The position numbers and the translations under genes were made by a program. A DNA stretch of 63,290 nt, filler included, from Hausera hauseri (taxonomy: Eukaryota): assembly GCA_046269625.1 (NCBI GenBank). It is 12 parts of 12 records of this genome, joined end to end, with 100 filler letters (N's around TTAATTAATTAA, not from the genome) between each part and the next. Parts side by side here need not be neighbours in the genome. Positions count along the whole stretch, not along the records: positions 12,100 to 16,138 come from JBJURY010802422.1; positions 16,239 to 21,147 come from JBJURY010394145.1; 10 more parts are not named here. One strand, given 5' to 3'. The notes under the pieces were generated by a model that ran no database searches, had not been told where the DNA came from, and saw only the letters and a program-made list of their open reading frames with translations. Positions 1-63,290 of this stretch are shown one piece after another. Positions within the stretch are counted from its first letter, which is position 1. Every line of letters starts with the position of its first letter.

Positions 1-423
1 CGAAAACCAATCAATCGATTGAAATTCTAACTGCACATTCAGAGACAACAGAAAGTGCACTACCGATTGCACCCGGTCCCGCACCCTATTGATCCATTTT
101 TAAAATCTCGAAAAGCCAATATTATTGATTTTTGCACACTTGCACATGCGCTGCACACTTGCAGTGTGCACCAATCGATGCACCTTGATGTGCTCTATCG
201 ATTAGCACAAAGTGCTAATCGATTCGATCAATAGTGCACTGTGCAGCGATCGATAAGTGAAAAGTGCAAAAGTGCCCTTAGCAACGGTGCCTGGCGGCAC
301 CGTTGCTAGGCACTTTATGTATCGATAGTGCACAATGTGCACTATCAATCGGCACATGTGCAAAATCGATTTATCGATTATCTCCCCCCCGTGGTGGCGC
401 ACAAAGTCCATTTTCCCCCTACT
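1..423 (-). repeat. Dispersed hairpin-rich repeat 'A' (probable Polinton-type TIR; terminus AGTAG at 423)
   Basis: Perfect stems at 197-223, 279-308 and 324-346. Related copies at 12100-12620, 13603-13815, 13869-14482, 16953-17180 and 63159-63290. Reverse strand begins AGTAGGGGGAAAATGG. Confidence 0.75.
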
Positions 424-3400
424 CCTTCTTATCATCTGCATTCTTTTCTGTTTGTGACTCTACTGCCTTCTGACAATCTGCATCCTTTTCTCTTTGTGTC
501 TGTACTGCATTATGATAATCTGCATCCTTTCCGTTTATGTCTATACTGCCTTCTGACCATATGGGTCCTTTTCTACTTGCCTCTGTACCGCACTCTTATA
601 ATCTGCATATTTTTTTGTTTGTGTCTGTACTGTTTTCTAACAATCTGCGTCGCTTCTGTTTGTATCCGTACTGCATTCTAACAATCTGCATCTTTTCTGT
701 TTATGTCTGTACTGCCTTCTGATTATGTGCATCCTTTTCCGTTTGTTTCTGTGCTGCGTCCTGACAATCTGCATCCTTTTCCGTTTTTCTCTGTGCTGTC
801 TTCTGACCACTGCGTTTTTTACTATTTATGTCTGTACGAAATTCTGACAATCTGCATCATTTCTGCTGTGTATGTACGGCATTCTGATAGTCTGCATCCT
901 CTCTGTTTTTGCCTATACGGCATCATGACAATATGCATCTTTTCTACTTGCATCTGTACTGTCATCTGATAATCTGCATTTTTTTACGTTTGCGAATGTA
1001 CTGACTACTGATAATCTGCATCCTTTTCTCTTTACGTCTATACTGCTTTCTGAACATCTGCATCCTTTGCTGTTTGTGTCTGGGCTGCCTTCTAACAATC
1101 TGAATCTTTTCTGTTTGTGTCTGTACTGCATTGTGACCATACGCATCCTTTTCTATTTGTGCCTGTACTGCAGTCTGATAATCTGCAACCTTTCTGTTTA
1201 TGACTATACTGCCACCTGAAAATCTGCATTCTATCTGCTTGTGTATGTATTTTATTCTGACCATCTGCATCCTCTTCCTTTTGTGTCCATAATGCTTTCT
1301 GATAATATGCATCCTTTTACCTTTGTGTCTGCACTGCATTGTGACAATCTTCAACCTTTCCCTTTTTGTATATATTGCCCTCGGATAATCTGCATCCTTT
1401 CTCTTTGTGTCTGTACTGCCTTCTGACAATCTGCATCGTTTTCTATTTGTATCTCTACTGCGTTCTTACAATCTGCATCCTTTCTGTCTATATATATATT
1501 GCCTTCTGATAATCTGCATCCTTTTCTATTTGTGTCTGTACTACCTTCTGAAAATCTGCATTATTTCTGTTTGTGTACGTACTGCATTCTGACAATCTGC
1601 ATCATTTCCGTTTATGCCTATACTGCCTTCTCAAAATATGCATCCTTTTGTACTTGCCTCTGTACTGTCATCTGATAATCTGCATCTTTTTTTGTTTGTG
1701 TATGTACTACATTCTGACAATCTTCATCCTTTTATCTTTGAGTCTGTAAGGCCTTCTGACAATGGGCATCCTTTCCTATTTGTGTACATACTGCCTTCTG
1801 ACAAACTGCATCCTTTTACTTTTGCGTCTGTGCTGCCATCTTACAATCTACATCCATTCCTGTTTTGTCTGTACTGCATTCTGACCACTGCATCCTTTAC
1901 TATTTCTGTCTGTACTACCTTCTGACAATCTGCATCCTTTCTGTTTGTGTACGTACTGCATTCTCAAAATCTGCATCCTTTTCTGCTTGTTTGTACTGCC
2001 TTCTGACAATCTGCATCATGTTCTGTTTGCGTCTGTCTTGCCTTCTGAAAATCCACATCCTTTTATGTTTGTGTCTGTACTGCCTTCTGATAATATGTTT
2101 CCTTTCTGTTTATGTCTGTGCTCTCTTGGGACCATCTGCATCCTCTTCTGTTTGTGTCCGTATTGCTTTCTGACAATATGCATCCTTTTCAGTTCGTGTC
2201 TCTACTGCATTCAGGCAATTTGCATCATTTCTGTTTGTATCTGTACTGCCTTCTGACCATCTGCGTCCTATACTATTTGTGTCTGTACTACATTCTGACA
2301 ACCTGCATCTTTTCTCTTTGTGTATGTACTGCCTTCTTACAATGTGCATCCTTTTCAGTTTGTGTATGCACTGCAATATGACAATCCTATTCCTTTCTTC
2401 TTGGGTCTATACTGCATCCTGACCTTTTGCATCCTTTCAGTTCATATCTGTACTGCCGTCTGACAATTTGCATTTTTTTCTCTTTGTGTCCCTACTGCCT
2501 TCTGATCATATGCATCCTTTTTCGTTCGGCCCTGTACTGCATTATGACAATCTCCATCCATCTGTTTGTGTATATGGTGCCTTCTCACAATCTGCATTCT
2601 TTCTGTTTATATCTGTACTGCCTTCTGATAATCTAAAACCTTTTCTCTTTGCGTCTGTACTGCCTTCTGACTATCTGCATTCTTTTCTGTTTGTGTCTGT
2701 ACTGCCTTCTTACCATATGCATCCATTTCCGTTTGTTTCTGTACTGCATTCCGATGATCTGCATCTTTTTCTCTTTGTGTATATACTGTCTTCTGAAAAT
2801 CTGCATCCTTTACTCTTTGTGTCTGTACTGCCTTATTACAATCTGCAGCCTTTCTGTTCATACCTGTTCTGCCTTCTTACAATATGCATCCTCTTCTCTT
2901 TGTGTCCGTACTGACTTCGAAATATCTGCATACATTTCCGTTCGTGTCTGTACTGCATTCTGAAAATCTGCATCCTTCTCTTAGCGTATATGCTGTCTTC
3001 TGATAATCTGCATAATTTTTGTTTATATCTGTACTGCGTTCTGACAATCTACATCTTTTTCTGTTTGCGTCTGCACTGCCTTACGAAAATCTCACTGATT
3101 TTCTCTTTGTGCCTACACTGCCTTCTGTTTATATGCATCCTTTCTCTTTGTGTCTCTACTGCCTTCTTACCATCTGCATCCTTTTGTGTTTGTGTCCGCA
3201 CTGCCTTCTGACAATCTGCATCCATTCCTGCTTGTGTCTGTACTGACTTCTGACAATCTGCATTTTTTCTGTTTGTGTCTGTACTCTCTTCTGAACACCT
3301 GCATTTTGAAAATCTGCATCCTTTTATAATTGCGTCTGCTCTACACTCTTACAATCTGCATCCCTTTCCTTTGTGTCTCTACTGCATTCTACAATCCTCG

Positions 3401-5750
3401 TCCTTTGTCTTTATGTATATGCTGCCTTCTGTCCATATGCATCCTTTTCTACTTGCGTCTGTACTGCCTTTTGCTAGACTACATCTTTTTCCTTTTGTGC
3501 CTGTACTGCCTACTGATCATGTGCATCCTTTCCCCTTTGTGCCTGTACTGCATTCTGAAAAACTGCTTCCTTTTCTGTAAGTGTCTTTGCTGCCTTCTGT
3601 CCATCTGCATCTTTTTCAGTTTGTGTCTGTACTGCATTCTGACAATTTGCATCCTTTATTTTGTGTCTGTATTGCATTCTGATAATCTGCATCCTTTCTG
3701 TTTATATATGTACCGCCTTCTGACAATCTGCATACTTTTCTATTTGTGTCCGTACTACCGTCTGACAATCTTCATCCTTTCTGTTTTTGTATGTGCTGCC
3801 TTCTGACTATCTGCGTACTTTTCAGTTTGTGTCTGTGCTAATTATGACAATATGCATTCTTTCTTTTTGTGTCTGTACTGCATTATGAACATCTGCAACC
3901 TACCCTTTGTGTATATACTGCCTTCTGACAATCTGCATCCTTTCCGTTTATAAATGTATTGCCTTCATTCTGCTGCATCCTTTTTAGTTTGTGTCTGTAC
4001 TCTCTTCTGACCATCTGCATCTTCTTCTGTTTCTGTCCGTACTGCTTTCTGACCATCTGCATCCTTTTCAGTTTGTGTCTGTACTGCCTTCTGGCCATAT
4101 GCGTCCTGTTCTATTTGTGGCTGTGCTACATTCTGGCAATCTTCGTCCTTTGTGTTTTTGTATGTACTGCTTTCTGATAATCTGCGTCCTTTTTAGTTTG
4201 TGTCTGTACGGCATTCTGACTATCTGCATCTTTTTTCTTTTCTGTCTTTACTGCCTTCTGACAATCTTCATCCTTTCTGTTTATATCTGTACTGCCGTCT
4301 GACCATCTGCATCCTTTTCAATTTGTGTCTGTGAAGCATTCTGAACATATGCATTCTTTTCAGTTTGTGTCTATACTGCATTCCGTTCATTTTCATCTTT
4401 TCTGTTTGTGTCTGTACTATATTCTGACAATCTTCATCCTTTCTGTTTTTGTATGTACTGCCTTCTGACCATCTGAATCCTTTTCTATATGTGTTTGTAT
4501 TACCTTCTGACAATCTGCATCATTTCTCTTTGTGTATTTACTGCCTTCTAACTATCTGTATCCTTTTCAGTTTGTGTCTGTACTGCATTCTGACAATCTG
4601 CATACTTTGCTTTTGTGTCTGTACTGCATCCTGGCAATCTTCGTCCTTTCTGTTTGTGTCTGTACTGCCTCCTGACAATCTGCATCTTTTTCTCTTTGTG
4701 TCTATACTGCGTTCCTACCATCTGCTTACGTTTGTGTATTTACTGCATTCTTTTAACCTTGTGACAAATGGAAATTTGATATAAGATTTTGCCTCATTTG
4801 CCCTACTAACTTCCTCTTTTCTTCCCTCAAATTCACTATAATCATACCCTGTTCATCCTTTTCTCTTTGTGTCTGTACGGCCTTCTGATGATCTGCATTT
4901 TTTCTGTTTATATTTACACTGTCTTCTGACAATCTGCATTCTTCCTCTTTGTGTCCGTGCTGCCTTCTGACCATCTGCATCCTTTTCAGTTTGTGTCTGT
5001 ACTGCATTCTGGCAATCTTCGTCCTTTCTGTTTGTTTCTGTACTGCCTTCTGATCATCTGCATCTTTTTATGTTTGTGTCTTTTCTCCCTTCTTGCAATC
5101 TGCATCCTTTCTGTTTTTGTATGTACTCCCTTCTGGCCATCTGCATCCTTTTCGATTTGTGTCTGTTCTACCTTCTGACAATCTGCATCCTTTTTTGTGT
5201 GTGTACTGCATTCTGACAATCTGCGTCCTCTTCTGTTTGTGTCCGTGCTGCCTTTGACCATATGAATCCTTTTCCGTTCTTGCCTGTACTGCATTATGGC
5301 AATCTGCGTCCTTTCTTTTTGTGTATGTACTGCATTGTGACAATCTGCATCATTTTCCGTTTGTTTCTGTACTGCCTTTTAACAATCTGTATCCTTTCTG
5401 TTTATATCTGTACTGCATTCTGACAATCTGCATCCTCTTTTGTTTGTGTCCGTACTGCCTTCTGACCATATGCATCCTTTTCCGTTCGTGTCTGTACTGC
5501 ATTATGGCAATCTGCGTCCTTTCTTTTTGTGTATGTACTGCATTGTAACAATCTGCATCTTTTTCCTTTTGTATCTGTACTGCCTTTTTATACTCTTTAT
5601 CATTCTGTCTGTGTATATGCTGCCTTCTGGCAATCTGCATCCTTTCTCTTTATATCTGTACTGCCTTCTGACCACTGCATCCTTTTTAATTTGTGTTTGT
5701 ACAGTTTTTTGTCCATCTGCCTCCTTTTATGTATCTGCTGCCTTCTTTTG
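424..5750 (-). repeat. Tandem array of ~42-bp units (~125 copies; some 41-bp units)
   Basis: Approximate consensus TGACAATCTGCATCCTTTTCTCTTTGTGTCTGTACTGCCTTC. The ORF track shows 14-aa periodicity. One minus frame reads DADCQKAVQTQREK. Confidence 0.95.
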
Positions 5751-6071
5751 ACCTTGTGACAAATGGGAATTTGGTATGAGATTCTGCCTCATTTGCACTA
5801 CTAACTTCCTCTTTTTTTCCCTCAAATTCACTATTATCATACCCTGTTCTTGATCTTTTCCCCTTAACGCATCCACCTGCCGCATTATCTGTTACATTTC
5901 CTTCTCTTTTATTTCACTAATCGCTCTTGCACCTTTCTGCCTCTCTTTTATCTGCACCTCAAAAAGATTTTTAAAATTTACGTGCAACCTGCCTTCTCTA
6001 ACGTCATCCATTTTTATCGACTCTATACTTTCATTGGGATCAGTTTCTTCCTCAAACGGATACAGCGCCAT
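424..6071 (-). pseudogene. Decayed gene: charged/coiled-coil N-terminus followed by 14-aa KAVQTQ repeats
   Basis: From the ATG at 6071: MALYPFEEETDPNESIESIKMDDVREGRLHVNFKNLFEVQIKERQKGARAISEIKEKEM*QIMRQVDALRGKDQEQGMIIVNLREKKRKLV..SQGQKKAADT*KEADGQKTVQTQIKKDA. This runs in frame into the array. Confidence 0.6.
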
Positions 6072-6659
6072 TTCTGTTCTATTCTGCTTTCAATACGTAT
6101 TTTTTCCTGAGTATTATTTCTTTCCTGAGTCTTATTATAACATTGTCGCATTATATTAGTCTTAACAAAACTATAACATACACACACACGAATATTGTCA
6201 TAGACATTTTATGTCTTTAACTAAACAACATAATACATTTTGTCAAATAACATAAGACTTAATAAAACTATTTATCTCACATTTATAATATTGTCTGTAA
6301 CACAATATATAAAAAACAGTATTATACCTTTCTTGTTATATTATTTTTTATTAAACCTGTATATAACATATAAATCATTATTAAAACTAAATAACACAAA
6401 CTAATAAAAATTTATTCCAAACTAAACATTATGTGCATTAGCACTGATTCTACATGCTCCACGCACTGTAAATCTCCTTCTCCGTTGTAAATAGAGAAAT
6501 ATAAACTAATTCTACCACACTGCGGACACTTTGAGTTTTGTTGTATCCACTGCCTTATGNNNNNNNNNNNNNNNNNNNNNNNNNNNNNNNNNNNNNNNNN
6601 NNNTTAATTAATTAANNNNNNNNNNNNNNNNNNNNNNNNNNNNNNNNNNNNNNNNNNNN

Positions 6660-9600
6660 GAATACGGGCTATAGCCCATCAATAATAAGGAAGCAAAAGG
6701 GTTGATCAAGATCACCACTGAAAGGAAAAAAGCGGGAAAAACCGAATTTCAAGGCATTGACGTAATAGATGTCTCGAACCTGAACACTCCAGATGTGGAG
6801 CTTACAGAAGTTCCGGATACTGCAAGTATCATCACAATAGTAGAGGACGCGAACAATGAAATGAACGAGATATTTCCACTTCCGGAGAGCGAAAACAAAA
6901 TTGAACGCACGGAGCGAATTAAGAGACTCGACGGAAAAGTATGGCGGATCAACAAGTCATGGAAAAATGCAGATAAATTAAAAGGGATTAGGACAGCTGC
7001 AACAGACCCAGAGACAATACGGCGCAACCTAAAGGAACTGGAGCATATAAAAACTCAAATAGATGTGTCTGGAAAGGAACAACAGTTCGCTGAGAGAATG
7101 TATAAATAATTCAAAGGGTACCTTGAGGAAGACGTTAGAAGGGAAAAAGAACTATAAGAACCGGACGAAGCTATTGAGATATCAGTTAAAGGATGGATGA
7201 CAAAACTAGACTCGTGGACAAAAAGCGGAATCGATTTCACTGACACATGGAATAACGAAGTGATAGGGATAAAGAGTAATGTGGCAACTGCCGAAGCATT
7301 ACTAAAGACATTAGACGCGGATCCAAAACAGAAGAGAACAAGGCGAAATTTAGAGAAGTTAATGGTAGAAATAGAGGATGCAATGATATATCACCTCAAG
7401 AATAAGGTGATAAGCGTACTAGATGAGAACGAATTCGTAATACTAGGAATAAAACACGTAGACGCTCCTCTCGTAATGGAAATGTGCAAAATCGCGTTCA
7501 GTGCGCCCAAGGAATATGCGGATGTATAATACGCTGCATAACCTCCCAAGATGAAAGACGCTCTGAAGTTTACAGATGTAAGAATAAGATAACAAAAATA
7601 GACAATCAAGAAACGCAAAACGTAGTGAAAGCGTGTAATATGAAACTGGACGAATATAAGAACGAAGTTAATTACGTTAAAGGAGAAATGGACTATATCA
7701 AAGGTCCGCATGACAAGTTAAATGACGCCTATGAGAGATTAGAAAAAGGGATATATGCAAAGCCGATGATAGATAACCAACTGAAAGAATGGATCGATTT
7801 ACTAGACAGATCGGCAGATTTAACGAAATATCGTTTAAGGAAATATTCAGAAAGTGAGCCAATATCTAAACAACAACTAAAGGAAATACTCCGTCATCTA
7901 GGCGCATTAAAAACAGAAGCAAAACTTCGAGTTGAATTTAACGCTTATTAAGATCAAAATTTATGAGCAAAAACCAGGAACGAAAACTCATAGAAGAATT
8001 ATATACGATGATCGGAGAAATGGAGTTATCGGCGAGAAAAGAAAAAATCTCTCTTTCTACATAATTAAAGCACATCCGCCTAGAAGGTGTACGACAATTG
8101 ACAACATCATCATGCGTGCGAATAGGCAGTAGGCACCAACCAGAATTATCATGCCAAATGGATTGAACTAACGAAGTACTGTCGACACACACCAGAAGAG
8201 GTTAAGTTCCTAAAGAGACTGATCGACAAAATAGATACAAATTCATAAACCTTGAATAAAATGCGCGAATTAATTTCGTTGTTATCCACCATGGCAGAAA
8301 TAGATGATGACAAGACACGACAGTTGACAACCCAAGTTAGAGACATAAAAGAACTGCGAATTCACACAAAGCGGAGAGCTACAAAGTTAGGTGAACTAGA
8401 TAAGGAATTAAAGATCTATAGTAATAAATATAAGTTTACGCGATCAGAGATAACAAATAACAAGGAGTTTTCACAAAGATGGCTAATGGATGTAACTACC
8501 GAATTAACGGATTATGAAAGAAAAGGGATGCGCCCTGCGGATAAACTAGGACCGACATTAAAATCGGTACAAATTGCTTGCGGAAATGAAATAGAGTTTC
8601 GGACCGACTTAATGAAAGAGATTCAATTGAGATTAAACGAAATTCGCGTGAATGTGAAAAATGCAGACGCAGTTTATCTAGACTATGGACTTCCAGTCGC
8701 CGCAGACGATACAGGATGAGACGCTTAATTGGAAGATATGTATAACCGAGATCTAAGAACATCCATCCAACTCCAACAATTGGACACATTCCCAGTGAAC
8801 CGACGATTCAATGTGGAGATGCTCTTAGATCGCGCATTAGCCGAAAAAGACCTAATTGGACAAGTTAACGTAAGTATGACCGAAAACAAACTAAGATAAT
8901 TAATTCCTACGTTAACTAAATTACCAAGCGAAAATGCTGGTTATAGTTCAGTTACCAGATTATTGATAAAGAAATACACCGAATTCTTGATGACTAAAGA
9001 CGAAACGACGATTAAAGTAAAAATATCAGCCTAAGGGATGGAAGAAAGAGAAATCGAATGTACCACAGAAACCTCAGTTAGAGAAGTTAATCAATGGATA
9101 GTGCAAAATAATAGTAAGGACGGAGTAAATTATCGATTATACTTCCGAGGCAGGATACTGGATGAATCCGAACTACACAGGGACGTTGGAATTATTCCAG
9201 AGGAATCAAATAGTATAGTGTCCATAATCAACGATGAACAAACAAAAGACGAGGCCATAAGAAAAGCAAGAGATGAACATTGCGTAGGACGCATTATCGG
9301 AGTTTAAGACCCTGATATGTATTTCGACTATCTCCAAAGCGAGGAAGATAATGAACAATACGATAAAAATTTAGTGCCGCTCAGTAAAGCAATACCAACT
9401 GTGCCGAAACAGAAACGACCAGTTGGCAGACCAAGAAAGGTAAGAAATAAAGATGACCATAACGTAACCTTAATCCGAGAACTAAGACAATTGTCAATGC
9501 CAGCAATTAACTCAGATAGTGAATAATTGAACGAATTGCTAAGAAACCTTATAAGAATAGTGAATTATTCGGGACTAAGAAATACATACAAACGGAAAAG

Positions 9601-9948
9601 AAAAGGACAATATACAACGTTGCAAGAATAATAAGAATATCTGGATTCAAAATGCATAAAAGCACCTTATCCGATGAAGCCTTAATTAAGGAAATTATGG
9701 TTGAGAATACTAAAGAAGAATTGTGGAATGTGATATTGTACTTAGCGATAAAAAGAAACTTATTACGGGAAAACGAATTCAATAGAACTATTGGGTTATT
9801 CCGGGAGGCCACCAGGAAAATACCAAGGGATATAAATTGGTTAAGATTATTTAACGACGAAAAGGAAAACAGGCCGACCGCTAGAATTGCAGACGTGGTG
9901 AGAGACTTAATACCACCCAATGCAGCACGAAATGGTGAATCGAGTTGG
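6660..9948 (+). pseudogene. Long decayed reading frame(s): coiled-coil region, ubiquitin-like domain, AT-hook
   Basis: Chain of co-oriented intronless ORFs; those starting at 7484, 8252, 9038 and 9317 share one frame. Ubl-like TIKVKISA*GMEEREIEC..SVREVNQWI..YRLYFRGRILDE..DVGI (~9008-9235). AT-hook RPVGRPRK (~9416-9440). Confidence 0.6.
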
Positions 9949-11893
9949 ATGATTAAACTAATAACGCGTATGATGTTAATAAGACAACTCGGTGCGATTA
10001 CGGTATATGATTGAGATAAGTTTATAATAGGTCAAAAATATTTCCTAATGGATCTGGAACTATGCGAATACGCCAGACCTCATAAGGTAGTAACCATCGA
10101 AAAAAATATTTCTTGTATCAGCAACGCGAACTAATCGCAATAGATGGAACAGAGTGCATGCTACGATGATCGCGAAGTATTTTCCATTGAGGAAATATTC
10201 ACGGACATTCATCGATGGTAAAACCAACAACATCATTAATCCCTATGGACTTAGATCGACAACAATGCAAACAAGCCAAGGAAACCGGAAGATGGAGATG
10301 GGACGGGATGTAGTTAGAAGCCCAACCTGGAAAAATAATTCGGGTATACAAAGTGGCAGTGGGTAGATTGGATTTGCATACAAAATACTGTAACGGGGGT
10401 GAATATGACACGGGGAAAGGAAAAGAAGGAGGAATAGTATTCGATTTCTACAAGACAAAAATGAGAAACAAAAAGGTAATGTTCCATAGTGTTACGAAAA
10501 CCTATACCGAAAACCAGAAGTGTCACATTCAAAATAGTGACTGTCCCTTCAGGAACTCAATAATTATTTGGATTCCACCACCCTTAAATGACTACAACTT
10601 TATCAGAATAAAAGAAATAAATTTTAATGAAACCACGAGAAAAAGATATGTGGACACAACTGACAGTAATGCCGGGTCAACGAAGGACGTGGCCGAGCAA
10701 CCCACCCCCACAATGCTAATATCCGAGGACCACGGGTTAAAATTTATTAAAAACAAAATGCTTTCGCGATGTAATGTAGTGATGTGTGCCAGCAATTATG
10801 ATGCATTCTTTATAACAGAAGCTGCAATAACTACTTTCGCTCTAGAAACACAAGACGTAAGAATAGAAGAATGTTTAAAGAATAAAGACGATTATTGTTA
10901 ATGCAAAGGGCAAATTGGATTAGCGGAAATATATTACAAAGTGATTGCGAATGAATGTAAATTGGATATAGAAATCATGTGGACCAAACTGGCCTTAACC
11001 TACGCAAATCTGGAACTAGCATCATCCGTTATTCCAATGAAAGAAGGTGTTTTCGGAAGAGTCACTGGGGAAGTCCAGTTAACTTATGAATGCGAAAAAC
11101 GGGACGTATCTATAAACATAGAAGAAAAACGTTGTATGCAAGAATTGCCGGACCTATACCAGAACGTACCTCAATTGGCTATGCCACTTACGAGAATCTT
11201 ATTGGAAAACTCAACGCGCCGAACGATCTTAAAAGAATGTAAAGCCGGTTTAGGGCAGCCTGTGTTTAGGAGAGGTGAAACAGACTGTATGAGTCTACCG
11301 AATGGAGGGATAACCGCTGAGCCCAGCAAATTAACTGGGACAAACTTGCTAAAGGGTATAACGGACGACAAGTTCACCAACACCTCAAGTAAAGGGATTT
11401 GCAAGCCAAAGGAAATTGAGGCTTTTAGGCATTTCCTAGCTTTTCCACGACAACGTACACATGAATTAAACAGAGCCATGTCGACGGTAGTGGATGACAC
11501 TTGTTATCAGGCAAAATGGGAATCCCCACTTGGCGTTAATCATTATCAAAGATTTGATACAGAAATTTTCGGACAAGCTGCATCTGGATTGTTGGCTATC
11601 TACTTTTTAGTGCAACTGATAAATGTCACAATTTAGTCCGTTATTAATGGCTATGAAATATTTACCCTAACTGGATTTTCATGTAAAATCTTAACCACAA
11701 TTAAAACATCCTTTGGAAAATTTTTAAAAGCTTATGAAAAGAATAAATGGAAAAGCGACGCTGAGAGGCATTCTGGTTATTACAATCGTAAACGGAAGAG
11801 AAATATAAAACTACGAAGGAACGATTCAGATGATGATGTACCTAAGGGAGGAGACAGATTCTCCAAGATACACAACCATAAGTCACACACGAC
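9949..11893 (+). pseudogene. Chuvirus-type (Jingchuvirales G / Anakin env-like, class III gB-like) glycoprotein, decayed
   Basis: Hydrophobic leader plus ITVYD* (YDC motif). GVFGRVTGEV..YEC..V..RCMQELP..Y....MPLTRIL..C. C-terminal FGQAASGLLAIYFLVQLINVTI*SVINGYEIFTLTGFS resembles the TM/GY..GWS region I recall for this family. Contains stops and frameshifts. Confidence 0.8.
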
Positions 11894-11999
11894 TGTGAGG
11901 ATATAATTGATAACAGAAGTTTTGAATTTAAATCAGATACAATTTTAAATTTAAATTAAGATTATAATTTGGAGTAATGTAAAAAATTTAATTAAAATT
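11894..11999 (+). mobile_element. Start of an LTR of the same Gypsy family as 38182-38348
   Basis: TGTGAGGATATAAT..; 49 of the first 59 nt match the reverse complement of 38290-38348. No PPT immediately upstream. Confidence 0.75.
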
Positions 12000-12899
12000 N
12001 NNNNNNNNNNNNNNNNNNNNNNNNNNNNNNNNNNNNNNNNNNNTTAATTAATTAANNNNNNNNNNNNNNNNNNNNNNNNNNNNNNNNNNNNNNNNNNNNC
12101 TGTGCACTACCGATCGGCAGTGTGCTAGGCGACGGTGCTGCCAGGCACCGTTGCTATGCACATTTTTGCACATTTCACAAATCGATCGCTGTACATTGCA
12201 CAATTGATCGAATCGATCGGGACAAATTGCACAATTAGTGCACAATTCAGGTGTGCTGCACATGTGCAATTGTGCAAAAATTAATAATATCGGTTTTTCG
12301 ATATTCCCACTATTGATGATTTGCACCCGACACGGGTGCACACATGATGCACTGTGTGAATGTGCAGTTAGAATTTAAATATATTTATTGGTTTTCGAAT
12401 AAATGCCAACCGAGGCAGACTTCCCATAGGTATTTCCGTTATAAAATGAAAATCAAGAATATCAATATGGCACATATACTGGCGGGTACAGTACTTGATG
12501 TACTATCGTTCAGTGAAATACTCGACTAAGTGTGCTCTTGATTCGGTTGCTAAGGCACTTTTTCACTTGTTACATATTTGTCACTGCGGCGTATGATTGA
12601 TGGAATCGATTGGGGTCAATGGGTGATTTTCAGGTAATTTATGGCTTACATAAGTTATGTGGGCACGGTAGGTAAAAATACATGTAATATATAGGCAAAG
12701 CATGGGTTACATAAGCAGGAATATATCAGGATTATAATGAATAGGGATGGAATATATTGAGGGAATATACCAAAATAATAAGGACTAGTGAGGCAATATA
12801 TCAGTAATATGGGGAATACATAGAGGGAATATACCAAGATAATGAGGATTAGTGAGAGAATATACCGCCCAAGGATGGCTTTTGTAGCCAGCTATCGGA

Positions 12900-13260
12900 C
12901 TGTGATATCAGTAATGAAGACTACCAACATGTTCAGAACATCTGACATGCATTCCAATGCAGGACAATAGGGGAATAAAACAATATTTACCTCAAGACGG
13001 ACGTGCTGACAGATATCTTTGAGAGATTCAGGGATGTTACAATGAAGAGCCATGCTTTGGATCTAGCTCACTTCTTTACGGCTCCAGGGATGATTTGGAC
13101 AGCTATGCTGAGATATACCGTCGTAAGGCTGCAGATCATTAACGATTACGACATGATCCTTATGATCAAGAGAGGCATTAGAGGTGGAATATGCCAGGCC
13201 ATTCATCGGTATAGCGAGACCAACAACAAATATATGGCCCAGTATGATCCATCCAAGGAC
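12900..13260 (+). pseudogene. Protein-primed DNA polymerase B fragment (Polinton)
   Basis: YLKTDVLTDIFERFR..LDLAHFFTAPGMIWTAML..IKRGIRGGICQAIHRYSETNNKYM. Confidence 0.85.
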
Positions 13261-13420
13261 CTTTTTGTTGGCAATTGAATAGTTTTGATGATCCCTCGGA
13301 TAGTCAGAAGTATCCATGTGTTTCCCCAATTGGGCAAAAATCCTCATAAATGTCCTCAATATGGATCTGAGAGATGAAACTATCTATATCTATATAGTAC
13401 ATTTTTATGGAATCATTTTT
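13252..13420 (-). pseudogene. Inverted pPolB C-terminal fragment
   Basis: MYYIDIDSF (YxDTDS motif) and MDTSDYPRDHQNYSIANKKVLG. Confidence 0.8.
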
Positions 13421-14815
13421 ATGTATAAGGGGGTACTCATATATGAGAAATCGATTGTCATTGTTAGATTTTTCGAATAGTTCGAACTTCGGTATTCGAG
13501 CTCGTAAATATTCGAATTTCAATTATCTGACTTGCGATTCGAGATCGCCATATTCGACTTCCTATCGGTCCCCGCTAATTATAATATCGAATTTTCAGTG
13601 CTAGGGGCAAATAAAACCTCTGGGAAGTCTGCATCAGTTGCACTTTGGATCGATATTATTCGAAAACTAATCGATAAATTTAAATTCTAACTGCACATTC
13701 ATATACTGCTCCATGTTTGTGTTCAAATGCACCCTGTCACATGTCCTAATCATCAATATTGAAAATATTGGAAAACCGATATTATTGATTTTTGCACACT
13801 TGCACATGTGTTTTTGCACTGTACAGTATATATTAAGGTACTTCTCGATGCGCTCTACCTATCTGCACTTGATCCCAATGGATTCCATCAATCCTCCGCT
13901 GCACAGTGATAAATATGTGAAAAGTAAAAAGTGCCTTAGCAACCGTATCCAAGAGCACACTTGAATCGAGTATTGCACTGAACGATAGTACATCAAGTAC
14001 TGCACCCGCCCGTATATGTGCCATATTGATATAATTGATTTTCATTTCATAGCGGAAAGTCCTATGGGAAGTCTACCTCAATTGGCAATTATTCAAAAAC
14101 CAATCAATATATTTCAATCCTAACTGCACATTCACACAGTGCATCATATGTGCATTCGATTGCAGTCGGTGCCGGGTGCTAATCATCAATAATGGAATTA
14201 TCGGAAATACGACATTATTGATTTTTGCACACTTGCACATGTGCAACACACCTGCACTGTGCACCAATCGATGTGGACTGATGTGCACTATCGATTAGCA
14301 CTTTGTCCCGATCGATTCGATCAATTGCGCAATATGCAGCTATCGATTTGTCAAATGTGCACTGACGCCTAGCACACTGCCGATCGATGGTGCACCATGT
14401 GCACTATCGATTGGCACAAGCGCAAAATTGATTTATGGATTTTTCCACCCGGTGGTGAGACAGACTTCCCATTTTTACACTAGATGAACCTATGTGAATA
14501 TTTTAATTCGTATAATGTCTTTCGGTTTTCTGGAAAGCGCTCATTACGTTCATAAAATTTCATCAATATCTAACCTACACAACCAAAGTTGTAGAGTACA
14601 GCATTTGAAAACAGAAGAGTTTATTTCACTTTGAATTGACGTTTTATTAGGATTTAGATATTTAAAAATTCACAGCACCTATATGGCACATATTTTGAAC
14701 ATAAAAGTCATATCAGGAGATAGAAAATTAAATTTTCTATAAGATAGCGATTGAAAATTTTAAATATTACATTTTTAACAAAGTTTTTATTGATGGAAAA
14801 TATGTTTGTTCCATT

Positions 14816-15030
14816 AGTAAGGGGATGTGAGCACACGGGACTAATATAAATTTCCTATCTCGGAGACTCCCCAGGATTGGTAATCAATATTCAATAATCA
14901 ATATTCAATACATTATGTGGCCGCTGTTGGGTTTCACTATTCCCACCCCCTAGTACAAAGCATTCTGGCCGCTGTTGGGTTTCACTATTCCCACCCTTTT
15001 GCTTAAATTTTGCAAAGTTGATATAAATAC
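14816..15030 (+). mobile_element. Possible LTR fragment (PPT + TGT start, internal 31-bp direct repeat)
   Basis: AGTAAGGGGA|TGTGAG at 14826. TGGCCGCTGTTGGGTTTCACTATTCCCACCC occurs at 14918 and 14966. TATAAAT at ~15022. Confidence 0.35.
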
Positions 15031-15615
15031 CCATGTGTAAGTGTCACTTGTGAAAATGTCTCTGTGGTTTCAAGGACATGTGTAGTAATTTTATTAGAAA
15101 AAAATCCAAATCATATATTACGTGTCCAGAAAAATTTTAATTTCATGTAGTTCTTGGATAAACACCATAGATGTAAAGGGTAACTATGACATCTTCAGTT
15201 CTATCAAAAAAAAATTGACATCATATCATATGGATGATGTTTTTATCTCATTGTAAGAGCCACAGATTCCAGCAAACAAAAATAGTCGGAACTGATCATA
15301 AATTGAACGCTGCTTAGCAATTCATTGGAGACTACACTAAATCACAACCCTCTCAGCCAGTTGGAGAGAGCGAACTGCATAATCTGTGTTTAAAGACTAA
15401 CAGCTATTAGTCTTACTGGGAAATGGGATTTTAGATTAAAACTCAGCCCTGGAGAAAACAATCTGTACTTGATTTGTTTAAGCTCCTGAAGTCATAAAAA
15501 ATGTGTCTGTGGCCTCTCTTACTCATGCTCCTTAAAGTCAGTTTCTGTGTTTATCTTTTGTTCCACTCACAGAAGAAGCGGTGACAGAATCTTTTCTTGA
15601 TTTCGTCTTACACAC

Positions 15616-16047
15616 CTGAGCGTCAAGGATCCGGACGCTGTAGAAGAGCCAGTAGGAGACGACAAGGAGAAACACCAGCACGGCCAGGAGGACCTGGAAC
15701 ACAAAGACGCGCGGGAGTCCGGCCCGCGGCGGCCTGAAGAAGAGCGCCCAAACGGCGAGCAGCAGGATGAGCAGCTTGAAGGCCACGGAGATGAAGAGGC
15801 CCTCGCAGGCCGTCCCGCAGCTCTGCAGCTTCTCCGGCCACAGGATGCGTGGCAGTGTGAGGAAGGCCAGCGGCGTGAGGAACACCAGCAGGCCCAGGAT
15901 CACAGCGATGGTCCGGGCGAAGTATCGGCGGCAGTCGAGCCCCACGCTGTCCTCCAGGTCCTTAGTGATGCGTACGATGTCCTCCTGAGAGAGGCTGTGC
16001 TCCGACGTGCCGGTGATGGCCGTGGTGGTCTCGCCCCAGTTGTCATC
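15616..16047 (-). CDS. vangl1: Internal exon of vertebrate (teleost-like) Van Gogh-like protein 1
   Basis: [67 protein letters not shown]. ttcttccag acceptor at 16048, GT donor at 15615, 432 nt with phase 0/0, strongly GC-rich codons. Confidence 0.9.
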
Positions 16048-16952
16048 CTGGAAGAAACCAGAACAGATGATTCAGCCATGAAGCTTGTCCACAGGTTAAC
16101 TTTGATAAAGAGCATTCTGGTGTTTGAGACCAGTGATGNNNNNNNNNNNNNNNNNNNNNNNNNNNNNNNNNNNNNNNNNNNNTTAATTAATTAANNNNNN
16201 NNNNNNNNNNNNNNNNNNNNNNNNNNNNNNNNNNNNNNACCACAATGAAGTTGCATTAGAAAGACATATCGCAATAAAGTTGGAACAGAAAGAAATATTG
16301 CAATAAAGTTGGAACAGAATCAAATATCACGATAAATCTTAAGATGACTTAAAAAACTTTTTTCAAATGAGTTTTATTTTGTACAAAACAGAAAAATCAA
16401 ACGTATGATTCCAGACATAATTTGCTGTACAGTATTCAGGGAAGAAAATCTGAAGGCTGAATTGGCTTGCAAATCGTCCGCATATGGATCTTCTTGCAAC
16501 AATGAGAGAATGGAATCTAAATCATGTAAATTAATAACAATAAAAGACACATTAGCAAAAACTGACTTCAAACACTGCCAGATTTAAACGCAAGTTTAAA
16601 AGAAGAGATTAGAAATGACTATTTAATCATATTTCAGTTCACTACAGCATGTATTACACTTTTCAAAGACTCATAAGTGACAGAGTAACACAAGAAGGAA
16701 AATTAGTTGATTGTGCCAGTGATGACTAGTGACAAAACATAAGTATCAAACAGTTGAGATGGACCTGGTACTTGTTTTAACAAATAAAAAAACGTTGAAT
16801 CTTGTGCCAGGATGGTGGATTACGTCCACAGAGATCTTGAAATACGTAGATTTCGTTTAGTTGATATCTTAGAATTTCACAATCTTAGTTTACGTATGCG
16901 TGTTTCATCACGTCCACTGGAACACTTAAAGATAATAATAATATGTACATTC

Positions 16953-17180
16953 AGTAGTGTAGAAATGGCGGTTCAGTCCCATTTCGGGAAGGGAGTAATC
17001 GATAAATCGATTTTGCACATGTGCCGATCTATAGTGCACCCGGAGCACTATCGATCCATAAAGTGCTAGGCAACGGTTCCGTTTGGCACCGTTGCTAGGG
17101 GCACTTTTGCATATTTCACAAATCGATCGCTGCACAGTGCAGTATTGATCGAATCGATCGGGATAAAGTGCTAATCGATA
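16953..17180 (+). repeat. Repeat A terminal fragment
   Basis: Begins AGTAGTGTAGAAATGGCGG and carries the same hairpins as 1-423. Confidence 0.8.
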
Positions 17181-17600
17181 GAGCGACTCCATAACTGCGA
17201 TAGAAGCGTTCTCCGTGCTCATCGCTGATTTCGCCGAAATTGTCAGGAAAAGTCGACATGCGAATCGAGGAAATGTGTTTTGAGGGACATGTTAGTCCAT
17301 AATTCTGTATGAATCTACGCACTGTTTAATATTACGAACATAGTCGATAGATTTGTGATTTCCCAGAAAATTATCGACGACTGATTTGAATGCCATCCAT
17401 GCACGAAGTTCGCTACCGTGTAACAGATTTTCGAATTATTTGTCTGCAATAATTTTCCTAATCTGAGGTCATACAAAGATACCTTCCTTTATATTTGCAT
17501 CACTAACTTGTGGAAATCGTTGTCGAAAACTTTTGTTGTATCTAGCGCTTTTACGCAATTCTTTATGAGCCGAAACTATAATGTGGTAATATAATGTTCT
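17181..17600 (-). mobile_element. Chapaev3-like transposase relic
   Basis: RFPQVSDANIKEGIFV*PQIRK..AWMAFKSVVDNFLGNHK..FPDNFGEISDEHGERF. Confidence 0.7.
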
Positions 17601-19129
17601 TTGTTGACTAATGCCTCTTGTATTACATTTTATGCTAATGACGATCATATCATCGTTAGACCGAAATACAAGTTAGAATCTACAACATAACTACTGTTTT
17701 CCATTTTAGTTTTTTCAATAAAGATCAATAATATAAAATATTTCAATTGAATAAGAAAATAATGATATTTTTATCTTTTCAAAAATTGAAGCAGAAGTAC
17801 ATAACGAATAAAAAATGAATAGTCAAAATATTAATAAAAATTTTATATTAATATTTAAAAAACCCCAATTGTGATTCTAGTGGAAAAGAATTTAAATCAG
17901 AAGTTAAAAGAGATTCATTTTTAATGAATGAATGTGAAAAATGTAGTTATAATTGTTAGACTATCTTGACCGAATTGATTTCTTTTGATTAAAATAAAAC
18001 TGGCACAAAAAGAAAACTCTGACATTTTGGGGTGATGAAATTGACTTCCAGAATTCACAATTCCTTACACCCGAGAATTTGTAACATTCAAATAGAAGGG
18101 CGATTTGTGGTAATTAGTTGATTTCATAAATTGTCAACAAATGGAATTCAAACAAAAGCTGAAATTAAATTTTTGAAAAATTTATTTCAACTGACCAAAG
18201 TTAGATCGAAGAAAAAATGTATTTTTCACATAAAGTCTGGTAACAGATAGATTCAGTATGGTGTAAAATGTTTCTGATTTTAGTTAATCAAAAATGGTGT
18301 ATATTTAAACAGTATTTTTATGTCGAATAATATTAAAAAGCTAGGCGAATCCGGCAGCTGCAATTAACCCCCGCAACTCCGTTAATTTTTGTAAAAGAAT
18401 CGGAAGTATTCCTTCTTTGCCTTATTGTCATTTGAGGATTGGGTGAATTTGAATGTTTCAATAAACGTTTCAATCGGAGAATTATCTGTACCAGAATTAT
18501 GAATACCATTGGTTGTTTGTTTTCGAGAAACAAATTCGGTTTGGAAATATAAAGGAAACTTGTCTTTACATACTGAAATACTGTTCACTTTGACAAAGGA
18601 AGGATGCCGATTTTTCTAATGAAAAGATAAAAGAAATTATCAATACTTGAAAGAAATATCACATCATAATAGTTCGAATGTTAGATTGATTATTGTCCGT
18701 TCATTTTTTATAATGGTAGATTGATAATTTGAAGGTCACGGATTTCGTCCAGTCTTTTTTAAACATTGCCACACATCAATGTCAACCTTCTCAATGTTTC
18801 ATTTAAGTCTCAATTGATTTAGTCAGTACAGCATCGTCCCATGTCGTCCGAGCAAAATCGATTTAGAGTCAGAGACTTCATAAGGGGACGAAGATGAATC
18901 ATTTAGAGCTTGCTGCTTTTGTATTCCACAGGATCGAAGTTTCGCATCTGAAAGCCAGCGATTTTTATTTCCGGTTTTTATAAATTGCGAAGAATCGGAA
19001 ATTGAATGAGATATTTCTAGTGATTGTTGTGCAATTTTTGGTTCTGCCCTTTTAAAAAGAGAACTTGTCAAATCCATATTTAATCTGTTTGTTAATTTGT
19101 TAAACTGGTAATTGTGATCGAATGCCACT

Positions 19130-20950
19130 GACCTCAACAAGGCTCTCAGATGGCGCAAGACAAAATCCCGAATGGTGGCGCCGTCGAGATGAGGCTGACG
19201 CGCCCGATTGTGTCCGGCCGAAAATAGGCCAGGGTTCCTCAGCACACGAAGAACACCACATCACCTCCCATAGCAAAGTGTAAACTGTGATGGGTAAAAC
19301 AGATGTAAAACAAAAACGCCAAAAAAGAAAAGTGTGTTTTTAGTTAGTCTTGGTGTGGACTAGACGTTGAATGCCTTCTACTGATTTCCAGTGCTATAAG
19401 TGCTAAATGTCTCTCTTCGTGCTTTATTTGTGTGCCTTGTGATTGATTGCAGCGTTGTGCGTTGTGGTAGAAGGTCTGCTGAATATCTGGGCTCATTGTT
19501 TAATGTTATTTATGTTGATGAGAGTGAAGATTGCGAAGAAAGATTAATTGAATGCGAACCAGAAAGGAAAGATAAGGTAGGCTTGTGAGATTAAATATTT
19601 GATGAGGACTAATGATCGATTCATAGTGAGGTGGAGAAGAATCAAGAGACTAAGGGTTTGATGATGGCTGAAAAAAGGAATCAAGAAAAATTATTATGAG
19701 GTGAAACAAGATCGTCCAGTTTGTCATGGATAAACAATGTCGGTTTAACGTTGGTGATATGTACAGAGCATTCTTTACCATTTTTGAGCATTGTGGTGGA
19801 TAGGATGTTTCGCTATCCAAGTAAAATATAAGGTAAAAAGTTTGTCTAGTGTGGCTTGGATTGTGCTAGTACTTTAAGGGAGTTTTCAGTAGCCCATTCG
19901 ACTGGAAGTGATAAAGTGTTATGTGGATATGCTTGATACTTAGTAAATTTACGAGTGATTTAAATAGATTCAAATCAAATTGGGGGCCCTGGTTCGAAAT
20001 TAAATGCCCAGATGAGCCGTATCTGCTGGGCCAGGTGCGTATAACCATATCAGCAATGATTTCAGTGTTGGTGGAATGGAATGGAACAGCTTCTGCCCAT
20101 CTAGAAGCACAGTCCATTATAGTAATGATAAACTGATGGCCACCGTCTAATGGTAGTGGATCAACTATGTCAATGCGGATTATGTCAAAGGGAAAATGAT
20201 AGAGAGGCGAATTGAGGTGTTTTCTGCTACTTTAAGCTTTTGACATGCCGTACACTCCCTAACTCAAGCCTGCACGTCCAATCTTATTGATGGCCATGTG
20301 GCGTGGAGTTTAAGAAGACGATAAGTATCTTTGGATCTTGGGTGATGCAATGAATGAATTCTGTTGAATGCATTTTTGCAAAGTAGGAGATAAAATGATT
20401 TTAGTGAATTCGGCACTGGAGGTGTCCAAAGCTATGTCATCAATAATTTTATAAGATTTGAAGTGGAGAGAATAGAGTCATCTGGCTGGTTCCGTCTGAG
20501 TAACTCGTTGTCAAAAATGTGTGCAAACATAATCGAGCCGGTGGAAGGCGATTAAAAATCAGCCACTATATTATCAACCCCTAAAATGTGTTTCATATCA
20601 AAAGCTAACATTGACAAGTATGAAATCTGTTTCTCGTGATGTGTAAACGGGGGTTTCTTAGTAAGAATGTGAAGTAAGGGCTTATGGTCCGTTTGTGTGG
20701 TAAATGTACGTGAAAGCAGAAGGCGTTTAAAGTGCTTTATTGCTATGACCATAACAAGTAACTCCCTATCGAAAGGGAAATAACGTTATTAGGTCTTTGT
20801 GAATTTTCGTGCGAAAATTTCCTGAGGTTGATGAGATCCGTCCTTGAAATGATGGAATACTGCGCCTGCTGTTGTAGTGGATGCGTCTGTTTTTAGAAAA
20901 ATTTCCGAGTATGGCTCAGGATATGCAAGAATTTCCACAAATTTTAGACA
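19130..20950 (-). mobile_element. Gypsy LTR retrotransposon relic (RNase H, integrase, PPT, start of 3' LTR)
   Basis: LKTDAS..FDRELL..AIKHF..TDHKPL and DCASRWAEAVP..SNQGPQF..HFQSNGL. GGGAGGTGA|TGT at 19260. The LTR's far end is uncertain. Confidence 0.8.
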
Positions 20951-21741
20951 ATTAATCATAACAAATAGTATCCGCTGTGTCGTTGAAGAATCGCAGTATT
21001 GAATACTGAATGATTCATAAATGAGATACTATGAGCTACATCTTAGTAGCAACGTTTTAAATTGTAAGTTCAACAATTTCATAAATGTATCAAATGGTAC
21101 AATAACCGAAATCAAATTAACACATCAAACGCAAATAGTGCGGTACCNNNNNNNNNNNNNNNNNNNNNNNNNNNNNNNNNNNNNNNNNNNNTTAATTAAT
21201 TAANNNNNNNNNNNNNNNNNNNNNNNNNNNNNNNNNNNNNNNNNNNNAGGTGCCAATGTCGAATTCTGTATGGAGTCTTGATAAGGAATTGCAGACTTTA
21301 CAAATCTCTCTCAACTTTCGACCGTCACTCAATATTCAATGACAGTAATATTTATGAAAGAATTATTAGGTTAACAGATGTCATTGATCATGGCATGACA
21401 TAGTCCAGATCCTCTCTCGCTTCACTTAGGAACAAAAATGTGTGAAACAAGGATGTGTTGCTACATTTGTTGGGCACTTACAAGAGTCGTTCAAGGCTTA
21501 CTGACTAACGCTAGAAAGATTAAATTTGTGGTGCATGTAACCTTGTTGAGTAAAAATGGTCATGTATAACGTCTTCAGCAACAATGGCAGCGAGCTGTAT
21601 CTCTATACATTGCCTAAAATTATTATCTCCCTTCGATAATGGAACTAACAAAACATCAGGAATGCAAGCATTGTGTATTAATCCATTCATACGTGAGTGT
21701 GTTTATGCCAGTATCAGGCTCATACTAATTTGTAACCAATA

Positions 21742-23162
21742 AGTAATGAGTTATGCAGAGTTAGGTTAGTATTTCAGATGTTAACAAACGAATAAAAAGG
21801 ATTAATTCACGCGCAAGATGGCGGCGGGGTCACGTAACGGGTACCTGGGTAGATAAGGGGATTACCTGGGAGATAAGTGGGCGATAATTGTAGTTGATAG
21901 ATACTGTGTTATATAATGTTAGGTTTGATAGGTGTCTGTAGTTGTGTATTGTTACGTAAGTAAGCGTACCCATGCAGGAGGCGTGATCGGTAAGGGGGAG
22001 ACAATTTTATAAAATTTTATTATTATTAGATTTTTATGTAATATGGTGATTTATGTTGTTGGTTGGGTACTGTTTTTTTTTCTTCTTGATGTTGTAATGG
22101 TGAGCTAGTTTGCTACCTGGGTAGATAAGAGGGATTAATTTAGGCGCAAGATGTCGCATGAATGAAAAGGGAAAGACAATTTAGAGGTGGAATGACTTAC
22201 ATAAGATTTAATTCAGGCGTGTATAGACAAAGAGGATTTAATTCAGGCGCAAGATGGCGGCTGAAGGGTAAGGAGAGACAATTTTGAGGTGGAACGACTT
22301 TTATATAAGACTTAATTTTGGCGTGTATAGACAAAGAGGATATAATTCAGGCACAAGATGGCGTCTGAAGGGTAAAGGGGAGATAAGTGTGAGGTTAGAG
22401 GTTTTTATATAATGATAATTCAGGCGCAAGATGGGGTCTGAATTTAAGGGAGATAAGTTTGAGGTGTAGAGGCTTGATATAAGATTTAATTCGGGTGCAA
22501 TATGGCATCGCGTCTGAAGGATACTGGAGTAGATAAGGGGAGTTCATTTTGGATATCAGGGTGAGCATAATTGCCTTGTAGATAAGTGCTCTGAGTACGG
22601 ACACCAAACATGATAAGAGATAGCAAAATACAGTGTAGTTCGACTGGCGTGTCATGGTGGTTATTCCTTGTAACTGTATACTTTTATAACATACACACAT
22701 ACACGCATACTTAAATACAACAAAATGCCGATTTATTTACAGTGTGTTTTATTTACGTTAAAACCTTTTTGAGTTTAAGCTTTCTGCGTAGTTTCTTTAT
22801 TGGTCTCTGTACAGGTTTGACTCCCATTGTTGCATCATCATCATCGTGCATTGGGACGTGTAACTGTTCATTTGATGTTCTGTGCGCTGACTGATCAATG
22901 ACGATACAAAGTTCTGTAAATAACCGTTAGTTGGGCTTTGTGCAGACTCGTCATACACTGATGAAAAGGTCTGCATATGATTGCTTTGCGTGGCTGTCTT
23001 GTCATAAAATGGTAAAAAGTTATGTAATGGCTCAGTGTCAATGAACGACATAAGTTTTGTCAGAGGCTCGGTTTGCATGGCCACGTCTGTTATTGCGTAT
23101 TGTTCTAGAACGTCTTTTGGAACTGTTATGTAGTTGATGACAGATAAAATGTCACTCTGCAC
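21742..23162 (+). repeat. Left TIR (~1.4 kb) with subterminal repeats
   Basis: Reverse complement of 29186-30919. Repeated ATTCAGGCGCAAGATGGCG units. Confidence 0.9.
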
Positions 23163-23372
23163 GGCAACGAGTAGTTCAATCTCTTCACGAGTTAATGAAT
23201 TTACTGTTTTCGTTGGGAACTTTTTGTAGCTTTCACCAAAGTATCTTCAAATATGCACCAACACTTTCTTTCGATACGAGGAAACTATAACTAACTTGGC
23301 TGGACCTATCGGTTTTGCCAACACAGCATCCCCAGTTATGTAGACACTGTTATCAAACCGTGTAAACATCAT
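22797..23372 (-). pseudogene. PC4/Sub1-like ssDNA-binding domain protein
   Basis: IGPAKLVIVSSYRKKVLVHI*RYFGESYKKFPTKTVNSLTREEIELL resembles the PC4 pattern V.V..F.GK..IDIR.Y....P..KGISL..EQ. One in-frame TGA. Confidence 0.65.
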
Positions 23373-23399
23373 GAAAACAGAAAGATCCTCTAGGTGTGT

Positions 23400-23917
23400 G
23401 TGATTTGCTTATATACCGTTATAACCAGGATAACCTGGATGTATGTTGTCATAGCTATTTATACAAGTCTGGTTTCTCCGCAACCAAATGATTCTATCGT
23501 TGACGTGTTGTCTCATAGACATAAAGGACATGAGAACACATCGCATGTAGCCCCTCTGGATTTAATGAGGATGAAATAAATGACATAGAGTCCACAATCA
23601 TTACTAAAAAGGCCTTGTAAGGGACGTGCATTATAGACGAATTCTCCATCAGAGTTACACTTAATAAAATCATCAATGTCAGTGTGGAGTGGTGGAAGTC
23701 CAAATAAATCCAAATAGTGAAATGTGCCAATGCCGTCATAGTACAAGGCTACCCAGTGTGTACTGTGTAGGTTTCTGGAATCTCTATTTATGACAAAGGC
23801 TGCCGGTTTTGTTGGATTGATGCGTTTGAATAAAATGTCATGGGGCACAACTCTGATGGGATGTCGGTGGACGAAAATGTCAGAGTGTAAAATTGTTAGT
23901 ATTTGTTCAGTGTTCAT
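23400..23917 (-). pseudogene. Adenain-like cysteine protease (Polinton PRO)
   Basis: VINRD..STHWVALY..YLDLFG..PLQGLFSNDCGLYVIYF (His/Asp/Gln/Cys catalytic pattern). Confidence 0.88.
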
Positions 23918-23922
23918 CTTTT

Positions 23923-25209
23923 CTAGGCAGGGTAATCCATTAACACTTGTCTGGTTTTGGAAATTTCAAATATAGAGTCTTGTTCCGCATACACAATGAC
24001 TTGTAAGGGATGGGGTGTCATGGAGGAAAATTTAAACTTCAGTGAAAGAGGTCTATTTTTCACAAGTTCAAACTGGTCCTCACCCAAACGACTGGGACTT
24101 AATACCAACGCGGAAAGAGCGTAACCATTTTTAAAATGTCTATAGTTGACTTTGCAGCCGGCATCCTTACTGATCAGACCCATGGCTAGATTGGTTCTGA
24201 AAAAGGCTCGGGCATAATGGTCGCACTTGAAATCCACATGGCCGTTCGCCCATCGACGGTGACGTTCAAGTACATCAAACCAAAAAGTTGAAAGTTGAAC
24301 GGATTATTTCTGTAGGTGCCATTACAAGCCGAGGAATTTACTATTCCAACCATGATGCGAGTGGGCGTTTGACTGCGGAAAAAATTGTCTCGAATTTGCA
24401 ACAACATTCCTTTGGGTATGGACAATGTCTTTATCATGACTCGTTTGATGGAATATTTTGCGGTCGAAGTAGTCAAGGTCTTTTCGTGGGCCAGAGGAAT
24501 GGCCGGATTTAATTAGGCTTTCCTGACAACAGGATGCCAAAAGTGATAACTGATTTATAACCGAACAAGGGATCATCTGATATGAAGTTGAACGCGTCTT
24601 TAGAAGGGGTGAGTTTGATCTTCACGTGCACTCCGTTCAGTATGTAATGGTCATGGCTAAAAATGTTGCAGTGTAACTTTCCCATCATATCCACTTCTCA
24701 ACTACTGCCGGCCAACTCCTGACGCGTTTTTAGTCCGACGTTAGAATCGCCTTTAGCTTCATCAAAATAATTTGGCATGTCGTTGTAAAATAGTGCCGCT
24801 GTCAGTTTACCCCTCTTCGCTTCCTGACAGTAATTTAAAGTGGCTTAGAGGTAATATCTGTAAGGGTACGTGTTTTCACTTGGCATGATTAACGCGTCGT
24901 TCAGGGTGACGTCCACTTGTGAAAATAAACTGTATGTAATTATTGACTGGGGCCACTTCTGCACCATCTGGTAAATTATCACCATTGGCCAAAGTGACTT
25001 TGGCCCGCATGTGCAGAAAGGTATTAAACAAATCTAGATACTCTTTGCAGCTTCCAGATATAAATTCTATGGGCGCCACGGGTGTGAGATAAGTGAGAGT
25101 GAATTTCCACAAACTGACCTTCCTCTATCGCCGTTTGTGTTGGAGGAATACTAAACAAATCCAAACCAGAATGGAAGCATTTACACGAACTGGGGTGAAT
25201 CAAAGCCAT
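23923..25209 (-). pseudogene. Polinton major capsid protein (double jelly roll), frameshifted
   Basis: SGLDLFSIPPTQTAIEEG, YLDLFNTFLH, GKLHCNIFSHDHYILNGV, NPFNFQ, VIVYAEQDSIFEISKTRQVLMDY. Confidence 0.88.
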
Positions 25210-25229
25210 GTCTTTAATCAAAATATCAG

Positions 25230-25688
25230 CATACTTCCTTCCTCACCGTTTCTTGGACTAGTTGTGAGAACTACTTGCGGTCACTGTCGGTTTTATTCTT
25301 CTACTAAATGGTTTGTTGGGCGGTGTGGCTTTTCTTTTATGATGCATGCCATCAACCATTTGGTTCCCCACAACATGATTCACTGCACCTTGCAACAGTC
25401 TCTGTCCGGCCACTTTGGCTCGATCTCTAAATGATTCACCAACGTTTTGACCAGTTAACGCTTCCTGGGCCACTTGCAAACTCGTTCTAATCCCTTCCCT
25501 GATATAGCTTTGCCTCCAGGCTTTAACCACCGGAAGATCATTCGACCCAATCTGCTAAAGAAACTATCAATGCCTCTTCCACGTTGACTTCTGCCGACGA
25601 CAAAAACGGGAATTCCGTCTCCGGCTTGACTACGGTAAAAGTCTTCATAAACCTCGGTGCTTCGATGTAAAAGAGTGTGTCTGACCAT
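25230..25688 (-). pseudogene. Small basic Polinton core/virion protein
   Basis: YEDFYRSQAGDG..QRGRGIDSFFSRLGRMIF (xGxG followed by an amphipathic helix). Lies immediately upstream of MCP. Confidence 0.65.
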
Positions 25689-25691
25689 CTT

Positions 25692-26440
25692 TTATTGCAA
25701 ATCAGAATGTCTCCTAGGTCGAAAATGTAACATCACCACCGAAGAGCCGTTTATAAATGGGATCTTTTGTCCCAGGTCGTTGGTTAAAAGTATTTCCATG
25801 GTGTGAAAGGAAAATCGACTCAGTGGCAGGTAGTGGGGTTTGTCGTAAATCCGAAACACAGAGGTCAAATTTCTATCCAAAACAGGCACAATGGGTAACA
25901 AAAACACCATGACATCTCTGACGGGTCTCGCTGCAATGATATCGCAGTACACGTAAACGTTTCTTATGTTGCTTGTCAAGATTCAACTGTGCTTTACCTA
26001 TTGAAGCGAGTCCTTGTCTGTTATATGGTTTTTGATAGTCCCAATATATTTTTCAACTTTTCGCTAATGATAATGTCCGCACTCGACTCGAATCTTTCCA
26101 GTCCGGTGGTTTTCTGTGTTTTATGGTAATGGATTTTCAACGGCACCAATTTGGCTCCTTTCACGCGTGAAATTAATTCAACAAAGGATTGGCTGGCGAC
26201 TTGTAGAGTTCAGGACTTATTCGTAACTTAAAACGATGGCTTAGTGCTGTTTATGTGCGGAAGGTAATGTAACCACACTTCATTCTCTAGAACGTTAAAG
26301 TAACTGTTTGGGAATTAAATCTCCATCAAAACGACCTCGTAATTAAAAGTTTATTCTGTGGTTTGTGGGAGTTTCACGTAAAAGTTATCCGGAAACGTTT
26401 TCATGAAGGCGTTGCTCGGCAGCATCATGTAAAAACTCAT
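25692..26440 (-). pseudogene. Putative Polinton minor capsid (penton) protein
   Basis: MSFYMMLPSNA..FPDNFYVKLP N-terminus; VYVYCDII..LLPIVP..PHYLPL..EILLTNDLGQKIPF..MLHFR C-terminus. Confidence 0.7.
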
Positions 26441-26699
26441 ACTCACATTCAGATCTGCAGATTAGGTAATATATAACCCAAACAAGTGGAGAGCAGAACG
26501 ACCCATAACTTATTGTCGTCGTTACCATAAGAAGGTTGAATAGCAACATGGAGATGATGATATATATAACCAACAACTGTGAGATGAAAACACCTCTACG
26601 CGTGAATCAGTTTATCAAACCAAAATCAGGAAATGGGCCTCTCTCTTCGCTTAGTTTCCGCATTTTGTTCTTGCTCGGGCATGCTAGTCTTTATATCTC

Positions 26700-27712
26700 A
26701 AAATGTGTTTTCCCAAAATCTGACTGTTGAATGACGAATTATAACCAAACCATTTCACTAAATATTCTTAACTGCCCGCCGTTCACCTTTCTCACATAAT
26801 GTTTTCTGTTCTGTAAACTACATTCTCTCTGACTTTCTGGAGCTCTTCTTTGTAAAACAAGCCTCACAGTTCCTCGCCGGCGTCGTCTTTGAGCACATAA
26901 GTTATTTGACTTGTCCCATTTACTTTGCTGATGGTAAACAATTCTTCCGTCCAAGCTGGAGTGTAGCCTTTTTAAAAGGTTGTCTGTTATGTCCAACTCA
27001 GACATGGTCCCCTTCCGTAAATGCTTTTCTGCCGACGGCGTCAGAGGCTGAATACAAATTGTTCCACACTTCTTCTTGATTGTCAAAATTAACTTGCACT
27101 GGGGCCATGCAAATGCTTCTATGATAAGAAGGGTTGTAATTTAGAATCAAATCGTCTATCACGTCTACGTTTTGGTAAAGTATCACCACATTTTTTCTTT
27201 TAAGGTTTGGTTAAAATGCTCCACGACAGCCACCTTAACGTCTTCATTTTCCATAGTGAAGAAATGCACGCCTTGGTCTTTGAGAAACTTGAGGAATGTT
27301 TTGTTGAGAAATTCGCTTCCTTTTCAGTTTGTAACGCAATAGGCTACAGTCAGACAAAAATTTTGCTCATGGCCTCCACCAGCTCCTTGCCGGTTTTCTT
27401 CTTTATGGGAAAAACCCAAGCATATTTACCAAACACATCTATAAACGTCACTAGATACGACAACCTGTAGTTGTATGTTTTTAATGCGTGCATGTATATC
27501 AGATCAGGCTGAAGCTGGTGACCGATGCCGCTCATTATTATGGGTCGCAAAGTAAATTTGTGACAAACGGGTTTTAAGAGTATAATCAACTTGGTGACTT
27601 AACCATTCATTAACTTTCTTAGCCTCGATTTTTGTAGTGTGATGTAATGCCACAACACCAGAAAAAGCACCCGAATGCTACGGGTCATATTAATGTTTTC
27701 GTAAAATCTCAT
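26700..27712 (-). pseudogene. Retroviral-like integrase (Polinton c-INT), possibly with C-terminal chromodomain
   Basis: HQLQPDLIYM..YLVTFIDVFGKYAWVFPIKKKTG and LILNYNPSYHRSICMAP. Confidence 0.88.
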
Positions 27713-28222
27713 TTATTTTGTGGACCATGTTTCCCAATTGGGCTTGTTTTTTTCTTTATGCCGTTTCTCAGGTTATGAAACACGGATATTCTTGATCTCC
27801 TTTTAGTAGAGGAGGGCGGTGTTTGCGATATTTTAGTAACAAGTATCGGCGATTGAGGTCTTTTGGTACTGGTCATTGACGCTTGAGGCATTTTAGTAAC
27901 GGTCATCAGGGATTGCAGAATTATATGCGAGACTTCGTCTTTAAGTACAGTCAGCGAGATGTCATTGATGGTTGGGGAAAGCAGCGTTGTTTCCTTGATG
28001 TCCACTACCCCTAGAGATTTGTGCCTGTGCTGTTCTAGTCTAGTCAAATAACGCTGCAACGTTTGTTGATACAATCTGGCTTTGTCTCGTGGCGATAAAT
28101 CGTCTCTTTCCAAAATTCGTTGTATTTCATAATCCGTATCGGAAATTGTCGCTCGTGGCGTCGGGTGGAACGTATTGCTTTTGGTTCATAGTCTCTAAAA
28201 ACCGCGGGTCCATCAAAATCAT
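27709..28222 (-). pseudogene. Conserved Polinton hypothetical protein
   Basis: DYEIQRILERDDLSPRDKARLYQQTLQRYL motif; positioned between the small virion gene and INT. Confidence 0.55.
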
Positions 28223-28231
28223 TCTCCTGTT

Positions 28232-28511
28232 TTAAAAACCCAACACGCCTTTCACCATTTTCAGTATAGGATCCAATAAAGCTCCTAGGAAACCTCCTTG
28301 TTGGAGAATCTGTTTACGTTTTTTGATCAACGGGTTCTTTTTGGTTAGTTTGCGCAGACCCGTTTTGTAACGACGCAAACGACTCTTCTGATCCTGAATG
28401 AGGGGAATGTAACCTTTTTACACATTGTAGCAACACTCGCACAGCGCTCGCATGAGATTCGGGGACGCCGATTTCATTACAGCCTTTATGTCGGGTAAGC
28501 GTGGAGTGCAT
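28232..28511 (-). pseudogene. Small Polinton protein with basic stretch and QGGFLGALL tail
   Basis: CECCYNV*KGYIPL..QKSRLRRYK..KKRKQILQQGGFLGALLDPIL; possible adenain xGG cleavage site. Confidence 0.6.
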
Positions 28512-29118
28512 TTTGGGATGTACACGATGTGTCTCTCATGAAGTAATATAGCGCTACATTACCTTAAATTGTAGGGTGTTTCCTAACGAAAATCGAGTAA
28601 CAAATAACCTTGAGGTTTCGATGTCGTAACCTTAAAATTGTCTTGTACATATGAACTACAACCTGGGTACATCTGATTGGCCAAGTTGATAATCTGTGAA
28701 GCATCTTTGGGTTTTTTAAAATGAGGTAATGGGAATTTAAGCTTGTGATACGGTGTTCCTTATTTATTCCAAAAAGGTTTTTGATAATGTACACGATGCT
28801 GAGATTCCGGTGATGACTTCCCTTTGTAAAAAGTTTGGTTACTCGGTCGTCAGTTTCGGTCATCAGGTCGTCGATGACCACTAACCGTCTCTTGTCTCCT
28901 TACCATTGTTCCACGTCTGGAAGACATTCAATAAATTGCACGTCTGTCATCTTTTCGTACACTGATTGCCACTCCTCATGACACCATATAATCTCCTCCA
29001 TCACGGGACGACCATGTCTGGAAGATGCGCTAAAAACTCACGCACAAAAATGGTTTTTAGTGCTGCCGATCGGTCCCACTATAAGGACAGTAATAGGATG
29101 TTTCCACCCATGATCCAT
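28510..29118 (-). pseudogene. A32-like packaging ATPase (Polinton)
   Basis: HPITVLIVGPIGS.KT (decayed Walker A); LVVIDDLM (Walker B); LFTKGSHHRNLSIVYI; ITSLNSHY. Confidence 0.9.
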
Positions 29119-29185
29119 ATTCTATACTGTTGTGTTCCTATGCCCCTTATAAATATATATTTCAAAGAAAAGACCGGGTCGGATA

Positions 29186-30919
29186 GTGCAAAGTGACATT
29201 TTATCCACCATCAACTACATAACAACAGTTCCAAAAGATGTTCCAGAACGATATCCATTAACTGACACGGCCATGTAAACTGAGCCTCTGACATACCTTA
29301 TGTCGTTTGTTGACACCGAGCCTTTACAGAACTTTTTACCATTTTATGATAAGTCCACAATGCAAAGCAATCCTATACAGACATTTTCACCCGTGTACAA
29401 GTCTGCACAAAGCCCACAAAATGGTTATTTACAGAACTTTGTATCGTCATTCGATCATTGAGCGCATAGTACATCAAATGAACAGTTACACGTACCAACG
29501 CACGACGACGACGATGCAGTCGTGGGAGTCGAACCTTTACAGAGACCAATAAAGAAACAATGCAGAAAGCTTAAACTCACAAAGCTTTGTAAGTTTAATC
29601 GGCATTTTGTTGTATTTTAAGTATGCGCGTATGTGTGTATATAAAGTAAAGTCCATTGTACGCGCCTCTGAAGGCGTATAGGCAAATTTGGAGTTAGTGT
29701 CCACATATTTTCCTAGACATCAGCAGATAATTGGGCCATGTTGTCAGCATAATGCCAGGCAGCCCTTACTTTCCCAGAGAATTTCTCTGGTACCCATTTT
29801 TTAGGCTGGGTGGGCCCCTGGAGCCGTTTTTGATTTAATTAAAATTCAATGCCTACAGCTGGTATTAAACCCGTAACCACACAATTGGCAGACGAGCGCA
29901 CTAACCACAACGCCACCGTTGCTCCATGTGTGTCTATGTGTGTATGTTATTTATAAAAGTATATAGTTACAATGAATAATCACCATGACACGCCAGTCCA
30001 ACTACACTGTAATTTGCTATATCTTATCAAGTTTGGTGCCCACAATCAGAGTGCTTATCTACAAGGCAATTACACTCACCCTGATATCCTATCTGTTTAC
30101 GAATCAAAACAAGCTCCCTTTACCTACTCGAATACCCTTCAGACGCGACGCCATCTCACGCCTGAATTAAATCTTATATACAGTCTCTACACAGTCTCTA
30201 CACCTCAAACTTATCTCCCCCTTACCCTTAAAAAGCCATCTTGCGCCTGAATTAATCCTTATAAAAAAGCCTCTACACCTCACACTTATCTCTCCCTTAC
30301 CCTTCAGATGCCATCTTGTGCCTGAATTAAATCCACTTTGTCTATACTCGCCTGAATTAAGTCATTCCACCTCAAAATTGTCTCCCTCTTACCATTAAGC
30401 CACCATCTTGCACCTGAATTAAATATCTCTATGTCTATATACACCTGAATTAAATCTTATATAAAAGTAATCCCACCTCCAAACTGTCTCCCCCTTACTA
30501 TTCATGCAACATCTTGTGCCTCAGTTAATCCCCCTTACCCACCCCGGTAGCCACCTATACTACCATTAGAACATCAAGAAGACAAAACAGTAGCTAACCA
30601 ACAACAAAATCACCATATTACATAAAAATCTAATAAAAAAAAAAATTTATAAAATTGTCTCCCCCCTTACCGAGCACGCCACCTATCCGGGTACCCCTAC
30701 TTACGTAACAACACACAACTACAGACACCTATCAAACTATATTATTATATAACACAGTATCTATCAACTACAATTATCGCCCACTTTTCTCCCCGGTAAT
30801 ATCCTTATCTACCCAGGTACCCGTCACGTGCTCCTGCCGCCATCTTGCGCATGAATTAATCATTTTTATTCCTTTGTTAACGCTAGAAATACTAACCGAA
30901 ATCTGCATACCTCACTACT
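29186..30919 (-). repeat. Right TIR (with SINE insertion)
   Basis: Inverted copy of 21742-23162, including the 3' part of the PC4-like gene (..MQSWESNLYRDQ). Confidence 0.9.
29643..29925 (-). mobile_element. tRNA-derived SINE
   Basis: Absent from the left TIR. A-box-like TGGCGTTGTGG, B-box-like GGTTTAATACC and CTTTA tail. ~12-bp TSD ATGTGTGT(A/C)TAT at 29631-29642 and 29926-29937. Confidence 0.8.
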
Positions 30920-31849
30920 CCAATAGTGTATTGTAATTTTTTATTGTTAGGTCAATATTGCCTACATTCCTAATGAAGCTTCTTTTGCAATGCCAAGTGG
31001 AACGCAACTTAACCAAGTACCACGTGGATCGCTGCTCCTGTTAGATCCTATGGCATCGGCCCCTGGAAACAGGTACAAACTGTCCACGGATATGGTAGAG
31101 GAAAACATTGAGAATTTACAGTCCTCCCAGGTGCCAATGTCGAATTCTGTATGGAGTCTTGATAAGGAATTGCAGACTTTACAAATCTCTCTCAACTTTC
31201 GACCGNNNNNNNNNNNNNNNNNNNNNNNNNNNNNNNNNNNNNNNNNNNNTTAATTAATTAANNNNNNNNNNNNNNNNNNNNNNNNNNNNNNNNNNNNNNN
31301 NNNNNTTTATGAGGTGCACAAGCATCATCTCGGACCGTTTACTCGGTCTAGGAAGATGATGGTTATGCATTGCCCTACATACCCACGCTACTGCAATACT
31401 AAAGTGCACAACATTAGTGGTTGTCATAGTGCAATGGAGCAGTACTATGGAACCACAACGCTGCACAATGAACGGGCCTACTTTTCTCCCCGTTGTTCAA
31501 TAGTTGCTGAAATCAACTATGAATAATTCTATAATATGCACAAGGACCACTTAAACTAGTTTAAGCGGTCGAAAAAACAATTAGTTATGGATTCAACTAA
31601 AAGCAGCAGCATCCCCTCAACAACCAGTAGGAGACGTCAGGCCTCAACAAGTCTTGACGACTTAATCAGAAACAGTACCGAGTAGCAGCAGCAACAGAAG
31701 CAGCAGGAACAGCATCAAAAACAAGAACAGGAGCAACAGGAAGCCAATATTCCAATTACAGTCAAGTATGATCTGAACTGATCGTACATGGACATAAAAG
31801 TGAACATGTCGGCGAAAACAACAACAACGCAATTGAGACATGTTCCGCA

Positions 31850-34800
31850 AAATGTGCGCCACTGGTTGGAATCAGAAGTAAAGAAATTCTAACACAACTG
31901 CAAAGTGCAATATTATGCACTGGCAGAATTTGAAAATTTGGAAGGTTGCAGGAAACAATGGTATCTGTCACATCGAGCTGTACCATACCGCGGAGATTTA
32001 ATTGCCGATGTAAGCGAAAAGCTCGAGGAGAAAATCTCCAACTACACGGAAAAGGGTAGTGGATGGCGAATTATAAAAATTGTCACCCTCAGCTTTATTA
32101 TAAGAAAGTCGAGTGACATAAAGTATTTGTCTGGCCGATCATTCATACCGACAACTGTAGTTTTAAAGCAGTCTCTGGCGGTAGTGAATGTAAAAAATAC
32201 TAACGATGAATACTGTTTTCTATACAGTATTCTGGCGGTATTGAAATATGACGAAGTGGACAGACATAGCGCATATAGCCCATAACAGTATCAGAAATAA
32301 TTTTCCGAATTAAATTACAATGGATGTTGGATGCCGATGAAACTGAAATCCATTCCGGAATTTGAACGGCGTAATCCGGCACTGGCAATCAACGTGTTCC
32401 GGTACAACACAATAATAGAAATACCGGCGGATGAAGAAATTTACAAAAATCCTCATGTGGATATAATCTATTGTAGTCAGAACCCAAGTGGCCGCTCAGT
32501 AAATTTGTTGTTATTGGAGCAAAAAGAAAAGTATCATTACGTTGCAGTGACAAATCTGGATATACTGCTGAACATGGAACATGACCACTTCTTCAAAAAA
32601 CGGATACAATGTAAATGGTGTCCTGTATGTCTGCATGGATTCAGATCAGAAACAACATGGGCGAAACATGTAATTCTGTGCAGACAAAATTCGCCAGGAA
32701 CCACAATGTATGTCATGCCCGTCAAAAAGGAACTCAGAGTCACCGATTGGTTAAAAACAGACAGTCCGGCATATGTAGTATATGCCGACATCAAAGCTAT
32801 CTTACCACGCCACAACATATATGACCAAAAATGTTCCAATCGCCGTCGGTATATTGGTTGTCCCAATAAAAGCCGCAAGTCAACCTCAATATTATATTTT
32901 CCACGGATGGAATTGTGTACACGGTTTCTTGCAGTAGTTGCAAACCATAGTGGAAACTGAAACCGCACCGTGGTATTGCGATAATAGCACCAAATCTCTG
33001 ATCTTGACAGATGAAGATGAACGCCTGACGCTTGCAGTCACAGACGAATGTTACTTATGCCACAAAATATTACCGTTTGATGCACAGGAATGGCTCGTAC
33101 TGGATCACGATCATTTTACCGGTCGATATTTCGGAGCCGCATGTAATTCATGCAATTTGACAAGGCATGTGCGGCCATTCCTACTGGTGATCTTTCATAA
33201 CTTCAGGGGTTAATACTGTCACCATATTATAAAATGGACCATAAGCGGCTTTCCGCACTGGGAATTATCCGTAATTCAGACTACGATGGAGAAGTACCTG
33301 TCCCGGTTCAAGGTTCGATTCCTTGATTCGTTGCAGTTTCTAAATGAATCATATGCAAAGCTGGTGAATGTCTTGCCAGATGTGCCGCTAACATTGACTC
33401 AGTTCCCTGTATATATTGTGCGTAGCAAAGGTATTTTCTCGTATGACTTTGCGATATCGTACGAGCGGCTCCAGACGACAGACAAATTACCACCACAATC
33501 GCCCCGTATAACAGAAGAAGAATATCACAAAACATAGTCTTTTTTGGCAGAGCTCGGCTGCAGAAACCTGTTGGAGTAGATGCTTCAGTATCTGAAATCG
33601 AATGTGTACTTATTAGCCGATGTGTTTCAGACATTTCGAGCTAAAGCGTTGACAGAAGATAGGTTGGAGCCACTTAACTTTTACTCAATACCCGGAATGA
33701 GTTGGCCAGGAGCTCTGATGCCATTGGATCGGGATATTGAACTGTTGCAAGACCCGGAAATATACCGACTGTTTGATGTTGGTATTCGTGGAGGCATGAC
33801 ATTTGTCAACAAGCATCACGTTACCAGTGATGATACCACATCACTGTTGTATATCGACATTAATAAACTGTACGGCTGGGTGTTTACGCAACCCTTGCCG
33901 TACGGTTTATGCAAATGGATAGTCGACAAACAGGACTTGGACACAATACTGGAAAATCTGCCGAGAGCAGACACAACAGAAAATATCTCAATCGGATACT
34001 TAATGGAAGTTGATCTCGTGGTACCAGATGAGATGCATGACTTTCTTGATGAATTACCGATCGCACCAATTAACTAATGTCTACCGGGCTCGAAGGTGAA
34101 GAAGCTGTTTTGACGCATGAACCTAAACAAAATTACATAGTTCATCGGCGTATGTTACAATTTTACATGCAGCTCGGTGTGCGCATCGCACAATTACATC
34201 ACGCAATCCGATTCGCACAGGTTCCGATATTCAAGCGTATATCAGTCGGAATTTGAAAAAACGAGCTGCAGCTTGTACACAATTTGAAAAAGACTATTAC
34301 AAACAGAAAAACAACTCCCTCTACGGAAAAACAGTAGAGAATCTGAAAAAGCGACTCAATGTACGTCTATGCAATAGCGAAAAGCGGTTGGTCACGTACA
34401 CGAGTAAGCTGCAGTTCAGGCGATTAATGTACATTAACGATGAATTGGTTACCGTGCTTTTAAACAGGGAAGAAGTCGCACTGGACCGGCCATGTTATAT
34501 AGGACAAGTGGTATTGGATGTGAGAAAGTTGCGAATGTATGAGTTGCGGTATCGCGATTTGGCGCAATACCGACAAATGTTCGGCGGATGCTAGATCAAT
34601 ATAATTGCCTGTGGCACAGATAATTTTTTCTTGGAACTGGGAAACGTCAATCGCGAACAACTACTATGGCAAATGATAGCAGACAGATTAATGGACACGT
34701 CCAATTACCTACAGAATCATCCATTGTACAGCAAAGCCATCACAAACAAAATCGGCTGCTTCAAGAATGAAAGTGAAGATCGAGTTCACTATCGGGAATG

Positions 34801-35110
34801 GGTATTTTTACGGCCAAAATGTTATAGCCTTTTAACTGACTGTGGACCGAAAATGCGCGCAAAAGGAGTTCAGCTTGCCCAGACGGAAATAAACCACGGT
34901 GATTATCGCCGTATCTATGAAGGAGGGGCAGAAAACGGTGGAGCAGAAGGATAATCAAAGACTGTTGTGTCTCAAACGATCATCTGATCAATTGAGCGCC
35001 AGCTGAATACGATAACGAATACAAAAATCGCTTTATCATGTAACGATGATAAGCGTAAGAGGGTGGGGCGAAATAAGAGTTCGATGTACGGACATTGGCG
35101 TTTGGAATAA
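31850..35110 (+). pseudogene. Polinton protein-primed DNA polymerase B with Zn finger and endonuclease VII-like insert
   Basis: GSGW..VVNVKN..YCFLYSI; CPVC..H...C; VVYADI; DHDHFTGRYFGAACNSCN; FHNFRG; GIRGGM; YIDINKLYG; KQKNNSLYGKT; LRPKCY; KIALSCNDDKR. Many lesions. Confidence 0.92.
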
Positions 35111-35349
35111 AACACACACGCATAAATTCGGTGCTGATGATATAGAGAGATCAAAGTGACCCATTTACTGTGACAATTCATTGTTATCTGTTTTTTGTAT
35201 CAATAATGTATATTGTTCGTTGCTTTTGCCTTTTGTTTTATTATTATTTAATCTATCTCTATATATTTATGTATTTAACTAAATGTGACGAGAAACAATA
35301 TCAAGCACAAAATCAATAAATTTATTAATCATAGTCTAAAATCAAAAAA

Positions 35350-35770
35350 CAAAGTAAGTCAAGTCAGCGTAAACTTTCCGAACTTCCATATTGGTGATTT
35401 AACGCCGTGCAGATCCTTGTATCCTTTTAACTTCAATGTTAGATAGCCTTCAGCTCCTTCCGGTGACAAAANNNNNNNNNNCTGCTGTTTCTCCGCCATG
35501 TGAACTTATAATTTTCTTTATATTTCCCTTGAGAAAAATCGGTAATGTATCTCGGATATCGTTACTCAACACCAAATCACTGTCAACTTTTCTAATTGTG
35601 TCTCCCATTGTATCCAAATCATCGTCGTTGATCTTTTTCACCAATAGACCATATTTCACCGGTTTATTTTGACTGTTTGCGTCAATGGTAATTAAATAGC
35701 GTTGCGCAGATACTGTAAGTTATATCCTTTATACAACCGGGAATTTCTGAGCGAATATTCGCTGTACCAT
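35350..35770 (-). pseudogene. Unknown small gene convergent with pPolB
   Basis: Broken ORF ..KYGLLVKKINDDDLDTMGDTIRK..; AT-rich convergent intergenic region at 35110-35350. Confidence 0.35.
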
Positions 35771-36432
35771 GGCTTTTGTGAGAGACTCGCGGAACTGTCA
35801 CCTGCTGAATTGTTTTTAAAAGACACTGTTTAGAGACAAACGTGAAATGAAATTGCATCCATATTTAAATCAAATTTGTTCACACCGGTTTGTTTTCATT
35901 GTAAACAAGAGACATTTACCTTATGAGTATTGTCTCATATCACAATGATACATATGGTCTCATCACAATTATACATACTAGTTAAAATTATCTCCACGTC
36001 ATTAAAGCCCATGACACTATTTTGTTCTGTTATTGAAGTCATTCGTAACAAATGTGCACAATTTCCATTATAGCACATTTACATTCTGGACATTGGGTTA
36101 CTTTGGAACGCATTTGAAAACAACGAGATGGCCGCACATTAGGCATACCGTATCCGCTTTTCTTTGTTTACATAGTACACATAATCTGATAGTCTCGTAC
36201 TTTGTCCATTATTTTTTCCTTCAAGTTCTTTAATTGACCGCGTACCTTTTCAACAGTATTAAAGTAATTTGTATCATACAATTGGTGAATGTACATTTGA
36301 TTTAACACAATAATTAGATTTTCTATAGAGCTNNNNNNNNNNNNNNNNNNNNNNNNNNNNNNNNNNNNNNNNNNNNTTAATTAATTAANNNNNNNNNNNN
36401 NNNNNNNNNNNNNNNNNNNNNNNNNNNNNNNN

Positions 36433-38163
36433 CCATCCCAGTTCTATTCCGAATGCCTTTTGCAGGTCCACACCACCTATTATTTCTGGGCGTAATTCCG
36501 ATACTACCAGAAATGTCACACGTCTCCTTAGACCCTTGATTTCTACATCTGTTGTCAGTGTGCCCAGGCAATCTAAGGGGCTATTATTCGCACACCGTAG
36601 TGTGGTATCTGATTTCTCTATGTGTGTTTTTGCAAGTTCATCCACGGTCTTCTTGCTTATGACGTTTACCCTGGCCTCTGTGTCCAATAAGCAATCTGCC
36701 CATTTGTCTTGCATCATTCATTTGATTCCTGGTCGACCATTAAACTTCCTGTATCATATCTGTTCGACATACAATTTGTCTAGCATGAAGATCTGCGTAT
36801 AGTTCCCACTTTCCTCCATTTCGTTGGAGGATACTTCCTGGAAATTTTCCGTTTTTATAAATTTCCGTACTTTTTCCTCTTTCCTTTTATCCATCACTAT
36901 ATCTACGTGTCCCCTTCTTGATCCGTCTATACTGTTTGATATAATATTACTATTATACATCATGATATTTTGGGAGCCTGAATCTATTGTAATGCCCCGA
37001 CTTGCTCAACTTTTACCGGGGGCTCTGCATTTGGGGAAACTAACTCCTGTTCCGATTCTGTTTCCTTTTCCTCTACGTTTGCGATGTCCCCCCGTCTTCT
37101 GTTCAGACTATCTCCATACCATCTTTTCACTTTGTATATATCCCATCCTGGTTCTGTTTTCCCCTCCAGCCTGGTGTAGCACACCTTTTCGGTATGCCCC
37201 TATGGTGGCATCTCGCACAGCTAAGGTTCGTACAATTTCGTCTGATGTGCCCTAGCTGACCACATCCGCAGCATCTTATTGGTTTCCTTTCGGGATACTG
37301 CCTGCTTATGTGTCCTTCTCTTTCGCATCCAAAGCATTTTATCGGTCTCCGTACGATGCAAGATCTGCTCGTATGTCCTTCTTTCTGGCATGTCGAACAT
37401 TTTAATCTACTATTTGATCTTCTAGTTGGGGTCGCGTTGATTCTAGGAACAGGTGTCTTGATATTTTGTGCAGCCACTTCCTGGTAGCTTCTTCTGCCGA
37501 TTCTCGGATACTCTTTAACCGTGTTGACTTCCTCTGTCTTAATCTTTACCTCGTGTATCTTCTGTATTTTCTCCTTTATGGTTTCTGTGTCTCGTTTGTC
37601 ACTGATGCATATCTCTCTTCTCATCTCTCTATCGTTACAACATTGGAACAATAGTTCCTCTTTCAGAGCCCCGCGTGAAAGATTGTGCTTCATGACTTTA
37701 TCCAGAAGTTTTTCGATTGCCTCGAAGTAAGCCTCCGGTTCCGCTCCATTCATTCTGTACTCGAGCGCCTCTTTCAGATCTTCGCACAGCGTTTAGGATC
37801 GGGCGAAAGCCTTCCATAGTCTGTTTTGAAATCCAGTTTTTTTTCGCATCTACTGCCTCGTATCTTTCTTATGCTTCGGCCTTCAAGAGGCATTCAACCA
37901 TGATTTCCAATTTCGTCGCCGAAGTGTTCATAGATTTAACGAATTTTTAACATGCTTTAATGAACTTCGCCACGTCGTCGCCTTTCCTGAATTTGTTGGG
38001 CAACAATTGGTTCGCGAAGATGTTCATTGTGGCGTAAGTCGCCATGCAAGGCTGCGTCAGCATCCACGCCGTCCACATCGTCGCCCCGCTTGGGGAAGAT
38101 TGGAAAATCCTCGCCCCCTGGTATGTCCGCAGAAGCGGAATTAAATCGTTTGTAGTTACTCAT
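36433..38163 (-). pseudogene. Gypsy gag (multiple CCHC knuckles) and aspartic protease
   Basis: CSTCQKEGHTSRSC, CFGCEREGHISRQY and CCGCGQLGHIRRNC knuckles; CLLDTEARVNVI..IIGGVDL protease. Confidence 0.9.
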
Positions 38164-38181
38164 TGAAAAGTTAACACCAAT

Positions 38182-38348
38182 TGTTGAAAATTTTATCATA
38201 ATCCAAACTACTTATTTGGCAACAAATTTTCCAAAATTATAAATTTTAATTGTACTTTTAATATTAAACTTTTAAATTAAATTTTTTGAAAATTTAAAAG
38301 TGTTTCTAATTTAAATTTAGAATTTCCATTCTCGATTATATCCTCACA
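38182..38348 (-). repeat. Single 167-bp LTR with upstream PPT and downstream PBS-like site
   Basis: AAAAAGGGGGA|TGTGAG...TTCAACA|ATTGGTGTTAAC on the minus strand. Confidence 0.75.
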
Positions 38349-40721
38349 TCCCCCTTTTTTAAAAATCTTCGAAGCTTCTCGACGTTTCTCTCAAAGGTTT
38401 GGCCATCTTCATGTCGTAGTACGTATCTCCTGACGTGAACTTTCTCAATGATGGTGTACGGGCCTTCGTATTTGTCTTTCTCCTTTGTTCCGGGTTCTTT
38501 CCGTACCAGCACCTGATCCCCTACTTCCAACGTCCTTTTTACTGTGGGTCCCTCCTGACTCTCTGTGTTCCTCCATTCTGTTCCTTCTTTTTGTTCATAC
38601 CATCTTTCTCTATATATCTTTCTGTCAGATACTATCTCTGCTGTGCTCTTACCTGTCGTCTTCTGGACTGTCGCATTCAACGTAAATTCTATTTCTGGTA
38701 GTATGTCCTCCCAGTCCACTCTCGATTTTTCTGCTATCGTGGCATTTATGTATTCTCTGATTGTTCGGAATTGTCTCTCGATGATACCGTTTGTGTTGTG
38801 GTGGTATAGGCTCGAATAGCACATTTTTATATTTATTGATGACGCCATGTCTTTTATCAGTTTCGACTCAAATGCTTTCCCACAGTCTGTATATATTTCT
38901 TTTGGCGCACCATATTTAAGGATCCATTTCTTTTCTATCTCTGCTTTGATGGTTGGTTCATCTTGCCTCGGTATAGCAATTAGGGTTAGGTATTTACTGC
39001 ACTGATCTATCATTGCTAAAATGTACCTTTTTTCTCCATGTCTCCTTCATTGGTCCACAAATATCTATGTACACTTTCTAGAATGGCTCGTTTGCTGATA
39101 GGTTCACTGTTTCTTTTTTCGTGCTCGTTGTCAAGGTTTTGCTTCGCTGACAGGCTTCGCAATGTCGAATTACTGACTGGACTTCTTCTCGTAGGTTGTT
39201 CTGATCCTGCATGAGACAACATGACATGATTATGCGTTTTCATTTCTACGCGTCTGTTCGTTGATATCCAAATCTTACCTGTTCGTGTTTTTATTACTCT
39301 ATCGTCTAGTATAAATCTTCCTTGTTTTCCTCGTGCAATGCTTTTTATTTCTTCGATTTCCTTGCTGTCCTTCTGATATTGGTATGTTTCTGCTGTTTCT
39401 ACGGCGTTTATCCTTCGAGTCTTGCTTTTCTGCATTGTGGCGTTGCGTTGTAGACATTGGCTGCATGTTTCGCAACTCGTGCGCAACTCATTCGCATGGT
39501 CTGCCTTTTCTGTACTCCAGGTTGATGTCTGGACTGGATAGATAGTTGATCCACGTCTGAAATTGGGCTGTTATCGGTTTTTCTGTCTTTACCATGAACG
39601 TTATTACCTTGTGGTCTGTTCTTAATGTGAAGCGTTTCCCGTATAGGTAGTGGTTGAAATGTTGACAGAAATAATACATGGCCAGTAATTCCTTCCGAGT
39701 TATACAATATCCTTTTTCATGGTTGTTCATTGTGTGTGATCCGTATGCAATAACTCTCTCGCACCCCAAACTATCCTTCTGTGACAGTACCGCTCCAATT
39801 GTGTCAAAGCTTGCTCCAGTGATTTGGCCTTTGCTGCGTAACCTTGGATAAGTCTTCTGTAGCAGATCCCTAAGAAGCTCCTCAAATTCTTGAGACATTT
39901 TAGTTTCTCAAAGGACTTAATTGCTTCCAGTTTTTATGGATCTGTCTGTATCCCCTTGTCATTCACTATGTTCCCTAAAAAATTTACTTCTTTCTTGAGT
40001 ATGTGACATTTTCTGGGTTTATTCTGAGACCTACTTGCCTGATCCGCTGCAATACCTTTTCTAGTATACTATAATGCTCTTCTAGATTCTTAGAGACGAT
40101 TACTATATCATCTAGCTATACCAATGCTTGTTAAATATTTCGTAGTACTTTATTCATTAGTTCTTGGAAGGTGCCCGGAGCTGCTGCTATGCCGAATGGC
40201 ATCCTGTTGAAAGAGAATTGCCCAAATTTGGTTAAAAACGCCGTCTTCAGTTTGTAGTCTTCCTCTAACTCGACTTGGTAGTATGCATTCCTTAGGTCGA
40301 TTGACGTGAAAATTTTGGTCCTGTATAACCTGTCCAATATCTATTCCACGTTAGGCATTGGGAAGACCTGCCGTTCCGTTATAAGATTCAGTTGTCTGAA
40401 GTCCAGGCATATTCTGACATCGTTCTTGTCTTTCTTCCATACGAATATCATTGGTGTATTTCGTGCTTAGTTACATGGCTTGATAATGTCGTTTTCACAT
40501 AGGTTTCGGATGATCTCGTCAATCTTTTTTTCCAGATTTACTGGTAGCCTGTGAGGTTCAATATTAATCGGCGCTCCTGTCGTGTCTATTTGGTGTTTGG
40601 TGAGAGATGTTCACCCTATGTCCGACTTGTCGGCCATGAATACTTCTGGGTATTTCTGTATAATGTTGAGCAGCTCTCTGTTGTCACTCACCTGAAGAGC
40701 TTCCTTCGCCCTGTTGATTCG
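38336..40721 (-). pseudogene. Gypsy pol (RT, RNase H, integrase), decayed
   Basis: MCLDFRQLN, IDLRNAYYQV, FNRMPFGI, ASFDTIGAVLSQ..TRKELLA..TDHK, TDCGKAF..TNGIIERQFRT, YEGPY. Confidence 0.92.
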
Positions 40722-41145
40722 NNNNNNNNNNNNNNNNNNNNNNNNNNNNNNNNNNNNNNNNNNNNTTAATTAATTAANNNNNNNNNNNNNNNNNNNNNNN
40801 NNNNNNNNNNNNNNNNNNNNNTGAAGAATTAAAATCAATAAAAGGTGCCATCCATAACGACACAATGACAGTGAGATGCCGCGTATTGCCGTCTAAATAA
40901 CGTCACATTTATTTAATTTTATATATTTATTTTTTGTTGTAAAATTTTATACAAATAACAAAATATTAACATAAATTACGTAACAAAGGTATAAAAGATT
41001 ATCCACAAATTAAATAATATTATTGAAGTTCAATATTATAACAAAATAATTTATTTATTTTAATTTTGTAAATGTGACATAATTTTAAATATAAAATCCT
41101 CTAATATTTTACAATTATGATTAAAAATGCATGAGAAATGTACAA

Positions 41146-44066
41146 TAGGGTGTCCCAAAAAAAGTTTTTGGTTTTCCTTAATGGAAGACCTCTTAAAATT
41201 TGAGCAATTGATCGTAGTTTACCAAATGGATTTGAAAAATAAAATGAAACTATTTTTATGGTTGTACCGATCTTCAAAGTTGTGAAAAATTGTCATTTTT
41301 ATGGTGATATTTCGTTATGCCTAATTTCGGCTGCTGAACTAAATATAAAATATATTTTAGGTGTAATACCTACTGTCTGTTTTCGTTTAAGGAAACCTTC
41401 TGCGTATGTGTCAGGTATGCTTTGATTTCAGGAAAAAGACAAGTGGACGTTTATTTTTTAACTGGATTGGTTTAACAGCGTTCCTTTTTCTTTATTGCGC
41501 TTTTTAGGAACGAATAACAGTTCAGAACCGATGCTCCGTTGTTTTTAATTTAAAATGGAAACGCTCAAGAACATTGTTTTAATTTTTAATTGCATTTATA
41601 AAGAATAACAATGTTAAAAGCGGATTTTTTGATTTTTAAATAATGAGTTCGAGGCATCGTGATCCTACTTGTGCGATATTGGGACCATACAAAGATTTTG
41701 ACAATCGGCAGCTACCGATTAGGAGGGACGGCATTAAGTGTATTTTATTTGTCAAAAACGACCTTAAATTGAAGTATAATGGAAAGGATCCTTCCAATTC
41801 AGATATATATGCGATTGTTTCTGAAGAGATCAACAATATTTGGATAAAAGCTTCGATTCCAATCGTAACTAAGAAACGAGTTATTCGGTTACTGAAATCC
41901 TATTTCGAAAAGTACTTCAATTTGAAAAAATATCCCAAAAGCAAACGAAATGATAGTTTTGAGAACAAACTGGTGTTTTTTAGAGTCATCTGAGAAGCGT
42001 TTCGACGTTATTGCTTGTAAATGAATTTCATTTGAATCTTGTTCGTGTTTACAACCTAAGAAAGTTCCCATCAATGGGAGAAGTTTTTTGTTGGATCAAA
42101 GAAATGAAAGGGAAATGGTTATAAGCCATGTTGATATGAAAGAAACGACTAGATTAATGAAACGACAGGCGAGAAAAATTGAAGAGTCAATAAGGGCAGA
42201 CAAAAAGTCGTGTTATACTCAAAAAAACCGATTCTGTCTCAGAAAAGTGTGATGGTGATTCGGTGCGTCAATCTTCTCCAGAAACGTATCTGATAATAGA
42301 TGCATCTCCATCAAACACGCCCTCGACAGAGACACCATCAACTTCAACGGCGAATCGGAATATATTACCGTTGCCAATAGTTGCTATGGTCTGTGGTAGA
42401 TACGCTATATCGACGCAACCTGCTGCTGCTTTTGCTTCTGCGGTTTTGGCTGACGTCGGCTTGGTTTATTCCGAAGATTTAACTCTGGTTATTGATAAAA
42501 ACAAGATCCACATAGCTGTATCTAAAACCCGAAGCTTCAAAGGCTATTGGAGGTATTGTTATAAAAAGCATTTACTTTGATGGACAAAAGATAAGAAAAT
42601 TGGGAATTGTTACCATCGCAAAGAAGTTTTAGAAGAGCTCTAGATCAATTTATTTGTGGCACACAACGCCAAATCGTGGCACTGCAAAGGAAATTCTTAA
42701 TTCGATCATAACTTTATTAGAGGGTCAAGGTCTGAATTCAGGTAACGCGATTTGCGTTGGATGTGACGGAACTGCAACAAACACCGGTTGGAAGGGTGAT
42801 TCAATATTTAGAGTAGTATTTGGATAGACCGTTACAATGGTGTGTATGCTTCGTGCCAATGAGTTAACCCTAATGTTATTTATTCTTGACCTTAGATGGT
42901 TGCACTTCGTGTCCTAGAGAATATTCTGGACCTAATGGAAAACAATTAGCTGTTTGCGAAAATAAAACCACGGTGCCTTTTTGTGCGGTATATGGTAATT
43001 TGCCTGATTTGCCGAAAAATGTCATCGATGAACTAAGTACGGATCAAAAATATCTTTATGATATATGTCAAGCTGTATCAAGTGGTTCCTGTAGTTCTGC
43101 GCTGGCAAACCGTCAACCTGGAAAAATGGCGCACTCAAGATAGCTTATTTCTGCTAATCGTATACTCAGAGTTTACGTAAGTACTCTTAATCCATCAGAA
43201 AATTTGCAATTGCTTGTCAACTACGTTGTTAAGGTATACGTTCCGATTTGGTTCCAAATCAAGCAAACGATGTCGTTTAAGGACGGAGCCAATCATATTT
43301 TTCAACTGATTGTGCGCTCTCGATTTTTACCCGAAAATCTGAGATCTGTTGAAAGAAATACTTTTTGCGCACCCAGAAAACCTACTTGTCAGTATGTTGT
43401 TTGATGATAGATATCACATTCGGGAGCTGGCATTGCGAAGAATAATGAAAGCTAGAGAAGCTGAATGTAGCACTAAACGCAGGATATTTAAACCACCAAA
43501 TATAATTTTTAGAGATTACACCGAAATTATTGTGTGGCACGAGTGTCAGGTTACAGCACCGCCCGTTCTTCGACATACTTCTAATGAGGACCTTCAAATC
43601 ATGGCAAAATATAAGAGCTTGGAAATTGTTGACTTTCCTTGTCAAACACAATCTCTGGAAAGATGTGTTAAACTGGTAACAGAGGCTTCACAAAGTGTAA
43701 CTGACGCTACTTCTAGAGGTTGTAATCTCGAGCAGAAATGCCAAATTTTGGATACAAAAAGAAGTTTAAATTCTAAGTTTCTGTCATTGATTATAAGCTT
43801 TATTTTGTTTTCTTGTGCTTCGTTTCATTAATTTCAATAATGAACTACCTTTCAAACTTGATTTTTGTATTGTTTTAGGCATACGGTTTAGGCCTGTAAA
43901 ACGTAAAATTTACAAAACTTCAAAGTGCAGTAGATCCCTCAATATGACACGCATTTTTAGTTTTATTACCTTTTCCCTAATCTGTGTAAAATTACCCAAA
44001 TTTTGATACCTTTCGCAATAGTGTAGCTTGAAAATATTTTTTCTCAAACATGGTTGGGAGACCCTA
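41146..44066 (+). mobile_element. hATm-type DNA transposon with decayed transposase (~41643-43790)
   Basis: TIR TAGGGTGTCCCAA / TTGGGAGACCCTA. VGCDGTATNTG, LSTDQKYLY, PGKMAHSR, FAHPENLL, FPCQTQSLERCVKLVTEAS. TSD not clean. Confidence 0.82.
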
Positions 44067-44309
44067 ATACAATACTTATTTATTCAGATTATTTTTTTAT
44101 CTTTACAATTGTTTGACGTTTTCTTCTCCATTTCTTTTTAACTTTGTCTTTTAATTCTTCATGTGACGTAATTTTATTAAATAATTTCATACATTTATTT
44201 AAAATATTTTCATTAACTTTATTTTGAAATAAATTTTTTCAAAAAATATAAAACTAATAAAAATGATCAAAAATAATATTTCCAATCAATACACTGCAAT
44301 AAAACTGCG

Positions 44310-44560
44310 TGAAATTTGTCATAGAATCTGTCAAATTTGTCATGGAATTCGTCATGGAATTTGTCATATTTCTCATCGTTTTGTCACAAACGTCATCGAA
44401 TTTCTCAAACTTGTCATCGTTTTTGTCAAATTTGTCATCGTTTTTGTCAAATTTGTCATCGAGTTTGTCTAATTTGTCATCGAGTTTGTTAAATTTGACA
44501 TAGAATTCGTCATCGAATTTGTCATATTTCTCATCGAATTTGTCAAATTTGTCATCATCA
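44310..44560 (+). repeat. ~21-bp minisatellite
   Basis: GTCATCGAATTTGTCAAATTT units. Confidence 0.85.
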
Positions 44561-45460
44561 ATTTTTTGTAAAAATTGTTGGAAAACATTCGTACTTTTAT
44601 TCTTGTAAATAAATTAAACTGATGATGACAATAATCGTATAATGAAAATTCATAATTTCATACGACATTGTATATCGGAAGATTTTTTGAATTCCCAATT
44701 TTGACAAAGTTATTCCGATTTCATTGATGTAATTTAAGAATTTTAATTTAACATCTTTATTTAATTTGTTTGATAAGAAAATTTCTGTTACACCTGCGAC
44801 TTTTTGATTTACATTTAAATTTCAACAGCACAACATTTTGATAAACAAATTTTGTTGATGAATTTTCTAAATCTTTGAAAATCAGTTAAATTTGTCTTTC
44901 AAATATGTTAGTAGTAGTTTTATAATGGTTGGACGGGAACAGACTCTCAAATTTTACAAAAAAATTTGAGAAACAGACCCCATCCACTTATTATACAATT
45001 ACTGCCAAGTTTTTAAAAAACCCCCATTTTTAAAAAAAAGCCAATTTTTAAAAAAACGGCTTTTTAAGAAACAAAATGCAATTTTCAAGGGGTTAAGAAA
45101 AATGGGTTAAAAATGAAAACAAATCAATTATAAAAATGATTTCAAATAATTCAGATTGTAAATTTTTTGAAACAGGTCGTAAAATAATAAAATCAGATAA
45201 TAAATACATCTGGAGTGAATTAGGTGAAGCCGAGGTGAAACCTCTTCAATTTGTAGATGTTGTATAAATATTATTTCCATCAAATGAATACGATAATAAT
45301 TCCAAATGAATGAGGAAGTAAATTGTTTAAATTCATCACTTTGTTATTAATTGTTTCTATTTAGATTTGGATTACTGCCATACATTTAGTAAGTTTTTCT
45401 ATTTTGTTAATTAAATTATAATTTATTAATTATTATTCATAAACGTTTTTTATCCTTTAT

Positions 45461-46146
45461 CGACCTAATGAATATCCATCTAATATTTGACTAATTGTGT
45501 TTTGTTGTTGTTTTATCGACCTAATAAATATCCATCTAATATTTGACTAATTGTGTTGTGTTGTTGTTTTGTCGGCCTAATAAATACCCATCTAATATTT
45601 GACTAATTTTGATTTGTTGATGTTTTGTCGACCTAATAAATATGCATCTAATATTTGGCTAATTGTGTTTCGTTGATGTTTTGTCGTTTTAATAAATATC
45701 ATTGTAATATTTGACTAACTGTGGTTTTGTGATGTTTTGTCGACCTATTAAATATCCATCTAATATTTGAATAATTGTGTTTTGTTGAAGTTTTGTCGAC
45801 CTAATAAATGTCCATCTAATAATTGACTAATTGTTTTTTGTTGAAGTTTTGTCGACCTAATATATATCCTTCTAATATGTGACTAATTGTGTTTTGTTGT
45901 TGTTTTGTCGACCTAATATATATCCATCTAATATTTGACTAATTGTGTTTTGTTGTTGTTTTGTCGGCCTAAGAAATATCCATCTAATATTTGACTAGTT
46001 TTGATTTGTTGATGTTTTGTCGACCTAATAAATATGCATCTAATATTTGAATAATTGTGTTTTGTTGATGTTTTTTCGACCTAATAAATATGCATCTGAT
46101 ATTTGGCTAATTGTGTTTCGTTGATGTTTTGTCGTTTTAATAAATA
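45461..46146 (+). repeat. 56-bp satellite
   Basis: CGACCTAATAAATATCCATCTAATATTTGACTAATTGTGTTTTGTTGTTGTTTTGT, about 12 copies. Confidence 0.95.
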
Positions 46147-46991
46147 NNNNNNNNNNNNNNNNNNNNNNNNNNNNNNNNNNNNNNNNNNNNTTAATTAATT
46201 AANNNNNNNNNNNNNNNNNNNNNNNNNNNNNNNNNNNNNNNNNNNNAAGTATACGTTTTATTCTATTAACAAGCATCAAATAATTATCTCCATACAAATG
46301 TTTAATTTGTAACTATTACTATTGATATCGCAAACGTTGTTTGAGTCCATAACCAAGTACTACTCACAAAGTTATGGATTATATTATAAGTAGAATCCAA
46401 ACATTAAATAAGGGGCATTTAAACGCACAAATGAACTTTGATGTTAAATGCTAAGTCGTGTTTATAAAGAAAACACGATTTGAATATGTACGCTAATCAT
46501 CACATATGCTGTTCTATAAAATATGATTACCAGTGGGTTTTTGTCACTTCGACAGTTAGTAGTTTGAACAATTGAACGACGAGTAAGTCATTAAGTTTTT
46601 TACGCATATTAATTAAATGTTAGACTTCTGCAGTGAACCCACTAATAAAGGAATAAATAACGTAAGTATTTTGTTTGATAATTTTTAATTGTTTAAATGT
46701 AATTATGTAATTAAATTGAAATTATACCATTTTTGGACACCAACATTTCACCACCTATCTGAACATAAGGAATATTTTGGATAAGGTTGACATAGTTTCG
46801 GACATCTGTAGATTTGGAGTCACCAAAGGGAGTTGGGTTGGTAAAAAAATTTAAGTTGACAAAGTTTCGGTCACCTGCAAATCTGGACTAACACCATTTC
46901 TTCACTTATATGACTATAACAAACATTTGATAACAAGTAGTAGTAGTATATTTCAAGATCATAAAAAGCTGTCTGTCCAAAACAATACGTT

Positions 46992-47379
46992 TAGTCAGTG
47001 TTTACAAAAATATTTGTAATGTAAGCCACAATAAGCAATAATTTCCACACAATACTATCAGTGGATGTTAATAATGAAGTCGATTGTATTCAACACGATA
47101 TGACGATTTTCTTTCAATTTGAGAAACTATCGATGACGGATAGTAAAATCGAAGTAAATCGAATACCTTGACAACGGTCGGATGTACGTACACAGCAATC
47201 CTATGTTTGCTTGGGAACAATGACGTGTGTGTATTGATAATGAAGCCGCCGCCGCCGTCATCAGTTTGTCGTAAGTCACGCGGAACACGTTCCAGTGGAA
47301 ACATACCGCGAAATTTTGCGCTCATAAGCAGTTTTCCGTAGTGGCTGAGCTCAGTAGAGCTAAATGTAAAACGCGACAT
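46992..47379 (-). pseudogene. Adenain-like protease of a second Polinton lineage
   Basis: FRGMFP..FIINT..KHRIAVY..VFDLL..Y*HPLIVLCGNYCL. Confidence 0.78.
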
Positions 47380-47460
47380 TAAAGCATAACAATATTCATA
47401 ATCAATTACTTTATATTATTGAGCAGTAGTAGTATGGGAAGAGTGATGCATTAGATTTAT

Positions 47461-48672
47461 TTATATAGTGACGGTACCGTTTTTCGTTATTTCAACCTCG
47501 GCATCAAATACACCATAAATGTTCGTCATGGTAGACTGCTCCAACACTTTAGCAAGATGAATCTCCAGTCGTATGTTTCCCTGCTGAGGTAGTTGAGTCT
47601 GTTCAACGTCATAATCTGGAGCCAGGACAAATGTGAAGAATGAGTAGGTGGACTTAAACAAATCCATCGATATGCCATTGTTGATGTTTTTGTTGATCAA
47701 ACCCATGTTGCGCACGATAGATTGCATATATGTGCAAACATAATCATTAGACTCAAAGTCTTTTTTGTATGTCTCAACGAAATCCGCATTTTGACCCAAA
47801 CTAATGTAATTCACATTACTATGGGTAAACGTTTTCGAATAGGTGGTATAACTGTCCGTTTGTTGAACAGTCGTTTGAAATGTAACGAGCACAAATTTCC
47901 GCAATTGCAAGTCGCCAAATAGTGCATCTTTGTAAAACGTCGAACCTTTCGGTGTGGTATAAAACACGAGTTCTGTGCGTTGTATCGGGTAACAGGCATT
48001 TTGCGATTCCAAGCCCAATCGATGTCCTATGAGCACAGATGGTTCTACTTTTACACGACGTGCGTATAATTGTGCCTCGGTAATTTTGAGTATGCGTTTG
48101 AGATTTTCAACGGCGGTTTTCAAACAAAAGACTTTGTCGATGCGTTTGAGCCGATTCATAGTTTTAACACCGGGCAGTAGGTATTTCGGCTGATCGAAAA
48201 TTTCAAAGTACAGCGGTCCACACATGGTAAGCGGTTTTGATTCTGCCACCCATGCCTGACGGTTTGCCGCTGTGGCATCGTATCCGATGGTTTTTGTCAA
48301 ATGAGTCGTTTTCGTGTCTGTGCTGTAATTAAGAGCCGTTTCTACGAGTGCTTTGATACTGTATAGACTGGTGTTGCCTTCGATTTTAACGCTGTTTAGA
48401 GTCAGTGAAGCCTCCTGGAACAGTGTGAGGAAAAGGTACTTGGCCGGTGTGACAGTGTCTGTTGCAGCGAGAACCGTTGCCGCGTCCTTTTTAACAATGA
48501 TTTTTACATAGAGTAGCGTGTCGTTCAAATCCAGATATATATTGTCCGATGCCATAATGTTAAATTGAATGTCAATGTTATCGTTTGTTGAAACCGAATC
48601 AACGGAGTAGATTTCTTCAAATGTCTCATTGTCAATTACAACTTGTGGCGCGCCTTTGTCAAATATACACAA
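47461..48672 (-). CDS. Polinton major capsid protein (divergent lineage, open 403 aa)
   Basis: YLDLNDTLLYVK, FEIFDQPKYLLPGV, ITEAQLYARRVKV, FFTFVLAPD..GNIRLEIHL..IYGVFDAEVEI. Confidence 0.85.
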   Translation of the reverse strand: MCIFDKGAPQVVIDNETFEEIYSVDSVSTNDNIDIQFNIMASDNIYLDLNDTLLYVKIIVKKDAATVLAATDTVTPAKYLFLTLFQEASLTLNSVKIEGNTSLYSIKALVETALNYSTDTKTTHLTKTIGYDATAANRQAWVAESKPLTMCGPLYFEIFDQPKYLLPGVKTMNRLKRIDKVFCLKTAVENLKRILKITEAQLYARRVKVEPSVLIGHRLGLESQNACYPIQRTELVFYTTPKGSTFYKDALFGDLQLRKFVLVTFQTTVQQTDSYTTYSKTFTHSNVNYISLGQNADFVETYKKDFESNDYVCTYMQSIVRNMGLINKNINNGISMDLFKSTYSFFTFVLAPDYDVEQTQLPQQGNIRLEIHLAKVLEQSTMTNIYGVFDAEVEITKNGTVTI

Positions 48673-48709
48673 TTCAATTTTGCAGATGTCATTTATTTAT
48701 CAGTCAATC

Positions 48710-49853
48710 AATCGAAAATCGTACGACGACGACGTTTGTTTACAGTTGATGAGCGCGATGATGCTTTACGGCGTTTTGTCACCAAGCCTTTTGACTGATT
48801 GCTTTTTGACTGATTTAACGACTGGTTGTGGTACCGTACGGAAATTCAATAAAGCAGCCCGCATCACATCGGATATTCACTTCAACATTGTTTATAGGTG
48901 TATATGCCACGGGTAAATACATTGCATTATCGAGCTTGACAGTGACATTGTCGCCAGCATACTTGCTGTTTCCGGATAAATTTCACGGAGTAGCGGTACA
49001 CGTACTCCACCGACCAAGATCAGTTTGGTGACGTTCACGTAAATGAACATTTGACTTAGTCCCGTTTTCAGTTTGGCTTTGAGTGTTGCAACATGTGCCG
49101 CCGCCGTTGACGATGCCTCAAACCGCTGTTTTTCAAAACGCAATACAATGGCAAAGCTTTGTCCAATTAAATGTCAACAATATCCTTAGCCAGTTCAAAT
49201 TTAATGTACCCATTTTCATCTGACTTGAAAATTTTAAATATCTCCTTGTACTTTTGATTTTAAGAAAAGTGTTGACAGAGATGTTCTACAGATTCGCAAT
49301 AGACATGGTCTCCAATCGATATGTATGACATTGACACTCTTTGTTTTGTGTACGTAAATTTCACCGTTGTCTGGTAATATACGGGACTTAATCTAGGATC
49401 AACTATATTTTCACTTTTAATATTTGTACCTTTGTAATGTGTATTTGTGAATCCAAATTTATGAGCAATCTCAGAGGACTCAAAGGTAACAGTGAATTCA
49501 AAATCTGCCATAAAATGTAAATTTCCCCCTAAAATAAAAACGCCGATCTTGCCGAATATACCGTAATTTGCTTTGGTCGTGCAAATGCCCGATTCTCCAA
49601 CTGTTATTTTATTGTTAGTAAGTGTCAGAGGACAAGAATTTGTTTTGGTTTCAGTAACAGTCTTGTTGTACGTTATTTTCATACTACCATTCAATGTCAC
49701 CGGTGCGTAAGGAAAGTTAAATTCCGTCAGTGCAACCTCTCATTGTCCAGATAAATCCAAAGGATTGTTCCAATCTACAGCGTATTCACTGCCCGAATTG
49801 TTTGGGCGAGTCGTCTGACAAATGTTGCTCGGCAACACCATGTAAATACTCAT
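48710..49853 (-). pseudogene. Putative minor capsid protein, copy 2
   Basis: MSIYMVLPSN..PNNSGSEY..LDLSGQ*EVALTE; MFIYVNVTKLILVGGVRVPLLREI. Confidence 0.68.
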
Positions 49854-49919
49854 GATCTCGATGATGATGGTGATGATGACAAAGATGACGCAGTTTGTTT
49901 ATTATCAACGTTCACGACG

Positions 49920-50656
49920 TCAAAAATGTAACGTCAAATGTGTCGTTGACCCGAACAGAAATTTAATGGGTTCCAAAAATTCATCAGACATATACGCGGA
50001 AATACTGTGCACAATATTATGAGACAATGATAAGTACATGGGTCTGAACATAACAACGCGAACATTTTCACCCGATGATGATTTGTACGTGTCAGAATCG
50101 AGTTCGATAGAAGCCAGCAGTTGTTTACTTTCTCCACCAACGAGTACGGATTCGGTTAAGTCCATTACAATGTCGATTCGGTGAAATGCTGCATAAAGTT
50201 GTGGTTTTTATTTGGCAACAATAGATCGTCCAAAAATGTTTTGCTAGAATTTTCGTTGTGAAAAACCCGGATTCCGAGCCAGTAATTCATCAAAGGCAAA
50301 ATATGTAACATTGTGATGTAGTGTAATCGAAATATGACTATCTGCATTTATTTCACATGTCTTTACAGCTAATGTAGCCGTTTTATTGACGTATTCATAC
50401 AATTCCAGTTCCGTTTCCATTAGTAAATCGTGCGTTATAATACAAGAGCGGAAGACTGATTCTGACTTAGTCCACTTTACTATAATATCTGATTCCGCAT
50501 CGGCTGAAAGGTCTAATTTGTCACCAATTATAACATGTCCACCTAACCGTAGACGTTTTGAGTGTACATTGACTGATTAAAAACCCCATGCCTGAGCATC
50601 AGCTATAGAATTAAACTGCATTTCAATGGGATTTCGATGCATTAGTTTCATACGGT
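49920..50656 (-). pseudogene. Putative minor capsid protein, copy 1 (3' part)
   Basis: DLTESVLVGGESKQLLASI..PMYLSL..SDEFLEPIKF..HLTLHF*. Confidence 0.62.
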
Positions 50657-50914
50657 NNNNNNNNNNNNNNNNNNNNNNNNNNNNNNNNNNNNNNNNNNNN
50701 TTAATTAATTAANNNNNNNNNNNNNNNNNNNNNNNNNNNNNNNNNNNNNNNNNNNNCCTTATAACTAAACTAGAGCGTATTGTAAAGAAAATGCAAAGCT
50801 TGAGATGTTTCATTATGTTTTCTATGAATGTATCTGTTTGCTAAACTTCTCTGTTTTCACTGTCAGGACAAAGTGAGAAATGATCTAATTCACTCTCATC
50901 AGGAGAACAATTTA

Positions 50915-51095
50915 ACAGATTGCCCAGAATTTTTTTTATATCCTGTTACATTTTGGACGCATTTCCACCTAAATGCACCTTTGTAGAGGTAAAGGCCAAA
51001 TATGGCAAACACGAGCAAGCAAAACACTGTCAGCAGTATGACTTCAAACATCATCTTGAAAGCACGGAGCAAAGCACTGACAATGGTTTTTAGTC
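50915..51095 (-). CDS. Exon of a voltage-gated sodium channel (invertebrate Nav2-like), domain I S4-S5 linker/S5
   Basis: GLKTIVSALLRAFKMMFEVILLTVFCLLVFAIFGLYLYKGAFRWKCV; tatag acceptor at 51096. The 3' boundary is uncertain. Confidence 0.75.
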
Positions 51096-51909
51096 CTATA
51101 AGACACATTTTATACAGACTTTATTATTAAAATGCCACGAAAGTTATGAACACAAGCTCTAGAAATGGAGGTGATTCAAATCCTTACTACCAATGACAAA
51201 TGGGGTTACTGCTGATTAGAGATGAAGACAGGTACATACAAGCAAAATGACACAGGTGAATATCTGAAAAATTATATTTATTATTATTCAGGGTAAAGGA
51301 AATGTCACACTGTTCAGACCACTGAACAGTGTGACAGGTTTACTTCTCTCGGCCGTAAACATAAAAGAATATTGTCCTAAAAGCATTTTATTGGGCATGG
51401 TGACAACTTGCGTGCTCCAGGTTTAGGAGTTTTCTTAGGGTCATGATCTGAACTATTGCCTTACATGACTGCTGGACAAGCACAGGATTAAATATAAAGA
51501 TTTTCAAATAAAAGCCAGATTGCTACAGAATTGAACGCTAAGAAATATTGAATTACAACCTAATAAAAAAATTGATGATTTTAGATCAATAAGATAAGGC
51601 GATAATGGGAAAATAAAATGTAAATATTTAAGCAGACAGAAGTGCTAGTTAAGGATGCATAAAAAGCTCCATTTAGTTTTTATAAAGTTTAAAAAATACA
51701 TGAGAATAAAGTCACAATATTAAAACTTCATTTAGTTAATTTTCTAACTCAATGCAATGTTATAACTTTACTCGTAATTTTACACATTTGTTTCTATCTA
51801 GGCGTTTAAAGATATGAACTTTAGCTTTAATATACATTTCTTTAACCAATTTTATTTATTGTTTTCCCCACCTCATTAATCTCTTAGACAGCCTACTTCA
51901 GGCTGCATG

Positions 51910-54790
51910 AAATTTTTCTGTTATTTTTTGGTCTTTTGTCGTGCCTATCTTAATTTTTAATTTTTTTAATTTTTTGAAATTACCAAAATATTTGATTTCG
52001 ACGATAAATTTTGAAGATTTTTCTGGTCTATTCTATTTTCATTTTTTTGCGTAATTTACTCAGATTTGGAGGTTTTCTATTTTTTTTGGTCTTTTGTTTC
52101 CCCTATCTTAATTTTGAATTTTTAAAATTTTTTCACCCGTTCTCTGCTTAACAACATTAGGTTTTTCCAAAAAAAAATTGAAATTTTCTGGTCTTTTCTA
52201 ATTTCAGTTTTTTTGCGTAAATTACTCAATTTTGAAGTTTTTCTAACATTTGTTGGTCTTTGGACTCGCCTATCTTAATTTAAAATTTTTTCAGTTTTTC
52301 AAATTTCGAAAATTTTTTTTTTTGACCAAAGATTTTGAAATTTCTCTGGTTTTTTCACTGAAAAATGTGAAATTTTCTGGTCTTTTCTAATATCAGTTTT
52401 TTTGCGGAATTTACTCTAATTTTCAGTTTTTCTATCATTTTTTAGTCTTTTGTCTTGCCTATCTTAATTTTAAATGTTTTCAATTTTTTTACCCGCTCCC
52501 CCTTTAACAAAATTTGGATTTTCCACAACAAATTTGAAATTTTTCTGGTCTTTTCCAATTTCAGTTTTTTTGCGTAATTTACTCTCATTTGAAGTTTTTC
52601 TATCATTTTTTGGTTTTGAACTTTTTCAGTTTTTCATATTTCGAAAATGTTTTTTCGACCAAAAATTTTGAAATTTTTCTGCTCTTTTCTAATTTGAGTA
52701 TTTTGCGAAACTTACACAGATTTGATGTTTTTCTATCATTTTTTGGTCTTTTGTCTTGCCTATCTTAATTTTGAATTTTTTCAATTTTTTGAAATGACGA
52801 AAATTTGTTTTTTCGAGTAAAAAATTTGAAATGATTCTGGTCTTTTCTAATTTAGGTTTTTTGCGTAATTTACTTACATTGAAGTTTTTCTATCATTTTT
52901 TGATCTTTTGCCTCGCCTGTATAAATTTTGAATTCTTTAAATTTTTTTACCCGCTCCCCCTTTTACAAAATTTTGTTTTTCCACTAAAAAATTTGAAATT
53001 TTTCTGCTCTTTTCTAATTTCAGTTTTTTCCTAATTTACTCACATTTGAAGTTTTTCTATCATTCTTTCGTCTTTTGTTTCGCCTATCTTAATTTTGAAT
53101 TTTGTCAGCTTTTCAAATTTGGAAAATTTTATTTTTTTCGAACCAAAAATTTTGAAATTTTTCTGGTATTTTCTAATTTCATTTTTTTGCGTAATTTACT
53201 CACGTTTGAAGTTCTTCTGTCATTTTTTGGTCTTGTGTCTCGCCTATCTTTATTTTGAATTTTTTCAATTTTTTGAAATTACGAAAATATTTGTTTTCGA
53301 CGAAAAATTTTGAAATTTTTTTGGACTTTTTCTTATTTATGTTTTTTGCGTATCTTACTTACTTTGAAGATTTTATAGCATTTTTTGGTCTTTTTTAAAA
53401 TTTTTAACACGCCCATCTTAATTTTGAATGTTTTCAATTTTTTTACCCGCTCCCCGTTAACAAAATTTGGTTTTTCCACTAAAAAATTTGAAATTTTTCT
53501 AGTCTTTTCTAATTTCAGTTTTTTTTTCGAAATTTACACAGATTTGAAATTTTTCTATCATTTTTTGGTCTTTTGTCTTGCCTATCTTAATTTTGAATTT
53601 TTTCATTTTTTTTACCTGCTACCATTAATAAAATTTGGTTTTTCCACTAAAAAATTTGAAATTTTTCTGGTCTTTTCTAATTTCAGGTTTTTGCGTACTT
53701 TACTCAGGTTTGAAGTTTTTAAATCATTTTTAGGTCTTTTATCTCGTCTATCTTAATTTTGAATTTTTTTCCCGCTTCCCCTAAATAAAATTTGGTTTTT
53801 GGACGAAACGTTTGTTTTTTAACGAAAAAAATTTGAAATGTTTCTGGTCGTTTCTAATTTTTTCAGTTTTTCAGATTTCGAAAATTCTGTTTTTTGACCA
53901 ACAATTTTTAAATTTTTCTGCTCTTTTCTAATTTCAGTATTTTGCGAAACTTACACAGATTTGATGTTTTTTTTATCATTTTTTGGTCTTTTGTCTTGCC
54001 TCTCTTAATTTTGAATTTTTTCAATTTTTTGAAATTACGAAAATATTTTTTTTCGAAGAAAAATTTTTATGGTTTTTATGGTCTATTTTATTTTCATTTC
54101 TTTTGCGTAATTTACTCAGATTTGGAGGTTTTCTATCATTTTTTGCTCTTTTCTCTCGTATATCTTAATTTTGAATTTTTTCATTTTTTGTACCCGCTCC
54201 CGTTAACAAAATTTGGTTTTTCCACTAAAAAATTTGAATTTTTTCTGGTCTTTTCTAATTTCAGTTTTTTGTGTACTTTACTCAGCTTTGAAGTTTTTCT
54301 ATCATTTTTTTTTCTTTTGTCTCGCCTATCTTAATTTTGAATTTTTTTTGTCCCGCTCCCCCTAAACAAAATTTGGTTTTTGGGCGAAGTAATTTGAAAT
54401 GTTTCTGGTCGTTTCTAATTTCGGTTTTTTGCGTAATTTACTCAGATTTGAAGTTTTTCTATCAGTTTTTGGTCTTTTGTCTCGAATATCGTAATTTTGA
54501 ATTTTGTTAATTTTTTTGGAATTTCGAAAATTTAGTTTTTCGACCAAAAATTTTGAAATTTTTCTGGTCTTTTCTAATTTCATTTTTTTTTTTTTTTTTT
54601 TTGCGTAATTTACTCAGATTTGAAGTTTTTTAAAATTATTTTTGCTCTTTTGTCTCCAGTATCTTAATTTTGAATTTTTACATTTTTTTGACCCGTTCCC
54701 CTTAACAAAATTTGTTTTTTCCACGAACAAATTTGAAATGTTTCTGGTCGTTTCTAATTTCAGCTTTTTGCGTTATTTACATAATTTTGA
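51910..54790 (+). repeat. T-rich ~160-bp satellite with two alternative sub-blocks
   Basis: CCTATCTTAATTTT recurs at mostly ~158-167 bp intervals, followed by either ACCCGCTCCCC..AACAAAATTTGG or GAAATTACGAAAA. Confidence 0.9.
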
Positions 54791-54947
54791 AGACTTTCTT
54801 GGGAATGGTTCACCAACTATTGGGGCTATCATTTTTTAATCTTGCACNNNNNNNNNNNNNNNNNNNNNNNNNNNNNNNNNNNNNNNNNNNNTTAATTAAT
54901 TAANNNNNNNNNNNNNNNNNNNNNNNNNNNNNNNNNNNNNNNNNNNN

Positions 54948-55386
54948 CAAACCCCTTCTGTGTTCTTTTCCGAATGCGTGAAAATCAATCAAGAAGCCTT
55001 CCGTGCGTGCATCCTTAAGTCAGTTCTATTTCCTCGGCCAGGGAGCACTTTGGCGAAGAAGATTGGATCTTTCAAAAAGACGGAACTCCGGCACACAGGT
55101 CCAGAAACACCCTGAGATGGATTACGGCCATTTTCCCAAATTTCATCTCTACTCAAGATTGGTCTTCCAACTCGTCTGATATCAACCCCATTGAATTTTA
55201 AATTAGGAGTATTCTGGAATCGAAGGCCTGCACCAAAACTCGCAAGTCACTTACCGATCTGAAGAGGTCACTGCAGTGAGAATGGGCCTCTCTTCGTTTG
55301 GTAACGGTGAACAAGGCGATCGACAATTTCCCAAAGAGGATGAAGCTGTTCATTGATGCCAGAGGCGGATATTTCGAGCAAAAATG
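54948..55386 (+). mobile_element. Tc1/mariner (maT/DD37D-like) transposase, C-terminal half
   Basis: WIFQKDGTPAH..DWSSNSSDINPIEF*IRSILESKAC. Confidence 0.8.
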
Positions 55387-55469
55387 ACTGTTCTGGACTC
55401 GAATTTGTTATTTATTTACATTTGTTATAAACGTTTACAAGTTAATAAATGAAAATATTTTGTTTGACC

Positions 55470-56112
55470 AAAACGGCTTCTCGATTTATTTTCACGCTTT
55501 CGGAAAAAAACACCAGAGGGATTTTGGCACCGCGTACGATTCCTCCCCAGACCTGTAACGCCTTTGGCTCTTGAGTCCTTTCGTTGGTTTTGCCTTGTAG
55601 AAGAGGTGTTGGAGTCCAAATCATGTCATTTTGGCAGTTGTAGTTTTGCTCAAAGGTGAAAATCTTCCCGTCCGAAAAAATGATTCTCTGATGGCGTCCA
55701 TTTGCGAATCGGCATTTTAGCCTTTTACATCTCGCGACTATTGTGGCCTTTATCTGGTCGGTGAGAAGCTGAGCTTCTTGTTCCTTGTACGCTTTGTGTT
55801 TAAGCTGCTTCTTGAGAATCTTTTGAACCGATGATCGAGCTATTCCAAGCTTCAGAGCCAGCTTTCTTTGCAAAGTGCCTGTTCTGGTGTACGGGTTCCG
55901 GTCGATAACTTTTTTAATCTTTCTGCGGCTGGCTGGAGTGTTCGCAGTGCCCGAGCGACCACTTCGAGGTCGGTCCTCATTACAGCCAGTCTCTTGAAAT
56001 CATTTGATGGTATGGCGAACTGTCAATTTGGGTGCATTGAGCATTTGCGAAATTTCTGACTTCTTACCGAATATAAAAATCGCTACTATTGCTTTTCGCT
56101 TGCCGCACATAT
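55470..56112 (-). mobile_element. Tc1/mariner (maT-like) transposase, N-terminal half
   Basis: EDRPRSGR, RKLALKLGIARSSVQKIL (HTH), IIFSDGKIF..QND..W, VWGGI. Confidence 0.82.
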
Positions 56113-57587
56113 GAAAAACTGAAAATAAAAATGAGACGTTAACAATATAATGAAACGGAAGTCAAGTGGAACAAACTAAAAAAAAATTAAATTTGACATA
56201 ATTTAAAGAAATTGTGACTGTTAACGAAAAACAGCAGTAAAGTGCTGTTCCTTGTGAATATTCAGACTATACGATATCGATAAGCATTACGATATACTCA
56301 ATTCAACTTTGAAACGATACTTTTAGTCGTTAAGAAATTTGGAAATTTCAATGAGTCCACAGAAAAATTTGGTAATTACTACATAAACGGTTCTCAAAGC
56401 ATTTCAAAAAACTTTTTAATTGATTTTTGTATTACTCTTAAGAAATAGCCATCTGGTAAAATTCCCAACTAGTGATATTGATTGTACTATAAAATATAAT
56501 AGGAAAACGAATTTGGGACACTTGTCATTTATTAAGCATCGTAGAATTGTCTAACCCGTCTGTTCGAATATAACGGTAATATTGTTAATAGAGAAATAAA
56601 TGACAAGGCAGTGCTTTATAGGCTTATTTCCACGTCATTACTGAAAGCAGTAATTAAATCATGTTTATTGAACAGGTTAGTTGAAAGCAGGTATTTTAAT
56701 ATCGGCAGTAGCGACAACTGTTTTTAATGACGGAAAATCATTCAATTATCATTAAAAGGAAAATCTGATGTAAATTTTCTAATACTGATCAGTAGTCTAA
56801 AGTTCCTGAAAGAAAATAAATAAATGAAAATAAAGTAAATACAAAACCTATTACCTGTGTCAATTCCTGAAAGTTCCTGAAAGAAAATAAACAATAACGC
56901 ATTAAAAATCCACTTACTTTAATGAATAGTCAAATAATTGACTGTGTGATTTGAATTCGTAAATTGACTTTGTGGAAATTTTGTTTTTTTAGTGTAATTA
57001 TTATTGTGTTGGTTGTACCAAATTTTACTATATATACTACCTGTAAAAGAGGTAGAGTCAGACAAAAACTTTTACTTGATATCTGCATAACGCTTGTATA
57101 TCCTTATTCAGTAAGTAAACTTGTTTTATCTTTGATTATCATATACATGTGCCATCTTAATTTCGTTATTTGATAATAATATTTATTAATTTCTATTTCG
57201 TTTGTTTTACATTCTCGGCGCCCGTAAATAAAGAGTAATTAAGTAAGACGTGGAATTCACTACCGTCCAGGTCGAACCAACCTGACGGAAACCTCTAAGT
57301 AATTTGAGTGTCAAATAAACATTAAGGTCAAGTAAAGGAAATAAGCCCCTCAGGCATTCACTATTGCCCAACATATCACCTATAAGTTAGAGCTAGGTAA
57401 GGTTCACATCTCTGTCACCTCCCACACAGATTCATACCGCTGACAATTACGTAACCTTGTTCGCTACACTAATTAGATTAACGTTATATTAATAAGACTC
57501 TCCCCACGTAAATTGGTGTAGATTGAACAATATACATATCAAAAGTGTTTACATCTCAAGTAGCTACTCCGGAATTTTGCGATTTAT

Positions 57588-58525
57588 ATGCTAATCATTC
57601 CATCCATGTCTGTTGTGGACTCTTATTCGGAGTGTCATATAGAATTCAATACGCAATTGGGAAAAAGACATGCCAAATTATATAGAACCTACTATTCATT
57701 CCCAGGCACCATATACTATTTTAACACACCAGTTTTACTTGTTAAATTCTATACCAAAGTTGTGAGAAACGGACCTTGCTTAACAGCAGAACCAGAACTT
57801 TCAGTATCGGAATACCGGACAGTGATATATCGAGTGCTTAATAAAACTAATGTCACAGAATGAAAATCAGATAATCAAAATCCTTGCTGATGCTGCCATA
57901 TACATTTTGACAAAGAATACACAATATGGTAATGGACCGGACGCGAAACAGGTGGCATATGGACATAGTCAAAAATTAGATGTAATGGAAAGGTCCCAAA
58001 AAGTAATAATGAGCACTTCAACCAAAACAGCAATAAAAACTTCAATGCCACCACTGAAAGTAGTCACAAGTTCACCAGCAGAAACCAATAAAATCGTTAA
58101 AGAACTGGACATAACAGTCCAGTCAGCGGTACATTCATTGATCGGATTTGAAAAGTACAAACGTTAAGTTCGAATGCTTCCATCACAACAAAATGGGGAG
58201 TGAAGGAGTACTAACGCTGGAGGAGCCAACGTCGGCCTGTATGTTTTTAAGGACTGACACAAACTATAAAATTGTGATCACCGAACTAGACTGGGATGGA
58301 CAAAGCCTACAGACGCTTATCCGGATGGGGAAAAGGTTGAAGCAAATGATTATTATAACAAAAATTGTAAAAACAACTACATCAACGAGTTCTAAAATCC
58401 TCGCGAGAAGGACATCTCAAGATAATCATCACTTTGAGGTTAAAACGCAAATTCGGCTGCTTACAGATATAACCATATGCCTATGTACTGTTAAGTCCTC
58501 ATTAATTACGTTGGGAGAGACTTAA
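57588..58525 (+). other. Unassigned broken ORF chain, possibly the internal region of an LTR element
   Basis: Three overlapping co-oriented ORFs. PBS-like TCGGCGCCCG at ~57215 follows ..TTACA. Confidence 0.3.
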
Positions 58526-59514
58526 ATTAACTATTAATTAATGGGGAGAACAAATTTACGTATACCTTTATTTAGGCGCAGTAAGTGGGTTTGTAGACAT
58601 ACCTTGATGGAAACTTACCAACCTATTAGTGAGTAATATGTAGGGAATGGTGTTTTATTTACCAATTATTTACTACGGTTTATTTACCTATATTCTTAGT
58701 TGAATTATATGGACGGTCGTCAGGTAGAGTTCACTTGGTTGACCAATATTACCAATTAGTTAGATTTACTTAGCTATTTAATTACTTATGAACCAACAAA
58801 TAACCAAACTGAAATGAATATTATTATTCAAAATAATAAAAATGATACGACTAACGAAAACGTGATTACAATCAAACACTTACGCGAAGTCATGATTTCG
58901 TATTCAACTTTTTCATTCTTGTGAAATATGAAATATCTCATACTTATATAATTGTCTGATTACAGACTTTGTTCCAGATAATTCATTATTTCATTAATAA
59001 AATTCATAGATCAACAGAATAAAATGCGTAATAAAACGATAATACCCCATAAAATGATTAAAATGCTACCTAATCATTATTAGTTCTCATAAATCTTAGT
59101 CCATGCATTACATAATAATTAAAGTAGGTAATATAAAAAAATTACAATGGTTCATTTAAAGTTCATTCAAAGTTCATAATCGTTCACAATAATTCAGAGT
59201 TCACAAATAAGTTCACAAATCGACGGGGATTCNNNNNNNNNNNNNNNNNNNNNNNNNNNNNNNNNNNNNNNNNNNNTTAATTAATTAANNNNNNNNNNNN
59301 NNNNNNNNNNNNNNNNNNNNNNNNNNNNNNNNTGCGTGATTACCATATTCATCCATTCAAGCGTATTTGCTCCACCAACGGTACCTCATTTAAAAGCAAA
59401 TTGATTTCAATACAATTCTGATATTTCATCCCATTTCCATCTGACAACGCTACACTTGATATATTGAGATTACACTTAATATTTACATGTGGGGGAAGTC
59501 TTCTCACAGATCCG

Positions 59515-59780
59515 CTAACTCCTCCAGTGCGACCACACTTTAAGCATTACATGGAGTACAGCCGAACAGAGTGTTTTGTAAGGGGTCGAGGATTGGAGCA
59601 GTTCGGAGATGTTACTGATCTGCTGCTTGACGTTAGCAGGCAGAAGAATTAAAAGACTGTTGGCTCGCATGAAAGAGTCAGTGATGTTGTTAGATTTTAG
59701 CAACTGTTGGTGGAATTGGAGCCATGGTTTATTGGAATTGTTTTTGTCAAGAAAAAAATCCACACAAGATAGATTTATTA
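59515..59780 (-). pseudogene. Gypsy gag N-terminal-like fragment
   Basis: KPWLQF..NNITD..LLPANVKQQISN..TPYKTLCSAVL. Confidence 0.5.
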
Positions 59781-60261
59781 AAGCTCGTGATTGCTGAGAG
59801 TTTGGTAAACGATAGATATTACATGTATTTGTAGATTTATCGTCCGAGAAAGATGGATTTGGGTCCGATCCACTCCAAAGGCGGAAGTGGAATGTGAGAT
59901 GGATGATTGGATATTGGTGACATGTGAACAGTAAAAGGGAGTCGGAATGATGTATAGTAACACCTTGATATGTGAAGTAGAAGTGGGAAGTATTAAAGAA
60001 GGAGGATAAGGAGTTGTATAAAAGCTGTGCTTTGTCGTTGAGTGGAGCTCTTATGGTTTTTATATGCTGGTTATTGCTGAAAACAAGAAAGGAAAATTGC
60101 TGTGAGGTAATATGAGGAAAAGGTTTGTGTACGCGGGTTCTTGGACGGTATTCGTTTGGGCTAGAGAGAGGTTTGAGCGTACCGCCCCGTGAGTAGTGGC
60201 AAAATGATCATACTGGTGGGCGCAAATCATCAAAAAGAATATCACCAACCTGTCTGAATGT

Positions 60262-61141
60262 CTATAATGGCAAGACGTCTGCCGGATTTTGACAAATCTG
60301 ACATGTTCTCTCAAATGGATTATCCTTATTGACGATGTCTGAGAATTCGCTGAGGTTCAGATACTCCAGTGGAGTGTGTGGCAGAAGAATAGTTGACGTG
60401 GACGAGTCTGAGGATTCGGTTGTTTCGGCTTTAATGACGACATCGGCTAGTGCGTCTGCTAGTCGGTCGGTGAGGTTGCTGAGACAGTTGTGAGCAGTTA
60501 ATTGCACCGAATGGGAATTGCTGATCATTAACTGCAGAAGGTGATTAATCATGGCCAACGATGGTCGTGGTGTGTCCAATGAATCATCAGTGTGGACTTG
60601 TCAAGAAAATTCGCAGTTATCGAGTGTTGATTGGACAGACGGATATACGCTCAGTGAATGCCACCAGATACTGTTGGAACAAGTCACAATAGGCCAATTT
60701 GCCTGACATGATAGTAAAATAGTCGCGTATCGGTGTGACAACAGAGTCATTGAAGAGGTTACCCCATTCTTCGACTACAGAAACAATGGTAACGGATGTC
60801 AATGTCACCGTAATACTGCAAATCAGTCGCAATAGCCAGCAACCATTGAGTAAATGGTCTAAACCGCTGTCGTTCGCTGTTTTCAGATAATTCATACAGT
60901 CGGCGAACTTCTCGCCTCTTACCAGGGCTACAACAAGACAGAGGATAAATTCCCATTGATCAGTAATCAGTTGAACTGATGAATCAACACCAATTTGCAG
61001 CAGCTCCGGCAACGATGCCAAAACGAACTCAGTTTCTGACAGTATTAAAAGGTTTGTGGAAACTGCCCGCAATGAGTCCATATGGGACTCGAACGAATAT
61101 TTGACTTCCATCATTAGCCACTTCAGTAACATGGATTTCAA
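60262..61141 (-). pseudogene. Unknown helical protein fragment, downstream of the Ig array
   Basis: Co-oriented ORFs of 174 and 105 aa with no recognisable motif. Confidence 0.35.
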
Positions 61142-61439
61142 GTTATCTTGTTCTTTCTAAACGGATTAAGGTCGAAAGACGAGTGAATATCAAAATAGTT
61201 GACATGTATAATTCTTTATTCTCGAAGAATCTATGGTATGGTATGTTCCCAAGTGTTAGTAACGAATGGACCATTTGGTATATGGTATATAACCGGAGTT
61301 TTATCATCACACAGATGAAATATCAGTTCAGCTATATTATTGTCAGGATCCTTTTTGAAGATATCGGTGAAACCTTTTTACAATATATTCAATATTTGTT
61401 GACACGTTGTCATTCTCCCATTTTGTAGTTAGTGGGACG

Positions 61440-63076
61440 TACTGTACAAATACATTACCTAGACAATCATCCCCTTTTGTATGAAATTTTTCAAGAGTTA
61501 TGGGTGTTTCTGTGCGTTCTACTAATCCATCAACTCTAGCGTTATCATGAAACAACAACTGTCGAAAGAAACTGGGTTTTTATTTATCCTATTTAAAATT
61601 AGTTGAAGACGCTCTTCTGACTTCCAGTAAAAATTCCACAGATTCCTCCATAACAACAGTCCTGTTAACTAAGCCTTTTGTGAATGCTGGAGGGAAACTA
61701 TCAACATCTGCCAGATTTAAGAAACAAGACTTAGACGACTGGCCTGCAAAGTTTGAAGCACAAGCCAAGTACCGCGATCGGATTCTTCGAAATTCTATAT
61801 GTATAAATGTGCGCATCCATTTTGAACCTTTTGCGTAACTCGTGAATTTAGATCGTTAATCGGAAAGCCGTTTCGATACCACTTTAAGTTAGGTATAGGA
61901 CTTCCAACCGCCGAACAGTAAAGTTGTACATCGGATCCAGTCATAAGCCTTTGGTCTTTCAATTATCTTGTAAATTCAGGAATGTGTGGAAGAAAATATC
62001 TAACCCCACCAACAGATTTTAGTTGTGTGGTTAGATCAGTAGACAAAATGTCTGTCTCAGTTACTACACTTCCCATAACGTTTGGTGCAATACACGATAC
62101 CGTTATTGTCATTGAATGACTTCGTATGTACGATCTATTGATTTTACATGTACACAGTCCGGAATTTTCGACGAAAGATGTTTGTAGGACATTTTCCGGC
62201 AATTGTCTACGATTTACAAACCATCTAACATCTGGTAAAGGATTTCCTTCAACACAAACGACCAGTGATAGATCTCTGTCTTTATCAAAAACGGTAACAG
62301 CGTTCAATGTTTCGGAAAATTGTGGTGTTACACAACAAGGATTTGGGCAAACTTCTGAAATTTCTACGTTTGCCGAACATGAGTCAGATACAAAACCATT
62401 AGACATGGTAAGTATATACAAACCAGCGTCTTCTATTGTGCAATTTTCAATTAACAGCTTGACATAGTTGTCATTTTTTATTTGAAAGTAATGAGTGGAA
62501 ATAAAATCGACTGTTTTTTTATTTATTTGCCAACAAATTTGAGGTGTAGGAATAACACAAATTTTAGTGCCCAAAGACATTTGCTTTCCGCTAAGTGTTA
62601 TAAAATTGAGGATTGGTAAAATGAAACGTGGTTCTTCACTTTCAATTTTTACTAATTCAGTCTTTTCGAAAATTATTCCACACTTTATGGTTGTATTTCG
62701 TACAAACACATTACAAGAATCAATTGTGTATCCTGCTTTATTGCAAACTTTAACTTAGTACGTTCCACTAGTCAAACTGTCGGCTGTTCTATTTGTCGAA
62801 ACACTGTAGCCATGAATGGACGACTGTATGTGATACGTTGACGAAACACGATCATGGATCTCTGTTACTGAATAACCAAATAATGTCATAAGTTGCATTT
62901 TCGCATACTGGATATTTACATTCTAATATGACACTAGTTCTTGAAACCACATAAATGTCATCTAGTTTTGAAAGAATCCAAGGTTTCCGTACGCTTGGTT
63001 TTAGATAAGCTTCATACACTTCATCGAATGACGTTTGTTTCTTAGACGATTCAAATCTTCCTTTATATTCTAACAA
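61440..63076 (-). pseudogene. Tandem I-set Ig domains (~5), titin/kettin-like muscle protein fragment
   Basis: PRFI..PTPQICW..EDAGLYIL..SN; PQFS..VEGNPLPDVRWF; PEFTR*..GSPIPNLKWYRNG; PAFTKGL. Contains stops and frameshifts. Confidence 0.8.
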
Positions 63077-63158
63077 ATGAGCAAATCGGTTGGTGAAGTC
63101 TTTTGATTCAAATTCGAAGTTTTTTGGTGACAGATCGGATATATATTTAATCCACAGA

Positions 63159-63290
63159 AGTAGGGGGAAAATGGCGGTTCTGGCCCACCCCCAGGGGGGT
63201 AATCAATAAATCGATTTTGCACATGTGCCGATCGATAGTGCACACTGTACATTATCGATCCATAAAGTACCTAACAACGGTGCCACTAGG
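63159..63290 (+). repeat. Repeat A terminus
   Basis: AGTAGGGGGAAAATGGCGG; reverse complement of ~290-423. Confidence 0.85.

Follow-up and report, generated by a model that had tools for sequence, protein, structure and literature searches.

Env-bearing Ty3/gypsy elements and the locus analyzed

Giant gypsy-like LTR retrotransposons, Burro/GYPSM1, have been described from planarians (Arkhipova and Yushenova 2019, PMC6431247). In the sections of that paper drawn on here, the Burro Env has matches to mononegavirus fusion glycoproteins and lies in frame before the protease, with a Ubi2/SUMO-like domain upstream and a long accessory region containing an Smc-like motif. ORF1 comprises 4,873 aa, and decayed copies carry stops and frameshifts. 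GAG-ENV-POL errantiviruses with an HSV gB-type Env are reported from Platyhelminthes, Bryozoa, and Nematoda (Chary and Hayashi, eLife, PMC13524379). As far as its text and seven supplements go, that survey covers intact elements, with nine flatworm entries from Macrostomum, Prostheceraeus, and Schmidtea, and the words ubiquitin and Bcl are absent from them.

The locus considered here lies in a window of 63,290 nucleotides from Hausera hauseri, in which parts of different records are joined by artificial linkers. Positions 6660 to 11999 of the window are a contig of about 5.3 kb (JBJURY010275285.1) whose 5' edge falls at such a linker, in the middle of a reading frame. Like Burro as characterized in the consulted parts of PMC6431247, the relic on this contig has an Env of viral fusion-glycoprotein type, an upstream ubiquitin-like (Ubl) domain, a long accessory region, and stops and frame changes. 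Unlike Burro, the contig has no Gag, Pol, or LTRs of its own, and the BCL2, MATH, BIR, and RING motifs given in the Burro description, which is the basis of the comparison, were not detected in the relic. We consider it probable (about 0.8) that the contig is the decayed middle of a giant LTR retrotransposon, a Ty3/gypsy element of the same Gag-Env-Pol kind as Burro/GYPSM1, a placement made with trees that contain no named Burro sequence. The relic is thus most likely a divergent, decayed member of an already described kind of element and not a new virus. The initial annotation had suggested an undescribed element, but the order Ubl-(Bcl-2)-Env had already been published for Burro/GYPSM1 in the portion of PMC6431247 cited above.

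Decayed coding frame

A plus-strand coding relic spans positions 6660 to 11893. Its cheapest reading path cost 30 (15 stops and 5 frame changes), compared with 95 ± 5.5 (minimum, 83) in 100 Markov-resampled controls, and the upstream part alone cost 21 compared with 62 ± 4.9. These results bear out the earlier recognition of a coding relic that extends upstream of and through the glycoprotein. The present copy is dead.

A Pfam scan of the six plus-strand frame pieces of the reading path (positions ~10100 to 10196 of the glycoprotein frame lay outside it) found no reverse transcriptase (RT), integrase, or RdRp family, in agreement with the initial annotation. The Pfam scan likewise yielded no protease, Gag, or Polinton gene on the contig and no L or N gene match upstream of the glycoprotein. 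A Gag profile built from four relatives had no match on the contig, and a CCHC knuckle was also absent. Because Gag, protease, RT, and integrase are all missing from the contig, membership in the Gag-Env-Pol kind has to be judged from Env, the Ubl module, and the order of the domains.

The upstream relic and the glycoprotein leader had been annotated as one ORF (9652 to 10014). The frame that encodes the Ubl domain and the AT-hook has stops at 9629 and 9632, and the segment from 9652 to 10014 is in a different frame, which is open from 9523. Therefore, the two are not a single ORF in the present copy.

Env glycoprotein

The segment at 10003 to 11561 (plus strand) encodes a broken chuvirus-type class III Env ectodomain (PF24664, E 6.9e-26), confirming the type of glycoprotein first annotated. 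It is interrupted by stops at 10012, 10167, 10188, 10311, and 10899 and by a frame change near 10095 to 10107. With the predicted Env model (pLDDT 79), a BFVD structure search gave a chuvirus glycoprotein as the top match (E 2.6e-17). All the rows listed in a PDB Foldseek search were herpesvirus gB, the best at E 4.5e-3 and none at 1e-3. The top five rows of a VIA structure comparison were also gB, with middling Z scores of 5.4 to 6.5 (best Z 6.5, rmsd 6.5, 206 aligned). The model thus points to a gB-like class III fold, as had been anticipated for this glycoprotein, with herpesvirus gB as the top match among solved structures.

Immediately upstream, at 9919 to 10002 (plus strand), is an internal signal-peptide-like segment. 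In a search of the collected relatives, it aligned with the stretch leading into Env and the first part of Env in proteins P0006 (E 5e-8), P0011 (E 2e-7), and P0008 (E 3e-6). It probably functions as a signal. The ectodomain is followed by a transmembrane segment (11562 to 11654, plus strand), which was the sole peak of hydrophobicity among five scanned pieces, corresponds to helix 448-478 of the model, and contains a stop at 11634. The Env tail, or linker towards Pol, at 11655 to 11893 (plus strand) is cut short, with 70 codons from the post-transmembrane cysteine to an LTR. In 9 of the 12 relatives examined, 99 to 341 residues separate the corresponding Cys-Pro motif from the first protease motif (the motif was not found in 3). 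Thus, the relic ends before the point at which any of these nine relatives has its protease.

Relatives of the glycoprotein

The nearest relatives among 1.84 billion proteins are Ty3/gypsy polyproteins, not viruses, which upholds the earlier suggestion of a DNA-associated carrier rather than a cytoplasmic RNA virus. The order in these relatives is Gag, accessory domains, Env, protease, RT, RNase H, and integrase. Among the best 20 of 118 glycoprotein matches, 11 are proteins of 1,250 to 3,250 aa; in 10 of these 11 the glycoprotein is followed by a retroviral protease, and 5 carry RT as well. The top match had an E value of 5e-49, and the best match identified as a chuvirus had 7.5e-10. The relic Env is only 27 to 28% identical to its nearest relative, and its branch is long (1.66 in a 32-row tree).

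FastTree (84 rows, after 36 of 120 rows with fewer than 400 residues, P0031 among them, were left out) placed the relic inside a 17-row retroelement clade with SH support of 100. IQ-TREE (32 rows, including 15 of 67 stand-alone rows hand-picked to span the 84-row tree) also placed it inside the retroelement clade (100/99), with the named chuvirus rows P0029 and P0030 outside the relic's clade. Within a 10-row subclade (99/98) it is accompanied by the Ubl- or Bcl-2-bearing proteins P0006, P0010, P0011, and P0024. P0091, a DUF5641-linked glycoprotein, groups with the stand-alone set and not with the relic.

Several relatives illustrate what an intact element may look like. For example, P0031 has, in order, an Arc-like capsid (E 0.007), a CCHC knuckle, Ubl, AT-hook, a Bcl-2-like domain, and Env. 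P0124 has ankyrin repeats, several proteases, and RT-RH-IN, and its length of 4,844 aa is close to the 4,873 aa given for Burro ORF1 in the cited part of PMC6431247. At least one match was found among the 593 metagenome contigs listed; this contig, L001, carries one unbroken Gag-Env-Pol frame of 2,693 codons but showed no LTR pair. Like the errantiviruses presented in the consulted parts of PMC13524379, the relatives are Ty3/gypsy elements in which a gB-type Env precedes Pol. One of that paper's supplements contains an Env row for Smed_errantivirus_1 that resembles P0006, P0010, and P0031, by eye only.

Other searches were empty. A word-seeded glycoprotein search among proteins of 312 to 996 aa gave 0 of 5,352 candidates; the relatives exceed this size range or have diverged too far. 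A PDB sequence search gave 0 matches, and a search with residues 385 to 800 of P0031 retrieved only P0031 itself (1 of 6,299).

Region upstream of Env

Positions 6660 to 8790 (plus strand) form a helix-rich accessory coding region of about 700 codons that has stops and about three frame changes and a reading path far below the null. It matched no Pfam family at the cut-off and none of the collected relatives at E < 0.1, and no internal repeats were found in the upstream region. A single-sequence model of 8150 to 9628 was unreliable (mean pLDDT, 38.5). The coiled coil originally annotated here is weakly supported, by long predicted helices at pLDDT 50 to 68 within that unreliable model and by one heptad-like window.

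At 8790 to 9225 (plus strand), a profile match indicates a helical subdomain followed by a Ubl domain, in common with the Gypsy Gag-Env-Pol relatives P0011, P0024, and P0031. The relic scored 18.8 bits against a profile of three sequences, whose segments were picked by eye and for which leave-one-out was marginal for P0031 (1/300); the best shuffle scored 9.8 bits, and none of 300 shuffles reached the relic's score. Across the window read in six frames, the top match of this profile was at 8888 to 9220, though only with an iE of 0.079. Pfam ubiquitin matched the relic at E 0.022, below the curated cut-off, and P0031 at E 0.031. This evidence, weak but concordant, suggests that a Ubl module upstream of Env is common to the relic and its Gypsy relatives, and the ubiquitin-like stretch initially annotated is present.

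The AT-hook annotated earlier is also present, as an AT-hook-like motif read from the translation at 9413 to 9439 (plus strand). GRP-type motifs precede Env in P0008, P0009, P0011, P0031, and P0124, and the distance from AT-hook to Env start is 194 codons in the relic, compared with 191 to 255 in three relatives. A helical stretch at 9652 to 9900 (plus strand) fits in place and length the Bcl-2-like domain of four relatives. Three forms of a Bcl-2-like profile lent no support to such a domain in the relic, with scores such as 3.1 bits (19 of 300 shuffles as high) and 0.4 bits (159/500), and 9652 to 9900 had no Pfam match. In relatives, the Pfam Bcl-2 family matched P0010 (E 0.001), P0031 (E 0.055), and P0006 (E 0.2).

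The upstream region matches the accessory stretch between Gag and Env of a Gypsy polyprotein. This is essentially the outcome by which the initial annotation had said its own reading would be refuted, except that the match is not to the end of an ordinary Pao/Gypsy ORF, as envisaged there.

Foreign LTR at the 3' end and copies in the sequencing run

The last 106 bases of the contig (11894 to 11999, plus strand), overlooked in the initial annotation, are the LTR head of another element. They match window positions 38348 to 38242 (74% identity over 111 columns), where the sequence comes after an integrase ORF and a purine tract, and they represent the start of an LTR from another Gypsy family, one that is very abundant. 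At 11894, the LTR is not directly preceded by a polypurine tract. It interrupts the reading frame, whose final stop falls inside it, and 68 contigs of sequencing run X1 have different letters before 11894.

Run X1 is a single run, probably from the source sample. In it, 3,321 contigs align at 80% identity or more, many of which may belong to the LTR bin, with depth in all 30 bins; summed depth does not give a copy number. By identity, 295 contigs are at 99% or more, 313 at 95 to 99%, 941 at 90 to 95%, and 1,772 under 90%. The relic belongs to a multicopy family with many diverged relatives in this run.

Alternative explanations

The contig could represent a Pol-less derivative, in which a Burro-like cassette of accessory region and Env, as captured cargo or as a nonautonomous element, was carried and multiplied by the Gypsy family with small LTRs that contributed the LTR beginning at 11894. 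The relic does abut the LTR head of that family on a contig that has no Pol. However, the LTR lacks a preceding polypurine tract and breaks the reading frame, so that the final stop of the frame lies inside it, and the diverged relatives in 30 of 30 bins fit an old family with its own history. We regard this explanation as unlikely. The env end of a BEL/Pao (Anakin-type) element or of an ordinary Gag-Pol-Env Gypsy element would also be followed by an LTR, and such elements carry the same glycoprotein family, according to the parts of PMC7642597 and PMC13524379 consulted. However, the Pfam scan shows neither integrase nor DUF5641 upstream of Env, where Ubl and the AT-hook lie instead, the DUF5641-linked P0091 is apart from the relic in the tree, and the LTR has no polypurine tract, making this origin very improbable.

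A fragment of an endogenous chuvirus (Jingchuvirales), with an unrecognized viral N, P, or other protein upstream, would account for the Pfam family and fold, which the relic has in common with the Chuviridae glycoprotein and the Anakin BEL/Pao env. However, the scores of chuvirus glycoproteins are lower by about 40 orders of magnitude, and these proteins sit outside the relic's clade. The Chuviridae and Anakin glycoproteins, on a separate side of the tree, are stand-alone proteins of about 650 aa or follow integrase, whereas that of the relic follows more than 1,000 codons that include a Ubl module shared with retroelements. A search with two exact peptide patterns only found no related viral contig (0 of 65 pattern matches). 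The tree already largely refutes a chuviral origin, to which we give very little weight. The initial annotation raised the possibility of a fusogen with a Polinton/Maverick link or of an enveloped DNA element that is new. In its favor are the gB-like class III fusogen MFUS-1 of nematode Mavericks, likened to the relic's Env by its description in the consulted part of 10.1101/2022.07.12.499685, the ~700 upstream codons with no family match, and Polinton-type pieces in other parts of the window (adenain-like protease, E 0.004; pPolB, E 1e-4). However, those pieces are on other contigs, with artificial linkers between, and do not support the proposed link. Unlike MFUS-1 carriers, the contig has no Maverick or Polinton genes in the Pfam scan, and in the closest glycoprotein relatives, retroviral protease and RT form part of the same polyprotein. 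A Polinton-type origin thus seems highly doubtful.

Proposed history and significance

If the contig derives from a giant Gag-Env-Pol element, then its ancestor, as modeled on intact relatives, would have encoded one long polyprotein with Gag, accessory domains, an internal signal, Env, a transmembrane segment, protease(s), RT, RNase H, and integrase, which would have been cut by its own protease and signal peptidase. Env may have enabled the formation of enveloped particles and movement between cells. Replication of the element would have proceeded by reverse transcription and integration. The Ubl, AT-hook, and possible Bcl-2-like parts are putative accessory domains that, here as in Burro, might act on ubiquitin, chromatin, or cell-death pathways of the host. 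Gag would be found past the 5' edge of the contig, and insertion of the other Gypsy LTR at 11894 probably severed Pol.

These results remove a candidate new enveloped DNA element, which is instead assigned to the giant Gypsy elements already known to have Env located between Gag and Pol. The remaining value is modest: a very divergent branch and an accessory region of ~700 codons with no family match. There is also a further sign that distant members conserve a block of helical and Ubl domains, AT-hook, (Bcl-2-like domain), and Env. If the host is outside the free-living flatworms, then the known range of Burro-like elements would widen. More tentatively, the relic might represent a deeply diverged, once abundant lineage of Burro-like enveloped elements in a host group without listed ones, in which a new helical accessory set of ~700 residues replaces the MATH/BIR/RING modules of Burro. 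If so, giant Gag-accessory-Env-Pol elements would swap host-manipulating cargo across flatworm lineages.

Contig and reading frame

The relic fills its contig (6660 to 11999), one of 12 small contigs separated in the window by artificial 100-base linkers; neighbors within the window are uninformative on linkage. It is decayed coding sequence on the plus strand. Read along its cheapest path, it contains 15 stops and 5 changes of frame, for a cost of 30; the corresponding cost was 51 for the minus strand and 95 ± 5.5 for 100 resampled controls, none of which fell below 83. The initial annotation had the upstream protein running into the glycoprotein leader in the same ORF. This is not the case, because the frame with the ubiquitin-like (Ubl) domain and AT-hook is closed by two stops, at 9629 and 9632, and 9652 to 10014 lies in a different frame. 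The glycoprotein (Env) is itself interrupted by a stop at 10012 and a further frame change near 10095 to 10107. This copy is unable to encode any polyprotein product intact, and the pieces were studied frame by frame, with X written at stops.

Glycoprotein family and relatives

Positions 10197 to 11903 matched the Pfam family PF24664, Monjiviricetes_fusion (E = 6.9e-26; profile positions 89 to 612 of 653), and the glycoprotein has a single transmembrane (TM) peak. The top BFVD match to its predicted structure (pLDDT 79, from 81 aligned sequences) was a chu-like virus glycoprotein (E = 2.6e-17). Every row that Foldseek listed from the PDB was a herpesvirus gB, the best at 4.5e-3 and none at E = 0.001, and the five top rows of a wide structural search were also gB, with middling Z scores of 5.4 to 6.5. 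A class III fold for the modeled protein is supported through the consistency of these results more than through any one score. Background on Jingchuvirales glycoproteins and Anakin is taken from PMC10084718 and PMC12440569.

A glycoprotein search of 1.84 billion representatives yielded 118 matches. Among the best 20 of these, 11 are 1,250 to 3,250 aa long; a retroviral aspartic protease follows the glycoprotein in 10 of the 11, and reverse transcriptase (RT) and RNase H (RH) lie further on in 5, 4 of which also have integrase (IN). Several relatives start with Gag (CCHC knuckles in P0011, P0025, and P0031; an Arc-like capsid in P0031). A cluster member, P0124 (4,844 aa), has several proteases, ankyrin repeats, and RT-RH-IN, and the metagenome locus L001 is a single unbroken Gag-Env-Pol frame of 2,693 codons.

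The best match identified as a chuvirus, with names looked up for 20 of the 118, reached only E = 7.5e-10. Env-region trees placed the relic within a retroelement clade with 84 rows (SH 100; 36 short rows dropped) and with 32 rows (100/99), and in a 10-row subclade (99/98). Neither the chuvirus rows nor a row of Pao type (DUF5641-linked) fell within the relic's clade. Given a long branch and an identity of 27 to 28%, the relic's exact placement is unsure.

Other features of the relatives were also observed. Env is followed by several aspartic-protease-like domains in tandem in P0124 (up to six Pfam stretches), P0011, and P0017, interspersed in this set with ankyrin repeats and a C2H2 finger. 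The frame extends several hundred residues past integrase in L001 (about 7700 to 8520) and at the C termini of P0007, P0008, and P0018; in L001 the extension, which may be a second membrane protein, includes a hydrophobic stretch as well as a domain with cysteines that matched no Pfam family. The database entry for P0007 (HBK71150.1) calls it a hypothetical protein from a Flavobacteriaceae MAG; it is a Gag-Env-Pol Gypsy polyprotein and most likely eukaryotic contamination. In P0101, immunoglobulin domains precede a chuvirus-type glycoprotein within one 1,000-aa protein, which could be a gene-calling fusion.

Upstream accessory region

A helical subdomain and then a Ubl domain precede Env in P0011, P0024, and P0031. 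A profile built from these three scored the relic at 18.8 bits, versus 9.8 for the best of 300 shuffles, and its top match across all six frames of the window was 8888 to 9220 (iE = 0.079). The Pfam ubiquitin family matched the relic at E = 0.022 and P0031 at E = 0.031, neither of which meets the cutoff. The distance from the AT-hook-like motif to Env is 194 codons in the relic versus 191 to 255 in three relatives.

Four relatives have a Bcl-2-like domain immediately before Env (Pfam E = 0.001 to 0.2 in three), and that of P0010 matched Bcl-xL (E = 0.01). Two shuffle tests gave no support for such a domain in the relic's helical stretch at this position (19 of 300 and 159 of 500 shuffles scored as high). 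For the first ~700 codons, neither Pfam nor the set of relatives gave a match, and there was no Gag signal; the coiled coil that had been proposed there is weakly supported.

Missing Pol and the 3' LTR

The last 106 bases of the contig share 74% identity with window positions 38348 to 38242, which follow a Gypsy integrase ORF and a purine tract. No purine tract precedes the relic's LTR piece, and in run X1, a sequencing run that contains the relic stretch and is probably its source sample, different letters stand ahead of the LTR start in 68 contigs. The 3' piece looks like an LTR that belongs to a different, highly abundant family. It starts 70 codons past the post-TM cysteine, and the first protease motif lies 99 to 341 residues past the matching motif in 9 of 12 relatives examined (absent in 3). 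The absence of Pol is thus expected if this copy was cut there. The LTR presumably arrived by insertion, an event that the contig ends too soon to display.

In run X1, 3,321 contigs matched with at least 80% similarity, most of them with less than 95%, and all 30 bins have depth; six listed contigs were identical to the window (depth, 5 to 9). Summed depth reached 245,537 in the LTR bin, compared with 29 to 7,041 per bin elsewhere. Depth is no copy number, but these figures together have the pattern of an old family present in many copies.

Other contigs in the window

Window positions 36433 to 40721 (minus strand) hold Gypsy pieces arranged in this order: pol, a purine tract, a short LTR (~165 bases), a primer-site-like motif, and gag with CCHC knuckles. 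The arrangement reflects either a junction between tandem copies or the collapse of a very abundant family in the assembly. Decayed Polinton-type pieces lie on three separate contigs (21248 to 31205, 31306 to 36332, and 46247 to 50656), with an adenain-like protease (E = 0.004), a protein-primed polymerase B (E = 1e-4), and further ORFs of capsid-like appearance by eye but with no Pfam match. A GC-rich Strabismus/Vangl coding exon (15538 to 16071, minus strand; Pfam E = 5e-72) within the otherwise AT-rich assembly is vertebrate-like by eye and possibly host DNA or contamination. Positions 1 to 5800 are an extended degenerate repeat of tandem-like form, with a strong skew and several open frames, and 61963 to 62754 (minus strand) encode two I-set immunoglobulin domains in an uninterrupted frame.

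Relation to known elements

By analogy with the intact relatives and established retroelement biology, the ancestral element would have encoded one polyprotein, which its own protease, together with cleavage at an internal signal, would have split into capsid, accessory proteins, membrane-anchored Env, and enzymes. Its particles would have been enveloped, and copying would have proceeded by reverse transcription and integration. The accessory domains may help to control ubiquitin, chromatin, or cell death in the host, a role that is equally hypothetical in the literature.

As described by Arkhipova and Yushenova 2019 (PMC6431247), ORF1 of the giant planarian elements Burro/GYPSM1 (4,873 aa) encodes Gag, Smc-like, MATH, BIR, Ubi2/SUMO-like, and BCL2 domains and then env, which lies in frame ahead of protease and matches mononegavirus fusion glycoproteins. 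The same source also reports ankyrin repeats and, from a third species, decayed copies. GAG-ENV-POL elements with a gB-type Env are reported from Nematoda, Bryozoa, and Platyhelminthes by Chary and Hayashi (PMC13524379). Because Gag, Pol, and the relic's LTRs lie beyond the contig, and because Burro was compared by description only, formal assignment of the relic to Burro is incomplete. The relic works like, and probably is (roughly 80%), a Burro-like Ty3/gypsy element. It is a new, divergent, dead representative of a known element type.

What the first reader, a model, noticed from the sequence alone, without database searches (positions are those of the whole stretch)
15030..16138. Vertebrate (fish-like) vangl1 genomic fragment joined to invertebrate repeats: host DNA transfer or chimera
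Seen: a GC-rich exon with intact splice sites and intron flanks, on a contig whose other part carries repeat A (found on 3 other contigs) and pPolB relics, with an LTR-like piece near the apparent junction. Residues I recall as conserved in Vangl are altered by transitions: FVFRALL>FVFQVLL (CGG>CAG, GCC>GTC) and FYGVR>FYSVR (TACGGC>TACAGC). Two of these are at CpGs. Inference: this could be decaying host DNA integrated in a fish-associated parasite. Contamination plus misassembly is the null hypothesis.
Basis: partly seen in the sequence, partly recalled or inferred. Interest (0 to 1): 0.7.

Follow-up and report, generated by a model that had tools for sequence, protein, structure and literature searches.

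The report
Killifish DNA stuck on invertebrate contig
A one-kilobase piece of an annual killifish's vangl1 gene, whose exon spells exactly the normal fish protein, sits at the end of a repeat-rich contig from a likely invertebrate; it is likely stray fish DNA joined on by a library or assembly error, although a very recent real insertion is not ruled out.

Summary
The fish exon is real; the decay is not. Window 16047-15616 (minus strand, 144 codons, AG/GT intact) is 144 of 144 residues identical to annotated Vangl1 of the killifish Nematolebias whitei. The fish part starts at about 15150-15180, not 15030: one public run holds 12100-15149 as repeats, mostly very high-copy; two others hold only 15180-15442, with different flanks. 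The fish DNA runs to the contig end, so no second junction is seen, and no listed contig bridges the one junction. Best reading (0.66): fish DNA in the sample plus a chimeric join, which standard screening would miss. A very recent true insertion stays open (0.27): in the repeat-holding run the fish piece has depth 4.7 against 5.6 on the other side, and the scan earlier noted a second fish fragment, inside a retroelement, on other DNA of this genome (unchecked). Raw reads of the source were not available, so the join is untested.

The parts
12100..15149 (.). Non-fish, repeat-rich part of the contig
   Evidence: Run X1 lays 55,275 contigs on 12100-15750, nearly all here; summed depth per bin 307 to 868,742; runs X2 and X3 have no cover here. 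CpG o/e 0.85.
12167..12619 (-). Repeat A, left copy (inverted to the right copy)
   Evidence: 81% to 13869-14361; related copies at 1-396, 16997-17184, 63168-63260
12979..13275 (+). Relic of a protein-primed B-family polymerase
   Evidence: 22 of 71 identical, E=2e-11, to window 33580-34074, which hits PF03175 at E=1.2e-4, below the cut-off
13869..14361 (+). Repeat A, right copy
14800..15149 (.).
   Evidence: Summed depth 11,081, 57,793 and 50,169 in X1 bins 14784-15149 with variable tandem joints, 0 in the next bin; perfect 31-nt direct repeat 14918-14948 / 14966-14996
15150..15179 (.). Junction zone: at least 30 nt assigned to neither side
   Evidence: No cover by X1, X2, X3 or X9; X2 and X3 diverge from the window before 15180
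15180..15442 (.). 263-nt non-coding piece, inferred fish; in two other runs not adjacent to the exon-proximal intron
   Evidence: X2: 3 other letters and 1 gap; X3: 4 other letters; one contig each (5073 and 6231 nt, depth 20.3 and 26.3), which go on unlike the window on both sides with the same 30 flanking letters in both runs. CpG o/e 0.37.
15443..15615 (-). Start of the intron downstream of the exon (GT donor at 15615-15614)
   Evidence: X1 holds 15490-15720 in one contig with 0 differences, depth 4.7
15616..16047 (-). vangl1 coding exon, 144 codons, phase 0 at both ends, intact
   Evidence: 144 of 144 residues equal N. whitei XP_037552239.1; 139 of 144 Austrofundulus; 136 of 144 Kryptolebias
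16048..16138 (-). End of the upstream intron with pyrimidine tract and AG; runs to the contig end
   Evidence: contig ends at 16138
16139..16238 (.). 100-nt spacer (N runs around a 12-nt linker) that separates contigs; the DNA beyond it is not linked
   Evidence: The same spacer occurs 11 times in the window

Best explanation
An intact piece of the vangl1 gene of a South American annual killifish (Nematolebias whitei or a relative with the same exon protein) lies at the end of a contig of non-fish repeats, and it is likely fish DNA that was in the sequenced sample and was joined to the repeat by an artefact. Shown: fish identity, no amino-acid change, retained intron ends, a junction zone at 15150-15180 beside a very high-copy repeat, and a run-off at the contig end. 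Inferred: the fish DNA came from host tissue or gut contents, or from carry-over in a laboratory. Inferred: a chimeric molecule (ligation or amplification) or a thinly supported path in a low-depth assembly graph joined it to the repeat. Inferred: it stayed because screening does not cut same-kingdom chimeras this short. As it stands it cannot make Vangl1: it is one internal exon, without start codon, promoter or the other exons.
For: (1) No decay: 144 of 144 residues equal a living fish's annotated protein; 0 of 144 residues were private against 119 of 120 homologues, which bounds neutral change at about 1.2-1.4%. (2) The fish DNA runs to the contig end; there is no return junction. (3) The junction abuts a repeat of summed depth about 50,000 in X1, and no listed X1 contig covers 15150-15489. 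[quoted passage not shown] (5) PMC13155389 (passages): earlier vertebrate-to-schistosome transfer claims were contested or refuted, several as contamination. (6) Lead only, unchecked: a likely fish Penelope element elsewhere in this assembly (e1-9192219) would fit fish DNA in the library.
Against: (1) In X1 the fish piece (231 nt, 0 differences, depth 4.7) is at about the depth of an exact non-fish piece of the same contig (283 nt, 0 differences, depth 5.6). Trace contamination would not give this; the fish would need to be at about single-copy depth, or locally amplified. (2) The hole over the junction is weak evidence: X1 also lacks this contig's own letter at 3 of the 6 most copy-specific places that I picked from 37 listed rows, and the tool warns that holes prove nothing. 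(3) None of the other 11 contigs in the window looks like fish: CpG o/e 0.83-1.25 in 10 of 11, and the 11th is a satellite that carries repeat A; cleaning could also explain that. (4) A second break at 15442/15443 and a 30-nt unassigned stretch are more than one stray short read explains, unless that break is a deletion in the donor fish. (5) Lead only, unchecked: a second fish fragment noted inside a retroelement of this genome (e1-9164541).
Confidence: 0.66

Rival explanations
1. Real and very recent insertion: a fragment of killifish genomic DNA, perhaps a two-piece patchwork with a short filler, was captured at a chromosome break beside a repeat in the invertebrate germ line. It would be function-less passenger DNA, too young to have decayed. 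Capture as DNA during break repair is likelier than LTR retroposition, because both intron ends are kept.
For: Similar depth on both sides in X1 (4.7 and 5.6, both 0 differences). Break at 15442/15443 against two other runs, and at least 30 unassigned nt at the junction. 0 of 11 other contigs fish-like. Unchecked notes report a second fish fragment inside a retroelement and many stitched gene fragments in this genome; one such mosaic lies in this window (Ig, DRC7 and LTN1 pieces within 2.5 kb).
Against: No bridging contig listed and no second junction. No change from a living fish's protein. X1 may be the source sample and so is not independent. The published record for such claims is poor.
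Confidence: 0.27
2. Old transfer now decaying in the parasite.
For: Q118 was shared by only 1 of 119 homologues in the first search.
Against: That one is the rivulid Austrofundulus, and Nematolebias has all 144 residues. 37 CpG remain in the exon. The chance of 0 private residues is 0.006-0.014 at 2% neutral change. Neighbouring relics are broken, and repeat A copies are only 69-83% alike over their longer matches.
Confidence: 0.02
3. No mixing at all: the organism is a killifish and 12100-15149 is its own repeat DNA inside a vangl1 intron.
For: The segment 14800-15149 is also CpG-poor (o/e 0.44 on 5 CpG). I could not name the organism.
Against: X2 and X3, which hold the inferred fish piece at 98-99%, have no cover on 12100-15179 at 85%. 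CpG o/e is near 1 in the other contigs. The window's Ig fragment is at most 33% identical to the best 150 listed hits in 1.84 billion proteins, and its LTN1-side ORF found nothing, unlike fish genes.
Confidence: 0.02

Closest known systems
Vangl1 of Nematolebias whitei, XP_037552239.1 (Strabismus family, PF06638)
   Same: 144 of 144 residues over the exon, FQVLL and FYSVR included.
   Different: Only one exon and about 260-530 nt of flanking non-coding DNA are present. DNA identity to N. whitei was not measured, so the donor species is open.
Host DNA in parasite assemblies and contig-end chimeras (FCS-GX paper, PMC10898089; passages)
   Same: Unchanged fish sequence at a contig end, under the 10-kb limit for reporting same-kingdom chimeras.
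   Different: The depth in one run is near that of the flanking DNA, and the piece has an internal break; the artefact is not shown directly.
Vertebrate-to-flatworm transfer claims: salmonid, mouse and other sequences in schistosomes (as reviewed in PMC13155389; passages); Xenopus 5S rDNA in Protopolystoma (PMC12294053; abstract and section 3.3)
   Same: Vertebrate-like DNA in an invertebrate assembly, with contamination as the main rival.
   Different: Most of the listed cases concern transposons, rDNA or expressed sequences; this is a single-copy developmental gene with intron ends. The schistosome claims were contested or refuted; the 5S paper argues for transfer. That the organism here is a flatworm comes from unchecked notes only.
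LTR-mediated retrocopies (Tan et al. 2016, PMC5131818; passages)
   Same: A gene fragment fused to a repeat; some junctions there carry 2-26 extra bases.
   Different: There the cargo is the organism's own mRNA, flanked by LTR-element sequence on both sides. Here it is foreign, keeps intron ends, and has a repeat of unproven class on one side only.

Membership tests
vangl1 orthologue (Strabismus, PF06638) | Strabismus domain above the curated cut-off | tested here: met
   238 bits against cut-off 25
vangl1 orthologue (Strabismus, PF06638) | Closest to vangl1 of rivulid killifish | tested here: met
   Identical to Nematolebias; with Austrofundulus 98/91 in a 17-row tree; 99/91 in a 28-row tree without Nematolebias. 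No vangl2 row was in either tree.
vangl1 orthologue (Strabismus, PF06638) | Exon ends match the fish gene structure | tested here: inconclusive
   AG and GT present. 2 of 120 fish proteins (P0091, P0102) leave the family sequence just after the last codon, as an intron there would cause. No spliced read or fish genomic sequence was seen.
Decaying pseudogene | Stops, frameshifts, broken splice sites or private amino-acid changes | tested here: not met
   None; 144 of 144 identical to an annotated protein
Decaying pseudogene | dN/dS near 1 against the donor allele | not testable with these tools
   No donor DNA for the exon; there is no amino-acid difference from N. whitei
Integrated horizontally transferred DNA | Recipient DNA on both sides | tested here: inconclusive
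   One side only; the contig ends inside the fish intron
Integrated horizontally transferred DNA | Junction spanned by independent molecules | tested here: inconclusive
   No listed contig of X1 bridges it, but only contigs were available and holes are common
Integrated horizontally transferred DNA | Depth equals recipient single-copy depth while the rest of the donor genome is absent | tested here: inconclusive
   4.7 against 5.6 in X1; genome-wide fish depth in X1 not measured
Integrated horizontally transferred DNA | Present in other individuals or sister species | tested here: inconclusive
LTR-mediated retrocopy | Cargo copied from spliced mRNA (introns lost) | tested here: not met
   Both intron ends retained
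LTR-mediated retrocopy | LTR-element sequence on both sides, with microsimilarity at the joints | tested here: inconclusive
   A repeat on one side only, not shown to be an LTR; its normal continuation is unknown
Contaminant chimera | Foreign part near-identical to a living species and at a contig end | tested here: met
Contaminant chimera | Junction unsupported in raw reads; donor genome present throughout the library | not testable with these tools
   No raw reads of the source run; no whole genome held

The most novel reading that the evidence does not exclude
This invertebrate, a fish-associated flatworm if the earlier notes are right, repeatedly builds scraps of its fish hosts' single-copy genomic DNA, introns included, into its germ line beside or inside its own repeats; the vangl1 piece (rivulid) and the GART piece noted elsewhere (livebearer) would be a record of different hosts.
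Probability: 0.2. Interest if true: 0.78.

Novelty: not a real feature. Interest (0 to 1): 0.22.

Why it matters
If an artefact, it is a practical warning: short fish pieces survive at contig ends in this assembly, and residues that look decayed against remembered consensus can be ordinary lineage states. It also points to an annual killifish as host, prey or laboratory neighbour of the sample. If real, it would be a vertebrate single-copy gene fragment caught just after entering an invertebrate genome, a class of event whose earlier reports in schistosomes were contested or refuted (PMC13155389, passages), and such pieces would record host use. One read-mapping test decides it.

Tried and rejected
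Decay by CpG transitions: rejected. Start at 15030: rejected. Naming the invertebrate: failed. Word-seeded searches with the ORFs at 60620-61156 and 61966-62754 found nothing; the HMMER search gave only 23-33% hits without names; the Atlas could not take the sequence; no whole genome is held. Exact-pattern scans of metagenome contigs for the junction repeat and for the 263-nt piece: 0 matches each. Rfam on 12100-16138: 0 matches. Earlier-findings look-ups near the window, by sequence and in relatives: nothing. Hi-C ligation as the cause: a CTNAG site lies at 15442, but no GATC, GANTC, CTNAG or TTAA site lies at 15150-15180, and the left piece does not end in a site; treated as chance. Placing the junction by composition: not possible, both sides are CpG-poor; no RNA holder listed. 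X9 (RNA by guess) laid 0 contigs, which the tool says can be false. The upstream two thirds of the exon and the upstream intron (beyond 15750) were not compared with any run, so DNA identity there is open. Six literature searches (listings only, open-access library) showed no title or abstract opening that reports a single-copy fish gene fragment with introns integrated in a parasite; subscription papers are not covered. No supplements were read.

Full report
Layout. The window is 12 separate contigs joined by 11 identical 100-nt spacers. The finding is the right end of the contig 12100-16138. Nothing beyond 16138 is linked to it. No whole genome is held.

The exon. On the minus strand 16047-15616 is a 432-nt open frame with a pyrimidine tract and AG before it and GT after it. 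GC is 0.64, GC3 0.90, with 37 CpG. It hits Strabismus PF06638 at 238 bits. A search of longer proteins gave 618 hits at E<=1e-20, 120 listed, led by Austrofundulus limnaeus Vangl1 (97%) and Kryptolebias marmoratus (94%). The cluster of the Austrofundulus protein has a second member, Nematolebias whitei XP_037552239.1, and the exon equals it at 144 of 144 residues. Trees of the 144 columns put it inside Rivulidae: with Austrofundulus 99/91 in 28 rows that I picked, and identical to Nematolebias in 17 rows. The donor is N. whitei or a relative with the same exon protein; DNA identity was not measured. The donor splice site has indirect support: 2 of 120 fish proteins leave the family sequence right after the last codon.

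No decay. Among the 120 homologues FYSVR occurs in 11, FRVLL or FRILL in 12 and FQVLL in 1, Austrofundulus; Nematolebias has both motifs. Against 119 of the 120 (one lacked the anchor motif) no residue was private. 780 of 1296 possible single-base changes would give a stop or an unseen residue, so neutral change since leaving selection is under about 1.2-1.4% at 95%.

Where the fish DNA begins. 24 runs hold part of 13900-16138, none half of its words; the best shares are 0.36, 0.24 and 0.24 (names coded). Contigs of 4 of the 24 were laid on 12100-15750 at 85% likeness. X1 lays 55,275 contigs and covers 12100-15149 as repeats, with summed depth 307-868,742 per bin; it is the window's organism or a near relative (inferred). 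Its cover stops by 15149, so the stretch from 15030 is largely repeat. X2 and X3 cover only 15180-15442, each with one contig (5073 and 6231 nt, depth 20.3 and 26.3, 4 differences each counting a gap). Both contigs go on unlike the window on both sides, with the same flanking letters, for 1954 nt before and 2857 or 4014 nt after. That piece can give at most 0.105 of the words, yet they hold 0.24, so they must also hold exon-side sequence that was not shown; if all 0.24 lie in 15180-16138 the identity is about 98% (estimate). I infer that X2 and X3 are close relatives of the donor fish. The fish part is then 15180-16138, with at least 30 unassigned bases before it and a break at 15442/15443. 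The break is either a deletion of at least 2.9-4.0 kb in the donor's intron or a second join.

Is the join physical? Not shown. In X1 one contig covers 15490-15720 with 0 differences at depth 4.7, and one covers 14407-14689 with 0 differences at depth 5.6; no contig covers 15150-15489. The similar depth fits insertion, and it fits abundant or amplified fish DNA equally. The hole fits an artefact, but X1 is patchy: of the 10 lowest-residual places that I picked from 37 listed rows, the contig's own letter had depth 0, 0, 0, 7.3, 8.3, 12.0 and then 68-99. The tool warns that contig depth is flat, that holes prove nothing, and that the best holder may be the source sample. No second junction exists to test, because the contig ends in the fish intron.

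The other side is not fish. CpG o/e is 0.83-1.25 in 10 of the 11 other contigs; the 11th is a satellite carrying repeat A. X2 and X3 hold none of 12100-15179. An Ig-domain ORF has at most 33% identity among the best 150 hits. I could not name the organism. Earlier scan notes call it a probable flatworm; that is unchecked. The repeat at the junction has tandem sub-repeats; I found no second copy in the window and nothing that marks it as an LTR.

Context from the scan (leads, not support). In this genome one note reports a 376-nt livebearer GART piece with introns inside a retroelement, and another a likely fish Penelope element. The first favours real capture, or repeated chimerism; the second favours fish DNA in the library. 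Two fish families would fit a parasite of several hosts, pooled specimens or laboratory carry-over.

Literature. [quoted passage not shown] PMC13155389 (passages): salmonid, mouse and other vertebrate-to-schistosome claims were contested or refuted. PMC12294053 (abstract and section 3.3) argues for 5S rDNA transfer from Xenopus to Protopolystoma after contamination tests. PMC11660948 (passages): amplification can make up to 1 chimera per 10 kb; whether this sample was amplified is unknown. PMC5131818 (passages): LTR retrocopies are mRNA-derived and flanked by element sequence, which does not match an exon with intron ends.

Verdict. Shown: an intact rivulid vangl1 exon with flanks at the end of a non-fish contig. 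Refuted: decay. Inferred, 0.66: stray fish DNA with an artefactual join. Open, 0.27: a very recent insertion by capture at a DNA break, without function. Interest 0.22; it would be about 0.78 if repeated real capture were shown by spanning reads.

Noticed in passing
window 60265-62754 (- strand): Broken, apparently intron-less pieces of three unrelated genes in 2.5 kb: Ig I-set (61966-62754, E=3.7e-15), DRC7 MORN (61346-61579, E=4.9e-9) and LTN1 HEAT (60265-60600, E=2.6e-4, below cut-off). It resembles the stitched retrocopies noted elsewhere in this genome.
   Followed up: partly
window 10902-11903 (+ strand): Broken relic of a Monjiviricetes-type fusion glycoprotein (PF24664, E=1.7e-11 and 0.0096), after several kb of broken ORFs without Pfam hits.
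   Followed up: no
window 21742-30919: Long inverted arms near both ends of a 10-kb contig (75-89% complementary) around a weak integrase hit (27353-27598, E=0.0048) and an ORF at 23516-23965 that looks like a Polinton protease (recalled; no Pfam hit). Probably a decayed Polinton-like element.
   Followed up: no
window 32938-34074: Endonuclease VII (E=1.4e-7) and pPolB (E=1.2e-4) relics in series.
   Followed up: no
window 47464-48696 (- strand): Open 411-aa frame that looks like a Polinton-type major capsid protein (recalled; no Pfam hit).
   Followed up: no
window 36433-39907 and 19869-21028: LTR-retroelement relics: protease, zinc knuckle, RNase H and integrase hits.
   Followed up: no
window 12167-14361: Two inverted copies of repeat A (81%) enclose the pPolB relic; repeat A reaches summed depth 868,742 in X1, so it is a major repeat family of this genome.
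   Followed up: partly
window 413-5860, 45344-46147, 51832-54799: Satellite arrays with units of about 41-42, 56 and 160-170 nt.
   Followed up: no

Follow-up and report, generated by a model that had tools for sequence, protein, structure and literature searches.

The genome assembly of Hausera hauseri (GCA_046269625.1) contains an old, dead fossil Polinton in which the polymerase end has been exchanged for a second copy of the other end. The element (21742-30919, 9,178 bp) lies on contig JBJURY010263287.1 (21248-31205), one of the 12 contigs joined by linkers in the window, i.e., the whole stretch of DNA analyzed (63,290 nucleotides, filler included). It is flanked by a target-site duplication, CCAATA, matching at 6/6 positions (ca. 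3.3e-4 by chance, from the composition of the flanks), and its termini are of the AGT type (AGTAAT at 21742 and ACTACT at 30919), agreeing with the motif described in PMC8097293 at 6/6 positions at the right end and 5/6 at the left end. Both the AG/CT termini and the perfect 6-bp duplication had been recognized in the initial annotation of this DNA. Terminal repeats, end motif, and 6-bp duplication together are those of a Polinton/Maverick, and the length falls short of the ca. 13 to 25 kb of these elements. Since the protein-primed family B polymerase (pPolB) that marks the group is absent, we class the element as a Polinton derivative rather than a complete member.

Polymerase slot and the two arms

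No polymerase family was matched by any of the 90 ORF fragments or the six read-through frames, and the remaining genes leave no room for pPolB between them, as initially annotated. A replacement replication gene such as the superfamily 1 helicase of Tlr1 was not matched either, and there is no unassigned room. A like fragment scan did pick up a decayed pPolB on the next contig of the window; on the available evidence this is not the missing piece, since it sits on a separate contig and shows no similarity to the element at the DNA level. Other decayed Polinton pieces are present in the same assembly and window. According to PMC8097293, the conserved Polinton gene order is pPolB-ATPase-PM-PZ, and the inverted copy of the left end sits exactly at the pPolB slot of this order, in keeping with the earlier proposal that it replaced the polymerase end.

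The inverted homology between the arms ends sharply at 23162 on the left, ca. 70 codons into the PC4-like gene, where the PC4-like domain ends, and at 29186 on the right, 67 bases upstream of the ATPase start (29118). The abrupt start of the right arm was thus correctly placed at first, and its distance from the ATPase, then put at ca. 70 bp, needed only this refinement. The gene tail in the right arm is without the PC4 domain and has two premature stops, while the 67-bp remnant upstream of the ATPase includes a TATA-like run (TATAAATA, 29148-29155). The arms do mirror each other into coding sequence, as claimed, but they are not clean terminal inverted repeats (TIRs): they are ca. 88% identical (834/945 and 391/451 identical columns in the arm alignment), with 30 indel events and an insertion present only in the right arm. 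This insertion of ca. 290 to 310 bp has an 11-bp direct repeat on either side (29630-29640 and 29935-29945), and resembles a tRNA-derived SINE; Rfam and ARAGORN gave no match to it. The TIR of ca. 1.4 kb had also been called unusually long, a description that does not stand, as it is at the top of the 46 to 1,447 bp given for vertebrate Mavericks in PMC8097293 and not past it. The junction matched a host repeat at 78% over 54 bp, but this was dropped when 1/20 shuffles equaled it, and a profile from six host repeat copies did not match the junction.

Table 1. Coordinates of the element, its flanks, and its genes along the window
Feature	Position	Strand	Basis
Left target-site duplication, CCAATA	21736..21741	.	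Sequence match
Right target-site duplication, CCAATA	30920..30925	.	Sequence match
Contig end, 77 bases, same sequence as the contig start (21248-21324)	31129..31205	.	Assembly-graph loop of 9,881 bp
Left arm, 1,421 bp: AGT-type end, ca. 1-kb noncoding repeat, PC4-like gene tail	21742..23162	.	
Right arm, 1,734 bp: inverted left-arm counterpart, beginning with PC4-like gene tail	29186..30919	.	
Subterminal tandem repeat, period ca. 104 bp, mirrored in right arm	22127..22426	+	
67-bp remnant upstream of ATPase (junction 29185/29186)	29119..29185	.	Sequence
Right-arm-only insertion, tRNA-derived-SINE-like	29643..29929	-	Arm alignment; SINE label presumptive
PC4-like gene, outward-reading	22770..23372	-	Pfam PC4, E 0.026, 14.5 bits, under cut-off of 25
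Adenain-like maturation protease, open fragment with a probably broken end	23513..23917	-	Pfam Peptidase_C5, E 0.0044, below cut-off
Major capsid gene, five pieces, four frame changes and further stops	23923..25209	-	Atlas; second Polinton capsid match; presumptive motifs
Small gene in two frames, PW position	25258..25688	-	Position only
Probable minor capsid (penton, PX) gene, broken	25692..26442	-	Position, one gene from major capsid (PMC4028283)
Retroviral-like integrase with C-terminal chromodomain, several frame changes	26720..27695	-	Pfam rve, E 0.0048, and Chromo, E 0.011, both below cut-off
Gene at PZ position	27709..28220	-	Position only
Gene at PM position, one internal stop	28232..28540	-	P0163 match
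Packaging ATPase, four premature stops and one frameshift	28508..29118	-	Homologs

Genes retained and their decay

The virion, integrase, and ATPase gene set initially described is present, with packaging ATPase, integrase, major capsid, and protease all found, and every framed core gene is interrupted by stops or frame changes. For the packaging ATPase, 214 of 223 candidates were relatives, the best at 82% over 65 amino acids and the top ones carrying Pox_A32/Adeno_IVa2. None of the 148 pattern matches of the ATPase alignment to GTDB genomes was confirmed, no ATPase relatives were matched in the phage and plasmid sets, and the repeat motif hit three GTDB loci, each matching only the 20- to 24-bp motif. 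The N-terminal extensions of the long ATPase relatives gave no clue to the upstream content of intact elements. The gene at the PM position was 46% identical (E 3e-18) to the stretch located after the ATPase of a relative, P0163.

The last piece of the major capsid gene had an Atlas feature score of 0.97 to capsid clusters (Capsid_NCLDV in 10% of the members and DJR-like_dom in 12%), and on these sequence features it is assigned to the double jelly-roll capsids. The major capsid gene also has a weak match (E 2e-4) to another Polinton capsid of the window, and its remaining pieces presumably belong to it, judging by their motifs; the PDB search with the capsid pieces was blank. An integrase of the RVE type was recognized, though its gene is broken and both Pfam matches fall below the cut-off, and the adenain-like protease was identified by its similarly sub-threshold Peptidase_C5 match, with the homolog word search and the PDB search both blank. 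Pfam and NCBIfam had no match to the minor capsid candidate. The PC4-like gene is interrupted near 23248 by a premature stop and changes frame near 22895; word and Atlas searches for its relatives were blank, the PDB had none with E < 0.3, and its sole full-library match (P0121) was rejected as a repeat protein matched over 30 residues. As given in PMC8097293, 96% of the vertebrate Maverick loci are such fossils.

Origin of the right arm

The coding stretch duplicated in the two arms appears to have diverged partly under purifying selection (dN/dS of ca. 0.4, P 0.006 to 0.04). Mismatches by codon position were 17/11/27, of 126 each, with NG86 values of 0.34 for dS and 0.12 for dN. The codon model gave an omega of 0.415 in the frame of the gene (P 0.006), 1.19 and 1.38 in the shifted frames of the same stretch, and 0.82 to 1.21 across all six frames of the noncoding arm. 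With CpG and transition classes fixed, the silent-site excess had a P of 0.025 to 0.039, a modest signal drawn from 124 codon pairs, and neutral simulations gave P values of 0.005 to 0.03 in 6/6 settings. Fourfold sites differed at 11/46 versus 24/236 for nondegenerate sites (P 0.015); differences in the noncoding arm (111/945) matched the nondegenerate rate (P 0.57), unlike the fourfold rate (P 0.021), the pattern to be expected of an outer repeat without differences at the time of insertion and an inner tract acquired from a sister lineage. On this evidence the right arm probably derived from another Polinton copy and not, as initially proposed, from copy-back of the same molecule, which predicts a dN/dS of ca. 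1; the silent-site excess was seen in the frame of the gene only. The signal places the arms in different lineages and is silent on where and when they were joined. Neither a donor of the right arm nor an intact relative was found, and no empty site either. No crossover point was detected along the arms (permutation P 0.25 and 0.55), and a rise in transitions inward of 22125 weakened with a second aligner (P 0.08) and had no change point, so that no crossover is claimed.

Selection on two native gene copies would yield a dN/dS below 1 as well. The parent family could natively have had long gene-bearing arms, with the PC4-like gene close to either end, and a simple deletion after insertion would then have removed pPolB together with the beginning of the right-hand copy. 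The uniform divergence along the arms is consistent with this, and the Polintons of Pieris napi, as reported in bioRxiv 10.1101/2025.02.07.637071, have terminal repeats of ca. 2 kb that duplicate hexon and adenain. We consider this distinctly unlikely, however, as native terminal-repeat genes should be identical at insertion, and a silent divergence of ca. twice the neutral one would call for two paralogs beside the repeat that escaped homogenization. That two Polinton copies were fused during assembly or amplification is highly improbable. Such a chimera would suit a contig of short-read type whose first and last 77 bases are identical, closing it into a loop (1/12 contigs in the window), and the further Polinton pieces nearby, but the longest exact match between the arms is 43 bp, so the right arm is neither a collapsed nor a fold-back copy, the target duplication is intact, and a 77-mer graph, as we understand the assembler, would need junction-spanning reads.

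We lean toward a repair event that followed insertion and used a related copy as template by way of the terminal repeat they share, a route already put forward for Galileo. A full-length Polinton, whose ends, duplication, and gene set are still visible, would have inserted into an animal chromosome with pPolB then present, generating the CCAATA duplication. A later break or recombination in the polymerase arm would have been repaired through the ca. 1-kb terminal repeat common to all family members. The template would have been the capsid-side end of a different, related Polinton or, with lower probability, the left end of the element itself. Copying would have overshot the repeat by ca. 400 bp into the PC4-like gene and been joined upstream of the ATPase at the 67-bp remnant, with the loss of pPolB; a nested inverted insertion followed by two deletions would give the same product. 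Neutral decay of ca. 6 to 7% per arm and the gain of the SINE-like insertion, both observed, would have come afterward. On this reading, what remains is a dead chromosomal chimera, its parts in the TIR1-F1...F1-TIR2 arrangement described for Galileo. Against repair, two-subfamily Galileo chimeras are described with nonmatching target duplications (PMC3573991), whereas here they match, although an internal conversion tract would keep the match, and rearranged Galileo and mariner copies did multiply (PMC3573991, PMC4161770). In favor of repair, the decay of the ATPase (15/63 conserved columns changed, ca. 0.10 per site; interval, 0.05 to 0.175) overlaps half the arm divergence. Slightly against it, the ATPase looks a little more decayed than the arms, with four stops versus 1.5 to 1.8 expected (P 0.07 to 0.10), which would suit movement once interior decay had begun.

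The ATPase decay, slightly more than half the arm divergence and not significantly so, would also fit a polymerase-less genome with two capsid ends that formed in replication, by template switch between related co-replicating Polintons or by copy-back, and was copied by a helper pPolB and integrated whole. The layout fits a template switch, and both origins and the packaging and integrase genes are retained. We consider this rather unlikely, given that repeated panhandle replication should even out the arms, as in adenovirus work, and that the same-molecule variant conflicts with the dN/dS between the arms. A template switch specifically between two co-replicating subfamilies, yielding a defective Polinton copied by a helper and integrated by its own or the helper's integrase, is unlikely. 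PolB-less Polintons are apparently still mobile in Pieris mannii and another group (bioRxiv 10.1101/2025.02.07.637071). The target duplication, at first read as a sign that integration followed the rearrangement, is external to the element and would outlast any rearrangement inside it, and therefore cannot order events; only one copy of the element, moreover, is known here. It is weak evidence for a helper-dependent virus, and the helper or split-genome system initially put forward is not supported by it.

Implications and known systems

If repaired after insertion, the element is one more decayed Polinton and as such matters little, but it would be a clean example of repair-driven terminal-repeat extension, known from Galileo and mariner, acting on Polintons too. 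It also cautions against taking a target duplication on either side of a defective element as proof of movement in that form. Recurrence of the junction at several insertion sites would show that replication had occurred in trans and that Polinton subfamilies had recombined, and would bear on how polB-less Polintons move, a question raised in bioRxiv 10.1101/2025.02.07.637071. Were the template-switch reading true, the element would represent, among DNA viruses, the equivalent of a copy-back defective genome that became fixed in the germ line of an animal, and would indicate indirectly that animal Polintons coinfect and complement each other.

Copy-back defective viral genomes have two copies of one end and lack the polymerase. 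The element resembles them in both respects, its two ends deriving from one parental end, and differs in that its arms show lineage-type divergence instead of identity at origin (P 0.006 to 0.04, modest sample). With the animal Polintons/Mavericks (Polintoviricetes) described in PMC8097293 and PMC10748475, it shares the 6-bp target duplication, AGT-type ends, long terminal repeats, the orders ATPase-PM-PZ and integrase-minor capsid-PW-major capsid-protease, and the decay seen in most loci. Unlike them, it is without pPolB, measures 9.2 kb against 12.7 to 24.6 kb, and has, for its right arm, another left end extending into a gene. Tlr1 and certain Polinton-like viruses also lack pPolB; Tlr1 likewise has integrase, ATPase, and capsids, but carries a superfamily 1 helicase (PMC4028283, PMC11161782), whereas here nothing substitutes for pPolB. 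Mobile Polintons without a polymerase, and terminal repeats that contain genes, have been reported from Pieris butterflies, where polB is lost, terminal repeats are kept, and genes are duplicated within repeats of ca. 2 kb (bioRxiv 10.1101/2025.02.07.637071); those cases are recent and polymorphic, with LINE/LTR cargo tied to the loss of polB, while here the loss coincides with the arm replacement in an old copy. Galileo and mariner differ in being cut-and-paste and capsid-free, and many of their rearranged copies have multiplied, against the single copy known here (PMC3573991, PMC4161770). Nevertheless, the Galileo "2RT" extended-TIR copies (PMC3573991) and the mariner MITEs whose 3' end has been exchanged for the 5' end (PMC4161770) have what this element has: subterminal sequence duplicated and inverted inside the opposite repeat, with the key enzyme gene gone. 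Mariner shows the layout, and for Galileo the proposed route is repair on another copy.

Boundaries and gene content of the element

The element, a Polinton derivative, has CCAATA on either side, a 6/6 target-duplication match with a chance of ~3.3e-4 at the composition of the flanks. Both the duplication and the AG/CT-type termini had been claimed in the initial annotation and stand, as do the virion, integrase, and ATPase gene set (several matches below the cut-off) and the lack of a protein-primed family B polymerase (pPolB): no polymerase was found among 90 ORF fragments and six read-through frames of the element. A fragment scan of this type was able to detect a decayed pPolB on a separate contig, which has no DNA similarity to the element. 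According to the text of PMC8097293, the ends fit the (AGT)2-type ends of vertebrate Mavericks, and the gene order is the conserved Polinton order minus pPolB, absent from its place before the ATPase.

Features of the element and of the rest of the window
Feature	Position	Strand	Observation
Element	21742-30919		9,178 bp; start AGTAAT, end ACTACT
ATPase		minus	214 of the 223 candidate sequences proved to be relatives, the best at 82% over 65 aa
Two small genes		minus	between ATPase and integrase
Integrase with chromodomain		minus	rve E 0.0048, Chromo E 0.011, both below cut-off
Probable minor capsid		minus	position only
Small gene		minus	between probable minor capsid and major capsid
Major capsid		minus	Atlas score 0.97
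Protease		minus	Peptidase_C5 E 0.0044, below cut-off
PC4-like gene		minus	E 0.026, below cut-off
Motifs in both arms	21802-22430, 30160-30860		two repeated motifs: CAAGATGGCG, which has 4 copies, is absent from the rest of the window and resembles a YY1 site, and TTAATTCA
Box and junction	29148-29186		TATAAATA, facing outward, ~30 bases before junction
Identical contig ends	21248-21324, 31129-31205		77 bases, contig 21248-31205
Open frame	30951-31205		85 codons, extends into 77-base overlap; no Pfam or NCBIfam match
Contig with decayed pPolB	31306-36332		PF03175 E 1.2e-4; also Endonuclease_7 E 1.4e-7
Second, distant Polinton-like fragment	46247-50656		
Capsid-like frame in fragment	47464-48696		411 aa, open; 25% identity over 114 aa to element's capsid
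Short match in fragment	49824-49853		30 bp, 90% match to start of element's probable penton gene
Monjiviricetes-type fusion glycoprotein remnant	10902-11633		PF24664 E 1.7e-11; probably another endogenous viral element
Array, 42-bp unit	420-5732		~128 copies, ~70% matched
Satellites	45456-46146, 51914-54780		56 bp and ~158 bp
Host repeat	109-433, 12100-12620, 13769-14489, 16943-17231, 63144-63290		dispersed, internally palindromic, at least 7 copies
LTR-retrotransposon remnants	36433-40721, 19869-20231		zinc knuckle, protease, RNase H, integrase
Strabismus and Ig I-set exons	15541-16071, 61966-62754		Strabismus E 5e-72

The inverted homology ends as sharply as first described, at 23162/29186, 67 bases before the ATPase start, and this point is the end of the PC4-like domain. 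The junction is also near a possible transcript start of the lost gene, which may be chance.

The 12 contigs are joined by identical N runs, and their adjacency says nothing on genome adjacency; the exons identify the host as an animal. Only the contig carrying the element, one of the 12, has identical first and last 77 bases, from which we infer a loop in the short-read assembly graph; a tandem duplication, a repeat at both sides, or a circle are the options. An assembly chimera is a highly improbable source of the structure.

Decay of the genes and arms

The element is a real but decayed Polinton derivative, a fossil. Its ATPase gene has four premature stops and one frameshift, and 15 of 63 columns with at least 90% conservation are changed, versus a median of 1 in relatives (84 near-full-length ones among 120 listed, which sat in the alignment themselves). 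There are several frame changes in what we take, partly from known motifs, to be capsid and integrase pieces. The arms agree at 834/945 outer and 391/451 inner columns; 30 indel events separate them, and their exact matches reach at most 43 bp. The right arm alone has an insertion of ~290 to 310 bp, presumably SINE-like, with an 11-bp flanking repeat. The 1.4-kb repeats, thought at first to be unusually long, fall inside the ranges in the texts of PMC8097293 (46 to 1,447 bp in vertebrate Mavericks) and PMC10748475 (100 to 1,500 bp).

ATPase decay was ~0.10 per site (interval, 0.05 to 0.175) versus 0.06 to 0.07 for half the arm divergence, with four stops versus 1.5 to 1.8 expected (P = 0.07 to 0.10). 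This slightly higher decay, which is not significant, would suit movement after the genes began failing, and would lean toward transfer in trans of a genome formed by recombination or copy-back, a reading we consider rather unlikely.

Divergence of the duplicated coding stretch and origin of the junction

Copy-back on the same molecule, or a gene in a native terminal repeat, would give identical copies under neutral decay, so that an arm dN/dS of ~1 is expected. In the duplicated tail of the PC4-like gene (126 codons), mismatches at codon positions 1 to 3 numbered 17, 11, and 27 (NG86 dS, 0.34; dN, 0.12). A codon model gave an omega of 0.415 in the gene frame (P = 0.006; 124 codon pairs without stops or gaps), 1.19 and 1.38 in the shifted frames, and 0.82 to 1.21 across six frames of the non-coding arm; of the antisense frames, the one in register gave 0.52 (P = 0.051) and the others 1.31 and 1.22. 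With CpG, other transitions, and transversions held fixed, the silent excess was smaller but persisted (21.5 versus 15.7 expected, P = 0.039), as it did with CpG sites left out (P = 0.025) and in simulations with CpG mutability up to tenfold (P = 0.005 to 0.03). Fourfold sites differed at 11/46 versus 24/236 for non-degenerate sites (P = 0.015), and the non-coding arm (111/945) was like the latter (P = 0.57) and unlike the former (P = 0.021). Thus, a difference of ~10 to 12% appears neutral, and the extra silent difference would come from working genes. Judging from these substitutions, it probably arose in separate lineages when both copies still worked; the signal is modest but consistent.

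Native gene-bearing arms followed by a deletion we regard as quite unlikely. The low omega argues against the same-molecule copy originally proposed; of that proposal, the missing pPolB and the inverted homology of the arms hold good. The target duplication had been read as a sign of integration after the rearrangement; it lies outside the element and outlasts internal repair, and so gives no date. That a helper-dependent recombinant genome integrated as a unit is left as an unlikely event.

The element integrated, lost pPolB, carries one arm with lineage-type divergence, and decayed for long. We find it somewhat probable that the cause was a lesion repaired in place. The element would have integrated first, a lesion would then have arisen in its polymerase arm, and repair would have taken as its template the capsid-side end of another copy, reached by way of the repeat common to both, the tract continuing beyond the repeat into the PC4-like gene. 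Along the arms no divergence change point was detected (P = 0.25 and 0.55), and because of this the boundary between native repeat and donor tract is not locatable. No donor copy or relative was found in GTDB genomes or phage and plasmid sets, and no donor copy in the window's other contigs.

Comparison with known systems

Panhandle replication is expected to homogenize viral terminal repeats, and copy-back defective genomes have two copies of one end and lack the polymerase. A literature search, with few subscription papers and Repbase outside it, returned no paper that attributes the loss of pPolB to the replacement of an arm, and none on a defective-interfering Polinton. Polintons with ~2-kb repeats duplicating genes, and polB-less ones apparently still mobile, are both reported in the text of bioRxiv 10.1101/2025.02.07.637071 (whose figures and supplements may show the arm structure), so that, going by that text, neither feature is new. 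The repair model favored above is described in the text of PMC3573991 for Galileo copies shaped TIR1-F1-F1-TIR2, and the same end replacement in mariner in that of PMC4161770. Measured against the defining features of a Polinton, the element departs from them in pPolB and size only, with the minor capsid assigned by position, and by analogy it would work like a Galileo-type extended-repeat derivative.
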